From contig SYMJ01000194.1 in assembly GCA_005805505.1 (NCBI GenBank), positions 1-62,979 of the forward strand: a DNA stretch of 62,979 nt, read 5' to 3'. Shown in pieces: positions 1-62,979 of the stretch. The stretch is from Verrucomicrobiales bacterium. GTDB lineage: Bacteria; Verrucomicrobiota; Verrucomicrobiia; Limisphaerales; UBA9464. The first letter of the stretch is position 1; each line of letters starts with the position of its first letter. Made by a program: the position numbers and the translations under genes. The notes beneath the pieces were generated by a model that was not told the origin of the DNA, searched no databases, and saw nothing but the letters and a program-made list of their open reading frames with translations.

Positions 1-282
1 CGAGCCCAGGACCGTTCCCGCGGCCCAAAACTTACAGCGGAGCGGGAATGGTCCGGAGCGAGCCTTGGAGGCGAACAACAAATCCCCAAGCGCGCAGCGC
101 GAAAGTTCCTCCTCCCTAGAGCCTACTCAGCGAGCGCAGGACCGTTCCCGCGGCCCAAAACGTACAGCGGAGCGGGAATGGTCCGCAGCGAGCCTTGGAG
201 GCGAACAACAAATCCCCAAGCGCGCAGCGCGAAAGCTCCTCCTCCCTAGAGCCTACTCAGCGAGCGCAGGACCGTTCCCGCG
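1..282. repeat. Tandem array (2.2 copies, 130-bp period) of a GC-rich intergenic repeat element, cut by the window edge
   Basis: 1..130 and 131..260 differ at only 4 positions (6, 42, 56, 106), and a partial third copy lies at 261..282. Unit junctions form the inverted repeat GGACCGTTCCCGC-N20-GCGGGAATGGTCC. Related copies are at 4640..4884 and 35968..36105. Confidence 0.9.
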
Positions 283-353
283 AAGCATCAGCTTGCACAA
301 GCACAACGCCGACCGTTGACTCCCCGCGCGCCTTTCCGGATCGGCGCGTCACT

Positions 354-1553
354 GTGAAGTCCCACCCGCCTGGAAAAACAGGCTACTTTTTGCTCGAAGG
401 CACCAACGCCTTCGCCGCCTCCTATTATTTCAATTACCTCATGTTCCTGCTCCAACAGGATCATGGGTTTTCCAACCTCAACAACCTCACGTTGGGCGCG
501 GTTCACGGGTTCCTCTACGTCGGCGCCTCCTGGTTCGCCGGACGCTTCGGCCAGCGCCATGGATACTTCACCAGCCTGCGCATCGGCTTCGGCGGCATGG
601 GAGCAGGAGTCGCTCTAGGCTGGTTGTTTCCTGGAACGGCAGGGCAAATCGCAGCACTACTCGTCTGGACCCTCGCCATGTGCTTCACCTGGCCCATGCT
701 GGAGGCCCTGGCTTCCGAGCGAGAACCCTCCGATCGCCTTCCCCACCGCATCGGCCTCTACAACGTCATCTGGGCCGCAACGGCCGGGCTAGCCTACTTT
801 TTAGGCGGCACCCTCTTCCAGCATCTCGGAAAAACCAGCCTCTACTGGCTCCCCCTTATCATCCACACCTTGCAGTGGATCAGCCTCGGATGGCTGGAAC
901 GGCACCATGCCCAGAACGCATCCATCGAAACCCCGTCATCAACCGCGGCCCACACCGCGGATGCCGGCCTGAAACGGGAAGCCCGAGTCACCCAAGTCTT
1001 CCAGAAACTGGCATGGATGGGCAACCCCTTCGCCTACATGGCCATGAACACCGTCATCGCCGTCGTCCCCAGCATCGCCGAGCACGCAGGCCTAGGCATC
1101 GAAGAGGCGGGCCGGTTAATGTCTGCCTGGTTCATCGTCCGCACTCTCACCTTTGCTATCCTTTGGGCATGGCACGGTTGGCACTACCGCGTCGGATGGT
1201 TTCTCGGATCCTTCCTACTGCTCATTTTGGGGTTCATCGCCGTCATGACCACCCATCAAATTTGGATGCTCATTGTGGCCCAGATCGCCTTTGGATGGGG
1301 AACCGGGCTCATCTACTATTCCTCCCTGTTTTACGCGATGAACGGCAGCGACACCCATGGTGAACACGGGGGAATCCATGAAGCCTTCATCGGTATAGGC
1401 ATCGGCTCTGGCCCTGCCATCAGCGCCTTAACCCTATGGATTTCTGGCGCGGCCATGGCACCGGCCTTGGCCGTGGGAATGACACTCGTCGGCGGATGGA
1501 CCTGGTGCTGGAGAGTGAGCCGAGGAACACAGCCCATACCGGCCAAACGTTGA
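354..1553 (+). CDS. MFS-type multi-pass membrane transporter; start uncertain (GTG 354 is the first plausible start after the repeat array)
   Basis: ORF 195..1553. About 12 hydrophobic segments with a central hydrophilic loop (HHAQNASIETPSS...). The first 53 codons of the ORF read through the repeat array and are unlikely to be coding. Confidence 0.6.
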   Translation: MKSHPPGKTGYFLLEGTNAFAASYYFNYLMFLLQQDHGFSNLNNLTLGAVHGFLYVGASWFAGRFGQRHGYFTSLRIGFGGMGAGVALGWLFPGTAGQIAALLVWTLAMCFTWPMLEALASEREPSDRLPHRIGLYNVIWAATAGLAYFLGGTLFQHLGKTSLYWLPLIIHTLQWISLGWLERHHAQNASIETPSSTAAHTADAGLKREARVTQVFQKLAWMGNPFAYMAMNTVIAVVPSIAEHAGLGIEEAGRLMSAWFIVRTLTFAILWAWHGWHYRVGWFLGSFLLLILGFIAVMTTHQIWMLIVAQIAFGWGTGLIYYSSLFYAMNGSDTHGEHGGIHEAFIGIGIGSGPAISALTLWISGAAMAPALAVGMTLVGGWTWCWRVSRGTQPIPAKR

Positions 1554-1658
1554 CCCGGAGCTGGAATCGGCCATTATCCCTCAGATTTGGCATCCGTTCC
1601 GTCTGAACGCTCTTTCCAGTAACGCCACGTCCTCTCGGTGGTCTTTCCATTCAAGTCC

Positions 1659-2399
1659 ATGATTTTCCACACACCCTCGAAAACACAAAACGGCTTCACG
1701 CTGATTGAACTCCTGGTGGTGGTGGCCATCATCGGCATCCTCACCAGCATGCTGCTGCCGTCTCTGGCCGCGGCCAAGGGCTCCGCACAGCGGATCGCCT
1801 GCCTCAACCACGAAAAACAACTCGCTCTGGCCCTTCACATGTACGCCGGAGACAATACCGGGCGATTCCCGCCTCGCCTCCTGACCAACCGCTGGTGCAC
1901 CACGCTGCGCCCCTACTATCTCGATCTCAAGATCCTCAAGTGCCCTGTCGATTCCGGCGCCAAAGGCAGCACCAACATCCCCGGAGTGGGCGATCGCGTC
2001 GCCGAGTACGCCCCCCGAACTTACCTCATCAACGGCTTCAACGACTTCTACCGCCGACGAGTCGGAGCCTCCCAGATGCCCGAGTTCCGCACCCAGGGCA
2101 ATGGCGAGGTTGTCATCGGCGAAAACGACATCCCCGAGCCTTCGCAAACTATCTGCTTCGGTGAACGCGACTCCAGCCGGGTTGTCCACTTCCACATGGA
2201 TTTCGACGCCCTCGACGACCTGAGTGCCCTCCACCAGAACCGTCACGGCACCTCCATCAAGACGGGTCGCGGCGGTGGCTCCAACTTCGCCATGGTCGAT
2301 GGTCACGTCGAGTTCCTCCGGTACGGACGCTCGTTCAACCCCATCAACCTTTGGGCCGTCACCCCCGAAGATCGCAACATCGGCGTCTCGCTGCCCTGA
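1659..2399 (+). CDS. Prepilin-type N-terminal cleavage/methylation domain protein (DUF1559/H-X9-DG-like pseudopilin)
   Basis: Leader MIFHTPSKTQNG followed by [25 protein letters not shown]-terminal ...SNFAMVDGHVEFL motif. An alternative GTG start lies at 1638. Confidence 0.85.
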   Translation: MIFHTPSKTQNGFTLIELLVVVAIIGILTSMLLPSLAAAKGSAQRIACLNHEKQLALALHMYAGDNTGRFPPRLLTNRWCTTLRPYYLDLKILKCPVDSGAKGSTNIPGVGDRVAEYAPRTYLINGFNDFYRRRVGASQMPEFRTQGNGEVVIGENDIPEPSQTICFGERDSSRVVHFHMDFDALDDLSALHQNRHGTSIKTGRGGGSNFAMVDGHVEFLRYGRSFNPINLWAVTPEDRNIGVSLP

Positions 2400-2412
2400 A
2401 CCCCAACCGTCG

Positions 2413-2922
2413 ATGAACTCCAACCGCCGCACCTGGACCCTTCTCGCACTGACCCTTTTTCTGGGCGGAGCCTACGTCTTCGCCTTCACCGATTGGCTGG
2501 ATCCCCAACCCATCGAGATTGCTTCCCAAATCCGACCGGTCATCCAACCTCCGCGGTTCGGCCGACGTGGACCCAAAGTCACCCCAGAGTCCCCTGACAA
2601 ACCGACCGAGACCAACCCGGCTAGCAGCGTGGCCCGCGTCACCTTCAGTCTGGATGGACGCTATCGCCTGAGCTCCGTGCGCGTCTTTGTCCTGAATGCC
2701 CAAGGCGAACCTGCTAAGAAAATATGGGACCTCACCGGCAAAAGCCGGGAACTCAACTCCCTGATGTACGGCATGAATCCCGCGGGCATGTCCCCACCCG
2801 AGGGCACCGACGCGGCCGCACCGCTGGAGGCAGAACTCACCTATCTCCTGGAGATCCGGGCCGGTCGACGCACCGGTTCCCACCGCTTCAAGACGCTTCC
2901 CCTGACTCCCACCGAAAACTGA
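2413..2922 (+). CDS. Hypothetical single-pass membrane protein, 13 nt downstream of the pseudopilin gene
   Basis: ATG at 2413 within ORF 2224..2922. N-terminal anchor MNSNRRTWTLLALTLFLGGAYVFAF, a Pro-rich linker, then a beta-rich domain of about 100 aa. Confidence 0.55.
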   Translation: MNSNRRTWTLLALTLFLGGAYVFAFTDWLDPQPIEIASQIRPVIQPPRFGRRGPKVTPESPDKPTETNPASSVARVTFSLDGRYRLSSVRVFVLNAQGEPAKKIWDLTGKSRELNSLMYGMNPAGMSPPEGTDAAAPLEAELTYLLEIRAGRRTGSHRFKTLPLTPTEN

Positions 2923-3141
2923 CACTTCCACCCCTGAACGGCGCTGCAGCGAGACGCGCTGTATCGAGCACTGGATCAGTCATATTCCCTGCCAACGCAG
3001 AACTCTCCCGTGAAGCGCCCGACAACGAATCGCTCACCCCTCCTCAAACTTCCTAGTCCAACCCATACCTCCCGGCTTGTCGTCGAATGCCGGGTCGATA
3101 GAGTTCGTCCAATAGCCCGTCACATTCAACGCACCTGAACC

Positions 3142-4563
3142 ATGTCCTCTCCCCAAAAAAACTCCCCACCGAATGCTGGCTCCTCCCGGCGTGAATTCCT
3201 CAAGCGAACGGCCGCAGCCGGCGGCATCGCTGGCATTCTCGCCAACCAACCCGCCGCTGGCGCCAACACCCTCACCAAGCTCGCCGCTCCCTATGCGGGC
3301 CGGGTCATCGGTGCCAATGACAAGATCGTCCTCGGTTTTGTGGGCGTCGGTGGTCAGGGCGGCGGAGCTCATGTCGGCCAAAACCTCGAACACTATCAGG
3401 AAAACAACGTGGCTCTGGCCGCGGTCTGCGACATTTCCAAGCACCGCGTCGACGACCACGTCGCCAAGATCGAGAAGAAGACCCACGTCAAACCCGACGG
3501 CTACGAAGACTTCCGCCGTGTCCTCGAGCGCAAGGACATCGACGTCATCTTCTGCGCCACCGTCGACCACTGGCACACCAAGGTTAGCTGCGAGGCCATG
3601 GACGCCGGCAAGCATGTCTATGTCGAGAAACCGATGACCCGCTACCTCAGCGAAGCCTTCGAAATCTACGACGCCTGCAAGCGCACAGGCAAACTGCTCC
3701 AAGTCGGATCGCAAGGCTGCTCCGACCGCAAGTGGCACAAGGCCGCCGAGTGGATCCGCGCAGGCAAAATCGGCCCCATCGTCATGAGCCAGGGCAGCTA
3801 CATGCGCAATAATCCGCACGGCGAGTGGAACTACACCATCGCCCCGTGGGCCAAGCCCGAAGACATCAACTGGAAGATGTGGCTCGGCGAGCAAATCAAG
3901 ACCGGCCACAGCTTCGACCCCGACCACTATTTCCGCTGGCGCAAGTATTACCCGTATTGCTCCGGCCTGTTGGGCGACCTGTTCCCCCACAAGCTGCACC
4001 CGTACATGCTAGCCACCGGCAATCCGGAGTTCCCTGTGCGTGTCGCCGCCGTTGGCAGCAAGGCCTTCAAGACCGACCTGAACCAAGTCGGCCGCAAGCC
4101 CGAGCAGGCCACCCAATACGTCCGTGACGTCGAAGAGATCATCCAGCTCGTCGCCGAATTTCCCAGCGGCTACGTGATGCACGTCACCTCGAGCTCGGTC
4201 AACGAAGTGGGATCCTCCGAGATGATCCGCGGTCACAAGGCCACGCTCACCATGGGCGGCAACAAGGTTCAATTGAACCCCGAACGCCCATTCGCCGAAG
4301 ATATCGAGCCGGAGACCAGCGAAGCATTCCCCGGTGAGAGCGTCGCCGCCCACCACAAGAACTTCTACGAGTCCATCCGCGCCAACAAGCAGCCCAACGC
4401 TGGTATCGACCTGGCCACCAAGGTTCAGACCGTCATCTCGCTGGCCGAGATGTCCGACCGCTTGGGTGTCATGTGCTACTTCGATGCCAAGAGCCGCAAG
4501 GTGACCGACAAGTCCGGCAAAGAAATCTCCCAGCTGACCTACGGCTGGGACAAGAACTCCTGA
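3142..4563 (+). CDS. Gfo/Idh/MocA-family oxidoreductase with twin-arginine (TAT) signal
   Basis: SRREFLKRTAAAGGIAG TAT motif. Rossmann motif LGFVGVGGQGG, and VYVEKPM typical of the family. Confidence 0.85.
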   Translation: MSSPQKNSPPNAGSSRREFLKRTAAAGGIAGILANQPAAGANTLTKLAAPYAGRVIGANDKIVLGFVGVGGQGGGAHVGQNLEHYQENNVALAAVCDISKHRVDDHVAKIEKKTHVKPDGYEDFRRVLERKDIDVIFCATVDHWHTKVSCEAMDAGKHVYVEKPMTRYLSEAFEIYDACKRTGKLLQVGSQGCSDRKWHKAAEWIRAGKIGPIVMSQGSYMRNNPHGEWNYTIAPWAKPEDINWKMWLGEQIKTGHSFDPDHYFRWRKYYPYCSGLLGDLFPHKLHPYMLATGNPEFPVRVAAVGSKAFKTDLNQVGRKPEQATQYVRDVEEIIQLVAEFPSGYVMHVTSSSVNEVGSSEMIRGHKATLTMGGNKVQLNPERPFAEDIEPETSEAFPGESVAAHHKNFYESIRANKQPNAGIDLATKVQTVISLAEMSDRLGVMCYFDAKSRKVTDKSGKEISQLTYGWDKNS

Positions 4564-4576
4564 ACGATTTCAATCA

Positions 4577-4619
4577 CGGCGGTCCTGCCCTCCAAGGCGG
4601 GACCGCCGTTTTTGTTTTT
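4577..4619 (+). terminator. Rho-independent terminator after the oxidoreductase gene
   Basis: CGGCGGTCCTGCC-loop-GGCGGGACCGCCG followed by TTTTTGTTTTT. Confidence 0.75.
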
Positions 4620-4639
4620 CGACACAGCCCACCCCCGCG

Positions 4640-4884
4640 TCGAGGCGGTAGCGGGACCGGGCTGGAGCGAGCATTGGAAGCGATCACCACAATTCCACGC
4701 GCGTAGCGCGAAAGCCCCTCTTCCCCCGAGCCTTCCTGCGAGTGTAGGACCCGGCCTGCGGCCCAAAACGTACAGCGGAGCGGGAACGGTCCGGAGCGAG
4801 CCTTGGAGGCGAACAGCAAATCCCCACCAGCGCGTAGCGCGAAAGCTCTTCCTCCCTAGAGCCTACTCAGCGAGCGCAGGACCG
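4640..4884. repeat. Second locus of the intergenic repeat family (one degenerate unit plus one well-conserved unit)
   Basis: 4769..4884 aligns to the 130-bp unit at 1..260: GCGGGAACGGTCCGGAGCGAGCCTTGGAGGCGAACA...CAGCGCGTAGCGCGAAAG...GCGAGCGCAGGACCGTTCCCGC. The upstream unit is diverged. Confidence 0.85.
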
Positions 4885-4989
4885 TTCCCGCGGAGCCCCA
4901 CCGAGCATCCCGCCCACACCAACGATTCCCCTCCGGACCCCGCGTTCTTGGGATTGCCCGGCGCAGCCCAACCCGCTTGGCTTGCACTT

Positions 4990-5940
4990 ATGAGTTCCCG
5001 CTCCACCTCCGCCCGCCCGTTCTCCTGCGTCGCCCCAGACTGGTGGGATTACACCACCCTAGACCCCGAACTCGTCGCCGACGCCGCGGCCCTCACCCCG
5101 GAGAAAATGCAGCGCCTCTCACGCCCCGGATTCAAAGTCACCCTCTACGACACCCTCGAAGAATTCTACCTCGCCGAAGCCCTCGAATACGTAGCGGCTT
5201 GGAAACAAAGCACCGACGACAACCCCGTCGGCATATGCGGCCCCATCGGACCCACCGAGCAACTGCCACTCGTCGCCCGTATCATCAACGCCTTGGGCCT
5301 CGATATCCGCTCCGGCCACTTCTGGGGCATGGACGAATGGATCATCGACGGAAAAGAAGCCTCGCCCACACACCCCCTTTCCTTCGAAAAAGCCGACCGG
5401 GAACTCTGCTTCAACCGCATTGCCCGCAAACAAGTGATGCCGGATGCACACCTGCATTTCCCGAAAGCCGACACCCGAACCTACCGCGCCTCTTGGGACG
5501 CCGGCGTCCGCTGTGCCGTCATGCAAGGCGGCCAGGGCGACGTGAAACATTGGGCTTTCAACGACCCCGTGCGCCGCTCCGGCAAATACCGTAATGCCCC
5601 GCCCACCCCAGAAGAGTACCTGAAGCTCGCCACCCGCGTCGTGGACTTGCACCCGCTGACCATTGCCCAGAACGCACGAACCAGCGGCGGCGGCAATGTG
5701 TCACTGGTACCAACCCAGGCCATCACCGTCGGCCCAGTCGAAACGTGGAAAGCCGAAACCGTCTCCATCTGGCATGCCGGTCAGCACGACAATCCCTTCG
5801 GCCAACGCCTCACCTGCCTCATGATCGCCAAAGGCATTGCCGACACCGCCGTGCCCATGTCTCTCCTGGCCCTGCATCCCAACGTGCGCTTCAACTACTT
5901 CCGCGGAGGCATCGGGCGCTGCGCGATAGAAATGCATTGA
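4990..5940 (+). CDS. Glucosamine-6-phosphate isomerase/6-phosphogluconolactonase-family (NagB-like) protein
   Basis: ATG 4990 within ORF 4612..5940; the upstream part of that ORF reads through the repeat. GMDEW and [15 protein letters not shown]-type motifs resemble the NagB/SugarP_isomerase fold. Confidence 0.6.
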
Positions 5941-6001
5941 ACTGACACCCTCCTATCAGCCGATCCAGCCAGCCCAGACCCCGCACGAAACCAATCCCTC
6001 C

Positions 6002-6055
6002 AAAAAACAACCTGAGGCCGACGGAATTCATCCATCGGCCTCAGGTTAATTTGTT
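6002..6055. terminator. Bidirectional hairpin terminator between the convergent nagB-like and hpnJ genes
   Basis: AACCTGAGGCCGA-N13-TCGGCCTCAGGTT, flanked by an A-tract (5') and a T-rich tract (3'). Confidence 0.7.
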
Positions 6056-6093
6056 GAAGCAGCTGACAAGACCACCCCCGGTCCGTCAGACGG

Positions 6094-7545
6094 TCAGTGA
6101 GCGGCCAAACTCTGAGACGCCGCCAAATCTACCTTGCGCTGATTGAGACTGCGGAAGAACTCGAAGCCCTCGCGGCATCGGCGCACCATGACACTCTTGT
6201 CTTCCAGCATGGTCTTAATGATCCGCAATATCGGACCCGAACGCAGGTAGTACCGCCGGTAGAATCGATCCACCGACTCGAAAATCTCGTCCTTAGAAAG
6301 ACCCGGATACTCGAGCGTGGACTGCTGAAAACCATCGTCATGGACGATGTCGGTCTTGTCCTTCTTGGAGAACCACCCGTTCTGGCGGGCCATCTCGTAA
6401 AGTTCGGTCCCAGGATACGGGGCCGCCAGCGACACTTGCATCGAGAACACGTCGAGATCTTGGGCAAAGCGCATGGTCTGCTCAATGGTCTCCTGAGTCT
6501 CCACAGGCAACCCGAGGATGAACGTACCGTGGATCACCACACCCACCCGATGGCAGGCCTTGGTGAAGCGACGCATCTCATCGGTGGTCACACCCTTCTT
6601 AATGCGCTTAAGGATATCGTCGTTGCCGGACTCGTAGCCGACGAGGAACAAGCGCAGACCGCAATCCTTGAAGAACCGGATGGTGTCTTCATCCAGATTA
6701 GCCCGGCTGTTGCAACTCCAGGTCACTCCCAGCGGAGCGAGCTTCTTGGCGATCTCGCGAGCCCGCGGCAGGTTGGCCGTGAAGGTATCGTCATCGAAGA
6801 AAAACTCCCGAACCTGCGGGAAGAGCTTCTTCATGTATGCCATCTCGGCAGCAACATTATCGGCCGACCGCACCCGATACTTATGGCCACCAATGGTCTG
6901 GGGCCACAGACAGAAGGTGCACTGGGCCGGGCAGCCTCGCCCCGTGTACATCGAAATGTACGGGTGCATCAGATAACCAATAAAATACTTCTCGATCTCT
7001 AGATTCCGCTTGTAGACATCGGCCACCCAAGGCAACGCATCCATGTTGTGAATGAGTTCACGCTCTGGATTGTGGATAATCTTACCTTCCTTACGGAAAC
7101 TCAGCCCTGAGATGGATTCCATCGGGCGGTCTTCGCAGACCTCCTTGCACGTGAAGTCGAACTCCTTGCGACCCACCCAATCGATCGCCGGAGAAGCCTT
7201 GAGCGTCTCGGTCGGCAAGACAGCCGTATGCGCTCCGATGAATCCGATCTTTGTCTCCGGACGCTGGGCCTTGATGGCTTCGGCCACCTTGCAGTCGTTC
7301 TTCAGCGACGGAGTCGACGTGTTAATGATGACATGGCTGAAGTCTTTGGCGATGCGCAGAGTCTCCTGGATCCCGATGTCATGGGGCGGACAATCGAGCA
7401 GGCGGGAGTTTGGCACCAGAGCGGCCGGTTGGGCCAACCAAGTCGGATACCAGAAAGAGGTCACCTCGCGGCGAGCCTGATAGCGGGCACCGGCACCGCC
7501 GTCGAAGCCGTCAAACGAGGGAGGAGACAAGAACAGGGCGGACAT
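6094..7545 (-). CDS. hpnJ: Hopanoid biosynthesis-associated B12-binding radical SAM protein HpnJ
   Basis: N-terminus MSALFLSPPSFDGFDGGAGARYQARREVTSFWYPTWLAQPAALVP and radical SAM motif GRGCPAQCTFCLWPQ match the HpnJ family almost residue for residue as I remember it. ATG at 7545. Confidence 0.85.
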   Translation of the reverse strand: MSALFLSPPSFDGFDGGAGARYQARREVTSFWYPTWLAQPAALVPNSRLLDCPPHDIGIQETLRIAKDFSHVIINTSTPSLKNDCKVAEAIKAQRPETKIGFIGAHTAVLPTETLKASPAIDWVGRKEFDFTCKEVCEDRPMESISGLSFRKEGKIIHNPERELIHNMDALPWVADVYKRNLEIEKYFIGYLMHPYISMYTGRGCPAQCTFCLWPQTIGGHKYRVRSADNVAAEMAYMKKLFPQVREFFFDDDTFTANLPRAREIAKKLAPLGVTWSCNSRANLDEDTIRFFKDCGLRLFLVGYESGNDDILKRIKKGVTTDEMRRFTKACHRVGVVIHGTFILGLPVETQETIEQTMRFAQDLDVFSMQVSLAAPYPGTELYEMARQNGWFSKKDKTDIVHDDGFQQSTLEYPGLSKDEIFESVDRFYRRYYLRSGPILRIIKTMLEDKSVMVRRCREGFEFFRSLNQRKVDLAASQSLAAH

Positions 7546-7603
7546 GGAGATCAGGGATGAGTTGAAAAATGGGAAACTCAGTAAGAAGCAGATCGCTCCG
7601 CTC

Positions 7604-9064
7604 TTACTCCGACTTGACCTCGATTTTCTTGGCTGCGGCCATCTTGGCCTTGAGGTCGGCCAGCTGATCGATGGCAGCGCCGGAAGCTCCGGTGGAGCAC
7701 CCGCCCGAACCGCCGGAATCTTCGTGGGAGTGATCGTGCGGCAAGTCATTGCCACCGCGGGCATAGGCAGATTTCACGCCAGCGAACTCACGGTTCACTG
7801 CCTCCTTGGCCTCAGCAAGGTGCCCCTTGCCGATGGTCGCTCCATTGTAAGCCGAACGAGTCAGCTCAGGGCTCGACGGGTAGGCCGGGGGCCGGGAACC
7901 GAAGTTGTACTTAAAGTTGACCCACGAATCCCTCGGGTTGCTGCTCAGAGCCCCCGACGGCTCAAAGCCCGAATGCATCATGCAGTTGTCGCAGCGGACA
8001 TCGCGACCACAACCCTTCTCATCCACGCCGAATCGGTCCCATTTCACCTCGGCCAACATCTGGGCATAAGTGGGGTAATGACCCTCGGTCATCACATAGC
8101 AAGGAGCCTTCCACCCGCGGACGTTATAGGTCGGCACAGCCCACGCACTGCAGGCCAACTCCCGTTTTCCGGCCAAAAACTCCAAATAACCCGGAGTCCC
8201 GAAGATCGTAAACATCTCACCCCAACGCTCGATGTCTTTGAACTTCTGGCGGGTCATCTCACGGGTGAGGAAGAACTGGGCTGGGTCTTTGCCCAGGCGC
8301 TTAACCATGTCCTTCTTGGCAGCGTCGTAGTCGTAGCCCGGTGAGATGGTGTGGCCATCCACGCCCAGTGAGCTGAGAAACTTGAACATTTCTTCCAGTT
8401 CAGCGGCTTCAGTCTCCTTGTAGACGGTGGTGTTTGTGGCGACCTGATAGCCCAAAATCTTGGCCATTTGCATGGCCGCCACGCACTCCTTGAAAACGCC
8501 CTCACGTTCGACGATGAGGTCATGAGTGAACTCCAAGCCATCGACATGGACATTCCAGTAATGCCACTTGCCGGGCCGGATCACCGTCTTGGACTTGGCA
8601 GCCGCATCGGCCTTGCGGATCGCTTGAGCCTCCTTTTCGGTCACCAGCTTCTCAGTCAGCAACTGGGCCAACTGGGGTTCAAAGGTCGGCGTGTAAACGC
8701 TGGCCAAGTACTCCCGCATTTTCTTCCGCATGAAGACACCGTTGGTGCAAATGTACACCAGACGGCCCTGTCCCTGCAGACCTGCCACCAACTCTTCGAT
8801 CTTGGGATAGATCAAAGGTTCGCCGCCACAAATCGAAATCATGGGCGCATCGCATTCGTCCGCAGCTGCCAGACACTGCTCCAGCGGCACCAAGTCCTTC
8901 AGCGAAGTGGAGTACTCCCGGATGCGACCACAGCCCGTGCAAGTTAGATTGCAGGTATGGAGCGGCTCCAACTGCAACACCATCGCGTACTTGGGTGTGC
9001 CTTTGAGCTTATGTTTGATGATGTGCCGGGCGATCTTGGCCGTCGGCGCGAGAGGAAAACGCAT
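7604..9064 (-). CDS. hpnH: Radical SAM protein of the HpnH (adenosylhopane synthase)/DUF3463 family, with an internal insertion and a long C-terminal extension
   Basis: LEPLHTCNLTCTGCGR CxxxCxxC motif. DUF3463-like Cys-rich tail (GWKAPCY...CDNCMMHSGFE). 58 nt upstream of hpnJ on the same strand. Confidence 0.75.
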   Translation of the reverse strand: MRFPLAPTAKIARHIIKHKLKGTPKYAMVLQLEPLHTCNLTCTGCGRIREYSTSLKDLVPLEQCLAAADECDAPMISICGGEPLIYPKIEELVAGLQGQGRLVYICTNGVFMRKKMREYLASVYTPTFEPQLAQLLTEKLVTEKEAQAIRKADAAAKSKTVIRPGKWHYWNVHVDGLEFTHDLIVEREGVFKECVAAMQMAKILGYQVATNTTVYKETEAAELEEMFKFLSSLGVDGHTISPGYDYDAAKKDMVKRLGKDPAQFFLTREMTRQKFKDIERWGEMFTIFGTPGYLEFLAGKRELACSAWAVPTYNVRGWKAPCYVMTEGHYPTYAQMLAEVKWDRFGVDEKGCGRDVRCDNCMMHSGFEPSGALSSNPRDSWVNFKYNFGSRPPAYPSSPELTRSAYNGATIGKGHLAEAKEAVNREFAGVKSAYARGGNDLPHDHSHEDSGGSGGCSTGASGAAIDQLADLKAKMAAAKKIEVKSE

Positions 9065-9435
9065 GGTTGGAAAATCAATGGGCAGGCACCCGGACCACCG
9101 CCGCCATGGCGACCATTTGGGTCGTCGTAGCAGTCAATGCAACCCCGTTGGTCGGAGAGCCAGGAGCCGAGCGGTGTACAGGATTGGCCTTGAGCAAACC
9201 TGGAAGGAGTAACGTCGCCGGAGAGACGCTATGGGATCCACTGAACCCCCCGCATCCCGAAAACAGGGCAGAAGCGGCGAAAAAAACCAAAACCGATATT
9301 CCCCGAAATCGATGAGACCCCTTCACGCCCCGAAGGATAGATCGGGCCGCTTCAGGGGCAATCCCCATTTTGGGCGCGTATCGAGGAAGGTCTTGTCGGT
9401 CCGGGCCGCACAGACCACCGTGGAGCCCTGCGACC

Positions 9436-10677
9436 ATGAAATTCATCAGCCTATTGGGTATTGTCGCCCTCATCGGCGTGGCTTGGCTGCTCTCAGAGCA
9501 CAAGCGCCGCTTCCCGTTCCGGGCTGTGCTCTGGGGCGTAACCCTTCAGTTCTTCTTGGGATGGTTTATCCTCAAGACCGCTCCTGGCGAGGCCCTCTTC
9601 AACACCTGCCAGCAGCTTGTTTCTTGCTTCATCAGCTTTGCCAACGAAGGCAACAAACTGATGTTTGGGCCGTTGGCCAATGAAGCGGTGATGTCCAAGG
9701 CCTTTGGCCCGGAAAACGCATTGTTCTTTGCCCTAGTGATCACCGGCATCATCGTGTTGATCAGCACCGTCTCCTCGATCCTTTACCACTACGGAGTTCT
9801 GCAACTCCTCGTCCGCGCCGTGGCCTGGGTCATGCGCCAAACCATGGGCACCAGCGGCAGCGAGACCCTCAGCGCCGCAGCCAACATCTTTATGGGCCAG
9901 ACCGAGGCCCCGCTGCTCATCAAACCCTACTTGCCCGGCATGACTCGCAGTGAATTGCACTGCATGATGGTTGGCGGTTTCGCCACCATCGCCGGCAGCG
10001 TGATGGGGGTGTATTCGGGGTTGCTCAAAGTGCCCGCCGGGCACCTGTTGACCGCCAGCGTGATGAGTGCGCCGGCCGCTCTGCTCATTTCCAAGATCAT
10101 CATCCCGGAGACGCAGGTGAGCGAAACGGCCGCCGGTTCAACAGCCAAGATCGAGCGAGAGACCATCAATGGGATCGATGCCGCCTGCTCCGGCGCCAGC
10201 GACGGCATGAAGCTGGCCATTAATGTCATCGCGATGCTGCTGGCCTTCACATCGCTGGTCGCCGCCGTGAACTGGTTTCTCGGTCAGGGATTCAGCCAGC
10301 TCGGTTGGCAGACTCAACAACCCCTGCAAATCCTGCTCGGTTACGCCAACGCTCCGTTTGCTTGGCTCATGGGCATCCCCTCCAAGGATTGCTTGGCCGT
10401 GGGACAAATCTTGGGCGAACGCATCGTGCTGACCGAGTTTGTGGGGTACCTCTCACTGTCTCAGCAACAAGCGTCACTGGACCCCCGCAGTTACGTCATT
10501 GCCACCTACGCGCTCTGCGGATTCGCCAACTTCGGCAGCGTGGCCATTCAAATCGGAGGCATCGGTGCTCTGGTGCCCAGCCGACGCAAAGACCTGGCCC
10601 AAGTGGGCATCAAGGCCATGGTGGGAGGTCTCTTCGCCTGCTACATGACCGGCTGCGTGGTGGGATTCCTGCTCTGA
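9436..10677 (+). CDS. nupC: NupC/NupG-family concentrative nucleoside transporter
   Basis: MKFISLLGIVALIGVAWLLSEHKR..., GSETLSAAANIFMGQTEAPLLIKPY and FANFGSVAIQIGG motifs. ATG 9436 within ORF 9370..10677. Confidence 0.85.
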   Translation: MKFISLLGIVALIGVAWLLSEHKRRFPFRAVLWGVTLQFFLGWFILKTAPGEALFNTCQQLVSCFISFANEGNKLMFGPLANEAVMSKAFGPENALFFALVITGIIVLISTVSSILYHYGVLQLLVRAVAWVMRQTMGTSGSETLSAAANIFMGQTEAPLLIKPYLPGMTRSELHCMMVGGFATIAGSVMGVYSGLLKVPAGHLLTASVMSAPAALLISKIIIPETQVSETAAGSTAKIERETINGIDAACSGASDGMKLAINVIAMLLAFTSLVAAVNWFLGQGFSQLGWQTQQPLQILLGYANAPFAWLMGIPSKDCLAVGQILGERIVLTEFVGYLSLSQQQASLDPRSYVIATYALCGFANFGSVAIQIGGIGALVPSRRKDLAQVGIKAMVGGLFACYMTGCVVGFLL

Positions 10678-10685
10678 ACTCTCCG

Positions 10686-11507
10686 ATGCCTACAGAAATT
10701 CACCCTACAGCGGTTATCCATCCTTCAGCCCAACTCGGCGAAGGCTGCCAAGTCGGCCCCCATGCTGTCATTGATGCTCATGTGGTCCTGGGGCCTGATT
10801 GCCAGGTGGGCCCCGGTGCCTACCTGACCGGCCATACCCAACTGGGATCAGGCAATCGCATCCATGCCGGGGCGGTTCTTGGAGACGCCCCTCAAGACTT
10901 CAAATACGCGGGACAACCCACTCGACTTCGTATCGGTAACGATAACGTCTTTCGGGAACACGTGACCGTGCACCGCTCGAATCGCCTGGACGAAGACACG
11001 GTCCTCGGCGACGGAAACTTTCTAATGGCCGGCTCTCATGTCGGACACAACAGTGTTTTAGGGAACCACAATGTCCTAGCCAATGGGGCCCTGTTGGGGG
11101 GCCATGTAGTGGTGCACGACCGGGCCTTCATTTCCGGGAGCTGCCTGGTCCACCAGTTTTGCCGGATTGGTCGGCTGGCTCTGATGCAAGGCGGTTCGGC
11201 CATCTCACTCGACCTCCCTCCCTTCACGCTGGCACAGGAAACAAACATCCTCTGCGGCCTCAATCGGGTGGGATTGCGTCGGGCCGGCATTAGTCCAGAA
11301 GACCGCCGGGCCCTCCAACGCGTGTATCACCTCCTCTTTCGATCGGTCCTCCCGCGGGCCGAGCGCCTGCGTCAAGCCGCTGCCAATTTCCCTCAACCCG
11401 TCTGTCAGGAATTAATCGCCTTCGTGGCCACATCGACCCGGGGCCTGTGTGCCGATCCAGGTCGCCGGAATGGTTCCAACTCCGACGAAGAGGCCTCAAC
11501 CCACTGA
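10686..11507 (+). CDS. lpxA: Acyl-ACP--UDP-N-acetylglucosamine O-acyltransferase
   Basis: Left-handed beta-helix hexapeptide repeats (IHPTAVIHPSAQLGEGCQVGPHAVI...) and the C-terminal helical domain typical of LpxA. ATG 10686, 8 nt after the nupC stop. Confidence 0.85.
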   Translation: MPTEIHPTAVIHPSAQLGEGCQVGPHAVIDAHVVLGPDCQVGPGAYLTGHTQLGSGNRIHAGAVLGDAPQDFKYAGQPTRLRIGNDNVFREHVTVHRSNRLDEDTVLGDGNFLMAGSHVGHNSVLGNHNVLANGALLGGHVVVHDRAFISGSCLVHQFCRIGRLALMQGGSAISLDLPPFTLAQETNILCGLNRVGLRRAGISPEDRRALQRVYHLLFRSVLPRAERLRQAAANFPQPVCQELIAFVATSTRGLCADPGRRNGSNSDEEASTH

Positions 11508-11572
11508 CCCGCAATCCCAGAGGCAGCCCGGGCTCTACGGCCGGCCGATCTCTGAGCCTCCCAACGACAACG

Positions 11573-12427
11573 ATGGAATTCGCTTACTCCCTGGTCCAAC
11601 TGGCCAACGGCACCACCAGCATACGATCGCTGGCCGAAGGGGAGACCTTTCACCCAGTCATCGGCCCGGTCGCCGAGGCCGAGGCGCTGTACGTGAGACA
11701 GCTGCGACTCCCGGAACGCCTCACCGCATCCACCGATGATGAATGGGTTCTTTGGGATGTGGGGCTGGGCAGCGCAGCCAATGTCACCACCGCCCTGCGG
11801 CATCTGGCCGGGATCCCGAAACGAATTTGCATCGTCAGTTTTGATCACACCCTAGAACCGTTGCGCTTCGCCCGAGACCATGCCCAAGAGTTGGGCTATC
11901 CGTTGGGCTTCGAGACCGCCTTTGGCGCGCTGCTGGAACATCATCAGTGCGAGTTCGTCCACGATCGCCTTTCAGTCCGCTGGCAAGCTGAGGTGGCCGA
12001 TTTTCCCAGCCTCATCCAATCGGCCGCACCACTGCCGGCTCCCCACGCAATTTTCTACGACGCGTATTCCCCCGCACGGAATCCCGCGATGTGGACGCTG
12101 CCCCTGTTCCAACGACTCTTCGAGCGATTGGATCCGACTCGCCCCTGCGCCATGGCCACCTATTCCCGGGCCACCCTCCTGCGGACGACCCTGCTCCGGG
12201 CCGGCTTCTGTGTCGGCGCCGGCGAGGCCACCGGGGAAAAGGAAGAGACGACTCTGGCCGGCAATACGTTGTCCCTGATTCCTCGGCCCCTCGGAAGCGA
12301 CTGGCTTGGCCGAGCTCTGCGTTCCACCAGTGCCGAACCTCTGGAGAGCGCTGTCTACCGGCAGGCTCCTTTGTCTGAAGGGACCCGAGCCGCACTGCTG
12401 GGCCACCCCCAGTTCCGGCAGGATTAA
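11573..12427 (+). CDS. Stand-alone MnmC-like SAM-dependent methyltransferase (DUF752/Methyltransf_30 type)
   Basis: IFYDAYSPARNPAMWTLPLFQRL...ATYSRATLLRTTLLRAGFCV matches the FDAFSP..NPe.W / Tys.a..vr..L..aGF signature. Confidence 0.65.
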   Translation: MEFAYSLVQLANGTTSIRSLAEGETFHPVIGPVAEAEALYVRQLRLPERLTASTDDEWVLWDVGLGSAANVTTALRHLAGIPKRICIVSFDHTLEPLRFARDHAQELGYPLGFETAFGALLEHHQCEFVHDRLSVRWQAEVADFPSLIQSAAPLPAPHAIFYDAYSPARNPAMWTLPLFQRLFERLDPTRPCAMATYSRATLLRTTLLRAGFCVGAGEATGEKEETTLAGNTLSLIPRPLGSDWLGRALRSTSAEPLESAVYRQAPLSEGTRAALLGHPQFRQD

Positions 12428-12511
12428 ATCGTCAGACCCGGGGTTAGATTCTCAGGCGCGCAATAAGACTAGCTGAAACAAAAGCCCGTCTGGCAGAACC
12501 GGTTCCAGGGT

Positions 12512-13159
12512 TTAGAAATAGCCTGGAAAACCATCCTTCTCAAAAAGTCCGATGAAACCCAGACCACTCAATCTGGGTTGGTTCATCGATTCGACGTGAC
12601 CATCAAAAAACCAGCCATTGGCTCGGTTGGAATGACGGCCGTGGATCTCATAATCCTCATCGATTCGAAAGACATGAAACTGCCGGGCAGTAATGCCCAA
12701 ACGACCCCGACTAGTGGTATCAGCCAAGTGGAGGTACGAGGAGGGTTGTTCTATCCGCTCACTCTGGAGAAATTCTTGAAGGGGCCCGGACCGTAGGACC
12801 TCCGGAGGGTCGACCCAAACACCGAAGGTCATCAGCCAATTGGTCCAAGAAGAAGGCGGATAGGTGGGGCAAAGAAAAATGGAAGCAGGCAGGTTCTGAT
12901 GGGCCGCCACCGACTGGGCCCACGTATTGGTGATCATCAATGGCGATTGGAGACGGACCGCACCCCGATGATCCTGCGCATAAAGTTGAGTGGCCAATCC
13001 TACCTGCCGCAAATTGCCCTGACAGCGTGCCGACCCCGCCTTGGCCTTGGCCGAGGACAATGCGGGCAACAACATCGCCGCCAGGATGGCGATCACAGCA
13101 ATCACCACCAGCAACTCCACCAAGGTAAACGCCTTACTGCGGGAGATCTGCGACCTCAT
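12512..13159 (-). CDS. Prepilin-type N-terminal domain protein (DUF1559/H-X9-DG-like pseudopilin)
   Basis: [35 protein letters not shown]-terminal [12 protein letters not shown] motif. ATG 13159 within ORF 12512..13264. Confidence 0.85.
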
Positions 13160-13264
13160 TGGGCTGACATTACAAACATTGTTGAACGGGCGCCATCCCC
13201 TTCCCAAGGGACAATCCCAACCAAAACAGACCAAACCGAGCCCATCTGCGGCCAACGCCAGCAC

Positions 13265-13957
13265 CGAGAGTCATTGGCTCCGATGCTTTCACCGCTATGG
13301 CGGAACAAATCTATTGAGAAATGACACATCCCACCCGAACCGTGAGCCTAACTCCAGAGGGCTGCGACCGACGATCTACGAAGCCATTCGGCCTTTTGCG
13401 AGGACCTCCCCCGGTCGATAGGTCTATTAGAGACCTTTGCTAGGCTCCTGCCAGTCCCGCGGCGCTGAGCCCCGGCTCCGATGCCTGCTTCTCGTCCCAG
13501 TCTGAAAATCTCAGTGCAGCGTCTCTCTGAATCTTCAGATAAGCTCCAAGCAACAGTTGGCAGTGCAGGCCCCTGTTACTCTCTAGAAACTCATTCACAA
13601 TTAGGCTTCAAAGCGACTGTTTAAGGAATGTTATCAACAGGTTATTAACAGGTTTGAATTCGCTATTTTTACCGTGTCGGATACAATTTGTTGAAATAGA
13701 CTTACTGTCGATAATCTTCAATTTTTAGGGCTTTTTACGATCTATCTCCTCTGCTTTCATTTGTGCCCACCAACAGAAAAGAGGTCATCCGAACAGACTG
13801 TTGGCAGGTTGATCCTGCCTCATTGGCCGATGCTTCATTAGACATTTACTCTTGCCTTGTTTTTTCCAATCGTTACGTTCTGAACACAACGCATCGTCCA
13901 ATGCTGGTTTTTCAGCTCAGGATGGTCGGGTTCAGTTAAATTAAAAACGTATCCATC
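13265..13957. other. AT-rich non-coding island (about 35-45% GC against about 60% in the flanks); probable long regulatory leader
   Basis: No ORF of 60 aa or more has coding-like third-position bias. Contains a direct repeat TTATCAACAGGT/TATTAACAGGTT (13631..13654) and hairpins CCAACAG-N22-CTGTTGG (13770..13805) and GGCAGG-TTGAT-CCTGCC (13803..13819). Confidence 0.7.
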
Positions 13958-14362
13958 ATGGACATTACTAAAGAGATCAAACGTCAGGCCCAGGAACTCC
14001 AGAAGAAGCTGGAATTGTTGCGCGACAACAACCTCCAAGAGCTGGTCACCAAAAAAGCCGCGCTGGAAACCCAATTGACCGACATCGAAGGGCAGATTTC
14101 CAACACCTGCAAGCGTCTGGGTATCTCCATGGCGGGTTCCTCCTCCCCGGCCCGCGCTGAGCGGCGGACCCGTATGGGTAGCGATGTCATCCGCGCCAAA
14201 ATCACTGAAGTCCTGAAGGCGTCCCCTCAAGGCCTTTCTCAGATCGACATTGCTAAGCAGACCGGGGTTTCCTATGCTAGCGTGATTAACTTCCTGAAGG
14301 ATAATCAGGACAGCATCCGCACTGAAGGCGATCGCAAGAGCAAGCTCGTCTTCCTCAAGTAA
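13958..14362 (+). CDS. Small DNA-binding protein: N-terminal coiled coil, basic Ser/Arg linker, C-terminal winged helix-turn-helix (Rok/H-NS-like architecture)
   Basis: Heptad-rich residues 1-55 (KEIKRQAQELQKKLELLRDNNLQELVTKKAALETQL). Linker SSSPARAERRTRMGS. wHTH GLSQIDIAKQTGVSYASVINFLKDN plus wing RTEGDRKSKLVFLK. G/C-rich third codon positions favour this strand over antisense ORF 13838..14425. Confidence 0.7.
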   Translation: MDITKEIKRQAQELQKKLELLRDNNLQELVTKKAALETQLTDIEGQISNTCKRLGISMAGSSSPARAERRTRMGSDVIRAKITEVLKASPQGLSQIDIAKQTGVSYASVINFLKDNQDSIRTEGDRKSKLVFLK

Positions 14363-14452
14363 ACGCGCAGGTCCTTGGACCTCCTTATAGACCTCCATTT
14401 TGGCCTCCTTTTTAGCGATATTCATCAGCTAAACAAAACAGCCAAAAATCCG

Positions 14453-14514
14453 AAAAAGGCCGGTATTCGCAGAGCGACCTGAGGGTTGCCTGAAATCGAA
14501 TACCGGCCTTTTTT
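14453..14514. terminator. Bidirectional terminator between convergent genes
   Basis: AAAAAGGCCGGTATTCG-N27-CGAATACCGGCCTTTTTT, with an A-tract upstream and a T-tract downstream. Confidence 0.65.
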
Positions 14515-14609
14515 CGGCCTTTTTGTCGATGCCTTGAGCGACAAATTCACCACGAAAACCGTTGGATCGGTTTGGCTGGAACTTTCAGAACTTAGTCTGA
14601 GCCCGTACT

Positions 14610-15380
14610 TTAGGGGTTCAATAATCGAATCACCTCGTCGTGCAGTTCCGGCGCGCACGCCACCATGGAAGTCGCGCCGACGTGATTAGCCGGCTGGCCC
14701 TGCCAGTCGGAGAAACGAGCGCCGGCCCCTTCCAACACGGGTACCAGCGGCAGGAGGTCCCACGGGTTCATGATCGGATCGACCATCACATCCACCCACC
14801 CAGAGCACAGCAGCAAGTAGCCGTAACAGTCGCCGAAGCCCCGGTAGAGCCGAACCGAACGGGTCAGGGCATCGAACCGGGCTCCATTCTGGTACTTGGC
14901 TGGATAAAGAGGATCGGTCGTCAGGAGGGAAGCCTCGGAAAGGCGGGCGCAGCGTCGGACCCGGACCGGTCGATCATTGAGCGTGGTGGTGACTCCATCT
15001 CCAATCATCAACTGACGCGTCACAGGTTGGTGAATGCATCCCACAATGGGCCGACCGCGATGGAGCAAACCGATGAGAGTCCCAAAGAGGGGGACCCCCA
15101 GGATGAAACTTTTGGTCCCGTCCACCGGATCGAGCACCCAGACGTACTCAGCATCGCCCCGTTCAGTGCCGAATTCCTCGCCGATAATGCCATGCTCTGG
15201 AAAGCGACGCGCAATCATCTCCCGCATCACCTTCTCGGCCCCGCGATCAGCGAGGGTCACGGGAGAGGCATCGCTCTTAAGTTCCAAGCCCATGTCCCGG
15301 GATCCGAAGTAAGGCAAGATAACCTGGGCGCTGGCCTCGGCGAGTTCCCGCACAAAGGCAACAAAGGGCTCGTGATTCAT
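14610..15380 (-). CDS. hisN: Inositol-monophosphatase-family protein, probably histidinol-phosphatase (HisN type)
   Basis: WVLDPVDGTKSF metal-binding motif and GFGDCYGYLLLCSGWVDVMVDP..NPWDLLPL resemble the HisN subfamily. Confidence 0.6.
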   Translation of the reverse strand: MNHEPFVAFVRELAEASAQVILPYFGSRDMGLELKSDASPVTLADRGAEKVMREMIARRFPEHGIIGEEFGTERGDAEYVWVLDPVDGTKSFILGVPLFGTLIGLLHRGRPIVGCIHQPVTRQLMIGDGVTTTLNDRPVRVRRCARLSEASLLTTDPLYPAKYQNGARFDALTRSVRLYRGFGDCYGYLLLCSGWVDVMVDPIMNPWDLLPLVPVLEGAGARFSDWQGQPANHVGATSMVACAPELHDEVIRLLNP

Positions 15381-15444
15381 GACGACGCCAGATGAGAGCA
15401 GAATGGCCCGTGTTTGAAAACCGAAGACCCGTTACGAAATCGGC

Positions 15445-16512
15445 TCAGGACCGGGCCATTGCCAAGACTCGCTCGGCCAACCGACTACCCAGGCGCTCGG
15501 CGTCCCGGACCGGCGCCTTATCTTCCTCGTAACGGCCCACGCCGTCGCGGAAGACCGCCACCCGCAGCTGTAACTGGTGTCCCACCACCCGGGCATAGCC
15601 AGCGATGGGACTCTGACATCCGCCACCCATACCGCGCAGGAAGGACCGCTCGGCCAGCACCGCCTGTTGGGTGTTGAAGTGATTCAGGATCTTGATCCGA
15701 GAGCCGATCTCCGAATCCCCAGCGCGGATTTCAAGAGCCACAGCACCCTGCCCCACAGCCGGTAGAAATTCTTCCGGCTCCAGGATCGTCCCAAGAATGC
15801 CCTCGGGCGGCGGATCAAACATCCCCCGTTGGGCCGGACTCAGCCGATAATCGGCCCGCAGTGCCCCTTTGGGACTGAGGTCGAAACCCAAACGGGTCAA
15901 TCCAGCCGCGGCGAGCAAGGTGGCATCGATTCCATCGTCCCGAAGCAGCTTGGAGAGCCGGGTCCCCACATTGCCGCGAATTGGCACCACGGACATATCG
16001 GGCCGCAGCGCCTTCACTAGGGCCGATCGCCGAGTACTGCTGGTGGCTACCACCGCGCCTTCGGGCAAGTCTTCTAGCGAGAGGCCCGGACCAAAGCCCG
16101 AACGCTCCTTACTTCCTGGGGTCCAGTCGGCGACCGGATTCTTCTCCGCAACAACCCGCACCCCATCGCGATACAGCAAAACCTCCCGGACATCGGCGCG
16201 GAGACAAATGGCCCCCAATGTCAGCCCTTCCGGCAATTCGGTGGGCAGATCCTTGAGGCTGTGGACCGCCAAGTCAGCCCGACCTTCCAAGAGGGCCAGT
16301 TCCAGTTCCTTGGTGAACAATCCTTTCGGCAGTGGCGTCCCGGTGTCGGCCAGCGCCGAAGTCTGGAGGGCATCACCCGTGGTTCGGATCACTTCCAGTT
16401 CGAAGCGCTCGCCCGGGAATGCCACCTGAAGGCGGTATTGGACCTGACGGGACTGGGCCAATGCCAGGGCGCTACCGCGGGTGGCGATGAGGATGGGGCG
16501 ATTCAGAGACAT
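15445..16512 (-). CDS. hemC: Hydroxymethylbilane synthase (porphobilinogen deaminase)
   Basis: ILIATRGSALALAQS..., TTGD, GNVGTRL and GGCQSPIAGYA (cofactor Cys) motifs. Confidence 0.9.
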   Translation of the reverse strand: MSLNRPILIATRGSALALAQSRQVQYRLQVAFPGERFELEVIRTTGDALQTSALADTGTPLPKGLFTKELELALLEGRADLAVHSLKDLPTELPEGLTLGAICLRADVREVLLYRDGVRVVAEKNPVADWTPGSKERSGFGPGLSLEDLPEGAVVATSSTRRSALVKALRPDMSVVPIRGNVGTRLSKLLRDDGIDATLLAAAGLTRLGFDLSPKGALRADYRLSPAQRGMFDPPPEGILGTILEPEEFLPAVGQGAVALEIRAGDSEIGSRIKILNHFNTQQAVLAERSFLRGMGGGCQSPIAGYARVVGHQLQLRVAVFRDGVGRYEEDKAPVRDAERLGSRLAERVLAMARS

Positions 16513-16517
16513 GGAAA

Positions 16518-17567
16518 TCAGGCGGCCGGTGAGCGCAAGGCAAAGGGACCGAAGCGACGCCCACCATCAAACTCGGCAGCGGCTTCGCGGATCATCGTCT
16601 CGCAACGGGCCACCTCTTCCCGGCGTTGGCGAGTCGCGGTATCGGCCACCGATTGGAGGTCATCGACATTGGCTAGGAACACTTCCGGCAACAAGGTCAC
16701 GGCAGGATCGATGTCCCGCGGCACCGCCAGATCGATGAGCAAAATGGGACGAGGCCTGCGCCCTGCCATCAGCCGTTCCAGCCGATCCCGGTCGAGGATT
16801 GGATGCGGCGAACCCGTGGCGCTAATTACGATATCCACAGCGGCGAATTCATGCTCCCAGTCCTGGAAACCAATGGCCCGACCGTCCAGTTCCTCAGCCA
16901 AGGCTGCGGCACGGTCGAAGGAACGATTGGAGACGAGGATACCCTTAGCGCCACGACCCCGAAGCGCCCGGGCAGTCTTTTCGCTGGTGTCGCCAGCCCC
17001 GATCACCATCACCTGGCGCCGATCTAGGTCGTCGAAAATCCTCTCGGCCAGTTCGACGGCGACGGCGGCTACCGAGGTGTTGCCCCGTTGAATCTGGGTC
17101 TCGGTGCGGACGCGCTTGGCCATGGCGAACGCCCTTTGGAATGATCGGTTCAGGATGCCCCCAGTGCTCCCTGCAGCCAAGGCGACCGAGTAGAATCGCT
17201 TGATTTGACCCAAGATCTCCGTCTCGCCCAGCACCAACGAATCTAGGCCGGAGACCACGCGGAACAGGTGCTCCAAAGCTGCGGTTCCCTGGTGGGTGTA
17301 CACGATTCCCGACAGGTCACCGGAGTGGCCCCGGTCGCGAGCCAGAAAACCCCGCAATTGCTGGGCCAATGCCGCCGGATCGCCCGATGGGCTTGCGGCA
17401 TACAATTCGACCCGATTGCAGGTAGAGATCACCAAAGCCTCGGTGGCCAGACCCAAAGATCGAATGCGAGCCGCCGCTGACGCGAGGTCGGCCTCAGTAA
17501 AGGCCATCCGCTCCCGAACCTCGATGGGAGCGGTCTTATGACTGACACCTACAGCAACAAGAGGCAT
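16518..17567 (-). CDS. hemA: Glutamyl-tRNA reductase (short form, 349 aa)
   Basis: VGVSHKTAPIEVRE, STCNRVELY (catalytic Cys) and NADPH-binding VIGAGDTS motifs. Its ATG overlaps the upstream stop by 1 nt (TGATG). Confidence 0.9.
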   Translation of the reverse strand: MPLVAVGVSHKTAPIEVRERMAFTEADLASAAARIRSLGLATEALVISTCNRVELYAASPSGDPAALAQQLRGFLARDRGHSGDLSGIVYTHQGTAALEHLFRVVSGLDSLVLGETEILGQIKRFYSVALAAGSTGGILNRSFQRAFAMAKRVRTETQIQRGNTSVAAVAVELAERIFDDLDRRQVMVIGAGDTSEKTARALRGRGAKGILVSNRSFDRAAALAEELDGRAIGFQDWEHEFAAVDIVISATGSPHPILDRDRLERLMAGRRPRPILLIDLAVPRDIDPAVTLLPEVFLANVDDLQSVADTATRQRREEVARCETMIREAAAEFDGGRRFGPFALRSPAA

Positions 17568-18412
17568 CAGGAGTTGGGGCGTGGAACCCGGTTATGCATC
17601 TCGGAAAGAAGGTACATGCCCCAGAAGGTGAGCATGAGCACGGAGAAACCTAGAACCGAACCCCAAGCCAGCCGACGACCCCGCTGACGAAACTGCCAGG
17701 CAGCGATCAAGAGTCCGCCATAGAGCAACCATGTGACGCAGGAATAGATGACGAAGGGATCCGCGACAAACCACGCCCCCCTCGCCTGCCGCAAATACAA
17801 GGAGCCCGAAGCCATACCCGCAGACAGCAGCCCCCAACCGACCCAGAGCAGGCCCGTCGTCGCCGACTCCAATCGAGTGATGGGCGGCAAGAGCGCCCGC
17901 AACGCGCGGGCCTTGTCAAAACGCAGACTGTGCTCTTGCCGCAAGTACATGCCAGATGCCAGAGAACCCAAACCAAAGGATCCATAGGCCAAAAGAACTA
18001 AGGCCGCATGGATCGGACCCCAGCCGCTGGAGAAGTCAGGACGCTGGCCGGCAGGCGGGTCTAGGGCGGGCATGAGCGCGAAGACACCCAGTAAAGTGAG
18101 GACCGGTGCCGCAAAGGCCCCCAAGAATCGCATGCGACTGAATCCTCCGATCAACAAGTAGACCGTGGAAATGGTCCAGGTCACGAACATGGTCGCTTCG
18201 AACAGGTTGTTAATGGGACACCGTTCGAGGGAAAATCCGCGGCGAAACATGGCCCCGGTGTGGAGCACCCAACCGACGGACATGAGCGCGTATAGCGCGA
18301 CACTGTCCCGCTGAAACTGCCGACGCCAAATGATCACAGCAAAGCCCGCAGCCAGCGCATACAGCACTACCGCGGCACCAAACAATCCTCGATCAGAAAA
18401 CGGCAACGACAC
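17567..18412 (-). CDS. Cytochrome c assembly family membrane protein (CcsA/HemX-like) heading the hem operon
   Basis: 8 predicted TM segments. Position immediately upstream of hemA resembles the Bacillus hemAXC arrangement. GTG start. Confidence 0.65.
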   Translation of the reverse strand: MSLPFSDRGLFGAAVVLYALAAGFAVIIWRRQFQRDSVALYALMSVGWVLHTGAMFRRGFSLERCPINNLFEATMFVTWTISTVYLLIGGFSRMRFLGAFAAPVLTLLGVFALMPALDPPAGQRPDFSSGWGPIHAALVLLAYGSFGLGSLASGMYLRQEHSLRFDKARALRALLPPITRLESATTGLLWVGWGLLSAGMASGSLYLRQARGAWFVADPFVIYSCVTWLLYGGLLIAAWQFRQRGRRLAWGSVLGFSVLMLTFWGMYLLSEMHNRVPRPNS

Positions 18413-18564
18413 GAGAGAACCAAGTTAGATGCAGTCAAGGGCTAGGCAAACCGCGGTTCGATCGCACGTTTTGCCGCACGTTTTTGTCGCTCGTTTTGGG
18501 CGACCGAACCGCCAGCCTCTGCCCGTTTCATTCAGCTGCCCGTCTCCGGACAGGCCCGGAAAGA

Positions 18565-19245
18565 TCAGTGCTTTTTGACCCGCACGTTGCGGTATTCCAC
18601 GATGGACTTGGGATCGTGGGCCTGGAAGGCAATGGTACCCTCATTGAGCTTGCGCTCGAAATCCTTGCCCGCCTTGCGATTGGGCTCCTCAGTGAAATCA
18701 TTCACCAGCTTGCCGTTGAGGAAGATCTGAATGTGTTTGCCCTTCACAATGACGTGATGGGTGTACCACTCGTTGTCGCGGACCACTCCCTCGATCTTGT
18801 CCGCTTTGACTTCCTGCACCGAGTAGATGCTGCCCGATTTGCGCCAGTCGCTCTGAGTCTGATTGACCTGGGTCTCGTAGCCACCCCAGGGCCATCCAGA
18901 ATCCTGGTACTTGGTGTGGATGTAGATGCCACCGTTGGAGTTGGGGGCCGTCTTCACATCCACCTTCAACTCAAAGTCTTTGAAGGGAGCCAGCGGGCCG
19001 GTGTAAAAATTGTGGGACCGCTCACCCTGGGCCTTGAAGCCGCCGTCTGCGAGGCTCCAAGAGGCGGGTGTCTCGTTGACCTTCCAGCCGGTCCAAGAGC
19101 CGTCGGAGATCAGGGTGAAGCCCTGGGAATCCACGTGGCCGATCTGGCCCGGCTTGGGTTTGGAGGTGGCAGAATCAGCGGCATTGGAGGCACAACCAGC
19201 GAGGATCGCGGCGGCCACGACGATAGGAAAGCAAAGGGTCTTCAT
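18565..19245 (-). CDS. DUF1080 (3-keto-disaccharide hydrolase-like) lipoprotein
   Basis: Lipobox LAGC after MKTLCFPIVVAAAI. FELKVDVKTAPNSNGGIYIHT and GTIAFQAHDPKSIVEYRNVRVKK match DUF1080 signatures. Confidence 0.8.
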   Translation of the reverse strand: MKTLCFPIVVAAAILAGCASNAADSATSKPKPGQIGHVDSQGFTLISDGSWTGWKVNETPASWSLADGGFKAQGERSHNFYTGPLAPFKDFELKVDVKTAPNSNGGIYIHTKYQDSGWPWGGYETQVNQTQSDWRKSGSIYSVQEVKADKIEGVVRDNEWYTHHVIVKGKHIQIFLNGKLVNDFTEEPNRKAGKDFERKLNEGTIAFQAHDPKSIVEYRNVRVKKH

Positions 19246-19359
19246 AGGGCGCAGTCTAGGAACTGACAAGACCATGCCTCGGGTCCGACCCACTCGGCAA
19301 ACCGGAATTCACCGACGGGATGGATTGCCGACGGCCCTGCTTCCCGTTGAAGTTATGCC

Positions 19360-20250
19360 GTGTCCGACACGACAACCACCCAGGCCTGTGCCGCTCCGAC
19401 GGTTTCCCGACGGTCGCGGGGGGCTTGGCAACCGTTCACCGGGAATGGGGTGTCCCGCTTTGCCGATGCGAGCGGCAGCCGTGCCCTCGGATTCCTTGGA
19501 GGATTCGCTCTCACCACAGCCCTGGTGCTGGGCTGGGCATTGCACACCACCTGGTGGCCCGTGGTGGACCAAGCCGTGCGAGAGTTTCCAGAGAACGGTC
19601 CAGCCCTGGTCCAAGGTCGATTTAATTGGCCGGAGACCGCACCGCGGTTGCTGGCCGATTCTCCCCACCTCGGTGTGGCAGTCCGCCCCAGTAACTTGGA
19701 TCCCCTCGGTCGTACAGCCGATCTTCAACTCGAACTCCTTCCGGAAACCCTGCGACTGGCCGGAATCGCTGGATTCGTAGACCTGCCATGGCCTGCGACG
19801 GCGACCCTGCCGCTGGGTCGTCTCCAAGCACAGGCTGCATGGGAGGCTTGGAGGCGGCCCGTATTGGCCGCTCTCATCGTCACAGCAGCGACGGCCATGA
19901 CGGTGATCTGGAGCCTGATGGCCCTCATTCTGGCCCTGCCACTGCGAATCGTCGCCTTCCTGTTGCAGAAGCAGATCACCCTCGGTGGGTGCTGGCGCCT
20001 GAGCGCCGCGGCCAGCATGAGTGGGTCGCTGGTGCTCAATCTGGGACTCGGCGGTTATGTGATGCGGTGGTTGCCCTGGCCTGCTCTGGCTGCCGTGGTC
20101 GTGATCCACCTACTGGTCAACGGGCTGTCCCTCAGCTGGGGACTCGTGAGTCGTCCCAAGAAAAGTCGCGCCGCATCGGTACCCAATCCCTTACACCCGG
20201 GGACTGCGAAGTCGAGTTCCCGAAAGTCCGGAAGTAATCCGTTTGGATGA
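19360..20250 (+). CDS. Hypothetical multi-pass membrane protein
   Basis: GTG start. At least 4 hydrophobic segments (LGFLGGFALTTALVLGW, VLAALIVTAATAMTVIWSLMALILALPL, etc). The competing antisense ORF 19309..20109 looks non-coding (Arg/Gly/Pro/Gln-rich). Confidence 0.5.
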   Translation: MSDTTTTQACAAPTVSRRSRGAWQPFTGNGVSRFADASGSRALGFLGGFALTTALVLGWALHTTWWPVVDQAVREFPENGPALVQGRFNWPETAPRLLADSPHLGVAVRPSNLDPLGRTADLQLELLPETLRLAGIAGFVDLPWPATATLPLGRLQAQAAWEAWRRPVLAALIVTAATAMTVIWSLMALILALPLRIVAFLLQKQITLGGCWRLSAAASMSGSLVLNLGLGGYVMRWLPWPALAAVVVIHLLVNGLSLSWGLVSRPKKSRAASVPNPLHPGTAKSSSRKSGSNPFG

Positions 20251-20295
20251 TCGAATCGACCGCCTCGAGGGAAGGTCGATTCGGTCGGCCTCAGA

Positions 20296-21186
20296 TCAGC
20301 GGGCAGGAGGATTGATCCGCGCTCCCTTGGCCTTGAGTTGTTCGAGCTGGGCCTTGGACTGCTTGGACAGCGGATTGCCATCGAGGTAGATCCGCACGAA
20401 CGGGGCAAAGTTCCGGGTCTTCTCCAGATCGGGGGTCATCCATCGGCTCAAGGGAGCCAAGTCTCGGATGCGATTGTGGGACAACTGCAAGAAGGACGGT
20501 GCACGGATGCCGGACAACGGCGCCAGATCGCTGATACCGTTGTGGGCGGCCGAGAGCAGTGTCAAATTGCGGAAGGCTCCGAAACCCTCGATCGAGCGGA
20601 TCTTGTTGTGATCGATATACAAAGTCGCCACCCGGGGCAAATTGGTCAGCAGCGCCACCGAACCGAGACGGTTGGCCGACAAGTAAATCGAGGCAAGGTT
20701 GGTCAGACCGGACAAGGGCTTCACGTCCTTCACTCGATTGTGAGAGAGCTCGATGTATTGCAAGGCCGGCACTGAGGCCAGAGGGGCGATGATCACGACC
20801 TGATTGGAAGCCAAGTTGAGATACTGGAGCTGCTTCAGTCCGGCCAGAGGTACGAGATCAATGATCTGGTTGCCCGGGATCTCCAGCGAAGCCAACGCGA
20901 CGCAATGCTCCAGACCCGCCAAGCTGGTAATGCCCGAGAAGGGGGCAGACACCGTAGACACCGTGGCCACATCGGCCGCCGTCAGGGGATCTTGCGATTC
21001 CCGCTTGGCGAAGACCTGCCGACGCACCGCTGCTTCAAGCTTCTTGTCCTTGAAGACGGAGACCGGTGCGTTGGTGGACGCGGGCTTCTCTGCAGCCTTG
21101 GGCGCAGATTCTGCCGCGCTCATCGGCACCGAAGCCAACAGCAACACCGATGCACATAGGGAGGAGAGTATAGCTCGCTTGCTCAT
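20296..21186 (-). CDS. Secreted leucine-rich-repeat (internalin-like LRR) protein
   Basis: Signal peptide MSKRAILSSLCASVLLLASVPMSAA. About 8 repeats of 22 aa of the form L..L..L.L..N.I.D..PL. Confidence 0.8.
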   Translation of the reverse strand: MSKRAILSSLCASVLLLASVPMSAAESAPKAAEKPASTNAPVSVFKDKKLEAAVRRQVFAKRESQDPLTAADVATVSTVSAPFSGITSLAGLEHCVALASLEIPGNQIIDLVPLAGLKQLQYLNLASNQVVIIAPLASVPALQYIELSHNRVKDVKPLSGLTNLASIYLSANRLGSVALLTNLPRVATLYIDHNKIRSIEGFGAFRNLTLLSAAHNGISDLAPLSGIRAPSFLQLSHNRIRDLAPLSRWMTPDLEKTRNFAPFVRIYLDGNPLSKQSKAQLEQLKAKGARINPPAR

Positions 21187-21327
21187 GGAAATTGGTCCGT
21201 ATAATGACCAGTCGTGGAATCAACGAAAGCGATTTTCAGATCGAAGTCTCTTCCAGATTTGCCTTCGCTCCGACCCACGGCGGCTAACCGATCCCTGGCG
21301 CACCCCGAAATTATCCAACTGAATCGT

Positions 21328-22476
21328 TCAGCGCTTCGAGGACACGTTGGTCTTGAAGGCACCACGAAAGAGCCAGTGCCGCTTCAGTCCACCCACAAAG
21401 TCAGAGGAGTTGGTCAGGACCCCCTCGACCGCCGGCAGAGTGTTTGAGCGAACCGTCCCCAGAGTTCGCTCAACCTCGACCAGCGCGCCCGGCAAGGTCG
21501 TATTGAGATTGGAGACCAACGGGCCCACCCCTTGGAGTTGTTGGTTCACCTGTGAGACCAGTGGCGGAACCGTGCGGCTTAATTCGGTGAGCAGCGGTGG
21601 CAGCGTGCTGTTCAAATGGGTCAGGAGCGGAGGGGCTGTGGCGTCGAGGTTCGAGACCAAGGTACCAATGCCCCCGATCTGAGCGTTCAAATTGGTCAGA
21701 GTCACCGTCAGCGCCGAATTGAGATTGCTCGGGATCAGGATCTCCCCAAGTCCGCCGGGTCGGTCGAAGCGGGCCGACAAGTTAGTGGGGAAGAGCAAGT
21801 CGCCCAAGCCACCGGGCTTGGTGAAGGCTTCTCGGATCCGCGGTACCAGCAGAGTGAGTTCACCGATGAGATCTCCCGTGACCTCGGTGCGTATGAAGTA
21901 GCCCTTGGCGTCCTCGGCAACCGGATCATAGCGGATAAAGTTCGTAACGTTCGGCCGACCTAAATTATAGGCGTACTTGTCCCACAGGACACCCAAGGCT
22001 CCCCCGCCGGTGGCATTGGTGGACGGGGCCGTGGTGGCGATGCCAAGGCCCTGGCTGCGGGTTATCTCCAGGAAGTTTCCTCCGGCGATGTCGATGGGCA
22101 GGCCACTGACCTTGAGCTTGGAATCGGTGAAGATGTACCCGTGGTAGGGGTCCCGCACCAGGAACCGAACAAACACGTTGAAACCCTCGCTTCGGTGCCA
22201 GGAATCATCCGGGGCCGTGTCGATCTGGACCACCTCGCCGATGGTGAAACCCAGCATCTTCACCGGAGTACCCACTTTCACCGAACTGCCGTCTCGAAGG
22301 TAGGTGTAGTAGGGCACCTGACGAACCCACCACCCACGTTTGTCACCCGTGGTCTTGATGAAGAATCCCAAGCCGAGGAGTCCCACGAGTACCGCGCCCA
22401 CCAGAAAGAGCACCACGACCCATTCCACCCTTCGAAGGCGGGTCCGAAGTTGAGGGGTGAGATCCTGCAAGGCCAT
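21328..22476 (-). CDS. MCE/MlaD-family protein with a repeat-rich C-terminal tail
   Basis: N-terminal TM (WVVVLFLVGAVLVGLLGLGFFI), then an MCE beta-barrel-like region (VKVGTPVKMLGFTIGEVVQI), then tandem repeats from aa 220-335. Start is 2 nt after the MlaF-like stop. Confidence 0.75.
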   Translation of the reverse strand: MALQDLTPQLRTRLRRVEWVVVLFLVGAVLVGLLGLGFFIKTTGDKRGWWVRQVPYYTYLRDGSSVKVGTPVKMLGFTIGEVVQIDTAPDDSWHRSEGFNVFVRFLVRDPYHGYIFTDSKLKVSGLPIDIAGGNFLEITRSQGLGIATTAPSTNATGGGALGVLWDKYAYNLGRPNVTNFIRYDPVAEDAKGYFIRTEVTGDLIGELTLLVPRIREAFTKPGGLGDLLFPTNLSARFDRPGGLGEILIPSNLNSALTVTLTNLNAQIGGIGTLVSNLDATAPPLLTHLNSTLPPLLTELSRTVPPLVSQVNQQLQGVGPLVSNLNTTLPGALVEVERTLGTVRSNTLPAVEGVLTNSSDFVGGLKRHWLFRGAFKTNVSSKR

Positions 22477-22478
22477 GG

Positions 22479-23270
22479 TCAGGGACGGGGTTCAGTGAGG
22501 TCGCGGAAACCCTCTTCACCGGTAGCGGCAAGAACGGCTTCGATGTCGGTAATGATGCGCCAATGGCCGCTGGCGACCAGCGCGAAGCGCGGGTCCAGAC
22601 CCACGTACGGGCGCACCGCATCCGCCGTTGCGACGATGGTCAAGGGTTCGCCACCGAGCAAGGGATGCCCGGCCAGAGCCTCCGCCAGGAACCCGCGCCA
22701 CCAACGCAAATGGACGGCGTCCAGACCCGCCAGCGGGTTGTCGAGCAGAAGAAGATCCGGTTCCAACACCAAGCTCCGGGCCAGCGCGACCCGGCGCGAC
22801 CAAGACCGGCTCAAGGAGGTTGGTTTCCGAGAGAGGATCGATTCCAACTGGAGGTGACGGATCAACGGCTCGAATTCGCCGAGGGCCTCGTCATGGGAGC
22901 GGTTTTGGTGATAGCACCATGGAAGGAGGATGTTTTCCGCCACGCTCAGGGCAGAGAACAGTCGCCCGCTCCCATCGAAGACCAAACCCAAACGACGACG
23001 GGTCTCCCGCAATCCCGCGTCGTCCTCTCCGGAGGCATCGACGCGGCGACCAAACACGCGAACCTCGCCCGCCGCCGCCGGAATTAATCCGGCCAAGGTC
23101 TCCAAAAGCGCGGTCTTACCGGCACCCTGCGCGCCGGCCACCACCCAAAGTTCACCCGTGTCTACCGTCCAGTCCACCGCCTGAAGCGAGATCCTATCCA
23201 ATGAGGTCGAACTAGCGATCCCCAGGGATCGGGTCTCCAGCGCAACGGTGGTGGATGGAGGTGTCCTCAC
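22479..23270 (-). CDS. MlaF-like ABC ATPase subunit with degenerate catalytic motifs
   Basis: Walker A GAQGAGKT is intact. The Q-loop (VFDGSG), signature (LSRSW), Walker B (LLLLDNP) and H-loop (ATAD) are all substituted. GTG 23270 overlaps the MlaE-like stop as GTGA. Confidence 0.7.
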   Translation of the reverse strand: MRTPPSTTVALETRSLGIASSTSLDRISLQAVDWTVDTGELWVVAGAQGAGKTALLETLAGLIPAAAGEVRVFGRRVDASGEDDAGLRETRRRLGLVFDGSGRLFSALSVAENILLPWCYHQNRSHDEALGEFEPLIRHLQLESILSRKPTSLSRSWSRRVALARSLVLEPDLLLLDNPLAGLDAVHLRWWRGFLAEALAGHPLLGGEPLTIVATADAVRPYVGLDPRFALVASGHWRIITDIEAVLAATGEEGFRDLTEPRP

Positions 23271-24106
23271 AGGAGCAAGTACACGGTGATAAACAGGGCG
23301 TCGATCATCAGGCATCCCACCACGCAAACGGCCACCGTCCGCGTCGTCGCCGGGCCCACTTCCTCCAAGGTCATCGGACGGGCCAGTCCCTGATAGCAAA
23401 TCACCCAGCCGGTGAGAGCCCCGAACAGCAAGGTCTTGAGAACCCAAAGTGGGAAATCCAGAGCACTCATGGCGCCAGCGATCTGGGTGAAGAACTCGAT
23501 CGGAGACGCTTTCAATCCGCGGGCATAGGCAAAGAGATAGCCCGACCCCAGCGCTATGAGGATGAGGTAGGCACTGAGTGATACCACCGCCACCGCGAAT
23601 CCGATCACCCGGGGCACCACCAAATAATGGATCGGGTCGATCCCCAAGGCTTCGAGGGCTTCCACCTCACCTAGTGCCCGAGCCGTGCCCAATTCAACCA
23701 CCGACGCCGTACCCACTCGGGCCAGTACCAAGAGGCCAGCAATCATTGGCACCATCTCCCGCAAGAACACCGTGACAATGAATGTTCCAGTGAAGTTCCC
23801 GGCCCCAAATTGCTCCATCAGCGAGACGGTTTGCCCCACGAAGACCACACCCAGAATCACTCCGAGAAAACTAATGATGGGCAAGAGGCGTACTCCACAT
23901 CGATGGATTTCGCCCAAAACCTGAGGGCGCATTACCTCGGAATTGTCCCGATGACGCCGAGCCGCCGTCGCCAGCGTAATGAGGATGAAGGCACCCAGAC
24001 GGGTCAGGCTACGCCACTCCCCAAGCAAGGCACCCAACCACCCGAACCCTCCATCGGAATCCTCGCCGGAACCGGCGTTTTTGAGAGGGGGTGGGGTCGC
24101 CTCCAT
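23267..24106 (-). CDS. MlaE-family ABC transporter permease
   Basis: Typical MlaE length and topology. REMVPMIAGLLVLARVGTASVVELGTARALGEVEALEALGIDP matches the conserved MlaE core. Confidence 0.8.
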   Translation of the reverse strand: MEATPPPLKNAGSGEDSDGGFGWLGALLGEWRSLTRLGAFILITLATAARRHRDNSEVMRPQVLGEIHRCGVRLLPIISFLGVILGVVFVGQTVSLMEQFGAGNFTGTFIVTVFLREMVPMIAGLLVLARVGTASVVELGTARALGEVEALEALGIDPIHYLVVPRVIGFAVAVVSLSAYLILIALGSGYLFAYARGLKASPIEFFTQIAGAMSALDFPLWVLKTLLFGALTGWVICYQGLARPMTLEEVGPATTRTVAVCVVGCLMIDALFITVYLLL

Positions 24107-24120
24107 GTGCGTCGGTGGGA

Positions 24121-24864
24121 TCAGTGGCTGGCCGTCTGCGGTTCGCGCTCAATGGACGGCACCGCCGCTCCGATCAACCGCGACATGCGCTCAAAGGTCA
24201 CGTCTTCGTCCCCCGGCTCACTGAGCGAGAAAAAGGAAATGTAGGCCCAGCGCGGACTGCGCCCCTTAGAGAGGATGTCGCGGACCATTTGCCATTGGCG
24301 GGCCGAGTGGCTGGCCGTGCGGATCCCGTCGGCCACGAACCAAAACACATAGACCCCACTAATGGTCACTCGACGGCCGTCATCACGCTCGACCGAACGG
24401 GTCATGTCAAAGCGCTGCACCTCAAGGCTTCCGGGAGCCCATCCAGGGACTTCGATGCGTCGGACGGTTTGTGAGAGAATCTGCCACCCGACGCCGGTCA
24501 TGCAGTACTCGGGCCGATGAATGCTGGTCCGATCGGCACCCATCAGCACCACGCTTGCCGAAATAGAGGGGATGGAGGCTCCACCATGATAGGACCGTCG
24601 GCCGAAGGTCGTGTCCGGCGGCAGGAAGCTCAGTTCGAGTTCGGGAATGGCATCCAACTGAGATCGGTAACCCGACAACGAAGCCGGAAGGGACACCGAA
24701 TTGGAGGTAGCCAAGCGACCCAACTCGCTCAGCAGAGGAAGACCCACAATCCGCACACCGGGTTCACCCATGCGCACATGGTCTTTGAGCCATCGCAGGG
24801 AACCGGCGGCCGCGCCCATGAGGGTCAGGGCAGCAATCGTAACAACAGCAATGCGCAAGTTCAT
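24121..24864 (-). CDS. epsI: Exosortase-associated EpsI-family protein
   Basis: N-terminal anchor plus the IHRPEYCMTGVGWQI motif (H.Pe.C..g.GW) characteristic of EpsI/DUF3485. Its ATG overlaps the exosortase stop as ATGA. Confidence 0.75.
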   Translation of the reverse strand: MNLRIAVVTIAALTLMGAAAGSLRWLKDHVRMGEPGVRIVGLPLLSELGRLATSNSVSLPASLSGYRSQLDAIPELELSFLPPDTTFGRRSYHGGASIPSISASVVLMGADRTSIHRPEYCMTGVGWQILSQTVRRIEVPGWAPGSLEVQRFDMTRSVERDDGRRVTISGVYVFWFVADGIRTASHSARQWQMVRDILSKGRSPRWAYISFFSLSEPGDEDVTFERMSRLIGAAVPSIEREPQTASH

Positions 24865-25835
24865 GGCTGGGGGGTGCCAGAGTGGGTTCCTTCAGCAGGG
24901 ACTAGGGTGGACGAGCCCGAGGGCGATTCGGGTTCGCGCAGCCATCGGGCCACCAGGAACACGCAGCCGAGGGCGATGAGAAAGGTAGCGAAGCCGAACT
25001 TGGTCTCGATAGCTTCACCCGCGGCCTGGCCCGCCGCCTCCGCCACAGCGAACACCACAATGAGCCGGATGACATTGGCCAACACCGCGAAACCTGGGCT
25101 GAGCAAGATGAGAAAAACCCGACGCCATGCCGACCGAAAATTCAGGAAGGCGAAGGTAACGGTTAACAGCAGCACCACCGTGGCGCTGCGAATGCCGCTG
25201 CAGGCCGGGGCGACATCGAAGCGGAAGCCCTGCACGGTGGCCGAAGCCTTCTGTAAAACAATGGTTCCCGCCCGCTCCAGCTTCATGTTCAGAACCCATT
25301 CACAGAACGTCGTCGAGAGGACGGTGCTCAGGATCCGCAATCCGTGGGTGAGCGTGTCGAGGAAGACGGAGATCGGCACGCAGAAGAAGAACAGCAAGTA
25401 GGGAAAGGCGAAGGCGCGCATCCAAGCCCGGCCCCAGTACATCCCCATGATCCCGAAGAGCCCCACCAGAAAACCCACCACCCCGAGGCGCGTTTGCTGG
25501 ACCACATAGCCCGAAAGGTGCAACAGCAGTCCAATGGGAACTAGAGCCAGCGCCGGAGCCCAAGGTTCCTTAGGAATGGCGGCCAATTCGGTCCGACGCA
25601 TCACGACAATGGCTCCCACTAGCCAGGGGATCATCATGCCCAATTCATCATCGCGACCTTGCTTGGCACCGCCCTCATAAACCGCCTGCAGCCAACCGAA
25701 CATCGATTCGGTCTGGATGTAGCCCAGGGTGGAGTTGCCCAAGAAGTGGAAGAGCGCGAACCACGCCGCAACGACCAGCCCTAAGGCCGCCTTGTGGGGC
25801 AGGCTGTCCCACAGCGATCGCAATTCTTGAAGCAT
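24861..25835 (-). CDS. xrt: Exosortase (EpsH/Xrt family polytopic membrane transpeptidase)
   Basis: Multi-pass membrane protein with the DVAPACSGIRS active-site Cys motif and downstream LANVIRL (N..R) motif. ATG 25835; an alternative TTG lies at 25856. Confidence 0.8.
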   Translation of the reverse strand: MLQELRSLWDSLPHKAALGLVVAAWFALFHFLGNSTLGYIQTESMFGWLQAVYEGGAKQGRDDELGMMIPWLVGAIVVMRRTELAAIPKEPWAPALALVPIGLLLHLSGYVVQQTRLGVVGFLVGLFGIMGMYWGRAWMRAFAFPYLLFFFCVPISVFLDTLTHGLRILSTVLSTTFCEWVLNMKLERAGTIVLQKASATVQGFRFDVAPACSGIRSATVVLLLTVTFAFLNFRSAWRRVFLILLSPGFAVLANVIRLIVVFAVAEAAGQAAGEAIETKFGFATFLIALGCVFLVARWLREPESPSGSSTLVPAEGTHSGTPQP

Positions 25836-25968
25836 CGACGGTTGCAAGCGCCCCAAAAGTGACCCGCCCCGACACCACCACGCAAGGGCAACGTCATTCG
25901 ATCACCGTGACAAACCCGATTCATGAACCTTCTTGGCTCCTGTTTCATCTCAGTTTGCCGGGTTCGGT

Positions 25969-26121
25969 TCACCGGCGGCGATACGCCACCATAGCCAACA
26001 AACCCAATCCCAGCAGGAGCACGCCCGCCGGTTCAGGCACAGATGCCACTGCCTTTACTTCCCAGCCCGTCAGCTTGCCGGTTCCGCCCACTGGGAAAAA
26101 TAATCGTCGCCGTACAGACAC
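25969..26121 (-). CDS. Orphan mini-ORF (50 codons, GTG start) encoding little more than a PEP-CTERM sorting signal
   Basis: My own reverse-strand translation gives VSVRRRLFFPVGGTGKLTGWEVKAVAS-VPEP-AGVLLLGLGLLAMVAY-RRR-stop. It is below the 60-aa cutoff of the ORF track, has an in-frame stop at 26143..26145, has no upstream in-frame ATG, and shows no N-terminal signal peptide. Confidence 0.45.
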   Translation of the reverse strand: MSVRRRLFFPVGGTGKLTGWEVKAVASVPEPAGVLLLGLGLLAMVAYRRR

Positions 26122-26247
26122 GGACCGCTCGGAGATCGATCCCTACCTTGGCGGCTTATGATCGGACCGAGGCGTCAACTCAGCGGAGAGCGGTGTCCAC
26201 AATAAAACCCGTAAGAGGCTCAGATCGACTGGGACCCAAACAGTCTT

Positions 26248-27015
26248 TCAGGACCGGATCACCAACGAGGCCAGCCAGTCTTGGGCGGCCGAGCGAATGG
26301 ATTCCCCGGTGCGGACCCGGGGTTCGACGAACTTGGGGGTGAACCAGGGGAAGGCTCCAACCAAGTCGTGCGTCACCAAAATCTGACCATCACAATCTGC
26401 TCCACTGCCAATGCCTATGGTCAGCATCCGAGAGCAAACACTGCGGATTTCAGCAGCCACCGGTGGGGTCACCAACTCCAAGACACAGGCAAAGGCGCCG
26501 GCTTCTTCTAAGGCAAAGGCGTCGTCCAACAAGCGCTGACGGCCCGCCTCATCGCGGCCTTTGATGCGGTACTTGCCGCCCTCTTCCACCACATGCTGGG
26601 GCAGCATGCCGAGATGACCCATGAAGGGAATTCCTTCGGCCAAGATCGCTTGAACTTGCGGCAAAATCTCCTGCCCTCCCTCGGCCTTCACATATTCAGC
26701 ACCCGCCTCAACCAAGCGGCGGGCATTGCAGACCGCCTGGGCAGGCGTCTTATAGGCTTTGTACGGTAAATCGGCTCCTACCAACGCCCGGCCTCGGGCT
26801 CGGGCCACCGCTCGAAGGTGGTGGACGATGTCGTCCATGGTTACGGCAGTGGTGTCCGGATGTCCTAGCACCACCATGCCCAGCGAATCACCCACCAGCA
26901 GCACCGGTACACCCGCTTCATCGAGCAACCGAGCCCCGGGATAATCATAGGCCGTCAACGCACCGAATGGGCGGCAACCCTTCCATCCGCGCAGCGTCTC
27001 GACGGTGATCTTCAT
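26248..27015 (-). CDS. panB: 3-methyl-2-oxobutanoate hydroxymethyltransferase
   Basis: LTAYDYPGARLLDEAGVPVLLVGDSLGMVVLGH, VKAEGG and GHLGMLPQ motifs. ATG 27015, or GTG 27054. Confidence 0.9.
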   Translation of the reverse strand: MKITVETLRGWKGCRPFGALTAYDYPGARLLDEAGVPVLLVGDSLGMVVLGHPDTTAVTMDDIVHHLRAVARARGRALVGADLPYKAYKTPAQAVCNARRLVEAGAEYVKAEGGQEILPQVQAILAEGIPFMGHLGMLPQHVVEEGGKYRIKGRDEAGRQRLLDDAFALEEAGAFACVLELVTPPVAAEIRSVCSRMLTIGIGSGADCDGQILVTHDLVGAFPWFTPKFVEPRVRTGESIRSAAQDWLASLVIRS

Positions 27016-27145
27016 GGCATCCACAAGGGGGAGTGTCGGCGCGGATGCGGGCACGGCAAGGTTGAAGCGCTCGACCCGCGGAACTCTTCAGCAAGGCCCG
27101 AACGTCTTGACTACGATCAGTGCCCTCGGGCCCCTATCGAGAACT

Positions 27146-27904
27146 TCAGCCCAACACCAAGCCCACCGGACAATGGTCCGATCCCAAAACAGACGGACGA
27201 ATGAAGGCCTCTTTCAACGCCGGTCGAAGCGCCCCCGAGATCCCGACATAATCAATACGCCACCCGACATTCCGGGACCGAGCGCCGGCCATCGGACTCC
27301 ACCAGGTATAATGCCCGCCCTTCCCCGGATGCCGGTCGCGGAACGTATCCACAAACCCCGCCTCCATGAGCCGAGTGAACCCACTGCGTTCTTCAACCGT
27401 GAAACCATGGTTGCGAACATTGGCCTTGGGATTGGCCAAATCGATCTCTTCGTGGGCCACGTTGAGATCTCCGCAAAAAACCACCGGCTTACGGGCCTCC
27501 AACGCCTTCAGATACGCCCGAAAGGCCGGATCCCATTCCAGCTCCCGATACGGCAGGCGAGAAAGATCTCTCTTGGTATTGGGTGTGTAGCAATTGACGA
27601 CGAACTGGTCCTGGAGTTCGACCGTCAGCACGCGGCCTTCGTTGTCCGGCAACCAGGAACCCAGGCCTCGCTCGACGGAAAGTACGGGCAAGCGGCTCAG
27701 GGTCAGAGTGCCGCTGTAGCCCTTGCGTTCGGCGGAGTTCCAATGGACCGAGTACCCACTGGGCCACTCGACGGACACTTGTTCGGACATCGCCTTCACC
27801 TCTTGGAGGCAAATGACATCGGCATCCTCTTGGGCAATCCAGTCGAGCAATCCCTTGCCCAACGCCGCGCGCAGGCCATTGACGTTCCATGAGGTCAGCT
27901 TCAC
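27146..27904 (-). CDS. xthA: Exodeoxyribonuclease III
   Basis: VKLTSWNVNGLRA..., ICLQEVK, and C-terminal SDHCPV. GTG 27904 gives the canonical N-terminus; the ORF extends to TTG 27979. Confidence 0.85.
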   Translation of the reverse strand: MKLTSWNVNGLRAALGKGLLDWIAQEDADVICLQEVKAMSEQVSVEWPSGYSVHWNSAERKGYSGTLTLSRLPVLSVERGLGSWLPDNEGRVLTVELQDQFVVNCYTPNTKRDLSRLPYRELEWDPAFRAYLKALEARKPVVFCGDLNVAHEEIDLANPKANVRNHGFTVEERSGFTRLMEAGFVDTFRDRHPGKGGHYTWWSPMAGARSRNVGWRIDYVGISGALRPALKEAFIRPSVLGSDHCPVGLVLG

Positions 27905-28001
27905 GGGCCGAATCTTGCTATCTATCGCGCCTCGGCGCAATCCGGCGGCCCGGAATCGGCTCGGCTTCTGCGGGGTCAAGGATTGATCCGGGGTGTGAAC
28001 C

Positions 28002-31000
28002 TCACCGGGCCCCGGCCGCGGAATCCACCGGCCGGCCTGCGGACTCGCCCCGGATGAAGGCGATCAAGTCGCGCAGTTCCTGGGGAGAACGCCCGACCTC
28101 CAAGCCCTCGGGCATGAGCGATAGGCCGGTCGAGCGCAGGGAGCGGATCCTCGTCCTCGGCAACACGACCCTCTGCTCGCCGGCCTGCCGGAGGGTCACC
28201 GAATCGCCGCGCTGGGCCTCTAACAAGCCGGTGATCGTTTCGTCGTCCACGGTCTCGGCCTGATAGGCCACGAACGCAGGATTCATCGCCATGTTCGGGT
28301 CAAGGATGTTGGACAGCAAATCCTCCACGCTGCGGTGGGCCGAACCGGCCAACTCGGGTCCAACGCGCATGCCGACCTCACCCATCCGGTGACAATGGGC
28401 GCAGGACGATTCGAACACCTTGCGGCCCCGGGACGCGTCCCCACCGGCGGGCAGCTTCGCCAGCCATTCGTCCACCACCTTGCTGCGATTGGAATACTCC
28501 TCGTCACTCCAGAAGCGGGCGGCGCGCACTCGGATTTCGGCGGACCCACCCCGCAGGAGCCGGCGACGCTGCTCGAGATCGAGGTTCAACTCGCCCAAGC
28601 GGATCGTTCCCGATTCGACCGCCTCGAGGAGATCCCCATGGAGCGCTCGGCGTTCGGCCAGCAAATGGCCGGCACGGCCCCGCAGCGCGGGCGGCAATCC
28701 GGACCAACGGTCCACGAGCCATCGACCCAGCCGGGGCGGTTGGAGGCGTTCCAGCACATCGAAGGCGGCCGTCTGCACCTCGGGTTCTTCGTGAGGCGCT
28801 CCGAGCAGGCGCGACAGCCCCTCCAACCAGTCGGCCGGAGCCTCGGCCAACTCCATGGCCCGGAGACGCGGCAGGCGCAGCGTCACCGGCAAGGCGGCGT
28901 TGGTGGCCATCTGGAAAGCCTCGGCCAGCGCATGATCCACCCCGGAATCGGACGGCGCCTTAAGACGGCGCATCAATCGCAGCGCCGGAATCCACTCGGG
29001 CGCCGCGGGTCGCGCAGCGAGGGCGGTCACCCCACGGAGGGCGGCTGGTGCAACGGGAGGGACCTTTCCGGAACGGGCCAAGCCGGATTCCAACCCCTCT
29101 AAAAGCGGGCCCCGCAGCGCCGGGGCGCCCTGCAAGGCCTCCAGCAGTTCCAGTGAAACCCCGAAGTCGCCGGGAGCCGAGGTGGCCTGGACTGCCACCG
29201 ACTCGGCGAGGTCTTGCAGCGCCGCAGCAAGACTGGCATCGGAAGCCGTTCCCCCTCGCGGTAAAGCCCCCGCCAGTCGCCGCAACACCTGACCGGCCTC
29301 ACCCGGCCGCAGCGAACCCAGGACAGCCCGACGAGTCCACGGACTGGACGCATCGCGCCAATACAGCGCCGCCAGCGCGTCCACCGAGTCCGGGGTGCCC
29401 ACCGCCGCCAACGATTGGGCCGCCTGGAACCGGATCCGCGGAAGGGCATCGCGGGAAAGCTCCAGCACCCGGGCTTGGAGCCGGGCCTCCGAGGCCAGCC
29501 ACGGTTCGGACCAGCGCAGTGCGTTCTCGCGGACGCCGGGGTGCGGATCGGCCAAGGCAGTCATCAGGTCGGAGGGTTGCAGCACGCCCAAGACGCGGAG
29601 AGTGGCCAGGGCGTGCAAGCGGCCCTCCGGTCGGACCTTCGAGGTGGCCAACCGGCGAAGGGCCGGAGCCGTCTCGCGGGCCTGGCGTTCGTGGAGAAGT
29701 CGCTGAGCGGTCCCTCGAACCCAAGGATTTGGGTCGCCCAAATGACGGACCCATTGGGCGGGGGTCATCGCCGAGAGACGGGGAAACCGCCGGGGCGCAC
29801 CGCCACGCGGGGTGATGCGGTAGATGCGACCGCGGTCCTGACCGGCACGCAAATCCAGGGAGGCCCGGACCTTCTGCGGGATGTAGTCCGGGTGTTCGAT
29901 GACCTGGCGCTGCATGTCGAGCAGGTAGAGAGCGCCGTCTGGTCCCGTCTCGAGGCCCACAGGTCGGAACGACGGGTCGCGGCTGGCGAGGAACTCCCGG
30001 TCGGAATCCTCGAAGGCCCGCGAGGCACGGAACACCGGTCCATCCGGACGAATCACGTCGCGGTGCACCAGATGGCCCACCACGTCGCAGACGAAGACCG
30101 ATCCCTGCAAATCACGGGGGAACATCGGTGACTCGCAAAGGCCCATCCCACCCGCCGCCGAGAAATGCCCCGCCTGTTCCGGGTGATTGGGGCGAGTCTC
30201 GGGTTCCGAGATCGGGAAGATCTGCGCCATGTCTCCATGGTCGGAGATGCTCCCGGTGATCGACACCGCCGGGAACCCCGGATTGCGCCGCGCGTGGGCC
30301 AGCGGCAGGAAGCGGTGCTGGATGTGGTCGATGTTGTAGGTCGTGAACCCACGGCCCCAGGCGTCGAACACGAGGCCGAATCCGCCGCCGGTCCGGGCGG
30401 TCAATTCGACCTCGCCGGTGTCCGGATCGAAGGCGAAATCGTGGTCACCCAGCACGACAGACAATCCCTCCCGGAGCGGCGACGTGAGCCGACCGCCATT
30501 GCCGCCGTTGGCCACGTGGACCCGGCCGTCGAGGTGATAGCGGAGGCTGTTAGCCAGCGAATCGCTGACGCCGAGCCCCAACCCACGGAGGACGACCGTG
30601 CGCCGGTCGGCGCGTCCGTCGCCATCGGTGTCCTGGAGGAAGACGATCTCCGGAGCAGCCAGCACGAGGACGCCGTCGCGCCACGGCAGCACGCTGGTGG
30701 CGTAGCTGAGATCCGAGGCGAAGACCGTCGAGCGGTCCGGCAAGCCGTCGCCGTCGGTATCGGCCAGCCGGCGCACGGTGCTGCCCGGTCGCCCGGAGGG
30801 ACCCGCGCCGTAGGGATAGTCCCGGCATTCGGCGACAAAGGCCACGCCATCGGCAGCGAAGGCCAAGCCCACCGGATCCACCACCTGCGGCTCGGCGCAC
30901 CAGACCTCGGATGCGAGCCTGGGATCGAGTTCGAACCCACGGGTCACCGGCGCCACCGACGGCGATTCCGCACCGATCACCCCGGCGAGGCCCAGTGACC

Positions 31001-31034
31001 CGAGCGCCACCGTTAATCTCCAGCGCAACTTCAT
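28002..31034 (-). CDS. PVC-type membrane-bound dehydrogenase-domain / HEAT-repeat / C-terminal cytochrome c (CxxCH) protein
   Basis: Signal peptide. Beta-propeller-like N-terminus with DTDGDG motifs, long HEAT-like middle, C-terminal CAHCH heme site and LMPEGL motif. Confidence 0.8.
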   Translation of the reverse strand: MKLRWRLTVALGSLGLAGVIGAESPSVAPVTRGFELDPRLASEVWCAEPQVVDPVGLAFAADGVAFVAECRDYPYGAGPSGRPGSTVRRLADTDGDGLPDRSTVFASDLSYATSVLPWRDGVLVLAAPEIVFLQDTDGDGRADRRTVVLRGLGLGVSDSLANSLRYHLDGRVHVANGGNGGRLTSPLREGLSVVLGDHDFAFDPDTGEVELTARTGGGFGLVFDAWGRGFTTYNIDHIQHRFLPLAHARRNPGFPAVSITGSISDHGDMAQIFPISEPETRPNHPEQAGHFSAAGGMGLCESPMFPRDLQGSVFVCDVVGHLVHRDVIRPDGPVFRASRAFEDSDREFLASRDPSFRPVGLETGPDGALYLLDMQRQVIEHPDYIPQKVRASLDLRAGQDRGRIYRITPRGGAPRRFPRLSAMTPAQWVRHLGDPNPWVRGTAQRLLHERQARETAPALRRLATSKVRPEGRLHALATLRVLGVLQPSDLMTALADPHPGVRENALRWSEPWLASEARLQARVLELSRDALPRIRFQAAQSLAAVGTPDSVDALAALYWRDASSPWTRRAVLGSLRPGEAGQVLRRLAGALPRGGTASDASLAAALQDLAESVAVQATSAPGDFGVSLELLEALQGAPALRGPLLEGLESGLARSGKVPPVAPAALRGVTALAARPAAPEWIPALRLMRRLKAPSDSGVDHALAEAFQMATNAALPVTLRLPRLRAMELAEAPADWLEGLSRLLGAPHEEPEVQTAAFDVLERLQPPRLGRWLVDRWSGLPPALRGRAGHLLAERRALHGDLLEAVESGTIRLGELNLDLEQRRRLLRGGSAEIRVRAARFWSDEEYSNRSKVVDEWLAKLPAGGDASRGRKVFESSCAHCHRMGEVGMRVGPELAGSAHRSVEDLLSNILDPNMAMNPAFVAYQAETVDDETITGLLEAQRGDSVTLRQAGEQRVVLPRTRIRSLRSTGLSLMPEGLEVGRSPQELRDLIAFIRGESAGRPVDSAAGAR

Positions 31035-31146
31035 GTCCGGAGGGTACGCCTGCGCGGCACACCTTCAACCTGCGAGCTTCCGTGACGCTTCCCTCGAATG
31101 ATCGGTTTCGCGAAAAGGAACGACTCTGGGAGGAGCGGTTCTGGGA

Positions 31147-31785
31147 TCAGGTTCCCAAATGCCGGGTGAGGAAGTCGCGGATCAACTGGATCTCCGGCTC
31201 ACCGGCCACGGTGTGGGCCTTGGCGAACTCGCGCCATTCCAAGTTCAGTCCGGCTTCCTTCAAAGTCTGCGCCTGTCCGCGGACCGGCACCATGGGCACC
31301 ACCGGATCTTGAGTGCCGTGGGTGAACAACGCCGGAACTTGTCGCGCCTCGGGCCCCAACTCGCGCAGCAACGCCTCTGAATCATGAATGTAACCACTAA
31401 TGCCGACCAACGCTCCCAGCCGGGGTGTGACCCGCCAGCCTACGTCGAAGGTCATCAAACAACCCTGTGAAAAACCCAAGATCCCGATGCGCTCCGGAGC
31501 GTGGCCGGCGGCGATGCGCTCGTCGATGAGGTGGCGGAGGAGTTCCCGGCTGCGACGCACGCCCGGACCGGCATCACCAGGCAGGTCGTACCACGAGTAG
31601 CCGCCGTAGTAAGAATCAGGCGCATTAACCAAGGCGTACTCGAGCCAAGGCAGGCGCAATTCGCCGGGCAACCATTCCCAACCTTGCGATGAGTCACCCA
31701 GTCCATGCAGAACGATGAGCAGCGCCCGCGGTGGCGTTTGCTGGGCGGGAACGCTTTCAACGCGCAGAGAGACCGGGGTGTTCAT
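31147..31785 (-). CDS. Phospholipase/carboxylesterase-family alpha/beta hydrolase
   Basis: LIVLHGLGDS and nucleophile elbow GFSQGC; about 210 aa. Confidence 0.8.
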   Translation of the reverse strand: MNTPVSLRVESVPAQQTPPRALLIVLHGLGDSSQGWEWLPGELRLPWLEYALVNAPDSYYGGYSWYDLPGDAGPGVRRSRELLRHLIDERIAAGHAPERIGILGFSQGCLMTFDVGWRVTPRLGALVGISGYIHDSEALLRELGPEARQVPALFTHGTQDPVVPMVPVRGQAQTLKEAGLNLEWREFAKAHTVAGEPEIQLIRDFLTRHLGT

Positions 31786-31804
31786 AAATGCTCCGAAAAA
31801 ACCA

Positions 31805-32920
31805 TTAGACCGCAGGCATCGCCGCCAGTACCTCCCGCAGGGCGATCAGGCAGCGAGCGTTCTCGGCCGGAGTGCCGACAGAAATCCGCAACCAGTCGGT
31901 CAATCCGTAGCTGCCCATGGGTCGGGTGATGATCCCCCGCTGCTGGAGCGCGGCAAACACGGCTCCGCCACGACCGGTCTTCACCAAGACGAAATTGGCA
32001 TGCGACGGAACGTACGGCCATTGCATCGCGATAAATGCCGATTGGAAATACTCAACGCCCACCCGGTTGTTCTCGCGGGTCCGCGCCTGATGATCGTGAT
32101 CCTGGAGGGCTGCCAGGGCACCCGCCTGGGCAATAGAGTTAATATTGAAGGGTTGGCGCACCTTCTCGAAGGCCGAGATTAACGCCGGGGAAGCGATGCC
32201 ATATCCCAGCCGTAGTCCCGCCAATCCGAAAATCTTGGAGAAGGTCCGGCAGAGCAGAAGGTTGGTCTGTTCGCCCGAAAGAATTTGCAGGACCAAGTCC
32301 ACCGGATCTTCAAGGAACTCGATGTAAGCCTCATCCATGACAATGAGCACGTCCTTGGGCACTTCGCGCAGCAATCGGAGGATGTCCTCGCGGGAAGTCC
32401 GTGTGCCTGTGGGGTTGTTGGGGTTGGCCAGGAAGAGCACGCCGGTGCGGGGCGTGATGGCACGGATCATGGCCGGAATATCGGCTGCGAAATCGACCGC
32501 TGGCACGGTCACCAACGTGGCTCCAAACAAGGCTGTGACGATGGGATACACGGCAAAGCAGAACTCCGGAACCACCACCTCGACCCCCGGTCGCATCATC
32601 GCGTGGCCGACAAACTCGAGAAGTTCATTGGAGCCGTTGCCCAAGATGAGGTTCTCGGTCCGGACCCCCAGCGATTCGGCGAGAGCCCGTTTGAGCACCG
32701 AGGCTGAACCATCGGGGTAAAGGTGCAGTTGTCTCAGCACCGTCTCCATGGCCACCAGGGCTTTGGGCGAGGGGCCGAAGGGGTTTTCGTTGGAGGCCAG
32801 CTTAATGATGCTGGCGGGATCCAGACCATGTTCGCGGGCGACTTCCTCGATGGGCCGACCGGGCACATACACCGGCAGGGTGGCGAGGGACGGATTGAAT
32901 CGGGATAGCACGTTGCTCAT
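31805..32920 (-). CDS. hisC: Histidinol-phosphate aminotransferase
   Basis: LASNENPFGPSP, NPNNPTG and TFSKIFGLAGLRLGY (PLP lysine) motifs. Confidence 0.9.
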   Translation of the reverse strand: MSNVLSRFNPSLATLPVYVPGRPIEEVAREHGLDPASIIKLASNENPFGPSPKALVAMETVLRQLHLYPDGSASVLKRALAESLGVRTENLILGNGSNELLEFVGHAMMRPGVEVVVPEFCFAVYPIVTALFGATLVTVPAVDFAADIPAMIRAITPRTGVLFLANPNNPTGTRTSREDILRLLREVPKDVLIVMDEAYIEFLEDPVDLVLQILSGEQTNLLLCRTFSKIFGLAGLRLGYGIASPALISAFEKVRQPFNINSIAQAGALAALQDHDHQARTRENNRVGVEYFQSAFIAMQWPYVPSHANFVLVKTGRGGAVFAALQQRGIITRPMGSYGLTDWLRISVGTPAENARCLIALREVLAAMPAV

Positions 32921-33118
32921 GCGCTGGGCTGAATCGTTGTCCCGGTTGGCCCACTACGCAAGGCGGCGGACACGGCCAAGAGCAAAGCACCCAATAGGAG
33001 CGCACCAGAGCCCGACCGCTCGGTCCCTACCTCGGAGGGCCTCAGGCGACGTCCAGAGTCGTCCAGAGTCGTCCAATAGCCTTAGCCAGGACGCTAGATC
33101 CAATAGCATCGTTTCGGC

Positions 33119-33577
33119 TCAGGCCCGAGCTGGGCGCAAGACTGAGGCCGGCGCCACCTCCAGGTGCGCAGCAAAGTCGACTGGGAAGGGTTGAGACTTG
33201 AGCTCACCGCCGGGGCCCCGACCCACGCAGACCAGGGTCACATGACCTACAGCGACCTCCTCGGCCGGTCCCGGTTCGATACGCCAGAAGCGGATCTGGT
33301 AGGTCACCGTCTTCTCGCGTTTTTCCTTCACCAAGAGGTGCATTTCGATCAAGTCCTCAAAGCGCAGCGGCTTAAGGTAGTCACAATCGGCATGCACCCG
33401 CGGCAAGCCCAGCGGCTCAGCTGCCCCCCGCAAAATCACCGACTGACCGAACGACCGGTAAAAGGCCCCCTCCACCGTCTCCATGTAGCGAAAGAAATTG
33501 GAGAAGTGAACGATGCCGGCCAGGTCGGTTTCGTTGAACTCGACACGGCGGGTCGCTCGGAATTCGAAGAAGGGCAT
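33119..33577 (-). CDS. Acyl-CoA thioesterase (4HBT/YbgC-like hotdog fold)
   Basis: RVEFNETDLAGIVHFSNFFRYME N-terminal motif; about 150 aa. Confidence 0.75.
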   Translation of the reverse strand: MPFFEFRATRRVEFNETDLAGIVHFSNFFRYMETVEGAFYRSFGQSVILRGAAEPLGLPRVHADCDYLKPLRFEDLIEMHLLVKEKREKTVTYQIRFWRIEPGPAEEVAVGHVTLVCVGRGPGGELKSQPFPVDFAAHLEVAPASVLRPARA

Positions 33578-33611
33578 GAGGGTAATTAGGAGTTGTTCAA
33601 GGATCCGCAGG

Positions 33612-34949
33612 TCAGGGACGGGGCGGCGATGCAGGAGTTCGGGAATGGCCTAATAGGGACCGGGTCTCGGCCAAGACCTCGCGAGCCATGGCGGCATCAC
33701 TGAAGAGCTCGGTCACGGCCTGCCGGCCACACTCGCCCAGACGTCGCAGTTCCGCAGGATTCGCCAACACCTCGGCGAGGGTCGCTGCCAGAGCACTTGG
33801 TGTGTTTGTGGAGCATAAACGCCCTCCGCCCGTCGCCTCGATCATCTCACGGAAGCCGCAGACATCGGGTTGGACGACAGGGGTGCCAGCCGCGAGGGCC
33901 TCGACGACAAAGAGTCCAAAAGCCTCACTGAATCGGGACGGCACCGAAAGCACATCCACCGAGGCCAGAAAATTCACCTTCTCGTCGCGGGAAAGGTTGG
34001 GATGGAAAGAAGCCGCTTGAGCCAACCCGGCCTCGGCCAGACGTCGGCGCAACGTCTCCACAAAAGCCTGGTCCCCCGGTCCACAACCGCCACCAACTTT
34101 CAATCGCAGCGTTGAAAACCGCTCCTGCTCCCGCAGCTCAATGAACGCCTCAACGACTGTGTCCAAGCCCTTCTCCGGACACATCCGAGCAAAGAATCCC
34201 AGCGTCGGTGTGGAGCCTCGAAAACCGCCATCCGGTCGACTCGGGAGATCCCGGTAGCCCTCAAGAGAGATCCCACTCTTGGCTACGCGGACGCGGTCTG
34301 CCAGCAGGCCCAGTCGGTGAATCATGCGGTCGGCGAAATAACGGGTTGGAGCGATCCAACCGTCCACTTCGCGCCCCCGCTCAGCCATGAGTCGCCAGGC
34401 TTCGCTGCGGAAAGGTTCTGGCAGCGAATCGAGGAAGGACTCTTCGCTTTGCAAAAAACTGATCACCTTCGTTCCCAACCCGGATCGCAGCCGACGGGCA
34501 AAGCCCAAGAGCAGCGCATTGGACAAAAAGACCGCATCGGGCTGAGGCAACCCAGACATCCATGCAACCATGTCCTCCAACTCGCGAGTCTGGAAACCCT
34601 CCTCACCTCGCAGCATCGATACCGTCAGCTCGCCCACATCCTGGGGCCGGGTCTTAGCGGCTTTTCCAGCGGCCCATTTCAGCAGCCAAGGCGCGTCCAC
34701 GGCCCGACGCATCCATGCCGGAGAACGCCGGTACCAGGCCATCTTCTGGGACAAGAAGACATTGATTCCTCCGAAGAAGGTCGGGGTAGCACCCACCGTA
34801 GGGGCTTCGTCCAACGTCATTGGCAGATACAGAGGCACCATCACCGTGTCATGACCTTGCCGGCGCAGCTCCGCCACCAAGGCATTGTCTCGAAAACAGT
34901 TGCCGCAATACATGCCTCCGGCTCCCGGAGTAATCTGGATAAGGTTCAC
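33612..34949 (-). CDS. Glycosyltransferase (GT-B, family 1/4-like)
   Basis: C-terminal [24 protein letters not shown] (E-x7-E region). N-terminus [28 protein letters not shown] 34949 is preceded by AGGAG; the ORF extends to 35153. Confidence 0.7.
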
Positions 34950-35103
34950 GTGCTGCAGGACTCCTAACCCTGCGCCCCGCTGGTGTCGAGACAGGGAAGG
35001 GAATTTGGCGTTCGAAAGCGCGAACCTCGGTACCCCACGCACCGCCTGCCCCGCGCTCTGCCTGCTGACAATCGCCCACCGATCTGCCACAGTGCCCCAT
35101 CCG

Positions 35104-35943
35104 ATGAACATCAAGAAGGCTCTGATCACCGCCGCCGGGCGAAACCAGCGCACCCTACCGCTGCAGACACTGGTGGGTCAGGATGGCATCTCCCGCAGTG
35201 CCTTGGGCGTGGTGATTGAAGAAGCACTCTCGGCCGGCATCGAAGAAATCGCGGTCGTCATCCACCCGGGCGACCAAGCCGCTTACACCGAGGCCGCAGG
35301 ACCCCACGGACGCAGGCTCCGCTTCATCGAGCAGACCGAACCCCGGGGCTACGGCCATGCGGTGGCGTGCGGTCGTGCCTTCACCCAGGAAGAATCATTC
35401 CTCCTACTGGTCGGGGACCATGTCTATGTCAGCGCCACGGCGGCGAGTTGCGCCCGTCAACTGATGGAAACCGCTGCCAACGAACGTTCCGCCGTCTCTG
35501 CCGTCCAGGCGACGCATGAGAGCAAACTGCCCTACTACGGAGCAATCGGCGGACGTCGGGTCACCGGAAGGGACGCCTTGTACGAAATCGCGGAGGTCCT
35601 CGAAAAACCAACACCCACCCTCGCCGAACAGCGTCTCGTCATCCCGGGCTTGCGTGCGGCGCACTACCTCTGCTTCTTCGGAATGCACGTCTTGACCCCT
35701 TCCTTGATGGACCTGCTCGAACGTCAAGTGAATGAGACCACCGGGCCGGTGAACCTATCCACCGCCCTCTCCGCCCTCGCCCGAAAAGAGCGCTACCTGG
35801 CCCTCGAAACCGCCGGACGCCGCTACGACATGGGAGCCAAGCACGGCTTCCTGACCGCCCAATTGGCTCTCAGCCTTGCAGGCCGCGACCGCGAAGAAGT
35901 GCTAGCCGGGCTCGTCGAGTTGCTGGCGCAGCGTTGCCGCTGA
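35104..35943 (+). CDS. Sugar-phosphate nucleotidyltransferase (UTP--glucose-1-phosphate uridylyltransferase-like)
   Basis: [18 protein letters not shown]-terminal NTP-binding loop, and EPRGYGHAV. Divergent from the glycosyltransferase gene. Confidence 0.6.
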
Positions 35944-35967
35944 CAGCCAGTGCCCAAACAGGCGTCA

Positions 35968-36105
35968 GCGGGGAGCCCGCGGGGTCGGACCGGAGCGAGC
36001 ATTGGAGGCGAACACCCTTTCTCCCTCCAGCGCGCAGCGCGAAAGCCGATCCTTGCTTTGAGCCTCCCTAGCGAGCGCAGGCCCGACCCCGCTGGAGCCC
36101 CACCG
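35968..36105. repeat. Third locus of the intergenic repeat family (single unit with variant inverted arms)
   Basis: GCGGGGTCGGACC-GGAGCGAGCATTGGAGGCGAACA...CAGCGCGCAGCGCGAAAG...GCGAGCGCAG-GCCCGACCCCGC. The core blocks are shared with 1..260 and 4769..4884. Confidence 0.8.
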
Positions 36106-36261
36106 GGCCTACACCGCCATCGCCAGACCCGCAGACAAACCTTCACAACGGCACACCGTAAAACCAGCAGGCTACCTCACCGTGCTACCCGGAACGCTCC
36201 CACTAAATCACCCCCGCGGACTCCAATTACTAGAACCCCAGACCCTGAAAACTGGCCCCTG

Positions 36262-36300
36262 AAAAAGCACAACGGCGGCCAAAAGTTGGCCGCCGTTGTC
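36262..36300 (-). terminator. Rho-independent terminator of tig
   Basis: On the minus strand, ACAACGGCGGCCAA-CTT-TTGGCCGCCGTTGT followed by GCTTTTT. Confidence 0.8.
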
Positions 36301-36343
36301 GTTGAATTCTCAAGCAAGGTCCCACAAACGGGACCTCTCCGAA

Positions 36344-37672
36344 TTAGGCCTTCACCTCGGACGGAGACGGGGTAGCCACTTCTTCCACCTGAGCATTCAG
36401 CTCAACGAAGTCGAGCACCTTGCCGATGATGATTTCTTGGGCCAGCTCCTGGAAAGCGTTCCGCTCCTGCAGCGACTTAGCCATTTTCTCCGGGGAAGTC
36501 TTGTTCTGCTCAGCCAAGGCGATAACCCGCTGAGTCATCTCCTTCTGCTCAGCCTTAATATTCTCCAACTCGGCAATACGACCCAGAATGAACGACGCCT
36601 TAACGCGGTCCTTAGCACTGGCACCCGCGCTGGCGAAAATCTCGTCCTTGCGCTCCTCAATGATCTCCTTAGCAACACCCCGCTGCTGGTTCTCGTTGAC
36701 GATGTTGTACACCACATTGCGAGTCTCACTCACGACCACGCTCTCCGGCAGGTCGAAACTGACAGAATCCAACAGCACCTTAAGCAACTGATCCCGCAGC
36801 GCCTTACGGCCGCGGAACTCCAGCTCGTTCTTCAAATCCTGACGAATGCCCTCGGTCAACTTAGCCAAATCTTCGGCACCAAAACCCTTAGCGAACTCGT
36901 CGTCCAGCGCCGGCAGCACCTTTTCCTTCACACCCACGACCTCGAGCTCATAAACCACGTTCTTGCCCGAAAGCCCGGCGATCACAAAGTCGGCCGGCAA
37001 GGTCAGCGGCACCGTGCGCTTGTCGCCAGCACTGGCGCCGACCAGCGGAGTCGTGAAGCCGGGGATGAAGGACTCTTCCTTCACCTGAACCCAGAAATTC
37101 TGCTTCTCGGTCAGGCCACGGGCCGTGGGAAACTCCTCGGTCAAGGGCTTGCCATCGAGGGTCCCCTTGTAGTTTACCACGGCGATGTCATCGGCCTGGA
37201 GAGCCCGGGTGACATCGTTGTAGCGAACCTGCTGATCGCGCAGGATGTTCATGGCGCGCTCCACATCGGCTTCGGTGGGTTGGGCCACCGGACGTTGAGC
37301 CTTGAGACCCTTGTATTCAGGCACCTCGAACTCCGGAGCATTCTCCAGCGTCGCCGTGTAGGAAAAAGGCAACCCACGACCGAAAGTCAGCTCCTCCACG
37401 TCAAGGGTGGCGAGGATACGCAACTTTTCCTGAGCCGACGCGGCGGCGTAAGAGTCACCGAAGAGCTTCTTGCGAACCTCGTCGTTGATCTGACTCTCGT
37501 ACGATTTGATGATCATGTGCTTGGGAGCCTTGCCGGACCGGAAACCAGGCAACTGAGCCTGCTTCTGAAAGCTGGCGGTCACGGTGTCAAAGGCGGCGTT
37601 GACCTGCTCGACGGGCACCTCGATGCGGAGGAGCTTCTTGCACGGACCCAAATTCTCGACGGAAACGTTCAT
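36344..37672 (-). CDS. tig: Trigger factor
   Basis: MNVSVENLGPCKKLLRIEVP..., GFRSGKAP ribosome-binding signature, central PPIase-like region. ATG 37672. Confidence 0.9.
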   Translation of the reverse strand: MNVSVENLGPCKKLLRIEVPVEQVNAAFDTVTASFQKQAQLPGFRSGKAPKHMIIKSYESQINDEVRKKLFGDSYAAASAQEKLRILATLDVEELTFGRGLPFSYTATLENAPEFEVPEYKGLKAQRPVAQPTEADVERAMNILRDQQVRYNDVTRALQADDIAVVNYKGTLDGKPLTEEFPTARGLTEKQNFWVQVKEESFIPGFTTPLVGASAGDKRTVPLTLPADFVIAGLSGKNVVYELEVVGVKEKVLPALDDEFAKGFGAEDLAKLTEGIRQDLKNELEFRGRKALRDQLLKVLLDSVSFDLPESVVVSETRNVVYNIVNENQQRGVAKEIIEERKDEIFASAGASAKDRVKASFILGRIAELENIKAEQKEMTQRVIALAEQNKTSPEKMAKSLQERNAFQELAQEIIIGKVLDFVELNAQVEEVATPSPSEVKA

Positions 37673-37961
37673 GTGCTTCTTGCTGCGATAGGGATGAAGC
37701 CGGGACGCAAAGTCGCATTCCGGCAAAGAGGCGGGAGACTACGAACCGGCGGACAAGCCGGTCAAGCGCCCGTTCTACCTCCCTGAGGGCTTAAAACGGC
37801 AACAAAGGGACCCAGTCGTTGGGTCGCGATCTTCTGAGGCGCTCCCCGCGACCGGTCCCACTGCCGCAGAGGGCCAAGCACACTCGTCATTCGATCCTGA
37901 GGATGCAACGGGGCCTGCATTGACTCGCGGAGTCCGGCCTGTTAACGCATTAAAGAATCCC

Positions 37962-39368
37962 ATGAAACCCTTGGCCCCGACCACGCTCACCGGTCTCAAC
38001 CGGCGCCGCTTTCTAAGCCGCAGTGCCGCTGCCACCGCCGCCGCCTTCACCTTCCCTTACGTGGGTTCGGTGCTAGGAGCCAATGAACGGATCCAGATCG
38101 GTTGTATCGGCGTGGGAGGCAAGGGTTCGAGCGACACCGACGACGCTGCGCGCTGCGGCGGCACCATCGTTGGCTTGTGCGACGTCGATCGGAACACGCT
38201 CGCCCAGAAGGGGCAGAAGTACCCGAAGGCCCAGCAGTTCCAGGACTTCCGGAAGATGTTCGACCAGATCGGCAAATCGATCGACGCAGTGACCATCTCC
38301 ACACCCGACCACGTCCACGGCATCGCCGCCGCCACGGCCATGCGCCTGGGCAAGCACATCTACTGTCAGAAGCCGCTCACCCAGACGGTCCATGAAGCCC
38401 GTATCCTGCGGCAGTTGGCTCGCGACGGAAAACTGGCCACCCAGATGGGCAACCAAGGCAGCGCCGGCAGCGGCCTGCGTCGCGCGGTCGAAGTGATCCA
38501 ATCCGGGATCATAGGCAACGTCACCGAACTGCATGTCTGGTCCAATCGACCGGTGTGGCCGCAGGGCCTGGCCCGGCCCGAGGGTTCCGACACGGTGCCT
38601 GAATCGCTCGACTGGGACCTGTGGCTCGGGCCGGCGCAGTTCCGCCCGTACAAGAAGGGCGTCTACCACGGCTTCGCCTGGCGCGGCTGGAACGACTTCG
38701 GCACCGGAGCCCTCGGTGACATGGCTTGCCACACCGTCAACATGCCCTTCCGCGCACTCAAGCTGGGCTATCCGACCCGAGTGGTGGCCGAACTGACTTC
38801 CCAATCCTTCCCCGAGACCTTCGCCAAAACCTCACGCCTCCGCTTCGAGTTCCCAGAGCGCGACGGCCTGCCGCCGCTGAAGTTCTGGTGGTACGACGGC
38901 AACCCCACTGACAAGGACCTTGCCCCGCTCCGACCAAGCGCCGATCTCACCCGAGAAATCGTCACCCTCAAGGGCTCGCTGCCCTCCAGCGGATGCCTCT
39001 TGGTGGGCGACAAGGGCAAGCTGTTCTCGCCGGACGATTACGGTTCCCAGTTCTTCATCATGGTGGGTAACGAAAAAATCTTCCTGCCCGGCGATGCCCA
39101 CGAGGCCGTCAAAGCCGTACCCCAAAGCATCCCCCGCTCGCCGGGCCACAATGAAGAGTGGTTCCAGATGATGCGCGACGGCACGCCCGCCTACTCCAAC
39201 TTCGACATCGCCGCCTACCTCACCGAGATCATCCTACTGGGTTGCATCGCGGTGCGTGTCGGTGAAGGCAAGGTCATGGACTGGGACGGCCCGAACATGC
39301 GCTCGACCAACTTGCCCGAGGCCGCGCGGTTCGTGAAGCGCGACAGCCGCAAGGGTTGGGATATTTAA
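37962..39368 (+). CDS. Gfo/Idh/MocA-family oxidoreductase with TAT signal
   Basis: NRRRFLSRSAAATAAAF TAT motif, IGCIGVGGKG Rossmann motif, IYCQKPL. Confidence 0.85.
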   Translation: MKPLAPTTLTGLNRRRFLSRSAAATAAAFTFPYVGSVLGANERIQIGCIGVGGKGSSDTDDAARCGGTIVGLCDVDRNTLAQKGQKYPKAQQFQDFRKMFDQIGKSIDAVTISTPDHVHGIAAATAMRLGKHIYCQKPLTQTVHEARILRQLARDGKLATQMGNQGSAGSGLRRAVEVIQSGIIGNVTELHVWSNRPVWPQGLARPEGSDTVPESLDWDLWLGPAQFRPYKKGVYHGFAWRGWNDFGTGALGDMACHTVNMPFRALKLGYPTRVVAELTSQSFPETFAKTSRLRFEFPERDGLPPLKFWWYDGNPTDKDLAPLRPSADLTREIVTLKGSLPSSGCLLVGDKGKLFSPDDYGSQFFIMVGNEKIFLPGDAHEAVKAVPQSIPRSPGHNEEWFQMMRDGTPAYSNFDIAAYLTEIILLGCIAVRVGEGKVMDWDGPNMRSTNLPEAARFVKRDSRKGWDI

Positions 39369-39415
39369 CCACGGTCCCCGAACCCCAGTTCCAACACCTC
39401 CGTAGAAACCCTCCG

Positions 39416-40843
39416 ATGAACTCATGCTCAGGCCCATTGTCCCGACGCAGCTTCCTGGAACTAGGAGGCATCAGCGCCTTGGGCTTGGGCCTGAGTGATT
39501 TTCTGCGCCTGCGTTCCTTGGCTGCGTCCGGCGCACCGTTGGGCATTCCGAACACGCAGGATAAGGCCGTCATCTTCGTGTGGCTGCCGGGCGGGCCCTC
39601 GCAGCTCGACACCTACGACATGAAGCCGGATGCGCCGTCGGAATTCCGCGGCGATTTCCGGCCCATCCGGACCAACGTGCCGGGCATAGACATTTGCGAA
39701 CTCTTCCCCCGGCAGGCGAAGGTCGCCGACCGCTTCACGCTGGTGCGCTCGGTGTGCCACGACTTCTCTGACCATGGTGGTGCGCACAAGCGCTTCATGA
39801 CCGGACGCATCCCGGCCACACCCACCGAATTCGTCAACGACGCGCCGGCCGTCACGTCCATCGTGAGCCGCGCCTTGGAGGCTCGACAAAAATCCGGCCT
39901 TCCGGCCTGCATCACCGGTGTCGACGACGGACGCAGCCACATCGACGTCTTCAGCCTCGGGCCCTCTTACCTAGGAACCAGCCACACGCCCTTCATGGTG
40001 GTGGGCGACCCCAGCGCACCCAACTTCAAGGTTCAGAACCTCAGCCTCACCCCGGACATGGCTACCCGGATGGAGGATCGATCCCATTTACTTTCCGGAA
40101 TGGACCGGCTCCGTCGCGATCTCGACAGCAGCGGGTTGATGGAGTCGATGGATCAATTCAGCCAGCGGGCGGTCACCATGCTAACGCACGCCGGGGTCCA
40201 AAAAGCCTTCGACCTTCAGCACGAGACGCCTGCCACCCGGGAGCGCTACGGCTGGAACGCCTACGGACAACGGGGGTTGCTAGCCCGACGCCTGGTCGAA
40301 GCCGGTTGCCCCTTCGTGACCATGGTTTGGGAGAACCCCTTCCCCAGCAAACCCATCCCTGCCGGATGCACCTACAACTGGGACTCCCACGCGGTCAATT
40401 GCCACATCTTCGAAGACTCCAAGTGGCGCTTCCCGGCTTATGATCAAGCGGTGGCCGCCCTAATCGAAGACCTCTACGACCGCGGCCTCGACCAGCGGGT
40501 GCTCTTGGTAGTCACCGGAGAGTTTGGTCGTACCCCCCGGTTGGAACGGGTCAAAGGATCCCAGACTGGCGTCATGCAACCCGGCCGAGACCATTGGCCG
40601 CAAGCGATGTCACTCTTGGTCTCCGGCGGCGGTATGCGCACCGGACAAATCGTCGGAGCCACCAACGCCCGGGCTGAATACCCCACCGAACGCCTGCTGA
40701 GCCCCAACGACCTCTGGGCCACCGTCTACCGGCACCTGGGCATCGACGCCTCGGAATCCATTCTAGATTTAGGCGGCCGACCCATGCCCATCCTCCCTTT
40801 CGGCAAACCCATCGAAGAGCTGCTGCCCCGAGTTGGGGCCTGA
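39416..40843 (+). CDS. DUF1501 (sulfatase-like fold) protein with TAT-type signal
   Basis: SRRSFLELGG, VIFVWLPGGPSQLDTYDMKPDAP, and GEFGRTPR...GRDHW C-terminal motif typical of DUF1501. Confidence 0.85.
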   Translation: MNSCSGPLSRRSFLELGGISALGLGLSDFLRLRSLAASGAPLGIPNTQDKAVIFVWLPGGPSQLDTYDMKPDAPSEFRGDFRPIRTNVPGIDICELFPRQAKVADRFTLVRSVCHDFSDHGGAHKRFMTGRIPATPTEFVNDAPAVTSIVSRALEARQKSGLPACITGVDDGRSHIDVFSLGPSYLGTSHTPFMVVGDPSAPNFKVQNLSLTPDMATRMEDRSHLLSGMDRLRRDLDSSGLMESMDQFSQRAVTMLTHAGVQKAFDLQHETPATRERYGWNAYGQRGLLARRLVEAGCPFVTMVWENPFPSKPIPAGCTYNWDSHAVNCHIFEDSKWRFPAYDQAVAALIEDLYDRGLDQRVLLVVTGEFGRTPRLERVKGSQTGVMQPGRDHWPQAMSLLVSGGGMRTGQIVGATNARAEYPTERLLSPNDLWATVYRHLGIDASESILDLGGRPMPILPFGKPIEELLPRVGA

Positions 40844-40949
40844 CAGGTGCCGATATAGGTTCTACAAAATCACTTCTCTAAACTCCGCTCCGTTCTGGCG
40901 GCCGACCATTGCCAGCGGTGAGGGCGAAGCGGCATTATGTCCGCTCGCC

Positions 40950-43900
40950 ATGATTTCTCCTCTTTCGCGACTCAGTCTTCTGGCCGCTCTCGGCCTGGCC
41001 TTGCCACCTCTGGGGGCCCAGACCTTCACCGCCAAGGATCGACAACCGACGCCGGAGGAATTGACCCACTTGCCGGCGGTGACCGCCAGCAAGGTCGATG
41101 GCTTGATGAAGGATGTGAGCGCCCCGTCGGAGTTCCAGGTGACGATCTTTGCGACGCCACCGGCGGTGAATTATCCCGTGTTCGTGGCGGCCGCGACCGA
41201 CGGTGCTCTTTATGTGTCCAGCGACGGCAACGGGTCGCTCGACCGCAAGCCGCACTTGGGCCGGGTGCTGCGCGTGCGAGACACCAATGGCGACGGTCAG
41301 GGCGATGAGGTGAAGGCCTTCGTGGCCGACGTCGATTCGCCGCGCGGACTCGTCTGGGATCACGATCGGCTCTACTTGCTGCACCCGCCCGACGTGAGCG
41401 TGTTCATCGACAAGGACGGGGACGGGGTGGCCGACGAGAAGCAGACCCTGATCCGCGGCATCGGCTGGACCTTCAAGGACCGGCCGGCCGACCACGGATC
41501 CAACGGCCTGACCCTGGGCATTGACGGTTGGCTGTATGCGGCCATCGGCGACTTTGGCTTCATGGAAGCTGTGGGCACCGACGGCACCCGTCTGCAACTG
41601 CGCGGCGGGGGCGTGGTGCGGTTCCGCCCCGACGGCAGCGGTTTGGAGACTTGGGCCGACGGGACTCGTAATATCTTGGAGGTAGCCCTGAGCCCGGAGC
41701 TCGAAGGCTTCACGCGCGACAACACCAATGACGGGGGTGGCTGGGACATTCGGCTCCACCATTTCAGCGGCCGCACGCAGCACGGTTACCCGCGCCTCTT
41801 CAAGAATTTCGGCGATGAGATCATTCAACCGCTGGCCGACTACGGTGGGGGCTCTGGATGCGGGGCCGCCTGGATCGACGAACCCGGTCTGCCCGCCCGC
41901 TGGAACAACGCTCCGTTCACCGCCGACTGGGGACGCGACTGGATATATCACCACGGACTCACTCCGAAGGGAGCCACCATGACTGCCAGCCAGGAGGAGT
42001 TTCTTCGACTGCCCCGCGTGACCGACCTCGATGTGGACGGCAACAGCGCCGTTTATGCCGCCAGTTGGAAAGGGGCTTCCTTCACTTGGGTGGGCACGGA
42101 AGTCGGGTTCATCGCCCGGGTGAGCCCGAAGGGTTACACCCCACCGGCGATGCCGAACTTCGAGTCGCTGTCGCCTGAGAAACTCGTCGAAGCCCTCCGC
42201 TCCCCCAGCCACCGCCGCCGTCTCGAAGCCCAACGGTCTCTGCTCCGCCGGACCGCCGCGGCCCGGGTGGACCGGAACTCGGTGCTGGCGCTTTTGCGCG
42301 ATGTGGTTGCCGATGAAACTGCCAGCAAGGGTTCCCGCGTCGCCGCGGTGAATGCGATGGTCCTGGGCTTTCCGCAGGAATCGAAAAGCCGCCTGCCTCG
42401 AAGGATGAGCGACGAAGTATTGGCCCCGGCCATTTTGCATGCGCTCGCTGGCTCGGCCCAACCGCGCGGACTCATTTCACCAGACTTACTCGAGCGTCTC
42501 CTCAACTCCGCGAATCCGGTGGTGCGGCGAACGGCTGCCAACAGCGCCTCGCGCTTAGTCGGACCCGCCTCGACTCCGGCACTCGTGAGCCATTTGGCCG
42601 ATGCCGATCCCATCGTCGCCCACGCCGTCGTGCGGGCCTTGAGTGATGTGTCTGCGGTGGAGGCCTGCCTGAAGGTCATCGATCTGGCGACGGCCCGACC
42701 CGAGGTGCGCACCGCCGCCTTGCGGGTGCTGCAGTCTCTGCATCAACCCGGCGTGGCCGATGCGTTGATTCAGCGACTGTCGTCCGAGAAATCGGAATCC
42801 CGCCGTGCGGGCTTAATTACCGCGCTGTGCCGACTCCATTTTCAGGAAGGACCATGGAAGGGCGATTCCTGGGGCACTCGCCCGGACACTCGCGGGCCGT
42901 ACTACCAGCCGGAAGCCTGGGAAGGCACCGCTCGCATCGCCGCGGCACTGAAGACCCAATTAAACCGCGCTGAAGCCAGTGAGGCGGCCTTGATCGGGCG
43001 CGAATTGTCCCGCCATCGCATTCCGGCGGGTGACGCCCTCGAAACCCTTCTGACCCGAGCCGCTTCGGAACCCAGCTTGCTGCCGGCGGTGGCGGCTCAA
43101 TTGGCGGAGTCTGAAGAAATCCCGGACAAGGCCGTGCCGCTGCTGGTGCGGGCTGCCAACGCGACCGAGACCTCCGATGCGGCCCGAGCGCAGGCCATCA
43201 TCGCGCTGGTCAAGACGGTGGACCCCGACGCCTGGCGCGCCGTGCTGATGGCCTTGCCGAAGGTCCAGGCAACGAAGTCCGAGAACAACCTCGCCGAGAA
43301 GGCGGCCAACGCGTTCCGAAATGCGCCGAAACTCGATCAAGTCCACGGCGTGTTTGAAGCCGTGGCCGCCGAGGCCGAGGGACCCTCTTCGGCACTGGCC
43401 GAAACCGCGGTGCTGCGTCTGGCCTCGCGCAAAGTGGGTGCTCCCGAAGCCCGGGCCGCGGCCAATGCGTCTCTCGATGCCGGTTGGTCGCAGCCGAAAC
43501 GCCGCCTGCAAATCCTGAAAGCCGCCGCCCAAATCGGTGACGCATCACGCGCCGCCGCCTTCGTGGCTGCCCTCGACGATGCCGAACCGACCATCGCCAA
43601 GACCGCCCGCGAAACCATCAGCCGCCTGAAAATTGATCCGGACAAGTTCCGGGCAGAGGCCAAGGCTGCCAAGGTGGGCGACCTATCCATCGAGGACGTT
43701 CTGGCGCAGGTCCAAAAGATCACCGGCGACGCCACCCGCGGCGGGCAGCTCTTTGGCCAGATCGGCTGCAATGGCTGCCACACGGTGAAGGCTGACGAAC
43801 CGGTTAAAGGCCCCTACCTCGGCACCATCGCCACCGTCTACAAACGGCGCGAACTGGCCGAGGCGATCCTCCTGCCCAACAAGACTCTGGCTCAGGGTTT

Positions 43901-44147
43901 CGTGGCCAATCACTTCGAGCTCAAAGACGGGACCGAGATCGACGGGTTCGTAGTGCGCGAGGCCGCGGATGCCGTCACGATCCGAACCATCGCTGCCATC
44001 GAGCAGACGATCCCGATTTCACACATCGCCCTGCGCGAGAAGCAGCAGCGCTCGCTCATGCCCGACGGGCTTGCCGCCGGCCTGACGGTGCGCGAACTCG
44101 CGTCGGTGCTCGACTACCTCGAACAACTCTCCCGCGGTCCAAAGTGA
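40950..44147 (+). CDS. PVC-type membrane-bound dehydrogenase-domain / HEAT-repeat / cytochrome c (CxxCH) protein (paralog of 28002..31034)
   Basis: Signal peptide MISPLSRLSLLAALGLALPPLGAQ. DTNGDG/DKDGDG motifs, HEAT-like middle, C-terminal CNGCH and SLMPDGL. Confidence 0.8.
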   Translation: MISPLSRLSLLAALGLALPPLGAQTFTAKDRQPTPEELTHLPAVTASKVDGLMKDVSAPSEFQVTIFATPPAVNYPVFVAAATDGALYVSSDGNGSLDRKPHLGRVLRVRDTNGDGQGDEVKAFVADVDSPRGLVWDHDRLYLLHPPDVSVFIDKDGDGVADEKQTLIRGIGWTFKDRPADHGSNGLTLGIDGWLYAAIGDFGFMEAVGTDGTRLQLRGGGVVRFRPDGSGLETWADGTRNILEVALSPELEGFTRDNTNDGGGWDIRLHHFSGRTQHGYPRLFKNFGDEIIQPLADYGGGSGCGAAWIDEPGLPARWNNAPFTADWGRDWIYHHGLTPKGATMTASQEEFLRLPRVTDLDVDGNSAVYAASWKGASFTWVGTEVGFIARVSPKGYTPPAMPNFESLSPEKLVEALRSPSHRRRLEAQRSLLRRTAAARVDRNSVLALLRDVVADETASKGSRVAAVNAMVLGFPQESKSRLPRRMSDEVLAPAILHALAGSAQPRGLISPDLLERLLNSANPVVRRTAANSASRLVGPASTPALVSHLADADPIVAHAVVRALSDVSAVEACLKVIDLATARPEVRTAALRVLQSLHQPGVADALIQRLSSEKSESRRAGLITALCRLHFQEGPWKGDSWGTRPDTRGPYYQPEAWEGTARIAAALKTQLNRAEASEAALIGRELSRHRIPAGDALETLLTRAASEPSLLPAVAAQLAESEEIPDKAVPLLVRAANATETSDAARAQAIIALVKTVDPDAWRAVLMALPKVQATKSENNLAEKAANAFRNAPKLDQVHGVFEAVAAEAEGPSSALAETAVLRLASRKVGAPEARAAANASLDAGWSQPKRRLQILKAAAQIGDASRAAAFVAALDDAEPTIAKTARETISRLKIDPDKFRAEAKAAKVGDLSIEDVLAQVQKITGDATRGGQLFGQIGCNGCHTVKADEPVKGPYLGTIATVYKRRELAEAILLPNKTLAQGFVANHFELKDGTEIDGFVVREAADAVTIRTIAAIEQTIPISHIALREKQQRSLMPDGLAAGLTVRELASVLDYLEQLSRGPK

Positions 44148-44250
44148 TCGATAGCCGGGGCGCTTGGGGGGGACGTAAGCCGCATCGGCGGCTCCGCTTT
44201 TTCGAACAGGATCCTTTCCTGTTCGAAGGCGGAATCTTAGCGTGCTCCCC

Positions 44251-45192
44251 ATGGGTACGCTAGTGGAGCCACAGGTGGTTTTGACGCATGAGAGTGATCT
44301 CGACGGACTCGTCTCGGGCCTGTTGCTGCAGCGCTTGGCACGGGCGATGTTTGCATCCGAGGTGCCCCTGGAGGCCTACCACTATCAAGGTTGGAAGGCC
44401 CGCCAACTCTCTGAACGCACCGCCTGGGTGAGCGACTTCACCTTCGAGGCACGCCTCGACCGCAACAGTTGGCTGGTGGTCGACCATCATGCCTCGGAAG
44501 CCAAGGCATCCGTGGCACAATTCATCCATGACCCTAGCAAATCGGCCAGCCGCCTCTGCTATGAGCTCTGCCAAAAACAAGGCATTGCCTCTGCGGAACT
44601 GGACCGGATCGTCGAACTGACCGATATCGGCGACCTTTTCCAGGAATCTCACGCCGACTTCGTCGAGGCCTGCGACTACGCGAATCTCGTCAAATCGTAC
44701 GGGTTCTGGAACTTGCATTCCCTGATCGGTGGCCGCATCGAAGGGCTGCTCGACCACCCGCTCCTCGAGGTGATGCGTATCAAACGCAAGGTGGAGGACC
44801 CCATCGGCTTCGCGTGGGCCAAGGACCACGTCGAGGCGCTGTGCCCGGAGGTCGGATTAGTCCGTCCGGTGGTGGGCAACACCAATGTCATCGTTCACCA
44901 ACTCTTGGAGCGCAGTGTTACCCCGCATCCTGTTCTGGCCACGCTCTTCAAAAAAGGCAACGGGGCCTTCATCGTTAGCTTCCGCAGTCGCAACGGAGAG
45001 GCGCTAAAGGTGGCAACTCGGCTCGATGGCGGCGGACACCCCAATGCTTCAGGCACGACGCTGCCGCGCTCGGTGAACGACCATGAAGCGGCCGCGGAGT
45101 ACATTCGCCAGCGGCTCAATCCAACGCTGCCGGCTGCGTCCCTCAACGGGATGGAAGACCTCATGCAACGTTGGGAGCAGATGAAGCGCTGA
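44251..45192 (+). CDS. DHH/DHHA1-family phosphoesterase (NrnA-like)
   Basis: THESDLDGL, VVDHH and GGGHPNASG motifs. Confidence 0.75.
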   Translation: MGTLVEPQVVLTHESDLDGLVSGLLLQRLARAMFASEVPLEAYHYQGWKARQLSERTAWVSDFTFEARLDRNSWLVVDHHASEAKASVAQFIHDPSKSASRLCYELCQKQGIASAELDRIVELTDIGDLFQESHADFVEACDYANLVKSYGFWNLHSLIGGRIEGLLDHPLLEVMRIKRKVEDPIGFAWAKDHVEALCPEVGLVRPVVGNTNVIVHQLLERSVTPHPVLATLFKKGNGAFIVSFRSRNGEALKVATRLDGGGHPNASGTTLPRSVNDHEAAAEYIRQRLNPTLPAASLNGMEDLMQRWEQMKR

Positions 45193-45297
45193 AGCGCGGA
45201 GGCAGTGCTGCTGCTGGGATTAACGAGCTCGACGAGAACTTCGACCCGTCTCGGATTCTTCGTTGAGGCTAGCGATCGACGTGGAGCCTGCCGGCTT

Positions 45298-45471
45298 TCA
45301 GCGTCGGTTTAATTGCCAGAGCAGCAACCCGAGGATCGCCGAAAAGACGCAGCCGACCACGATAGCCGCAAACAACTGCTGAAAGTGCTTCTTTCGGGCA
45401 CCCCGGCCTTGACCGGGCAAGAGATAGTACCGGTGTTCTTCAGGATTCTTCGATTTGCCAAACAGAGGCAT
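45298..45471 (-). CDS. Hypothetical small tail-anchored membrane protein (57 aa)
   Basis: ATG 45471 within ORF 45298..45528. Basic N-terminal half, then a C-terminal TM (LFAAIVVGCVFSAILGLLLW). Confidence 0.35.
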   Translation of the reverse strand: MPLFGKSKNPEEHRYYLLPGQGRGARKKHFQQLFAAIVVGCVFSAILGLLLWQLNRR

Positions 45472-45689
45472 AGGCTTGAGCACAGCGACGGGACTGCGCT
45501 TGTTAGGCGACCTAGCCCGCCTTGGCAACAGTTCCGTTGGAACACAGTTAAAACCTGTGCGCTCTAAGTGGCCCGAAGAACTTGCATCCCACCACGACCT
45601 CGGAGGAGTTCACCGAGGGGCGACCCGATGGATTCCAGCGGAGGGCCTGCGGGCAAACCCTACCGCCTGCGGTCGTAACCTCCCTCGAC

Positions 45690-46559
45690 TCAGAAACCAT
45701 CCGGGGGGCGATTATTGGAATCCTGACTGAGGTTGAGGACCCTCAAGTACTCCTGCTTGCGGACCCACTGGGCATGGCCATCCGTGAAATTCATGCAAGT
45801 ACCCGCGGCCCCGTGGTTATCCTCCTTGTCGGGCCAGTTGTTGTGGGTGCTCCCGAGATTGTTCTCCGCCGTATCGTCCGAATCGAGCATCAGGAGGATG
45901 TTGGAGGGACCCGGAGCCGTTTTGAGTGCCTCAGAATATCGGGTGATGATCTTGGAATTGATGGTGGACTCGGTCTTCTTGACGGAGACGGATGAACCAT
46001 CAGGCAAGCGCTCGCCCATCGTGCCGAAGATCTCGTAACTCGTCCCGAATGCCTTCTTGTTCACCGCGTTGTCGGTGAGGTCCAGTATGTAGGTCGAATT
46101 CGAGAACGGTTTCCGATAAGCGTTGGTACGAATGGAGTGCCGGGTGGAGGGACACGTGTAACTCTTAAAGGGTCCGACGAATCCGGGCCACAGCCAGGAG
46201 GCATCGTCATCCGAACCGCTGCGGTCGGAGTATTCGGTGGCCTCAAAACTTGTCTGTGCCCAGGTCGGTGCCGTCAAATGCCCCCGGAAATCCTGGGAGT
46301 AGAGAACAGACCCAAGACCCAGTTGTTTGAGATTATTGAGGCAACTAACCCGGCGCGCCCGCTCCTGGGCCTTGGACAACGCGGGCAGCAGCATGGAAGC
46401 CAGGATCGCAATGATGGCGATCACCACCAGCAATTCGATGAGGGTGAAGGCACCAGCAACGCATCGCCCGCGACGAATGATCGGATCCATGCGAACCGCG
46501 CCCGACACGCGATCCTCGATAGATTTCGAATCCAACCTGCCGTCAGGAACTAGGTTCAT
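45690..46559 (-). CDS. Prepilin-type N-terminal domain protein (DUF1559/H-X9-DG-like pseudopilin), start overlapping the giant gene stop
   Basis: [26 protein letters not shown]-terminal [13 protein letters not shown] 46559 overlaps TGA 46558..46556 (ATGA). An alternative ATG at 46490 would give a 14-aa leader. Confidence 0.8.
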
Positions 46560-49500
46560 GGGGCAACAACCCGGAAATAGGCCTCCGATGAAACCGGGGT
46601 CGTGTCTGTCAGACTGGCCTCGCCCGATGAATCCACTGTCAATTCACCGACGGAATTAAATCCGGCGCCCAGGCTCGATGAGCGCTCCAGGCGGTAGGTG
46701 CTTCCCGGGGTGCCCCGGAATCGGATGCGCAGCCCTCCCTGTTCGAACACAGGGGTCAGCAGGGAAGCCGGCTCGCGGGAACCGGGAACCGTGTAGTAGA
46801 CCCGCAGTCGGGGCCTCTCGCTCTCAGGTTTGAGCGGGTCGACAAAACTGAGAAATTCTGAGGAGCGGAACCCCCAACCGTTGGCCCCACCCACAAACGG
46901 CAAGAATACCCAACCGTAGTTGGGGCGACCGGCCTGCCAAGCGAGGATATCGGAGGTCACCTCAACCGAATTGAGGGTGGCTTGAACATCCGGTTCCAGA
47001 CTGCGATTGCCCACCAGAACGGAGGGGAGTTGATCGGCCTCGATCCCGTTGGCCTGAATGCCATTGGTCCAGCTGTTCCAAGTCGAAACAGTATCGTCCC
47101 AGGGCTGTCGCATGGGATGCACAGCGGCTCCATCGCCCATGTTGTCCCTCGCAACGGAGGGTAGATCGAGGAAGGCCAATCGAATCTGAGCCTTTGGCGG
47201 AATGCGTCCGCCCTCGGTGCCGAAGAGGTCCTCGAAGCGCAGAAGGCTCTGCATCGCGTTAGTTCCCGCACCATCCGGCCAGTCCGCCCAAAGCACCTCG
47301 GAGGCGCCAAGGACAACATCGGGCTGAGTCTGTTGCAGCAAGGTGTCACGGGTTCCAGAATACCCTTCGATTCCCTGCTGGAAAACAGCCGCCCGGATGG
47401 AAGGATCCGTCCACAGGACCCTGAGTCGAGGACGCTCAGAAACCTCCGGATATTCCGAGGGGGTGATGCCGGTGCCGTCGGTTTGGAGCGGCCAACCCAA
47501 GAACACCCAACCGTGGTTGGTCTGCCCGGAAACCCACGCCTGGATATCAGCCGTGACACCGATCCGGACTGTTCCAAGGCCGGTCCCACCGCTGCCGTCT
47601 TCCAGACCCAGCTGGGATTCGTAAACCGATCGGGCTTCGTTGTCATCGGCCGACACCCCCGACGTCATGGAATCCCACGTTGCCTGCTCCGAATCCCACG
47701 GAACGAGCATGCGATACAATTTAGCTCCATCGCCGGGATTGTTCACCGTCACAAACAACTCGGCCAAGAGGACCTTCGCTCCCGAAGGGATCTGAGATGT
47801 ATTGGTTCCCACCAGACCATCAAATCGAAGCAAGATCTGGGATTCGTTGGGGACACCGCCATCTGGCCAATCCATCAAAAGACCCTCGAACGGCGCTCGA
47901 GTCCGGCCTTCGGGCCAGGGTAGATCGCTGCCCACCTGTGACAAAGCGATGTCGGCCGCACCTTTGTAAATTCCGTGACCATGATCGGCCCCCTCCTGGA
48001 ACTGGTGAAGCCGGACACGCCCGACGCGAACCGTCTTGAAGACCTCCGTGTTGGCGCCCAATCCATCATCGAATCGCACCGATATCTTTCGGGAGTCGAT
48101 GGACGCATCCGAAGTCGCAAAGGTCACCGATCGGAGGATCTCCTGGATCGCAGGCACGGTGGCGTCTGCGTTCAACTGAATCTTCAGCGCGGCCTCAGAT
48201 TCACCGCCCGAGACTGTGGTCACCGGTTTGCCTTCGAAGGACACAACCTTCCCGTCGACTCGGACTCCAGACTGGGCCAGATCTGCGGCTCGGAGACCCA
48301 AACGATCGAGGGCCGAGTTCGGAGGCAGGATCGTGAGGGTCAAAACCGCACCCGGAAAGGTGGTGGCGTCGGGATCTGCGAGGCGCGCACGGCCGTCGAT
48401 TCCGATCGGGGGAGTTCCGAGGGAATAGAAGGCTTCATCGGCGGAGATGAGGATACTGGTCTCGTTGTCGAGCAGCACCGATGGCAGCAAGATCGTCCCA
48501 TTGAAGTTGGTGTAAATCGGATCCAGCGACTTGACGATATTGGTCAGGTTGAACTGGAGGGTCGGTTGATTCACGGTGTTGTCGACGCCGGTGAGGGTCA
48601 CGATTTTGGGCGTCCGCCAGTCGCTGGGGGTAAAGGTGAGCAGCGAAGGAGTCACCGAAACCTCGTTAGACGCTCCGGAAGAGAGTTGCACGATTACCGG
48701 CAAGTCGGGCTGGGTGCCCAATGCCAAACTGTACTGCAGGGTGCGTGATTCCAGCACGGTCAAGGGCAGGTCATACGACCACACCAAGCCGGGCACATCG
48801 TCATCGGAGTTGACACCGCGCAGCGACAGGCCGGTCAACTTGCCGTAGGCGGCATCGACCGACGACACGGGGCCCAGACGGACAACAAATTCGCGAGCCC
48901 CATCGGCACGACCATCATCCACACCCCGGAGGGTCACCTTCTGCGGCAGTCTCCAGTTCGTCGCATCGAAGACCAGTTCGGCGGGCTGCACGAGAACCTC
49001 TGCGGTCGTTAGCGAAACCACAGGAACCCGGACCTCCGCAGTCGGTTGCCGCGTGAGGGAAACCTGAACCTCGGCCTGCTGTCCCGATTCGCTAGTGACC
49101 AGACCGTCGATGAGATCGACCGCGATCCCAGCGGTCTCGTCGTCGAGATTCAATCCGGGTATCCGGACCTCGGGAACCCCCTGATAGGCAGGGTCCGCGG
49201 TCGCCGAGGGCTTCACGATCAGGTCGAAACCGACGTTGCCGTCGGCGACCGAATCATCCTGACCCACGACGCGGATCGATTGAGGAACGCTCCAGTTGTC
49301 GGGGTTGAAGATGAGGAACACCACCTCCGAGGGCGGAGCTGAACCGTCGACGGAGACCACCAAAGCTTCACTGGGTCGAGTGGTCCGCAGAGAGACGGTC
49401 ACCGGTTCCGACGGAGCGACATCGAGGGCCACGCTGACCAAGGTTCCGCTTCCCTGCTCGCTGGTCACGATGGTCTTCAACGGGCGAGCGGAAACCCCCG

Positions 49501-50617
49501 GAGTCGCCGCAGGAATAAAGACGAACGAGGCCACCGGCTCATTGGTCGCGCCCTCCAGCGGAGGAGGATACACGCCTGTGTCGCGGCTTTCGATGATCCA
49601 CGAAGTGCCGTCGGCCTCATAGCTGATCACGTTGTCGAAGTTGTTGGTGTATCCGCCCTCCATGGAGGTGATGAGGATGCCCGACTTCGGAGAGGCCCCT
49701 GAAATCGCCAATCGGAAACGGCCGGGCTCTAACTGAGATATGGAGAACGCCGGCTCCGGACCACTGTGCATGAGGATCACCGCGTTGGTTCCGGTGTCAT
49801 CCACACCGAATTTGCCGGAAACCACCGTGGTGTTGGTCTTGGAGATAAACACGAACGCAGCGGGATCCTGCTCGAGGGCCCTCGGGTTGGTGGCGCTGCC
49901 GAAATTATCCTTCACGTAGACCTCCCAGGTTCCATCGGGATTGGCCACCGAGTTGGCGAAGTTGCCCTCGTTTTTGGCATGGTTGACGATGAGGACGCCC
50001 GAGTTGGTTGAATTGATCCCAAGGGTCCTGAGGTCCACGCGCGATCGCCCGGCGCTGATGCCCTTGAAATGGGTACCCAACACGAGACCCTTTGAACCGG
50101 TGAACAAGTTGTTGGTTCCCCCATTCGCAGCGGTCGAGTTGCGGGCCCATCCCGACAGCCAGTCGCTGTAGCGGAAGAAGGCAACCGCGACATCGGTGTT
50201 GTATTCAGCCCGATCTGAGGTGACGTCTTGGACTACCGCCCAGAAGCCGGCGGCCCCTCGGTCGAAGGCCGGAGCGGCATACCCGAGCAGGTTCTCCAAC
50301 TCCCCGTTGTCGCGGCCGTTCTGGGTGACCGCCACCATCAACACTCCCTCGTTAAGTTCATCGGCTCCCGAGTCCCCCACCTGCACGTTGTAATCGCCGC
50401 GGTTGGAACCGGGGCGAACTCGGAGATCATTAATCGTGAGCGTCGCCGACACGGTGACGGAATCCACGGAGTTGCCGGTGTCGTTCTGGACCACCTTGAG
50501 GTTGGCGGACGGAATGTTGTGAGGAGGAGCCGATCCAGCCGACCCGGATGTGGTCATGACCAACCACAGCACCATCAGACACAGACCATTTCTAACCAGG
50601 GATAAGGAGGGATTCAT
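46556..50617 (-). CDS. Giant secreted multi-domain protein (about 1350 aa): unknown N-terminal region, 3 Calx-beta/cadherin-like repeats, 2 DNRLRE-like beta-sandwich repeats, C-terminal domain of about 70 aa
   Basis: Signal peptide [30 protein letters not shown] (ATG 50617; the ORF extends to 50647). Repeats carry ...NW..PQ.(I/V).(V/L).G.DD... motifs. Paired segments LLRFD/LLRFE...W(D/N)S(M/W)T...HGWVFL/YGWVFL...ERPRLRV. Confidence 0.75.
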
Positions 50618-50927
50618 CGTTTCGCGATCGACGTGAAGAACCTTCATCGACTCTCCACTGAACCCTCACTTTACTCGCGCTGAACCGCCCCAAGACACCG
50701 ACGAAGCTGTGACGATTCAGCGTCTCTCTACGCAATAGTTTGACGACTATGTTGAGCAGGTGACATCCCCGCGACATCGATCGATTTACCGCGAGGACCT
50801 GAAGCGTCGTGAACTATCGCTCTGGGGATTAGAAAACCAGATACCTTCTCCTAGTTGCAGGACCGGCGGAGACCTCCTATTTGTTTGTCAGTGGTCGCCG
50901 TGAGCGCGACCCATCCATCCAAACCTC

Positions 50928-51827
50928 ATGAAACGCATCGCGCTCTTTGCGCTGACGAACATCGCGGTCCTCGTGGTCATCTCCATCGTGGTTCGAGCTC
51001 TTGGCCTCGACCGGTGGATTGGTGCCCATGGGGTGAGCTACACAGGACTCCTGGTGATGTCGCTGGTCATCGGTTTCTCCGGCAGCCTGTTTTCGCTCCT
51101 GATCTCCAAGTGGATGGCCATCCGCGCCTATTCCATCGAGCTCATCAAGACCCCAGGCAACAGCACTGAACAATGGCTCATCCAGACAGTCCGTGAGCAA
51201 ACCGAAAAGGCGGGGATCCCCATGCCGGACGTAGGCATCTATGACAGCCCAGAGGCCAATGCATTTGCGACCGGTCGTTCGCGCAACAACGCTCTGGTTG
51301 CTGTCAGTTCAGGCCTGTTGCATCAAATGCGCCAACGGGAGGTCGAGGGCGTACTGGCCCATGAGGTGGCCCACATCGCCAACGGGGACATGGTTACTAT
51401 GTCACTGCTCCAAGGGGTCCTAAATACCTTCGTCATCTTCTTTTCCCGAATCATCGGGCTCTTGGTGGATTCCCTCTTGCAAGGCAACCGACGCGATGAC
51501 CAAGAACGCTCCTCGGGCACGGGCATGGGGTTCTTTATTGGCTCGATGGTAGCACAAATCTTCCTGGGCCTTTTGGCGTCTCTGGTGGTCATGGCCTACA
51601 GCCGCCGACGCGAGTTTGCCGCCGACGCAATGGCTGCTCGTCTCGAAAGCCGAGATGCCATGGTGGGAGCTCTGCAACGCCTCAAAACGATCCATGAGGG
51701 CGGCGGAGTGCTTGATGATCGGTCTGCATCGTTGGCGGCTTTCAAGATCAGCCACAAATACGGCAACTGGTTCTCCTCGCACCCGCCTCTCGACGACCGC
51801 ATCCGGGCCCTGCAAGAGGCCGTGTGA
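50928..51827 (+). CDS. htpX: Membrane zinc metalloprotease HtpX (M48)
   Basis: HEVAHIANGD zinc motif, EFAADA, and the typical HtpX N-terminal TM pair. Confidence 0.9.
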   Translation: MKRIALFALTNIAVLVVISIVVRALGLDRWIGAHGVSYTGLLVMSLVIGFSGSLFSLLISKWMAIRAYSIELIKTPGNSTEQWLIQTVREQTEKAGIPMPDVGIYDSPEANAFATGRSRNNALVAVSSGLLHQMRQREVEGVLAHEVAHIANGDMVTMSLLQGVLNTFVIFFSRIIGLLVDSLLQGNRRDDQERSSGTGMGFFIGSMVAQIFLGLLASLVVMAYSRRREFAADAMAARLESRDAMVGALQRLKTIHEGGGVLDDRSASLAAFKISHKYGNWFSSHPPLDDRIRALQEAV

Positions 51828-51840
51828 CCGCGGCAGGACC

Positions 51841-52971
51841 TCAGCGAGGATCGTCGGCGAGCCAGCGAGTCACGTAGGGATCAATCCGTGAAAGCACCAG
51901 AAAGCTCCAGCGCTCACGGAGTCGTTCCCACCAAGACCGCGACCGGGCCCAAGTCCTAACATCCACCGGCGCAGCCATCGCTTCGGTTGCATCAAACCAA
52001 GCGGCTGTGTCCGCGGCGGCCTGCGGATGCTGGATGCGCACCATCAACTCGTGGTTGATGTGCAGACTGCGCGTATCGAGGTTGGACGAACCAACAAAGA
52101 CCGAGTCGTCCACTCGGTAGAGTTTGGCGTGCAAGACCTGGGGAGTGTATTCGCGAATTTCCACCCCGGAGCGCAGCATCCGGCCGTAGAGAAAACGCCC
52201 CGCCCGAAGCGAGATGGCCACATCGGATTTCCCCGGCACCAAGATCCGGACCCGCCCACCACGAGCGGCCACCCGACGGAGAGCGGCCCGCAAGGCTAAT
52301 CCCGGCAGAAAATAAGCCACCGCGATGCGGACGTCGCTCGCCTCCTCGAGGCAATTTAGAAACTCGGCCAGGAAGGCGTTTCGACCGCGACCCGGTCCGC
52401 TAGGCAGTACCCGAATGCCATCCGACGCGCTCGATCGGGAGTCCACCGGGTTGCGACGACGCAAACGCGGAAAGCGAAGAGGGCGCTGGTCCGCCCGCTC
52501 CCACATGGTTTCAAAACTATCGTCCAGCGTCTCGACCACCGGACCGGTGAGGCGGATGCCGATGTCCCGCCATCCGGAATGAATGCCATCACCCAGGTAT
52601 TCCGGAGCCACGTTAAACCCTCCGGTGATGGCCAAGGTTTGGTCGATGACCAGCAGCTTTCGGTGACTGCGGACAGGCAATCGGCGCAGCGTCAACGGGT
52701 TGAAAACCCTCACCTCGCCGCCAGAGGCCCGGAGCGGGTCGAAGAACTCCTCGTCGAGCGACGACGATCCCAACCCATCGATGAGCACGCGAACAGGCAC
52801 ACCTCGCTGCGCCGCCCGGATTAGAGCGCTCCGAACGGCTTCGCCCGGGTTGCCGACCGCGTAAATGTAGGTCTCTAGGCAAACGGATTTACGTGCCCCT
52901 TCGATCGCAGCGATCAGAGCCGAAAAGGCCTCGTCGCCCGTTCTGAGCCAATGGAAGGTAGTCTCACCCAT
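51841..52971 (-). CDS. Phospholipase D-family protein (cardiolipin synthase-like, ClsB type)
   Basis: Two HKD motifs: SHRKLLVIDQTLAITGGFN and LHAKLYRVDDSVFVGSSNLD. ATG 52971 within ORF 51841..53037. Confidence 0.8.
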   Translation of the reverse strand: MGETTFHWLRTGDEAFSALIAAIEGARKSVCLETYIYAVGNPGEAVRSALIRAAQRGVPVRVLIDGLGSSSLDEEFFDPLRASGGEVRVFNPLTLRRLPVRSHRKLLVIDQTLAITGGFNVAPEYLGDGIHSGWRDIGIRLTGPVVETLDDSFETMWERADQRPLRFPRLRRRNPVDSRSSASDGIRVLPSGPGRGRNAFLAEFLNCLEEASDVRIAVAYFLPGLALRAALRRVAARGGRVRILVPGKSDVAISLRAGRFLYGRMLRSGVEIREYTPQVLHAKLYRVDDSVFVGSSNLDTRSLHINHELMVRIQHPQAAADTAAWFDATEAMAAPVDVRTWARSRSWWERLRERWSFLVLSRIDPYVTRWLADDPR

Positions 52972-53087
52972 GGATACGGCCCGTTGCATACGTCTCCTTG
53001 GTCTTCTGTGCCACCCCAATCCGCCCTTCAGGGCCACTGTGTCAAAACAGGCTGGCCCTCGCGGGACAATCTGCTATTGCCTCCATC

Positions 53088-53969
53088 ATGAGTTCAGGAT
53101 GCTTCCGATGGGGGTGGTGGCCGATGGCAGCCCTATTGACCCTTGGGTTGGCGGCGCAAGCACCAACACAACCCAGAGGTCTGGAGATCAACGCCTTCCA
53201 ACGGGCCTTGCCGGCTCCGGGTGACACAGTTCCCGCGACGGCACGCATCCAATACCCTCAGGCCCTCGCTTGGGACACCCAAACCCGGGAGATCCACGCC
53301 AAGGATGGCGAGCAGTCGGTCGATTTTCGTTTTGCTCTCACCAACGCCTGGACCAACGCCGTCACCATCACCGGCACCAAGACCAGCTGCGGCTGCACCG
53401 TAGCTCGTCTGCCCGAGACACCGTGGCTCATCCAGCCCGGCAAGGGCGGCGAGATCTCAGGCACCATGAATTTGCAGGGCAAAGTGGGAACCATCGTGAA
53501 GACGGTGACGGTCTCGACCGATGTGGGTTCCATTCTCTTGAACGTGAAGGTTCACATCGCCCCGGCAGATCCGGGTCGCATGCGGTCGGCCGACCGGCAA
53601 CGCAATTTGGCCGTGGCTGCCGCGGACCGACAGGCCGTCTTCCGGGGCGAGTGCGCGTCTTGCCACGTGGCCCCCACCGTGGGCAAGCGGGGCGCTGAGC
53701 TCTACGCCACCGCCTGCGGGATCTGCCATGACGCCGAGAACAAGGCCACCATGGTGCCCACGCTGCGGGAGCTAAAGCACCCCACCGATCGGGCCTTCTG
53801 GATGCAGTGGATCCGCAACGGCAAACCCAACAGCCTAATGCCCGCCTTCGACCTCAAGCAGGGCGGTATTCTGGATGAGGACCAAATGGCCTCGCTGGCC
53901 GATCACCTCGACAGCGCCGCCTTCAAGACGGGGCGTTCCGCCACTCCGGTCAAGACGCCCCAACCGTGA
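53088..53969 (+). CDS. DUF1573 domain fused to a dihaem-type cytochrome c region
   Basis: Signal peptide. TKTSCGCTVA (DUF1573 CGC motif). Two CxxCH sites (CASCH, CGICH). Confidence 0.7.
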   Translation: MSSGCFRWGWWPMAALLTLGLAAQAPTQPRGLEINAFQRALPAPGDTVPATARIQYPQALAWDTQTREIHAKDGEQSVDFRFALTNAWTNAVTITGTKTSCGCTVARLPETPWLIQPGKGGEISGTMNLQGKVGTIVKTVTVSTDVGSILLNVKVHIAPADPGRMRSADRQRNLAVAAADRQAVFRGECASCHVAPTVGKRGAELYATACGICHDAENKATMVPTLRELKHPTDRAFWMQWIRNGKPNSLMPAFDLKQGGILDEDQMASLADHLDSAAFKTGRSATPVKTPQP

Positions 53970-54613
53970 GTCATCTGGGTCGCTTCATCACGCTCGAGGG
54001 CGGCGAGGCCGCCGGCAAGTCCACGCAAATCGCCCGCCTGGCCGAACGCCTGCGCCGCCAAGGGCGATCGGTTCTGGAACTTCGGGAACCCGGTGGGACA
54101 CCGCTAGGTGAAAAGATTCGCCACTTGCTCAAGCACGATCCGGACGGTCGGGGCATGTCTCCCGAAACCGAATTGCTGCTCATGAACGCGAGCCGCGCCG
54201 AATTGGTGCGCCAGCGAATCCTTCCGGCGCTGCAGTCGGGCCAAATCGTCCTTTGCGACCGCTTCTACGACTCGACCGTCGCCTATCAAGGGTTCGGGCG
54301 CGGACTCGACCTAGCAGCCGTCCAGTCGGTGATCCAACTGGCCGTGGGAGGACTGCAACCGGATCGAACGCTCTGGCTAGATGTGGCCCCGGAAATCGCG
54401 CGAACCCGTTTGGCCGGACGCCAGGCCGCGCAGGCGACGAGCGAGCCCTCCGACCGCTTCGACGAAGAGCAAGAAGCCTTCTTCGCCCGGGTGGCCCAAG
54501 GCTTCCGGGAGGCGTTCCACGCGGAGCCCGATCGCTGGCGACACGTCGATGCCGGTGGATCGTTGGAATGCGTCGAAGAGGCTGTCTGGTCGGCCGTTTC
54601 GAACCTCTTCTAG
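53966..54613 (+). CDS. tmk: Thymidylate kinase
   Basis: FITLEGGEAAGKSTQ P-loop, REPGGT, DRFYDSTVAYQG. Its GTG start overlaps the upstream stop (GTGA). Confidence 0.9.
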   Translation: MSHLGRFITLEGGEAAGKSTQIARLAERLRRQGRSVLELREPGGTPLGEKIRHLLKHDPDGRGMSPETELLLMNASRAELVRQRILPALQSGQIVLCDRFYDSTVAYQGFGRGLDLAAVQSVIQLAVGGLQPDRTLWLDVAPEIARTRLAGRQAAQATSEPSDRFDEEQEAFFARVAQGFREAFHAEPDRWRHVDAGGSLECVEEAVWSAVSNLF

Positions 54614-54664
54614 GAACCTGGATCGGTCGGCTGACGCCGAGTGCGGAGCGGGCCTCAGCAAACC

Positions 54665-56020
54665 TCAGCGCCCGAAGGGCATTTTGCCCATGAGTCCGCC
54701 GGCTCCGCCCATCTTAGTCATCATCTTCTGGAACTTGCCCATCTTGCGCATCATGTCTCGCATCTCATCGAAGCGCTTGAGCAAGTTGTTCACTTCGGTG
54801 ACCGTGACCCCCGATCCCTTGGCAATACGCTGACGGCGACGGGCGTTCAAAATTTGGGGAGAACCACGCTCCTGACACGTCATGCCGCACAAGATGCCCT
54901 CCATGCGCTTGAAGTCCTTTTCACTCTTGGAGAGATCCGTGTTCTTGAGCATCTCCGAACCCCCAGGCAGCAGGCCGACGATGTCCTGAAGCGGCCCAAG
55001 TTTCTTCATCTCGCGGAGCTGCATGAGGAAGTCATCCAGGGTGAACTGACCCTTGCGCATCTTCTCCTCAAGATCCATCGCCTTAGAGGCATCAATGCGA
55101 TCCATCGCCTTCTCGACCAGCGTGACGACGTCGCCCATGCCCAGGATGCGCTGAGCCATGCGCTCGGGATGAAACAGCTCGAGATCGTCCAACTTCTCGC
55201 CGACGCCCATGAACTTGATGGGCTTGCCCACCACGTGTCGGAAGGACAGAGCCGCACCACCGCGGGCGTCACCATCGAGCTTGCTCAGAATGGCACCCGT
55301 GATATTGAGGGCTTTGTCGAAATGGGTGGCCACACTGACGGCCTCTTGGCCGGTGGCCGCATCGAGCACCAGCAGGGTCTCGGCCGGTTTGATGAGATCA
55401 CGCAGACGCACCAGTTCTTGGACTAAGTTCTCGTCGATCTGAAGACGCCCGGCAGTGTCAAAAATAACCGTGTTGCACTGGTGACCTGCCGCGTATTCGA
55501 GCGCCTCCCGGGCGATCTTAATCACGTCGGTCTCGCCCTTCATCACAAAGACCGGAACACCAATTTGCGCGCCAAGAGTAGCCAATTGGTCCATGGCGGC
55601 CGGACGATACACATCGGCGGCCACAAGCAACGGTAGCTTCCCTTGCTTCAGCAGCAGTTTGGCCAGCTTGCCCGAACTGGTGGTCTTGCCCGAGCCGTGG
55701 AGACCGCACATCAAAATGCAGGCTGGGTTGCCGGTGAGGTGAAGCCCCTGATTTTCCGATCCCAGCAACGTGACCAACTCATCGCTGATGATCTTGATCA
55801 TCTGCTGGCCGGGATGAACCGACTGAACGACGTCTTCTCCCAGGGCCTTAGCCTTGATCGATTCGATGAAATCCTTGGCGACCTTGAAGTGCACGTCGGC
55901 CTCCAGCAGCGCCATGCGAACATCGCGCAGGGACTCCGACACGTTGCCCTCAGAAATCTTCCCTAGTCCTCGCAGGTTGCGGAAGACGTTCTGCAATTTG
56001 CCACTCAGGGAGTCGAACAT
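54665..56020 (-). CDS. ffh: Signal recognition particle protein Ffh
   Basis: MFDSLSGKLQNVFRNLRG..., GLHGSGKTTSSGKLA, DTAGRL, and a Met-rich C-terminal M domain. ATG 56020. Confidence 0.95.
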   Translation of the reverse strand: MFDSLSGKLQNVFRNLRGLGKISEGNVSESLRDVRMALLEADVHFKVAKDFIESIKAKALGEDVVQSVHPGQQMIKIISDELVTLLGSENQGLHLTGNPACILMCGLHGSGKTTSSGKLAKLLLKQGKLPLLVAADVYRPAAMDQLATLGAQIGVPVFVMKGETDVIKIAREALEYAAGHQCNTVIFDTAGRLQIDENLVQELVRLRDLIKPAETLLVLDAATGQEAVSVATHFDKALNITGAILSKLDGDARGGAALSFRHVVGKPIKFMGVGEKLDDLELFHPERMAQRILGMGDVVTLVEKAMDRIDASKAMDLEEKMRKGQFTLDDFLMQLREMKKLGPLQDIVGLLPGGSEMLKNTDLSKSEKDFKRMEGILCGMTCQERGSPQILNARRRQRIAKGSGVTVTEVNNLLKRFDEMRDMMRKMGKFQKMMTKMGGAGGLMGKMPFGR

Positions 56021-56306
56021 GGACCTAAGCCTAGCGCAGCAACCCCATCGCCGGAAAGCCCGGAGGCGACGGGTTGCAGGAGGAGTTCCCGCACCCGCCA
56101 CGAAGGCGGCCCGGAAACGGGAATCCACGGGGGAGAGGGTTCACCGAGAACAGGCGAATGGAGAACGAGGTCCGGCAGGGTGCATTCTTGGGGGGGCTCT
56201 GCCGGTCTATCGCAGAAGGTAAACCCATCGGCGGATTCCCCTTCCGTGGATGGCCAACGGGTGCTAAAGAAACTCCATTATCCGGAAAATACTCCCCACG
56301 CACCCC

Positions 56307-57125
56307 ATGCATCCGACAACCCTAAACCAACGGACCGCTCACCGAGCCCACGGTGCCACCGGTTTCACCCTCATCGAACTGCTGGTGGTCATCGCCATCA
56401 TCGCCATCTTGGCCGGGATGCTCTTGCCGGCGCTCTCGAAGGCCAAGGCCAAGGCCAACGGCGTGAAATGCATTAGCAATCTGCGCCAAATGGGCCTGGC
56501 GACGATCACCTACATTATGGACCACGGGGTTTATCCGGTGGGCATCGACGGCGGCGACGGGGCGGCCTGGATCTGGCCAGCCCTACTCCGCAGCAGCATG
56601 TATGGCGGTCAGAATACCGATGTTTTCCGGTGCCCGGCCGCACCCCAGCAGTCGCAATGGGTTCCGAAGTTCGGCAGCGGGGCCCCGGCCAAGCTGGGCT
56701 ACCTGAAGGACGAAGTGCGCCTGCGCCCAGGAGGCACTTTCTTCATGAGCTACGGCTACAACGTCTGGGGCGCCTTCGCCGGACAGACACCCAACACCGG
56801 GCTCGGCGTGTACCTCGGAGATCCAGTCTGGGGTGAAACCAAAGAAGCCTCGGTCAAGAACCCCTCCGAAATGATTTCTTTCGGCGACAGCAACTGGGAC
56901 GTGAAGAAGAAGGGCGACCGCGACTGGAGCGGATTCATCGGCATGTACGAGGAGCGCCAATGGCCGCTGGAGATCCACGCTGGCCGCACATCCCTGGTCT
57001 TCTGCGACGGCCATGCCGAATCCAAGCGCCGATTGGACATCATCGGCCAACTTCATAAAAACCCTGCCCAACGCAAGGCCGTGGCCCGTTTCTGGAACCG
57101 CGACAACGAGCCGCACTTTGAATGA
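56307..57125 (+). CDS. Prepilin-type N-terminal domain protein (DUF1559/H-X9-DG-like pseudopilin)
   Basis: [26 protein letters not shown]-terminal [12 protein letters not shown] motif. Confidence 0.85.
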
Positions 57126-57201
57126 GAGTTAACCCCACCGACCCTGGGGTCTCGGGGCCTGCGCGCTTGTTGATCCTGCCGGGTCCTCCTAGCCTTTCTT
57201 A

Positions 57202-60200
57202 ATGACCCCGAAGATTTGTCTGCAAGTGATCCCTCGCAGACTTCGGCCCCGAAAACTCGGCAGGGTCGCTCAGTGGTTGCTCATTGTTCTTTGGGTCGGA
57301 TCGGCCGCACAAATCAGCCTCGATCTTCAGGCTCAAACCCTGATTCCCATGAGCGCACTGTGGCGCTGGCGGCCGGGAACCAATGAGGCCTCAGCTCCGG
57401 TCACGGCGTGGCGCACCGTCGAGTTCAAAGAGACTCAGTTCGCGTCGGCTCCAGCCCCCTTCTGGTATGGCGATATTCTTCCGGGCGGCACCCAGATCAG
57501 CGGCATGCAGAATTTCTACGGGTCGCTCTTCCTGCGCCGCTCGTTCATCGTGCAGAACATCACCGAAGTGAGCGCCCTCCGACTCGGAGCGCTGGTCGAT
57601 GATGGATTTGTCGCCTGGATCAATGGCACTGAGGTGCTGCGGGTGAACGTGCCGGGTGCCTCTGGCGATGCGGTGGGCTTGGCAACCCTGGCCGACAACG
57701 CCGCAGAACCCGTTGCCTTCACGGAATACACCCTGCCCGATCCGGTGAATTACCTGCAGGCCGGGACCAATGTCCTCGCAGTCCAAGTTTTCCAGAGCAG
57801 CCTCGGCAGCAGTGATCTGGGCTTTGATGCCTCGCTGGAGGCCATCCAGAAAGACTCGGTGGCACCGACGGTGCTCCGCATGGATCCCGTCCCCGGTTCC
57901 ACAGTCGAGACGTTCACCGCATTAACAGTAACCTTCAGTGAGCCTGTCACCGGAGTCGTGGCGGCGCACCTGCTGGTCAACGGCCTCGGAGCCAAGTCGG
58001 TCACGGCCACCACTCCGGCCGCGTACCGTTTCGAATTCACCCAACCAACCTACGGAGCGGTCACCGTCGAGTGGGATTCCCGACTCGCTTTGGTGGATCA
58101 AGCCGAGCCGCCCAACCGCTTCGACCCGGCAGTCACAGGCAATGGAGGGGGGGCCTACCGGTTGGTGGATCACACACCGCCGACCCTCACCGGATTGTTT
58201 CCCGCTTCGGGAGCCACAGTGAGATCTCTGGATTCGGTCTCCGTCCTCTTCAGTGAACCGGTGACGGGCGTGGAGGCATCCGATTTTCTCATCAATGGTG
58301 TGCCCGCATCGGCGGTCACCGCCCTGAGTGAAAGCCAGTTCCGCTTCAGTTTCCCTGCTCCACCGGTCGGACCAGTGCAGTTCGCTTGGACCCTCGTTCA
58401 TGGCATTAACGACCTCGCCGCATCACCCAATGCTTTCGCAGGTCTGCCGTGGATCGTACGACTCGATCCCGACGCCTCCGAGGCTGCGCCGTACTTGAGC
58501 GAGTTCATGGCTTCCAACACGCGCACCCTCAAAGACGAGACCGGGCAATACGTCGATTGGATCGAACTCTTCAACCCCGCAGAGGCTCCCCTCAACTTGC
58601 GCGGATGGTCGCTCACGGATGACGCCGGCAACCTGACGAAGTGGCGGTTTCCCGAAACCAATCTGGCGGCCGGCGGATTCCTCGTGGTCTTCGCTTCAGG
58701 GGCCGACCGACGGACTCCAGGATCCCGCCTGCACACCAATTTCCAACTCGCCGCAGGGGGTGAATACTTGGCGTTGGTACGTCCCGACGGCACGAATATC
58801 GCCAGCGAGTTCAAAGCGACCTATCCACCGCAAGTGCCCGACCTCTCGCATGGAGTTGTCCAGGTACCTCAGGCCAATTCCTGGGATCGGGGACCTTCTG
58901 GCGTCTACTTCACGCGACCCACACCCGGTTCTGCCAACCTGGGGGGCACCGCCCTGCCGGGGCCCCTCATTGGGGAGGTCCTGCACACACCCAAGGTCCC
59001 CACGGACACCGAAGACCTCCGCGTCACAACCCGGGTCCGCAACACCTTCCAACCGGTGTCGAGTGTCACGCTGCGCTACCGCATCCTCTTCGGCGCGGAG
59101 ACCGGGATCCCGATGTGGGATGACGGGTCCCACGGAGACGGCGCCGCCGGGGATGGCGTCTACGCGGCCACCTTGCCTGCCGACTTGGCCTCACCCGGGC
59201 AAATGATCCGCTACCGAATCGTGGCCACGGACACCCTCGGCGCAACCTCCCGCTGGCCGCTCTTCCCCAGCGCGACCACCTCCCCAGAATACCTCGGCAC
59301 AATCGTCCAACCCACCAATTTTGTCACTCAGCTGCCGGTCTTCCACCTCTTCATTGCACCCAATCAACTGGCCGGCATCGACACCGAGTCCGGTGGTCGG
59401 ATCGCCCTCTTCCACGACGGCGAACTCTACGACAACGCCTACATGGAATTGCGCGGAAACACCTCGGCGGGACTCAACAAGAAGTCGCATCGCCTGGAGT
59501 TCAACCGAGGGTACGAACTCCGTCATCCCGGACCCGGCGGGAGTGTCCGCAAGTCGGCGCTCTTGGCCGAATACCTCGACCCAGCCTACTTGCGGCAGAG
59601 CCTCTGCTTCTGGTTTGTGGATGCAATCGGAGTCCCCTCCCCGTTCCACTATCCCGTCCGAGTCCATCTCAATGGTCAGTTCTATCAGTTGGCCTTCCAC
59701 AACGATGTCATCGGCCAAGAACAAGTGGAGCGCATGGGCTACGACCCACGGGGCGCCCTCTACAAGGCCGTGGGCAACCTGACCCCGGACTTCTCCAGCA
59801 CCGGCGTCTTCCAGAAACTCGAGCCCGACAACGACGCGAGCCGCACCGACTATCTTCAATTGGCCAACGGCATCCGGGAGACGTCCCCGCTAACGACGCG
59901 ACGCAACACGGTGTTCGACTTGCTCGATGTGCCCCAGGTCATCAACCACTTGGCCGGCACCCGATGGTGCGCCGAGAACGACGACGTGTGGGCCAACATG
60001 AGCCTCTACCGGGATACCTTCGGGGACGGGCTTTGGCGCAATATCCCCTTCGACATGAATGCGTCGTGGGGACAGCTCTACGGCGGCAGCAACCCGCTGG
60101 AGGCCACGGTGGATGGATCCAAGAGTCACCCGCTCTACGGAGGCTCCAGCACTGGCGGCAACTTCAACCGCCTCTACGACGTCATTGTTCGACTGCCCGA

Positions 60201-61620
60201 AACGCGCCAGATGCTGCTGCGTCGCCAACGCTCCATTCTCGACCTGCTGGTTCAACCGCCGGGAACCCCTTTTGAGAAGCGGATCCTCGAGAACCGCGTG
60301 ATCGCCCTAACCAACCTCATGGGTCCAGAGGCGCTGCTAGATCGCGCCAAGTGGGGCGCTTCACCCTGGGCCGGCAACAAGACCTTCGCCGCGGGCGTCG
60401 GCGACTTGCTCAACCAATTCATCGAACCGCGCCGACGCCACTGGTACCTCACCCACAGCATCACCAACACGGCACGGACCATTGGTGTTAATAATTCCAA
60501 CAACGCCGGCATCCCTCTGACGCAACCGGAAGACGCGGCCCCAGAAATCCTAGACGTAGAATTCAACCCAGTCTCCGGCAACCAGGCGCACGAGTTTTTG
60601 GTGCTCACCAACCGGTCAGGCCTCGCCTTGGACTTGAGCGGTTGGAAGCTCGATGGTGCCGTCAAGTTCACCTTCCACCCGGGCACGGTGCTCCCCTCCA
60701 ACAGCGTGGTGTACGTCAGCCCCGACGTCCGCCAGTTCCGCGCTCGCACCACCGGACCGCGAGGAGGTCAGGGACTCTTCGTGGTGGGCCCGTATTCTGG
60801 CCAACTCTCAGCCCGCGGCGAAACGCTCACGCTGCTCAATCCCCGGGGCAAGACCGCCCACCAACTCACCTACGCCGGCGACCCCAGCGCCGCGCAACGC
60901 GGGCTACGAATCACCGAGATCCATTTCAATCCGCCGGCCGGTCCCGTGGGTGCATCTCTGCCCGATGAGCTGGAGTTTCTGGAGCTGCGCAACCTCTCGC
61001 CCAGCGAGTCACTCGATCTCGCCGGCATCCGGCTGGTCGATGGCGTGGACTTCGACTTCTCCACCAGCACTGTGAAGCGATTGGACCCGGGCGCACGCCT
61101 AGTGATCGTCGCCAACGCCACCGCCTTCGCCGCTCGGTACGGAACAACAGTGCCGGTGGCCGGCCAATACGTCGGCCGCCTCGACAATGGTGGGGAACGC
61201 CTGCGGTTGGTCGATACCCAAGGCGAGGAGATCCTGGACTTCGGATTCAAGGACTGGTTTCCGGGCGCAGACGGCGGCGGCTTCTCCATGGAAGTGGTCG
61301 ATGAACAAGCCAGCCCGGATAGCTGGGGCGACAAGACCCAATGGCGCGTAGGGAGCGTTCTTGGAGGCAGCCCTGGTTCCGGCGGACCGGCGGAGGGTTT
61401 GCGTTTGAGCGCCGAACTCACCCCCGCCGGACTGCGGCTCCGCTTTCCAGCATTGGTCAATCAACGCTACTCGCTGCAAGTGTCGGAGGTGCTCGAACTC
61501 GGAGTCTGGTCCAGCCTACTGGAGGTGCCAGCCCTGCCCAATGCCCGAACCATCGAGCGCACAGAACCCCTCTCCAGCGAACGCCGATCCTACCGAGTGC
61601 TCGTGCCGGCGGGTCCATGA
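57202..61620 (+). CDS. Giant CotH-kinase-family protein with lamin-tail (LTD) domains, Ig-like repeats and a C-terminal domain of about 70 aa
   Basis: Signal anchor. Two Ig-like repeats (D.V/T.PT...F SEPVTGV). LTD (DWIELFNP...LRGWSLTDD). CotH core (YMELRGNTS...KKSHRLEF...LDPAYLRQ). Two more LTDs (FLVLTN...LSGWKL; FLELRN...LAGIRL). Confidence 0.8.
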   Translation: MTPKICLQVIPRRLRPRKLGRVAQWLLIVLWVGSAAQISLDLQAQTLIPMSALWRWRPGTNEASAPVTAWRTVEFKETQFASAPAPFWYGDILPGGTQISGMQNFYGSLFLRRSFIVQNITEVSALRLGALVDDGFVAWINGTEVLRVNVPGASGDAVGLATLADNAAEPVAFTEYTLPDPVNYLQAGTNVLAVQVFQSSLGSSDLGFDASLEAIQKDSVAPTVLRMDPVPGSTVETFTALTVTFSEPVTGVVAAHLLVNGLGAKSVTATTPAAYRFEFTQPTYGAVTVEWDSRLALVDQAEPPNRFDPAVTGNGGGAYRLVDHTPPTLTGLFPASGATVRSLDSVSVLFSEPVTGVEASDFLINGVPASAVTALSESQFRFSFPAPPVGPVQFAWTLVHGINDLAASPNAFAGLPWIVRLDPDASEAAPYLSEFMASNTRTLKDETGQYVDWIELFNPAEAPLNLRGWSLTDDAGNLTKWRFPETNLAAGGFLVVFASGADRRTPGSRLHTNFQLAAGGEYLALVRPDGTNIASEFKATYPPQVPDLSHGVVQVPQANSWDRGPSGVYFTRPTPGSANLGGTALPGPLIGEVLHTPKVPTDTEDLRVTTRVRNTFQPVSSVTLRYRILFGAETGIPMWDDGSHGDGAAGDGVYAATLPADLASPGQMIRYRIVATDTLGATSRWPLFPSATTSPEYLGTIVQPTNFVTQLPVFHLFIAPNQLAGIDTESGGRIALFHDGELYDNAYMELRGNTSAGLNKKSHRLEFNRGYELRHPGPGGSVRKSALLAEYLDPAYLRQSLCFWFVDAIGVPSPFHYPVRVHLNGQFYQLAFHNDVIGQEQVERMGYDPRGALYKAVGNLTPDFSSTGVFQKLEPDNDASRTDYLQLANGIRETSPLTTRRNTVFDLLDVPQVINHLAGTRWCAENDDVWANMSLYRDTFGDGLWRNIPFDMNASWGQLYGGSNPLEATVDGSKSHPLYGGSSTGGNFNRLYDVIVRLPETRQMLLRRQRSILDLLVQPPGTPFEKRILENRVIALTNLMGPEALLDRAKWGASPWAGNKTFAAGVGDLLNQFIEPRRRHWYLTHSITNTARTIGVNNSNNAGIPLTQPEDAAPEILDVEFNPVSGNQAHEFLVLTNRSGLALDLSGWKLDGAVKFTFHPGTVLPSNSVVYVSPDVRQFRARTTGPRGGQGLFVVGPYSGQLSARGETLTLLNPRGKTAHQLTYAGDPSAAQRGLRITEIHFNPPAGPVGASLPDELEFLELRNLSPSESLDLAGIRLVDGVDFDFSTSTVKRLDPGARLVIVANATAFAARYGTTVPVAGQYVGRLDNGGERLRLVDTQGEEILDFGFKDWFPGADGGGFSMEVVDEQASPDSWGDKTQWRVGSVLGGSPGSGGPAEGLRLSAELTPAGLRLRFPALVNQRYSLQVSEVLELGVWSSLLEVPALPNARTIERTEPLSSERRSYRVLVPAGP

Positions 61621-61716
61621 ACTCAGGCAGGCCATCACCCCGACCCAACAACAAACAGTCCCAACAAACAGTCTGGAACCCACGGTCGGTCGAGCGCAGT
61701 TTTGCTTCCAATCACC

Positions 61717-62958
61717 ATGAGTCTCTCTGCTACCGATGCCTTAATCCGACTCCACCCGGAAGACGATGTCGCCGTGGTCCGCCGCCGCATCCTCGCTGGC
61801 GAGAGTGCGGGTGAACTCACCTTCCAAGGCTCAATCCCGGCTGCCCACAAGGTGGCGCTCCGGCCGCTGGCCCAAGGGACCCCGGTTCGCAAATACGGAC
61901 AGTTTATCGGACGGGCTTCGATGGACATCCCGGCCGGAGCCCATGTGCATGTGCACAACTTGGACACCGGTGAACTGTCCACAGGCGACCATTTTCTAGA
62001 ACCCACCGCCCCATGGCTGCTCCTGCCCGAGTCGGAACGACTCACCTTCCAGGGCTTCACTCGCCCGGGCGGCCGCGCCGGCACGCGGAACTACGTGGCA
62101 GTGATTTCGTCGGTGAACTGTTCGGCCAGTGTCTCGCAATTCGTGGCCCGACGCTTCACCCCTGAGGCGCTGCGGCGCGACTTTCCCGGCGTCGACGGCG
62201 TCGTGGCCTTCACCCACAAGGCCGGCTGTGCCACGGCCGACGAGGGCACGGAAATTCTCCAGCGAGTGCTCGTTGGAATCGCCCGCCATCCCAATATCGG
62301 AGCCTACGTCATTATCGGATTGGGCTGCGAAACCAACCAGGCCGCAGCCATGGTGCGCCGGCACGGATTAGATCAGTCAGAAACGGGCAGCGAACCCCCA
62401 CTGGTGCTCAATATCCAGCAGCAGGGCGGCATCAGCCGTACGGTGGAAGACGCCGTCAAAGCCGTGAGCGGTTTACTGCCTGCGGTCAACGCTCAGCGCC
62501 GATCCACACAACCCTTGAGTCGACTCATCGTGGCGCTGAACTGCGGTGGTTCCGATGGCCACAGTGGGATCACCGCCAACCCGGCCCTGGGATGGGCTTC
62601 CGACCAAATTATCCGCCACGGCGGCACGACGGTCTTGGCCGAGACTCCGGAGATTTATGGCGCCGAACACCTGCTCACCCGTCGCGCGGTGAGCCGCGAG
62701 GTGTCTGATGCGCTGCTCGAACGGATTCGCTGGTGGGAAGACCACGCCCGGAAGCACGGAGCCTCGATGAGTAACAACCCTTCGGCCGGCAACAAAGAGG
62801 GCGGCCTGACCACCATCTTCGAAAAGAGCCTCGGCGCCGTGGCCAAAGGCGGCCAAGCCCCGCTCATGTCGGTGCTGCACTATGCCCAGACGATCACGGG
62901 ACCTGGCCTGTGCTTCATGGATACGCCCGGCTACGACCCGGAGAGCATGACGGGATAG
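61717..62958 (+). CDS. Altronate/galactarate dehydratase family (UxaA/GarD-like) gene, interrupted by an in-frame TAG at 62956..62958; homology continues to the window end
   Basis: SAF-like N-terminus (IRLHPEDDVAV...IPAGHKVAL-type). GTRNYVAVISSVNCS and LNCGGSDG motifs. Reading continues as ...GYDPESMTG-stop-VAGGCTV. Confidence 0.7.
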   Translation: MSLSATDALIRLHPEDDVAVVRRRILAGESAGELTFQGSIPAAHKVALRPLAQGTPVRKYGQFIGRASMDIPAGAHVHVHNLDTGELSTGDHFLEPTAPWLLLPESERLTFQGFTRPGGRAGTRNYVAVISSVNCSASVSQFVARRFTPEALRRDFPGVDGVVAFTHKAGCATADEGTEILQRVLVGIARHPNIGAYVIIGLGCETNQAAAMVRRHGLDQSETGSEPPLVLNIQQQGGISRTVEDAVKAVSGLLPAVNAQRRSTQPLSRLIVALNCGGSDGHSGITANPALGWASDQIIRHGGTTVLAETPEIYGAEHLLTRRAVSREVSDALLERIRWWEDHARKHGASMSNNPSAGNKEGGLTTIFEKSLGAVAKGGQAPLMSVLHYAQTITGPGLCFMDTPGYDPESMTG

Positions 62959-62979
62959 GTGGCCGGAGGCTGCACGGTC

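Follow-up and report, generated by a model that had tools for sequence, protein, structure and literature searches.

Probable single-origin fusion of an exosortase–EpsI gene pair with an MlaE–ATPase–MCE cassette in a clade of Verrucomicrobiota

In a 62,979-nucleotide contig of a Verrucomicrobiales bacterium (SYMJ01000194.1, analysed at its full length and termed the window), an exosortase gene (xrt) and epsI are directly followed by three genes for an Mla-like cassette. We consider it probable that this arrangement represents a lineage-specific operon fusion, which arose a single time, in the ancestor of a clade of freshwater Verrucomicrobiota (Limisphaerales/Pedosphaera-like), and yielded co-expression. 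In this event, an XrtA-like exosortase–EpsI pair, normally located beside an EPS-priming sugar transferase, would have been joined head-to-tail to a cassette of an MlaE permease, a hydrolysis-deficient MlaF-like nucleotide-binding protein (NBD) and a long MCE protein, which elsewhere exists as a free-standing operon, and each module would probably retain its own function. An earlier sequence-only reading of this DNA had supposed the exosortase–Mla linkage to be undescribed, and no description was found in the literature searched.

Organization of the locus

An ORF check of the window confirmed six ORFs on the minus strand, in exact agreement with the coordinates first read, and Pfam profiles upheld the family calls of exosortase, EpsI, MlaE, ABC, MCE, LRR and PEP-CTERM. 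The features are listed below.

25969..26121, minus strand: mini PEP-CTERM ORF (50 aa; PF07589), outside the conserved unit
25854..25896, minus strand: conserved element, candidate promoter, from alignment upstream of xrt in relatives
24861..25835, minus strand: exosortase Xrt (324 aa; PF09721), unclassified XrtA-like subtype
24121..24864, minus strand: exosortase-associated EpsI (DUF3485; 247 aa; PF11984)
23267..24106, minus strand: MlaE-family permease of the "type-2" cassette (279 aa; PF02405)
22479..23270, minus strand: MlaF-like ABC nucleotide-binding protein with degenerate motifs (263 aa; ABC_tran)
21328..22476, minus strand: long single-domain MCE protein (382 aa; PF02470)
20296..21186, minus strand: secreted LRR protein (296 aa; LRR_4/LRR_8 matches), neighbour only

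The junctions were identical on re-reading: the xrt stop and epsI start overlap as ATGA (24861-24864), 14 nt lie between the epsI stop at 24121 and the mlaE start at 24106, the mlaE stop overlaps the GTG start of the ATPase gene as GTGA (23267-23270), 2 nt separate the ATPase stop at 22479 from the mce start at 22476, and 141 nt separate the mce stop at 21328 from the LRR gene start at 21186. The xrt start, ATG at 25835, agrees with the N-termini of homologues.

The proposed packed six-gene unit held for xrt-epsI-mlaE-ABC-mce but not for the mini PEP-CTERM ORF; the conserved unit consists of five genes, not six. This ORF matches PF07589 (29.3 bits, cut-off 20.7) and is not tightly packed, since 133 nt separate it from the xrt ATG. 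No relative had it, not even one whose Xrt is 93% identical; the ~300-nt segment holding it is missing in L001, L168/169 and L166, and the panB-xrt gap measures ~100 nt in the closest relative, L001, versus 412 nt in the window. Because it is missing in relatives and inspection of its sequence revealed no signal peptide, it was not regarded as part of the unit, and it probably represents a fragment of a gene or an insertion specific to the window. The LRR protein, in which no PEP-CTERM tail was seen on inspection, is encoded downstream of mce only in the nearest relatives (L001 and L168/169), its place being taken by unrelated or opposite-strand genes at the remaining fused loci.

Directly upstream of xrt, the conserved element (GACGTTGCCCTTGCG...GGGTCACTTT), with the layout TTGC-N17-TCACTT, aligns with the xrt upstream regions of L001, L168, L003 and L081. 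Identity of the xrt upstream region to that of L001 reached 82% over 62 nt (blastn), and the element had no match in Rfam. It is possibly the operon promoter. As initially suggested, the arrangement of the five genes as one operon is supported by their spacing, the epsI-mlaE gap being 14 nt in the window and 11-31 nt in the eight other fused loci in which it was measured. Most likely, a promoter just upstream of xrt drives joint transcription of the five genes, which we infer from junctions that overlap or span only 11-31 nt.

The exosortase and EpsI

Xrt matched PF09721 (Exosortase_EpsH) with E=7e-31. Its classification with the NCBIfam models, a check named beforehand, showed that the exosortase signature TIGR04178 was passed (56, cut-off 23) and that each subtype model remained under its cut-off; the best of them, XrtA, scored so far below (95.5 vs 208) that Xrt is taken as an unclassified Verrucomicrobiota subtype. 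Cys212 (APACSG), Asn254 and Arg257 were invariant across 15 homologues. EpsI was recognized by PF11984 (E=3e-12) and scored 32.2 against TIGR02914, under the 42.8 cut-off. Among 80 related loci, ~78 have xrt and epsI as a pair, and the 4-nt overlap of the two genes is common to all fused loci. Xrt and EpsI probably keep their own job, namely cleaving PEP-CTERM tails from exported proteins whose genes lie elsewhere in the genome.

In the XrtA (EpsH)/EpsI PEP-CTERM system, exosortases were described among EPS genes (Haft et al. 2006, PMC1569441). The window pair resembles this system in several respects: its Exosortase_EpsH protein is polytopic and keeps the conserved Cys and Arg, epsI is a separate gene whose start overlaps the xrt stop, XrtA is the best-scoring subtype model, and relatives of its Xrt are located among EPS genes. 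Unlike this system, the fused clade carries the MlaE/NBD/MCE cassette in place of the EPS-priming transferase neighbour, and no PrsK/R/T or EPS genes were found within the 63-kb window.

The MlaE–ATPase–MCE cassette

The permease belongs to PF02405 (E=2e-48), although its score against TIGR00056 (114.9) was under the 212 cut-off. The third gene encodes an ABC_tran protein (E=2e-23) whose closest solved structures are those of Acinetobacter MlaF (7d06/6z5u, E=2e-20, motifs aligned); the label "MlaF-like ATPase" needs correcting in that the catalytic motifs are degenerate. Walker A is retained (GAQGAGKT), whereas the Q-loop Gln is replaced by Asp, the signature LSGGQ by LSRSW, the Walker B DE by DN, and the H-loop His by Asp. 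This degeneracy is common to fused and free-standing orthologues, and the catalytic Glu is absent in 95 of the 103 nearest 50%-cluster representatives. The protein is thus predicted not to hydrolyse ATP, which fits poorly with a simple reading as an Mla-type transporter; with the catalytic Glu, Q-loop Gln, signature GG and H-loop His lost, the cassette would probably be gated by nucleotide binding, not driven by hydrolysis.

The MCE protein (MlaD, PF02470, E=1e-7) begins with a TM helix, followed by an MCE barrel and a helical "needle" of ~170 aa, and carries the conserved motif RHWLFRGAF at its C-terminus; its termini are invariant across 40 homologues. AF2 placed the TM helix at residues 8-47 and the MCE domain at 53-200 (pLDDT about 90), and modelled residues 203-366 as helical at low confidence. 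Its best fold matches were Mce1 subunits (8fed) and MlaD (7cha/5uw2), and the protein as modelled is of the long, Mce1-like needle type. The cassette probably builds an inner-membrane MlaE2-NBD2-MCE6 complex, whose needle would carry hydrophobic molecules across the periplasm.

On phylogenetic and profile evidence, the cassette is a separate paralogue family of canonical Mla and not the housekeeping system. In L084, its orthologue lies 4 kb from canonical MlaE/F/D (Helical_needle) plus MlaA, and the canonical set-2 ATPase there retains Q/LSGGM/DE/H; the MlaEs of the fused clade sit on a long separate branch, far from the canonical L084 MlaE.

The cassette matches proteobacterial MlaFEDB-MlaC-MlaA (6xbd, 7d06; PMC7790496) in its three core families and in their order, and in both the MCE-domain protein is anchored by a TM helix at its N-terminus. 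It differs in that neither the operon nor the 63-kb window contains MlaA, MlaB or MlaC, in an MCE protein of double the length that carries a helical extension, in its degenerate NBD, and in being a paralogue found alongside a canonical set in a relative. With the minimal MlaEFD of Veillonella parvula, whose long MlaD forms a trans-envelope bridge (PMC10665443), it shares a three-gene core and no shuttle protein; its MCE protein resembles that long MlaD in having a TM helix, an MCE domain and an extended helical part that AlphaFold models poorly as a monomer. A barrel-less long MlaD has been reported for PVC phyla (Grasekamp et al. 2023, PMC10665443), and the window MCE protein, unlike the V. 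parvula one, likewise has no C-terminal beta-barrel and ends in the short invariant tail RHWLFRxAF; the degenerate ATPase and the linkage to exosortase genes in one clade are further differences. The best full-length fold match was mycobacterial Mce1 (8fed/8fef), in which every subunit likewise carries one MCE domain together with a TM helix and a long needle of helices and works alongside permeases of the MlaE family (YrbE) and an ABC ATPase. Mce1, however, assembles as a heterohexamer from six distinct Mce proteins and has the canonical ATPase MceG, whereas the single MCE gene of the window implies a homohexamer and the ATPase there is degenerate.

Distribution and origin of the fused block

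The fused block was found in the window, L001-L005, L008, L081/82, L166/167 and L168/169. Across these loci, Xrt is 55-93% identical and ATPase identity falls to 48%, and the four successive junctions measure -4, +11 to +31, -4 to +6 and +2 to +56 nt, while the flanks vary (panB/LRR, Phos_pyr_kin/PKD, pectate-lyase-like/flagellin). Neighbourhood conservation, the check proposed at the outset, thus held inside one clade despite changing flanks and failed outside it, and inheritance of the arrangement across the clade is supported. Retention of five genes amid reshuffled flanks, with Xrt diverging to 55%, would also be expected from selection for a joint function, and in this respect it speaks against a fusion of independently working modules.

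Fused MlaEs are monophyletic (9/9) and nested among free-standing type-2 MlaEs, with the free-standing L083 and L084 as sisters. Fused Xrts are likewise monophyletic (8/8), their sisters being L006/7/9/10/12, of which at least L009 and L010 carry Bac_transf after epsI. As the adjacency occurs in a single monophyletic clade only, one event is indicated.

At 58 of the 63 non-fused xrt-epsI loci with enough downstream sequence, the Bac_transf (PF02397) EPS-priming gene follows epsI at a distance of ≤3 kb, in the slot of mlaE, and a WecG/TagA glycosyltransferase and an epimerase were also found near such loci. L170 retains panB upstream of xrt and has Bac_transf at the mlaE position of the window. 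That the cassette occupies exactly this slot could reflect functional replacement instead of accident, a further observation at odds with independent functions.

Alternative explanations

Among the rivals of the single fusion event, a dedicated pathway, as proposed in the sequence-only reading, fares best, although it is unlikely. The exosortase would put PEP-CTERM proteins on lipid or use a lipid acceptor, and the MlaE/NBD/long-MCE needle would supply the lipid or move the lipid-linked product in the direction of the outer membrane. It draws support from the tight coupling and conservation of the five genes while flanks change, from the specialised nature of the cassette, and from its position in the Bac_transf slot, by which the usual EPS partner is missing from the 63 kb around xrt. 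The archaeosortase ArtA of Haloferax volcanii, a homologous transpeptidase-like enzyme whose substrates become lipid-anchored, provides a precedent linking this enzyme family with membrane lipids, but it has a PGF-CTERM signal, no EpsI, no MCE/Mla partner and a single-membrane cell (PMC7157517). Against such a pathway, the linkage represents one evolutionary event, which does not demonstrate that both machines work together, and each module occurs alone: the free-standing mlaE-NBD-mce operon (L083-85 and 80 metagenome loci, with variable flanks) had neither xrt nor epsI nearby in any of ~85 loci, and no Mla gene was found within 10 kb at 74 of the 80 related xrt-epsI loci. Moreover, a PEP-CTERM tail was found in no fused locus, leaving the block without a conserved PEP-CTERM substrate, and the NBD is predicted to be inactive. 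To our knowledge, the MCE tunnels solved to date enclose lipids and never lipid-linked proteins, which is also unfavourable to this pathway. Direct hand-off of lipid or protein between exosortase and cassette is similarly improbable, and the genome comparisons neither support nor contradict it.

A neutral adjacency, in which a rearrangement placed the cassette by xrt-epsI with its own promoter in the epsI 3' end and with no link, even regulatory, appears still less probable. The autonomy of both modules elsewhere would agree with it, and a simple promoter scan is uninformative for Verrucomicrobiota; nevertheless, the epsI-mlaE gap is only 11-31 nt at every fused locus, no terminator-like site was found between epsI and mlaE, and order and orientation are intact in all five fused lineages sampled although both flanks are broken.

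The genome's housekeeping Mla merely sitting beside the exosortase, which the sequence-only reading had named as a refutation, is largely refuted and very improbable. In its favour, Pfam assigns the MlaE and MlaD families, and among solved structures the ATPase is closest to MlaF proteins. However, the MlaE falls below the cut-offs of the NCBIfam MlaE models and branches apart from canonical MlaE, MlaA/B/C are missing from the window, the NBD has lost four catalytic motifs kept by the canonical copy, and in L084 the orthologous cassette coexists with canonical Mla, which removes this objection to the sequence-only reading.

Implications

The operon fusion favoured here would create co-expression of two envelope functions in this clade, with transcription judged from the gene junctions.

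Architecture of the locus

Six tightly packed minus-strand ORFs had been proposed from the sequence-only reading as one unit that couples an exosortase and EpsI to an Mla-like transport module, and all six are present in the window:

25969-26121 (-), mini PEP-CTERM ORF
24861-25835 (-), exosortase gene (xrt)
24121-24864 (-), epsI
23267-24106 (-), MlaE-like permease gene (mlaE)
22479-23270 (-), MlaF-like ABC ATPase gene
21328-22476 (-), MCE protein gene (mce)

The proposal stands for the five genes from xrt to mce, while the mini PEP-CTERM ORF was missing in all relatives searched and is therefore excluded from the conserved unit. The family calls (Exosortase_EpsH, EpsI, MlaE, ABC_tran, MlaD, LRR and PEP-CTERM) were borne out by Pfam and NCBIfam, that of MlaE by Pfam, and the spacing was reproduced to the nucleotide. 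The xrt end (...CCA TGA on the reverse strand read) overlaps the epsI start as ATGA at 24861-24864, the epsI stop at 24121 is separated from the permease start at 24106 by 14 nt, the permease stop overlaps the GTG start of the ATPase gene as GTGA at 23267-23270, and the ATPase stop at 22479 lies 2 nt from the mce start at 22476. A gene with LRR repeats detected by Pfam/NCBIfam begins 141 nt past the mce stop. Thus, the junctions from xrt to mce are -4, +14, -4 and +2 nt, compared with -4, +11 to +31, -4 to +6 and +2 to +56 nt in eight other loci carrying the whole block (L001-L005, L008, L081/82; termed fused loci).

The promoter/terminator scan gave no signal above shuffles, and RNA elements were represented by neither an Rfam match nor a tRNA-scan match. 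Directly 5' of xrt, an element of about 45 nt at 25854-25896 (-), GACGTTGCCCTTGCG...GGGTCACTTT, is kept in the fused loci L001, L168, L003 and L081 with the layout TTGC-N17-TCACTT; it has no match in Rfam and is a possible promoter. A search of the window for additional copies of xrt, mlaE, mce, Bac_transf, WecG and pil genes was negative.

Several other genes of the window deserve description. Two large paralogous DUF7133-HEAT proteins are encoded at 28002-31034 (-) and 40833-44147 (+), the former also carrying a C-terminal cytochrome c domain, and one such gene lies just 5' of the xth-panB-xrt region, where it is kept in L001 and L166. A 1363-aa ORF at 46556-50647 (-) has no Pfam match, and its start overlaps the end of an N_methyl/DUF1559 prepilin-type gene at 45690-46559 (-); two more N_methyl proteins are located at 12512-13264 and 56307-57125. 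A 1472-aa protein at 57202-61620 (+) contains Lamin Tail Domains, a CotH kinase-like domain and a Big_5 domain.

The exosortase, EpsI and their usual setting

The exosortase (Xrt) was assigned by PF09721 (E=7e-31; 107.9 bits, cut-off 25.7) and by the TIGR04178 signature (56 bits against 23), and its Cys212 (APACSGIRS), Asn254 and Arg257 are invariant in an alignment of 15 sequences with 39-89% identity, the Cys and Arg being the catalytic residues of the membrane domain. The classification with subtype models left the subtype without an assignment: the XrtA model TIGR03109 scored best and missed its cut-off (95.5 bits against 208), and models W, D, V, C, B, O and T all fell far under theirs, so the protein is regarded as an unclassified XrtA-like subtype. 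EpsI, whose gene directly follows xrt with a 4-nt overlap in the window and the fused loci, was recognized by PF11984 (DUF3485; E=3e-12, 47.2 bits against 26.1), while TIGR02914 gave 32.2 bits, under its cut-off of 42.8.

When GTDB was surveyed with one genome for each species, relatives of this Xrt were encoded at 80 loci, all of Verrucomicrobiota type; the probe was the Xrt family of the window only, and very distant exosortase subtypes may escape it. At about 78 of these 80 loci, xrt is paired with epsI. A polyprenyl-phosphate sugar transferase gene (Bac_transf, PF02397, E=3e-68) lies on the same strand within 3 kb 3' of epsI in 58 of the 63 non-fused loci with enough sequence downstream of epsI, usually with a NAD-dependent epimerase/dehydratase gene next and often with a WecG/TagA glycosyltransferase gene upstream. 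Exosortases had been expected beside EPS genes, the classic setting for EpsH (PMC1569441), and the non-fused relatives agree with this expectation. No fused locus has a homologue of Bac_transf, WecG/TagA or the epimerase within 10 kb, and the window has none at all. The order at L170 (the same locus as L015) is panB upstream, as in the window, then Xrt, EpsI, an Xrt::EpsI fusion, Bac_transf and the epimerase; since panB and xrt share this order and Bac_transf comes after, the window locus looks positionally homologous, and by gene order the mlaE-ABC-mce trio looks to occupy the slot of the EPS-priming gene.

Tandem exosortase-EpsI units, followed by Bac_transf and the epimerase, were observed at L013 (10001-13986) and L015/L170 (10001-13378), the second unit of L170 being a single 556-aa Xrt::EpsI fusion protein, which points to paralogous exosortases inside one EPS locus. 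Moreover, the MAGs of L001, L005, L012, L014, L067 and L080 carry Limisphaerales-type xrt loci under titles that include 'Akkermansia muciniphila', 'Bifidobacteriaceae', 'Cyanophyceae' and 'Omnitrophota', and these titles are probably taxonomic mislabels or the contigs are mis-binned.

Conservation and origin of the five-gene block

Conservation of the neighbourhood, which the sequence-only reading had named as a check, was sustained inside one clade and failed outside it. The trio follows xrt-epsI in only six of the 80 loci, all with Xrt at least 70% identical (L001-L005, L008), and homologues of the MlaE, ABC and MCE proteins were absent within 10 kb in the 74 loci whose Xrt is at most 52% identical. 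Further fused cases were recovered by metagenome look-up, namely L081/82 (Xrt 55%, MlaE 64%), L166/167 and L168/169. The flanks vary by subclade, from panB and the LRR gene in the window to Phos_pyr_kin and a PKD protein at L081 and a pectate-lyase-like gene and flagellins at L166; the close junctions are kept while the flanks change, which indicates that the five-gene block is stable within one clade.

In neighbour-joining trees, the fused MlaEs constitute one clade (9/9) nested among free-standing MlaEs, whose cassettes lack xrt and epsI, with L083 and L084 as sister, and the fused Xrts likewise constitute one clade (8/8) with L006/7/9/10/12 as sister, a group in which Bac_transf follows epsI in at least L009 and L010. 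A single fused clade in each tree implies one juxtaposition event, and no independent xrt-cassette linkage was encountered among the 74 non-fused Xrt loci or 80 metagenome cassette loci. The tightly coupled block therefore arose once, is shared by descent within one clade of freshwater Verrucomicrobiota that are uncultured, and joins two modules that are each autonomous everywhere else.

The autonomy of the Mla-like trio (hereafter the type-2 cassette) was traced as follows. The nearest MlaE outside the fused clade, 62% identical, sits in a free-standing mlaE-ABC-mce operon, and the cassettes of L084 and L085 are likewise free-standing. With a distant type-2 MCE as seed, a metagenome scan yielded 80 more loci (L086-165), in which the order mlaE-ABC-mce was seen wherever upstream sequence sufficed, L090 excepted; xrt or epsI was near none of them, including the 25 loci where the sequence 5' of mlaE extends for 2 kb or more. 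The flanks of the free-standing cassettes are variable, and no conserved partner gene was found.

A specialised Mla-like cassette with a degenerate ATPase

The permease clearly matched PF02405 (E=2e-48, 165 bits against a cut-off of 22.5), while it fell short of TIGR00056 (114.9 against 212) and of the equivalog NF033619 (96.9 against 315) in NCBIfam; by its place in the MlaE tree, it is a divergent paralogue. The outer-membrane MlaA, MlaB (STAS) and the periplasmic shuttle MlaC were detected by Pfam neither in the operon nor among the approximately 45 main ORFs of the window. One L084 contig (1-6353 and 10001-12780) carries an orthologue of the window cassette 4 kb from a canonical Mla set, in which MlaE is accompanied by an ABC ATPase and by an MlaD that has a Helical_needle domain; a 650-aa MlaA homologue adjoins this set and not the type-2 cassette. 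Both sets being on one contig, two systems coexist in one organism. The canonical L084 MlaE forms a very long separate branch in the neighbour-joining tree. The possibility that the cassette is simply the housekeeping Mla system, raised as an objection to the linkage, was rejected on this coexistence, the ATPase motifs and the MlaE branch.

The ATPase (ABC_tran, E=2e-23) has Acinetobacter MlaF as its top solved relatives (7d06_B and 6z5u_K, E=2e-20), and its gene directly follows mlaE with a 4-nt overlap; the MlaF-like assignment is thus upheld in kinship and position, but not in the motifs of a functional ABC ATPase. The protein keeps an intact Walker A (GAQGAGKT), whereas the other motifs depart from the canonical copy, and these substitutions are also seen against the solved Acinetobacter MlaF in the alignment.

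Table. ABC motifs of the canonical L084 ATPase and the window ATPase
Motif; canonical L084 copy; window ATPase
Q-loop; VFQSGG; VFDGSG (Gln to Asp)
Signature; LSGGM; LSRSW
Walker B; LILFDEP; LLLLDNP (DE to DN)
H-loop; VVVTH; IVATAD (His to Asp)

The losses are common to every fused and free-standing orthologue examined; orthologues of the ATPase are encoded at L001-5, L008, L081-85 and L086-165. There are 105 relatives at E<=1e-30 among 1.84 billion cluster representatives, and the 103 nearest single-domain 50%-cluster representatives lack the catalytic Glu in 95 cases, the Q-loop Gln in 101 and the H-loop His in 100. This pattern predicts that the protein, in the position of the homodimeric MlaF, would bind nucleotide without hydrolysing it. 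A degenerate MlaF was not found in the literature searched.

The MCE protein (PF02470, E=1e-7, 32.3 bits against 25.1) was modelled as an AF2 monomer with a TM helix at residues 8-47, an MCE barrel at 53-200 (pLDDT ~90) and a helical region of about 170 residues at 203-366 (pLDDT <50), and in Foldseek the fold was matched best by Mce1 subunits (8fed) and MlaD, with probability 1.00. Across the window protein and 40 homologues, the cytoplasmic N-terminus MALQDLTPQLRTRL and the C-terminal tail RHWLFR[SG]AF are nearly invariant, and the helical region of the fused-clade MCEs contains additional 'LNxxLPPL'-type repeats in comparison with that of free-standing relatives. The protein fits the 'long, barrel-less MlaD' class that has been reported for PVC phyla (PMC10665443).

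The mini PEP-CTERM ORF

The 50-aa ORF passes the PEP-CTERM cut-off (29.3 bits against 20.7), is devoid of a signal peptide and ends 133 nt before the xrt ATG. The panB-xrt spacing is 412 nt in the window versus about 100 nt in L001, the closest genome (Xrt 93% identical), and homology to L001 upstream of xrt is restricted to the last 62 nt, as is also the case for L168/169. The difference corresponds to some 300 nt of inserted sequence (25969-26247, -) that is specific to the window and holds the PEP-CTERM-like tail. Neither blastn, relaxed tblastn nor a C-terminal motif scan recovered the ORF in relatives, and the motif scan found a PEP-CTERM tail in none of the fused loci; membership of the ORF in the unit was accordingly rejected. 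It is probably a gene fragment, and its tail may be what is left of the 3' end of a PEP-CTERM gene that has decayed. This is also the one PEP-CTERM-like tail of the 63-kb window, while bona fide PEP-CTERM proteins are present at the related loci L010 and L015.

Functional implications

In the reading that we favour, the five genes would be transcribed together from a promoter upstream of xrt, and the Xrt-EpsI half and the Mla-like half would each retain its usual role. The sequence-only reading had gone further and envisaged a lipid hand-off between the exosortase and the MCE cassette. Such a hand-off would accord with a cassette that is a specialised paralogue and takes the place of the EPS-priming neighbour, and with the archaeal ArtA, which leaves its substrates lipid-anchored (PMC7157517). 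However, the linkage is a single evolutionary event, both modules are independent elsewhere, no PEP-CTERM substrate is linked to the block and the ATPase is predicted to be dead, for which reasons we consider the hand-off unlikely. The fuller form of the idea, in which the exosortase has switched its partner from an EPS-priming enzyme to a non-hydrolysing MCE machine, PEP-CTERM proteins are moved onto lipid, and the needle supplies that lipid or carries the anchor to the outer membrane, appears to us improbable as well.

The claim that the linkage was undescribed held up: the literature searched contained no paper on an exosortase together with MlaE, and the combination of exosortase and Mla led to two papers, both on unrelated topics by title. 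To our knowledge, neither the acceptor to which bacterial exosortases pass their substrates nor the place where these substrates end up has been established, and the system is not known to involve a transporter. Should the fusion have regulatory meaning only, it amounts to ordinary operon shuffling. A conserved operon of Xrt/EpsI and an MCE conduit offers a concrete and testable candidate, albeit from one event in uncultured freshwater bacteria, and a true switch of partner would provide the first hint at the acceptor of bacterial exosortases. The type-2 paralogue is widespread, has lost its hydrolysis motifs while keeping Walker A, and coexists with canonical Mla, which puts its energising in question; the family of about 100 clusters of MlaF-like NBDs without hydrolysis motifs would define a new class of energy-independent or binding-gated MCE transporters.
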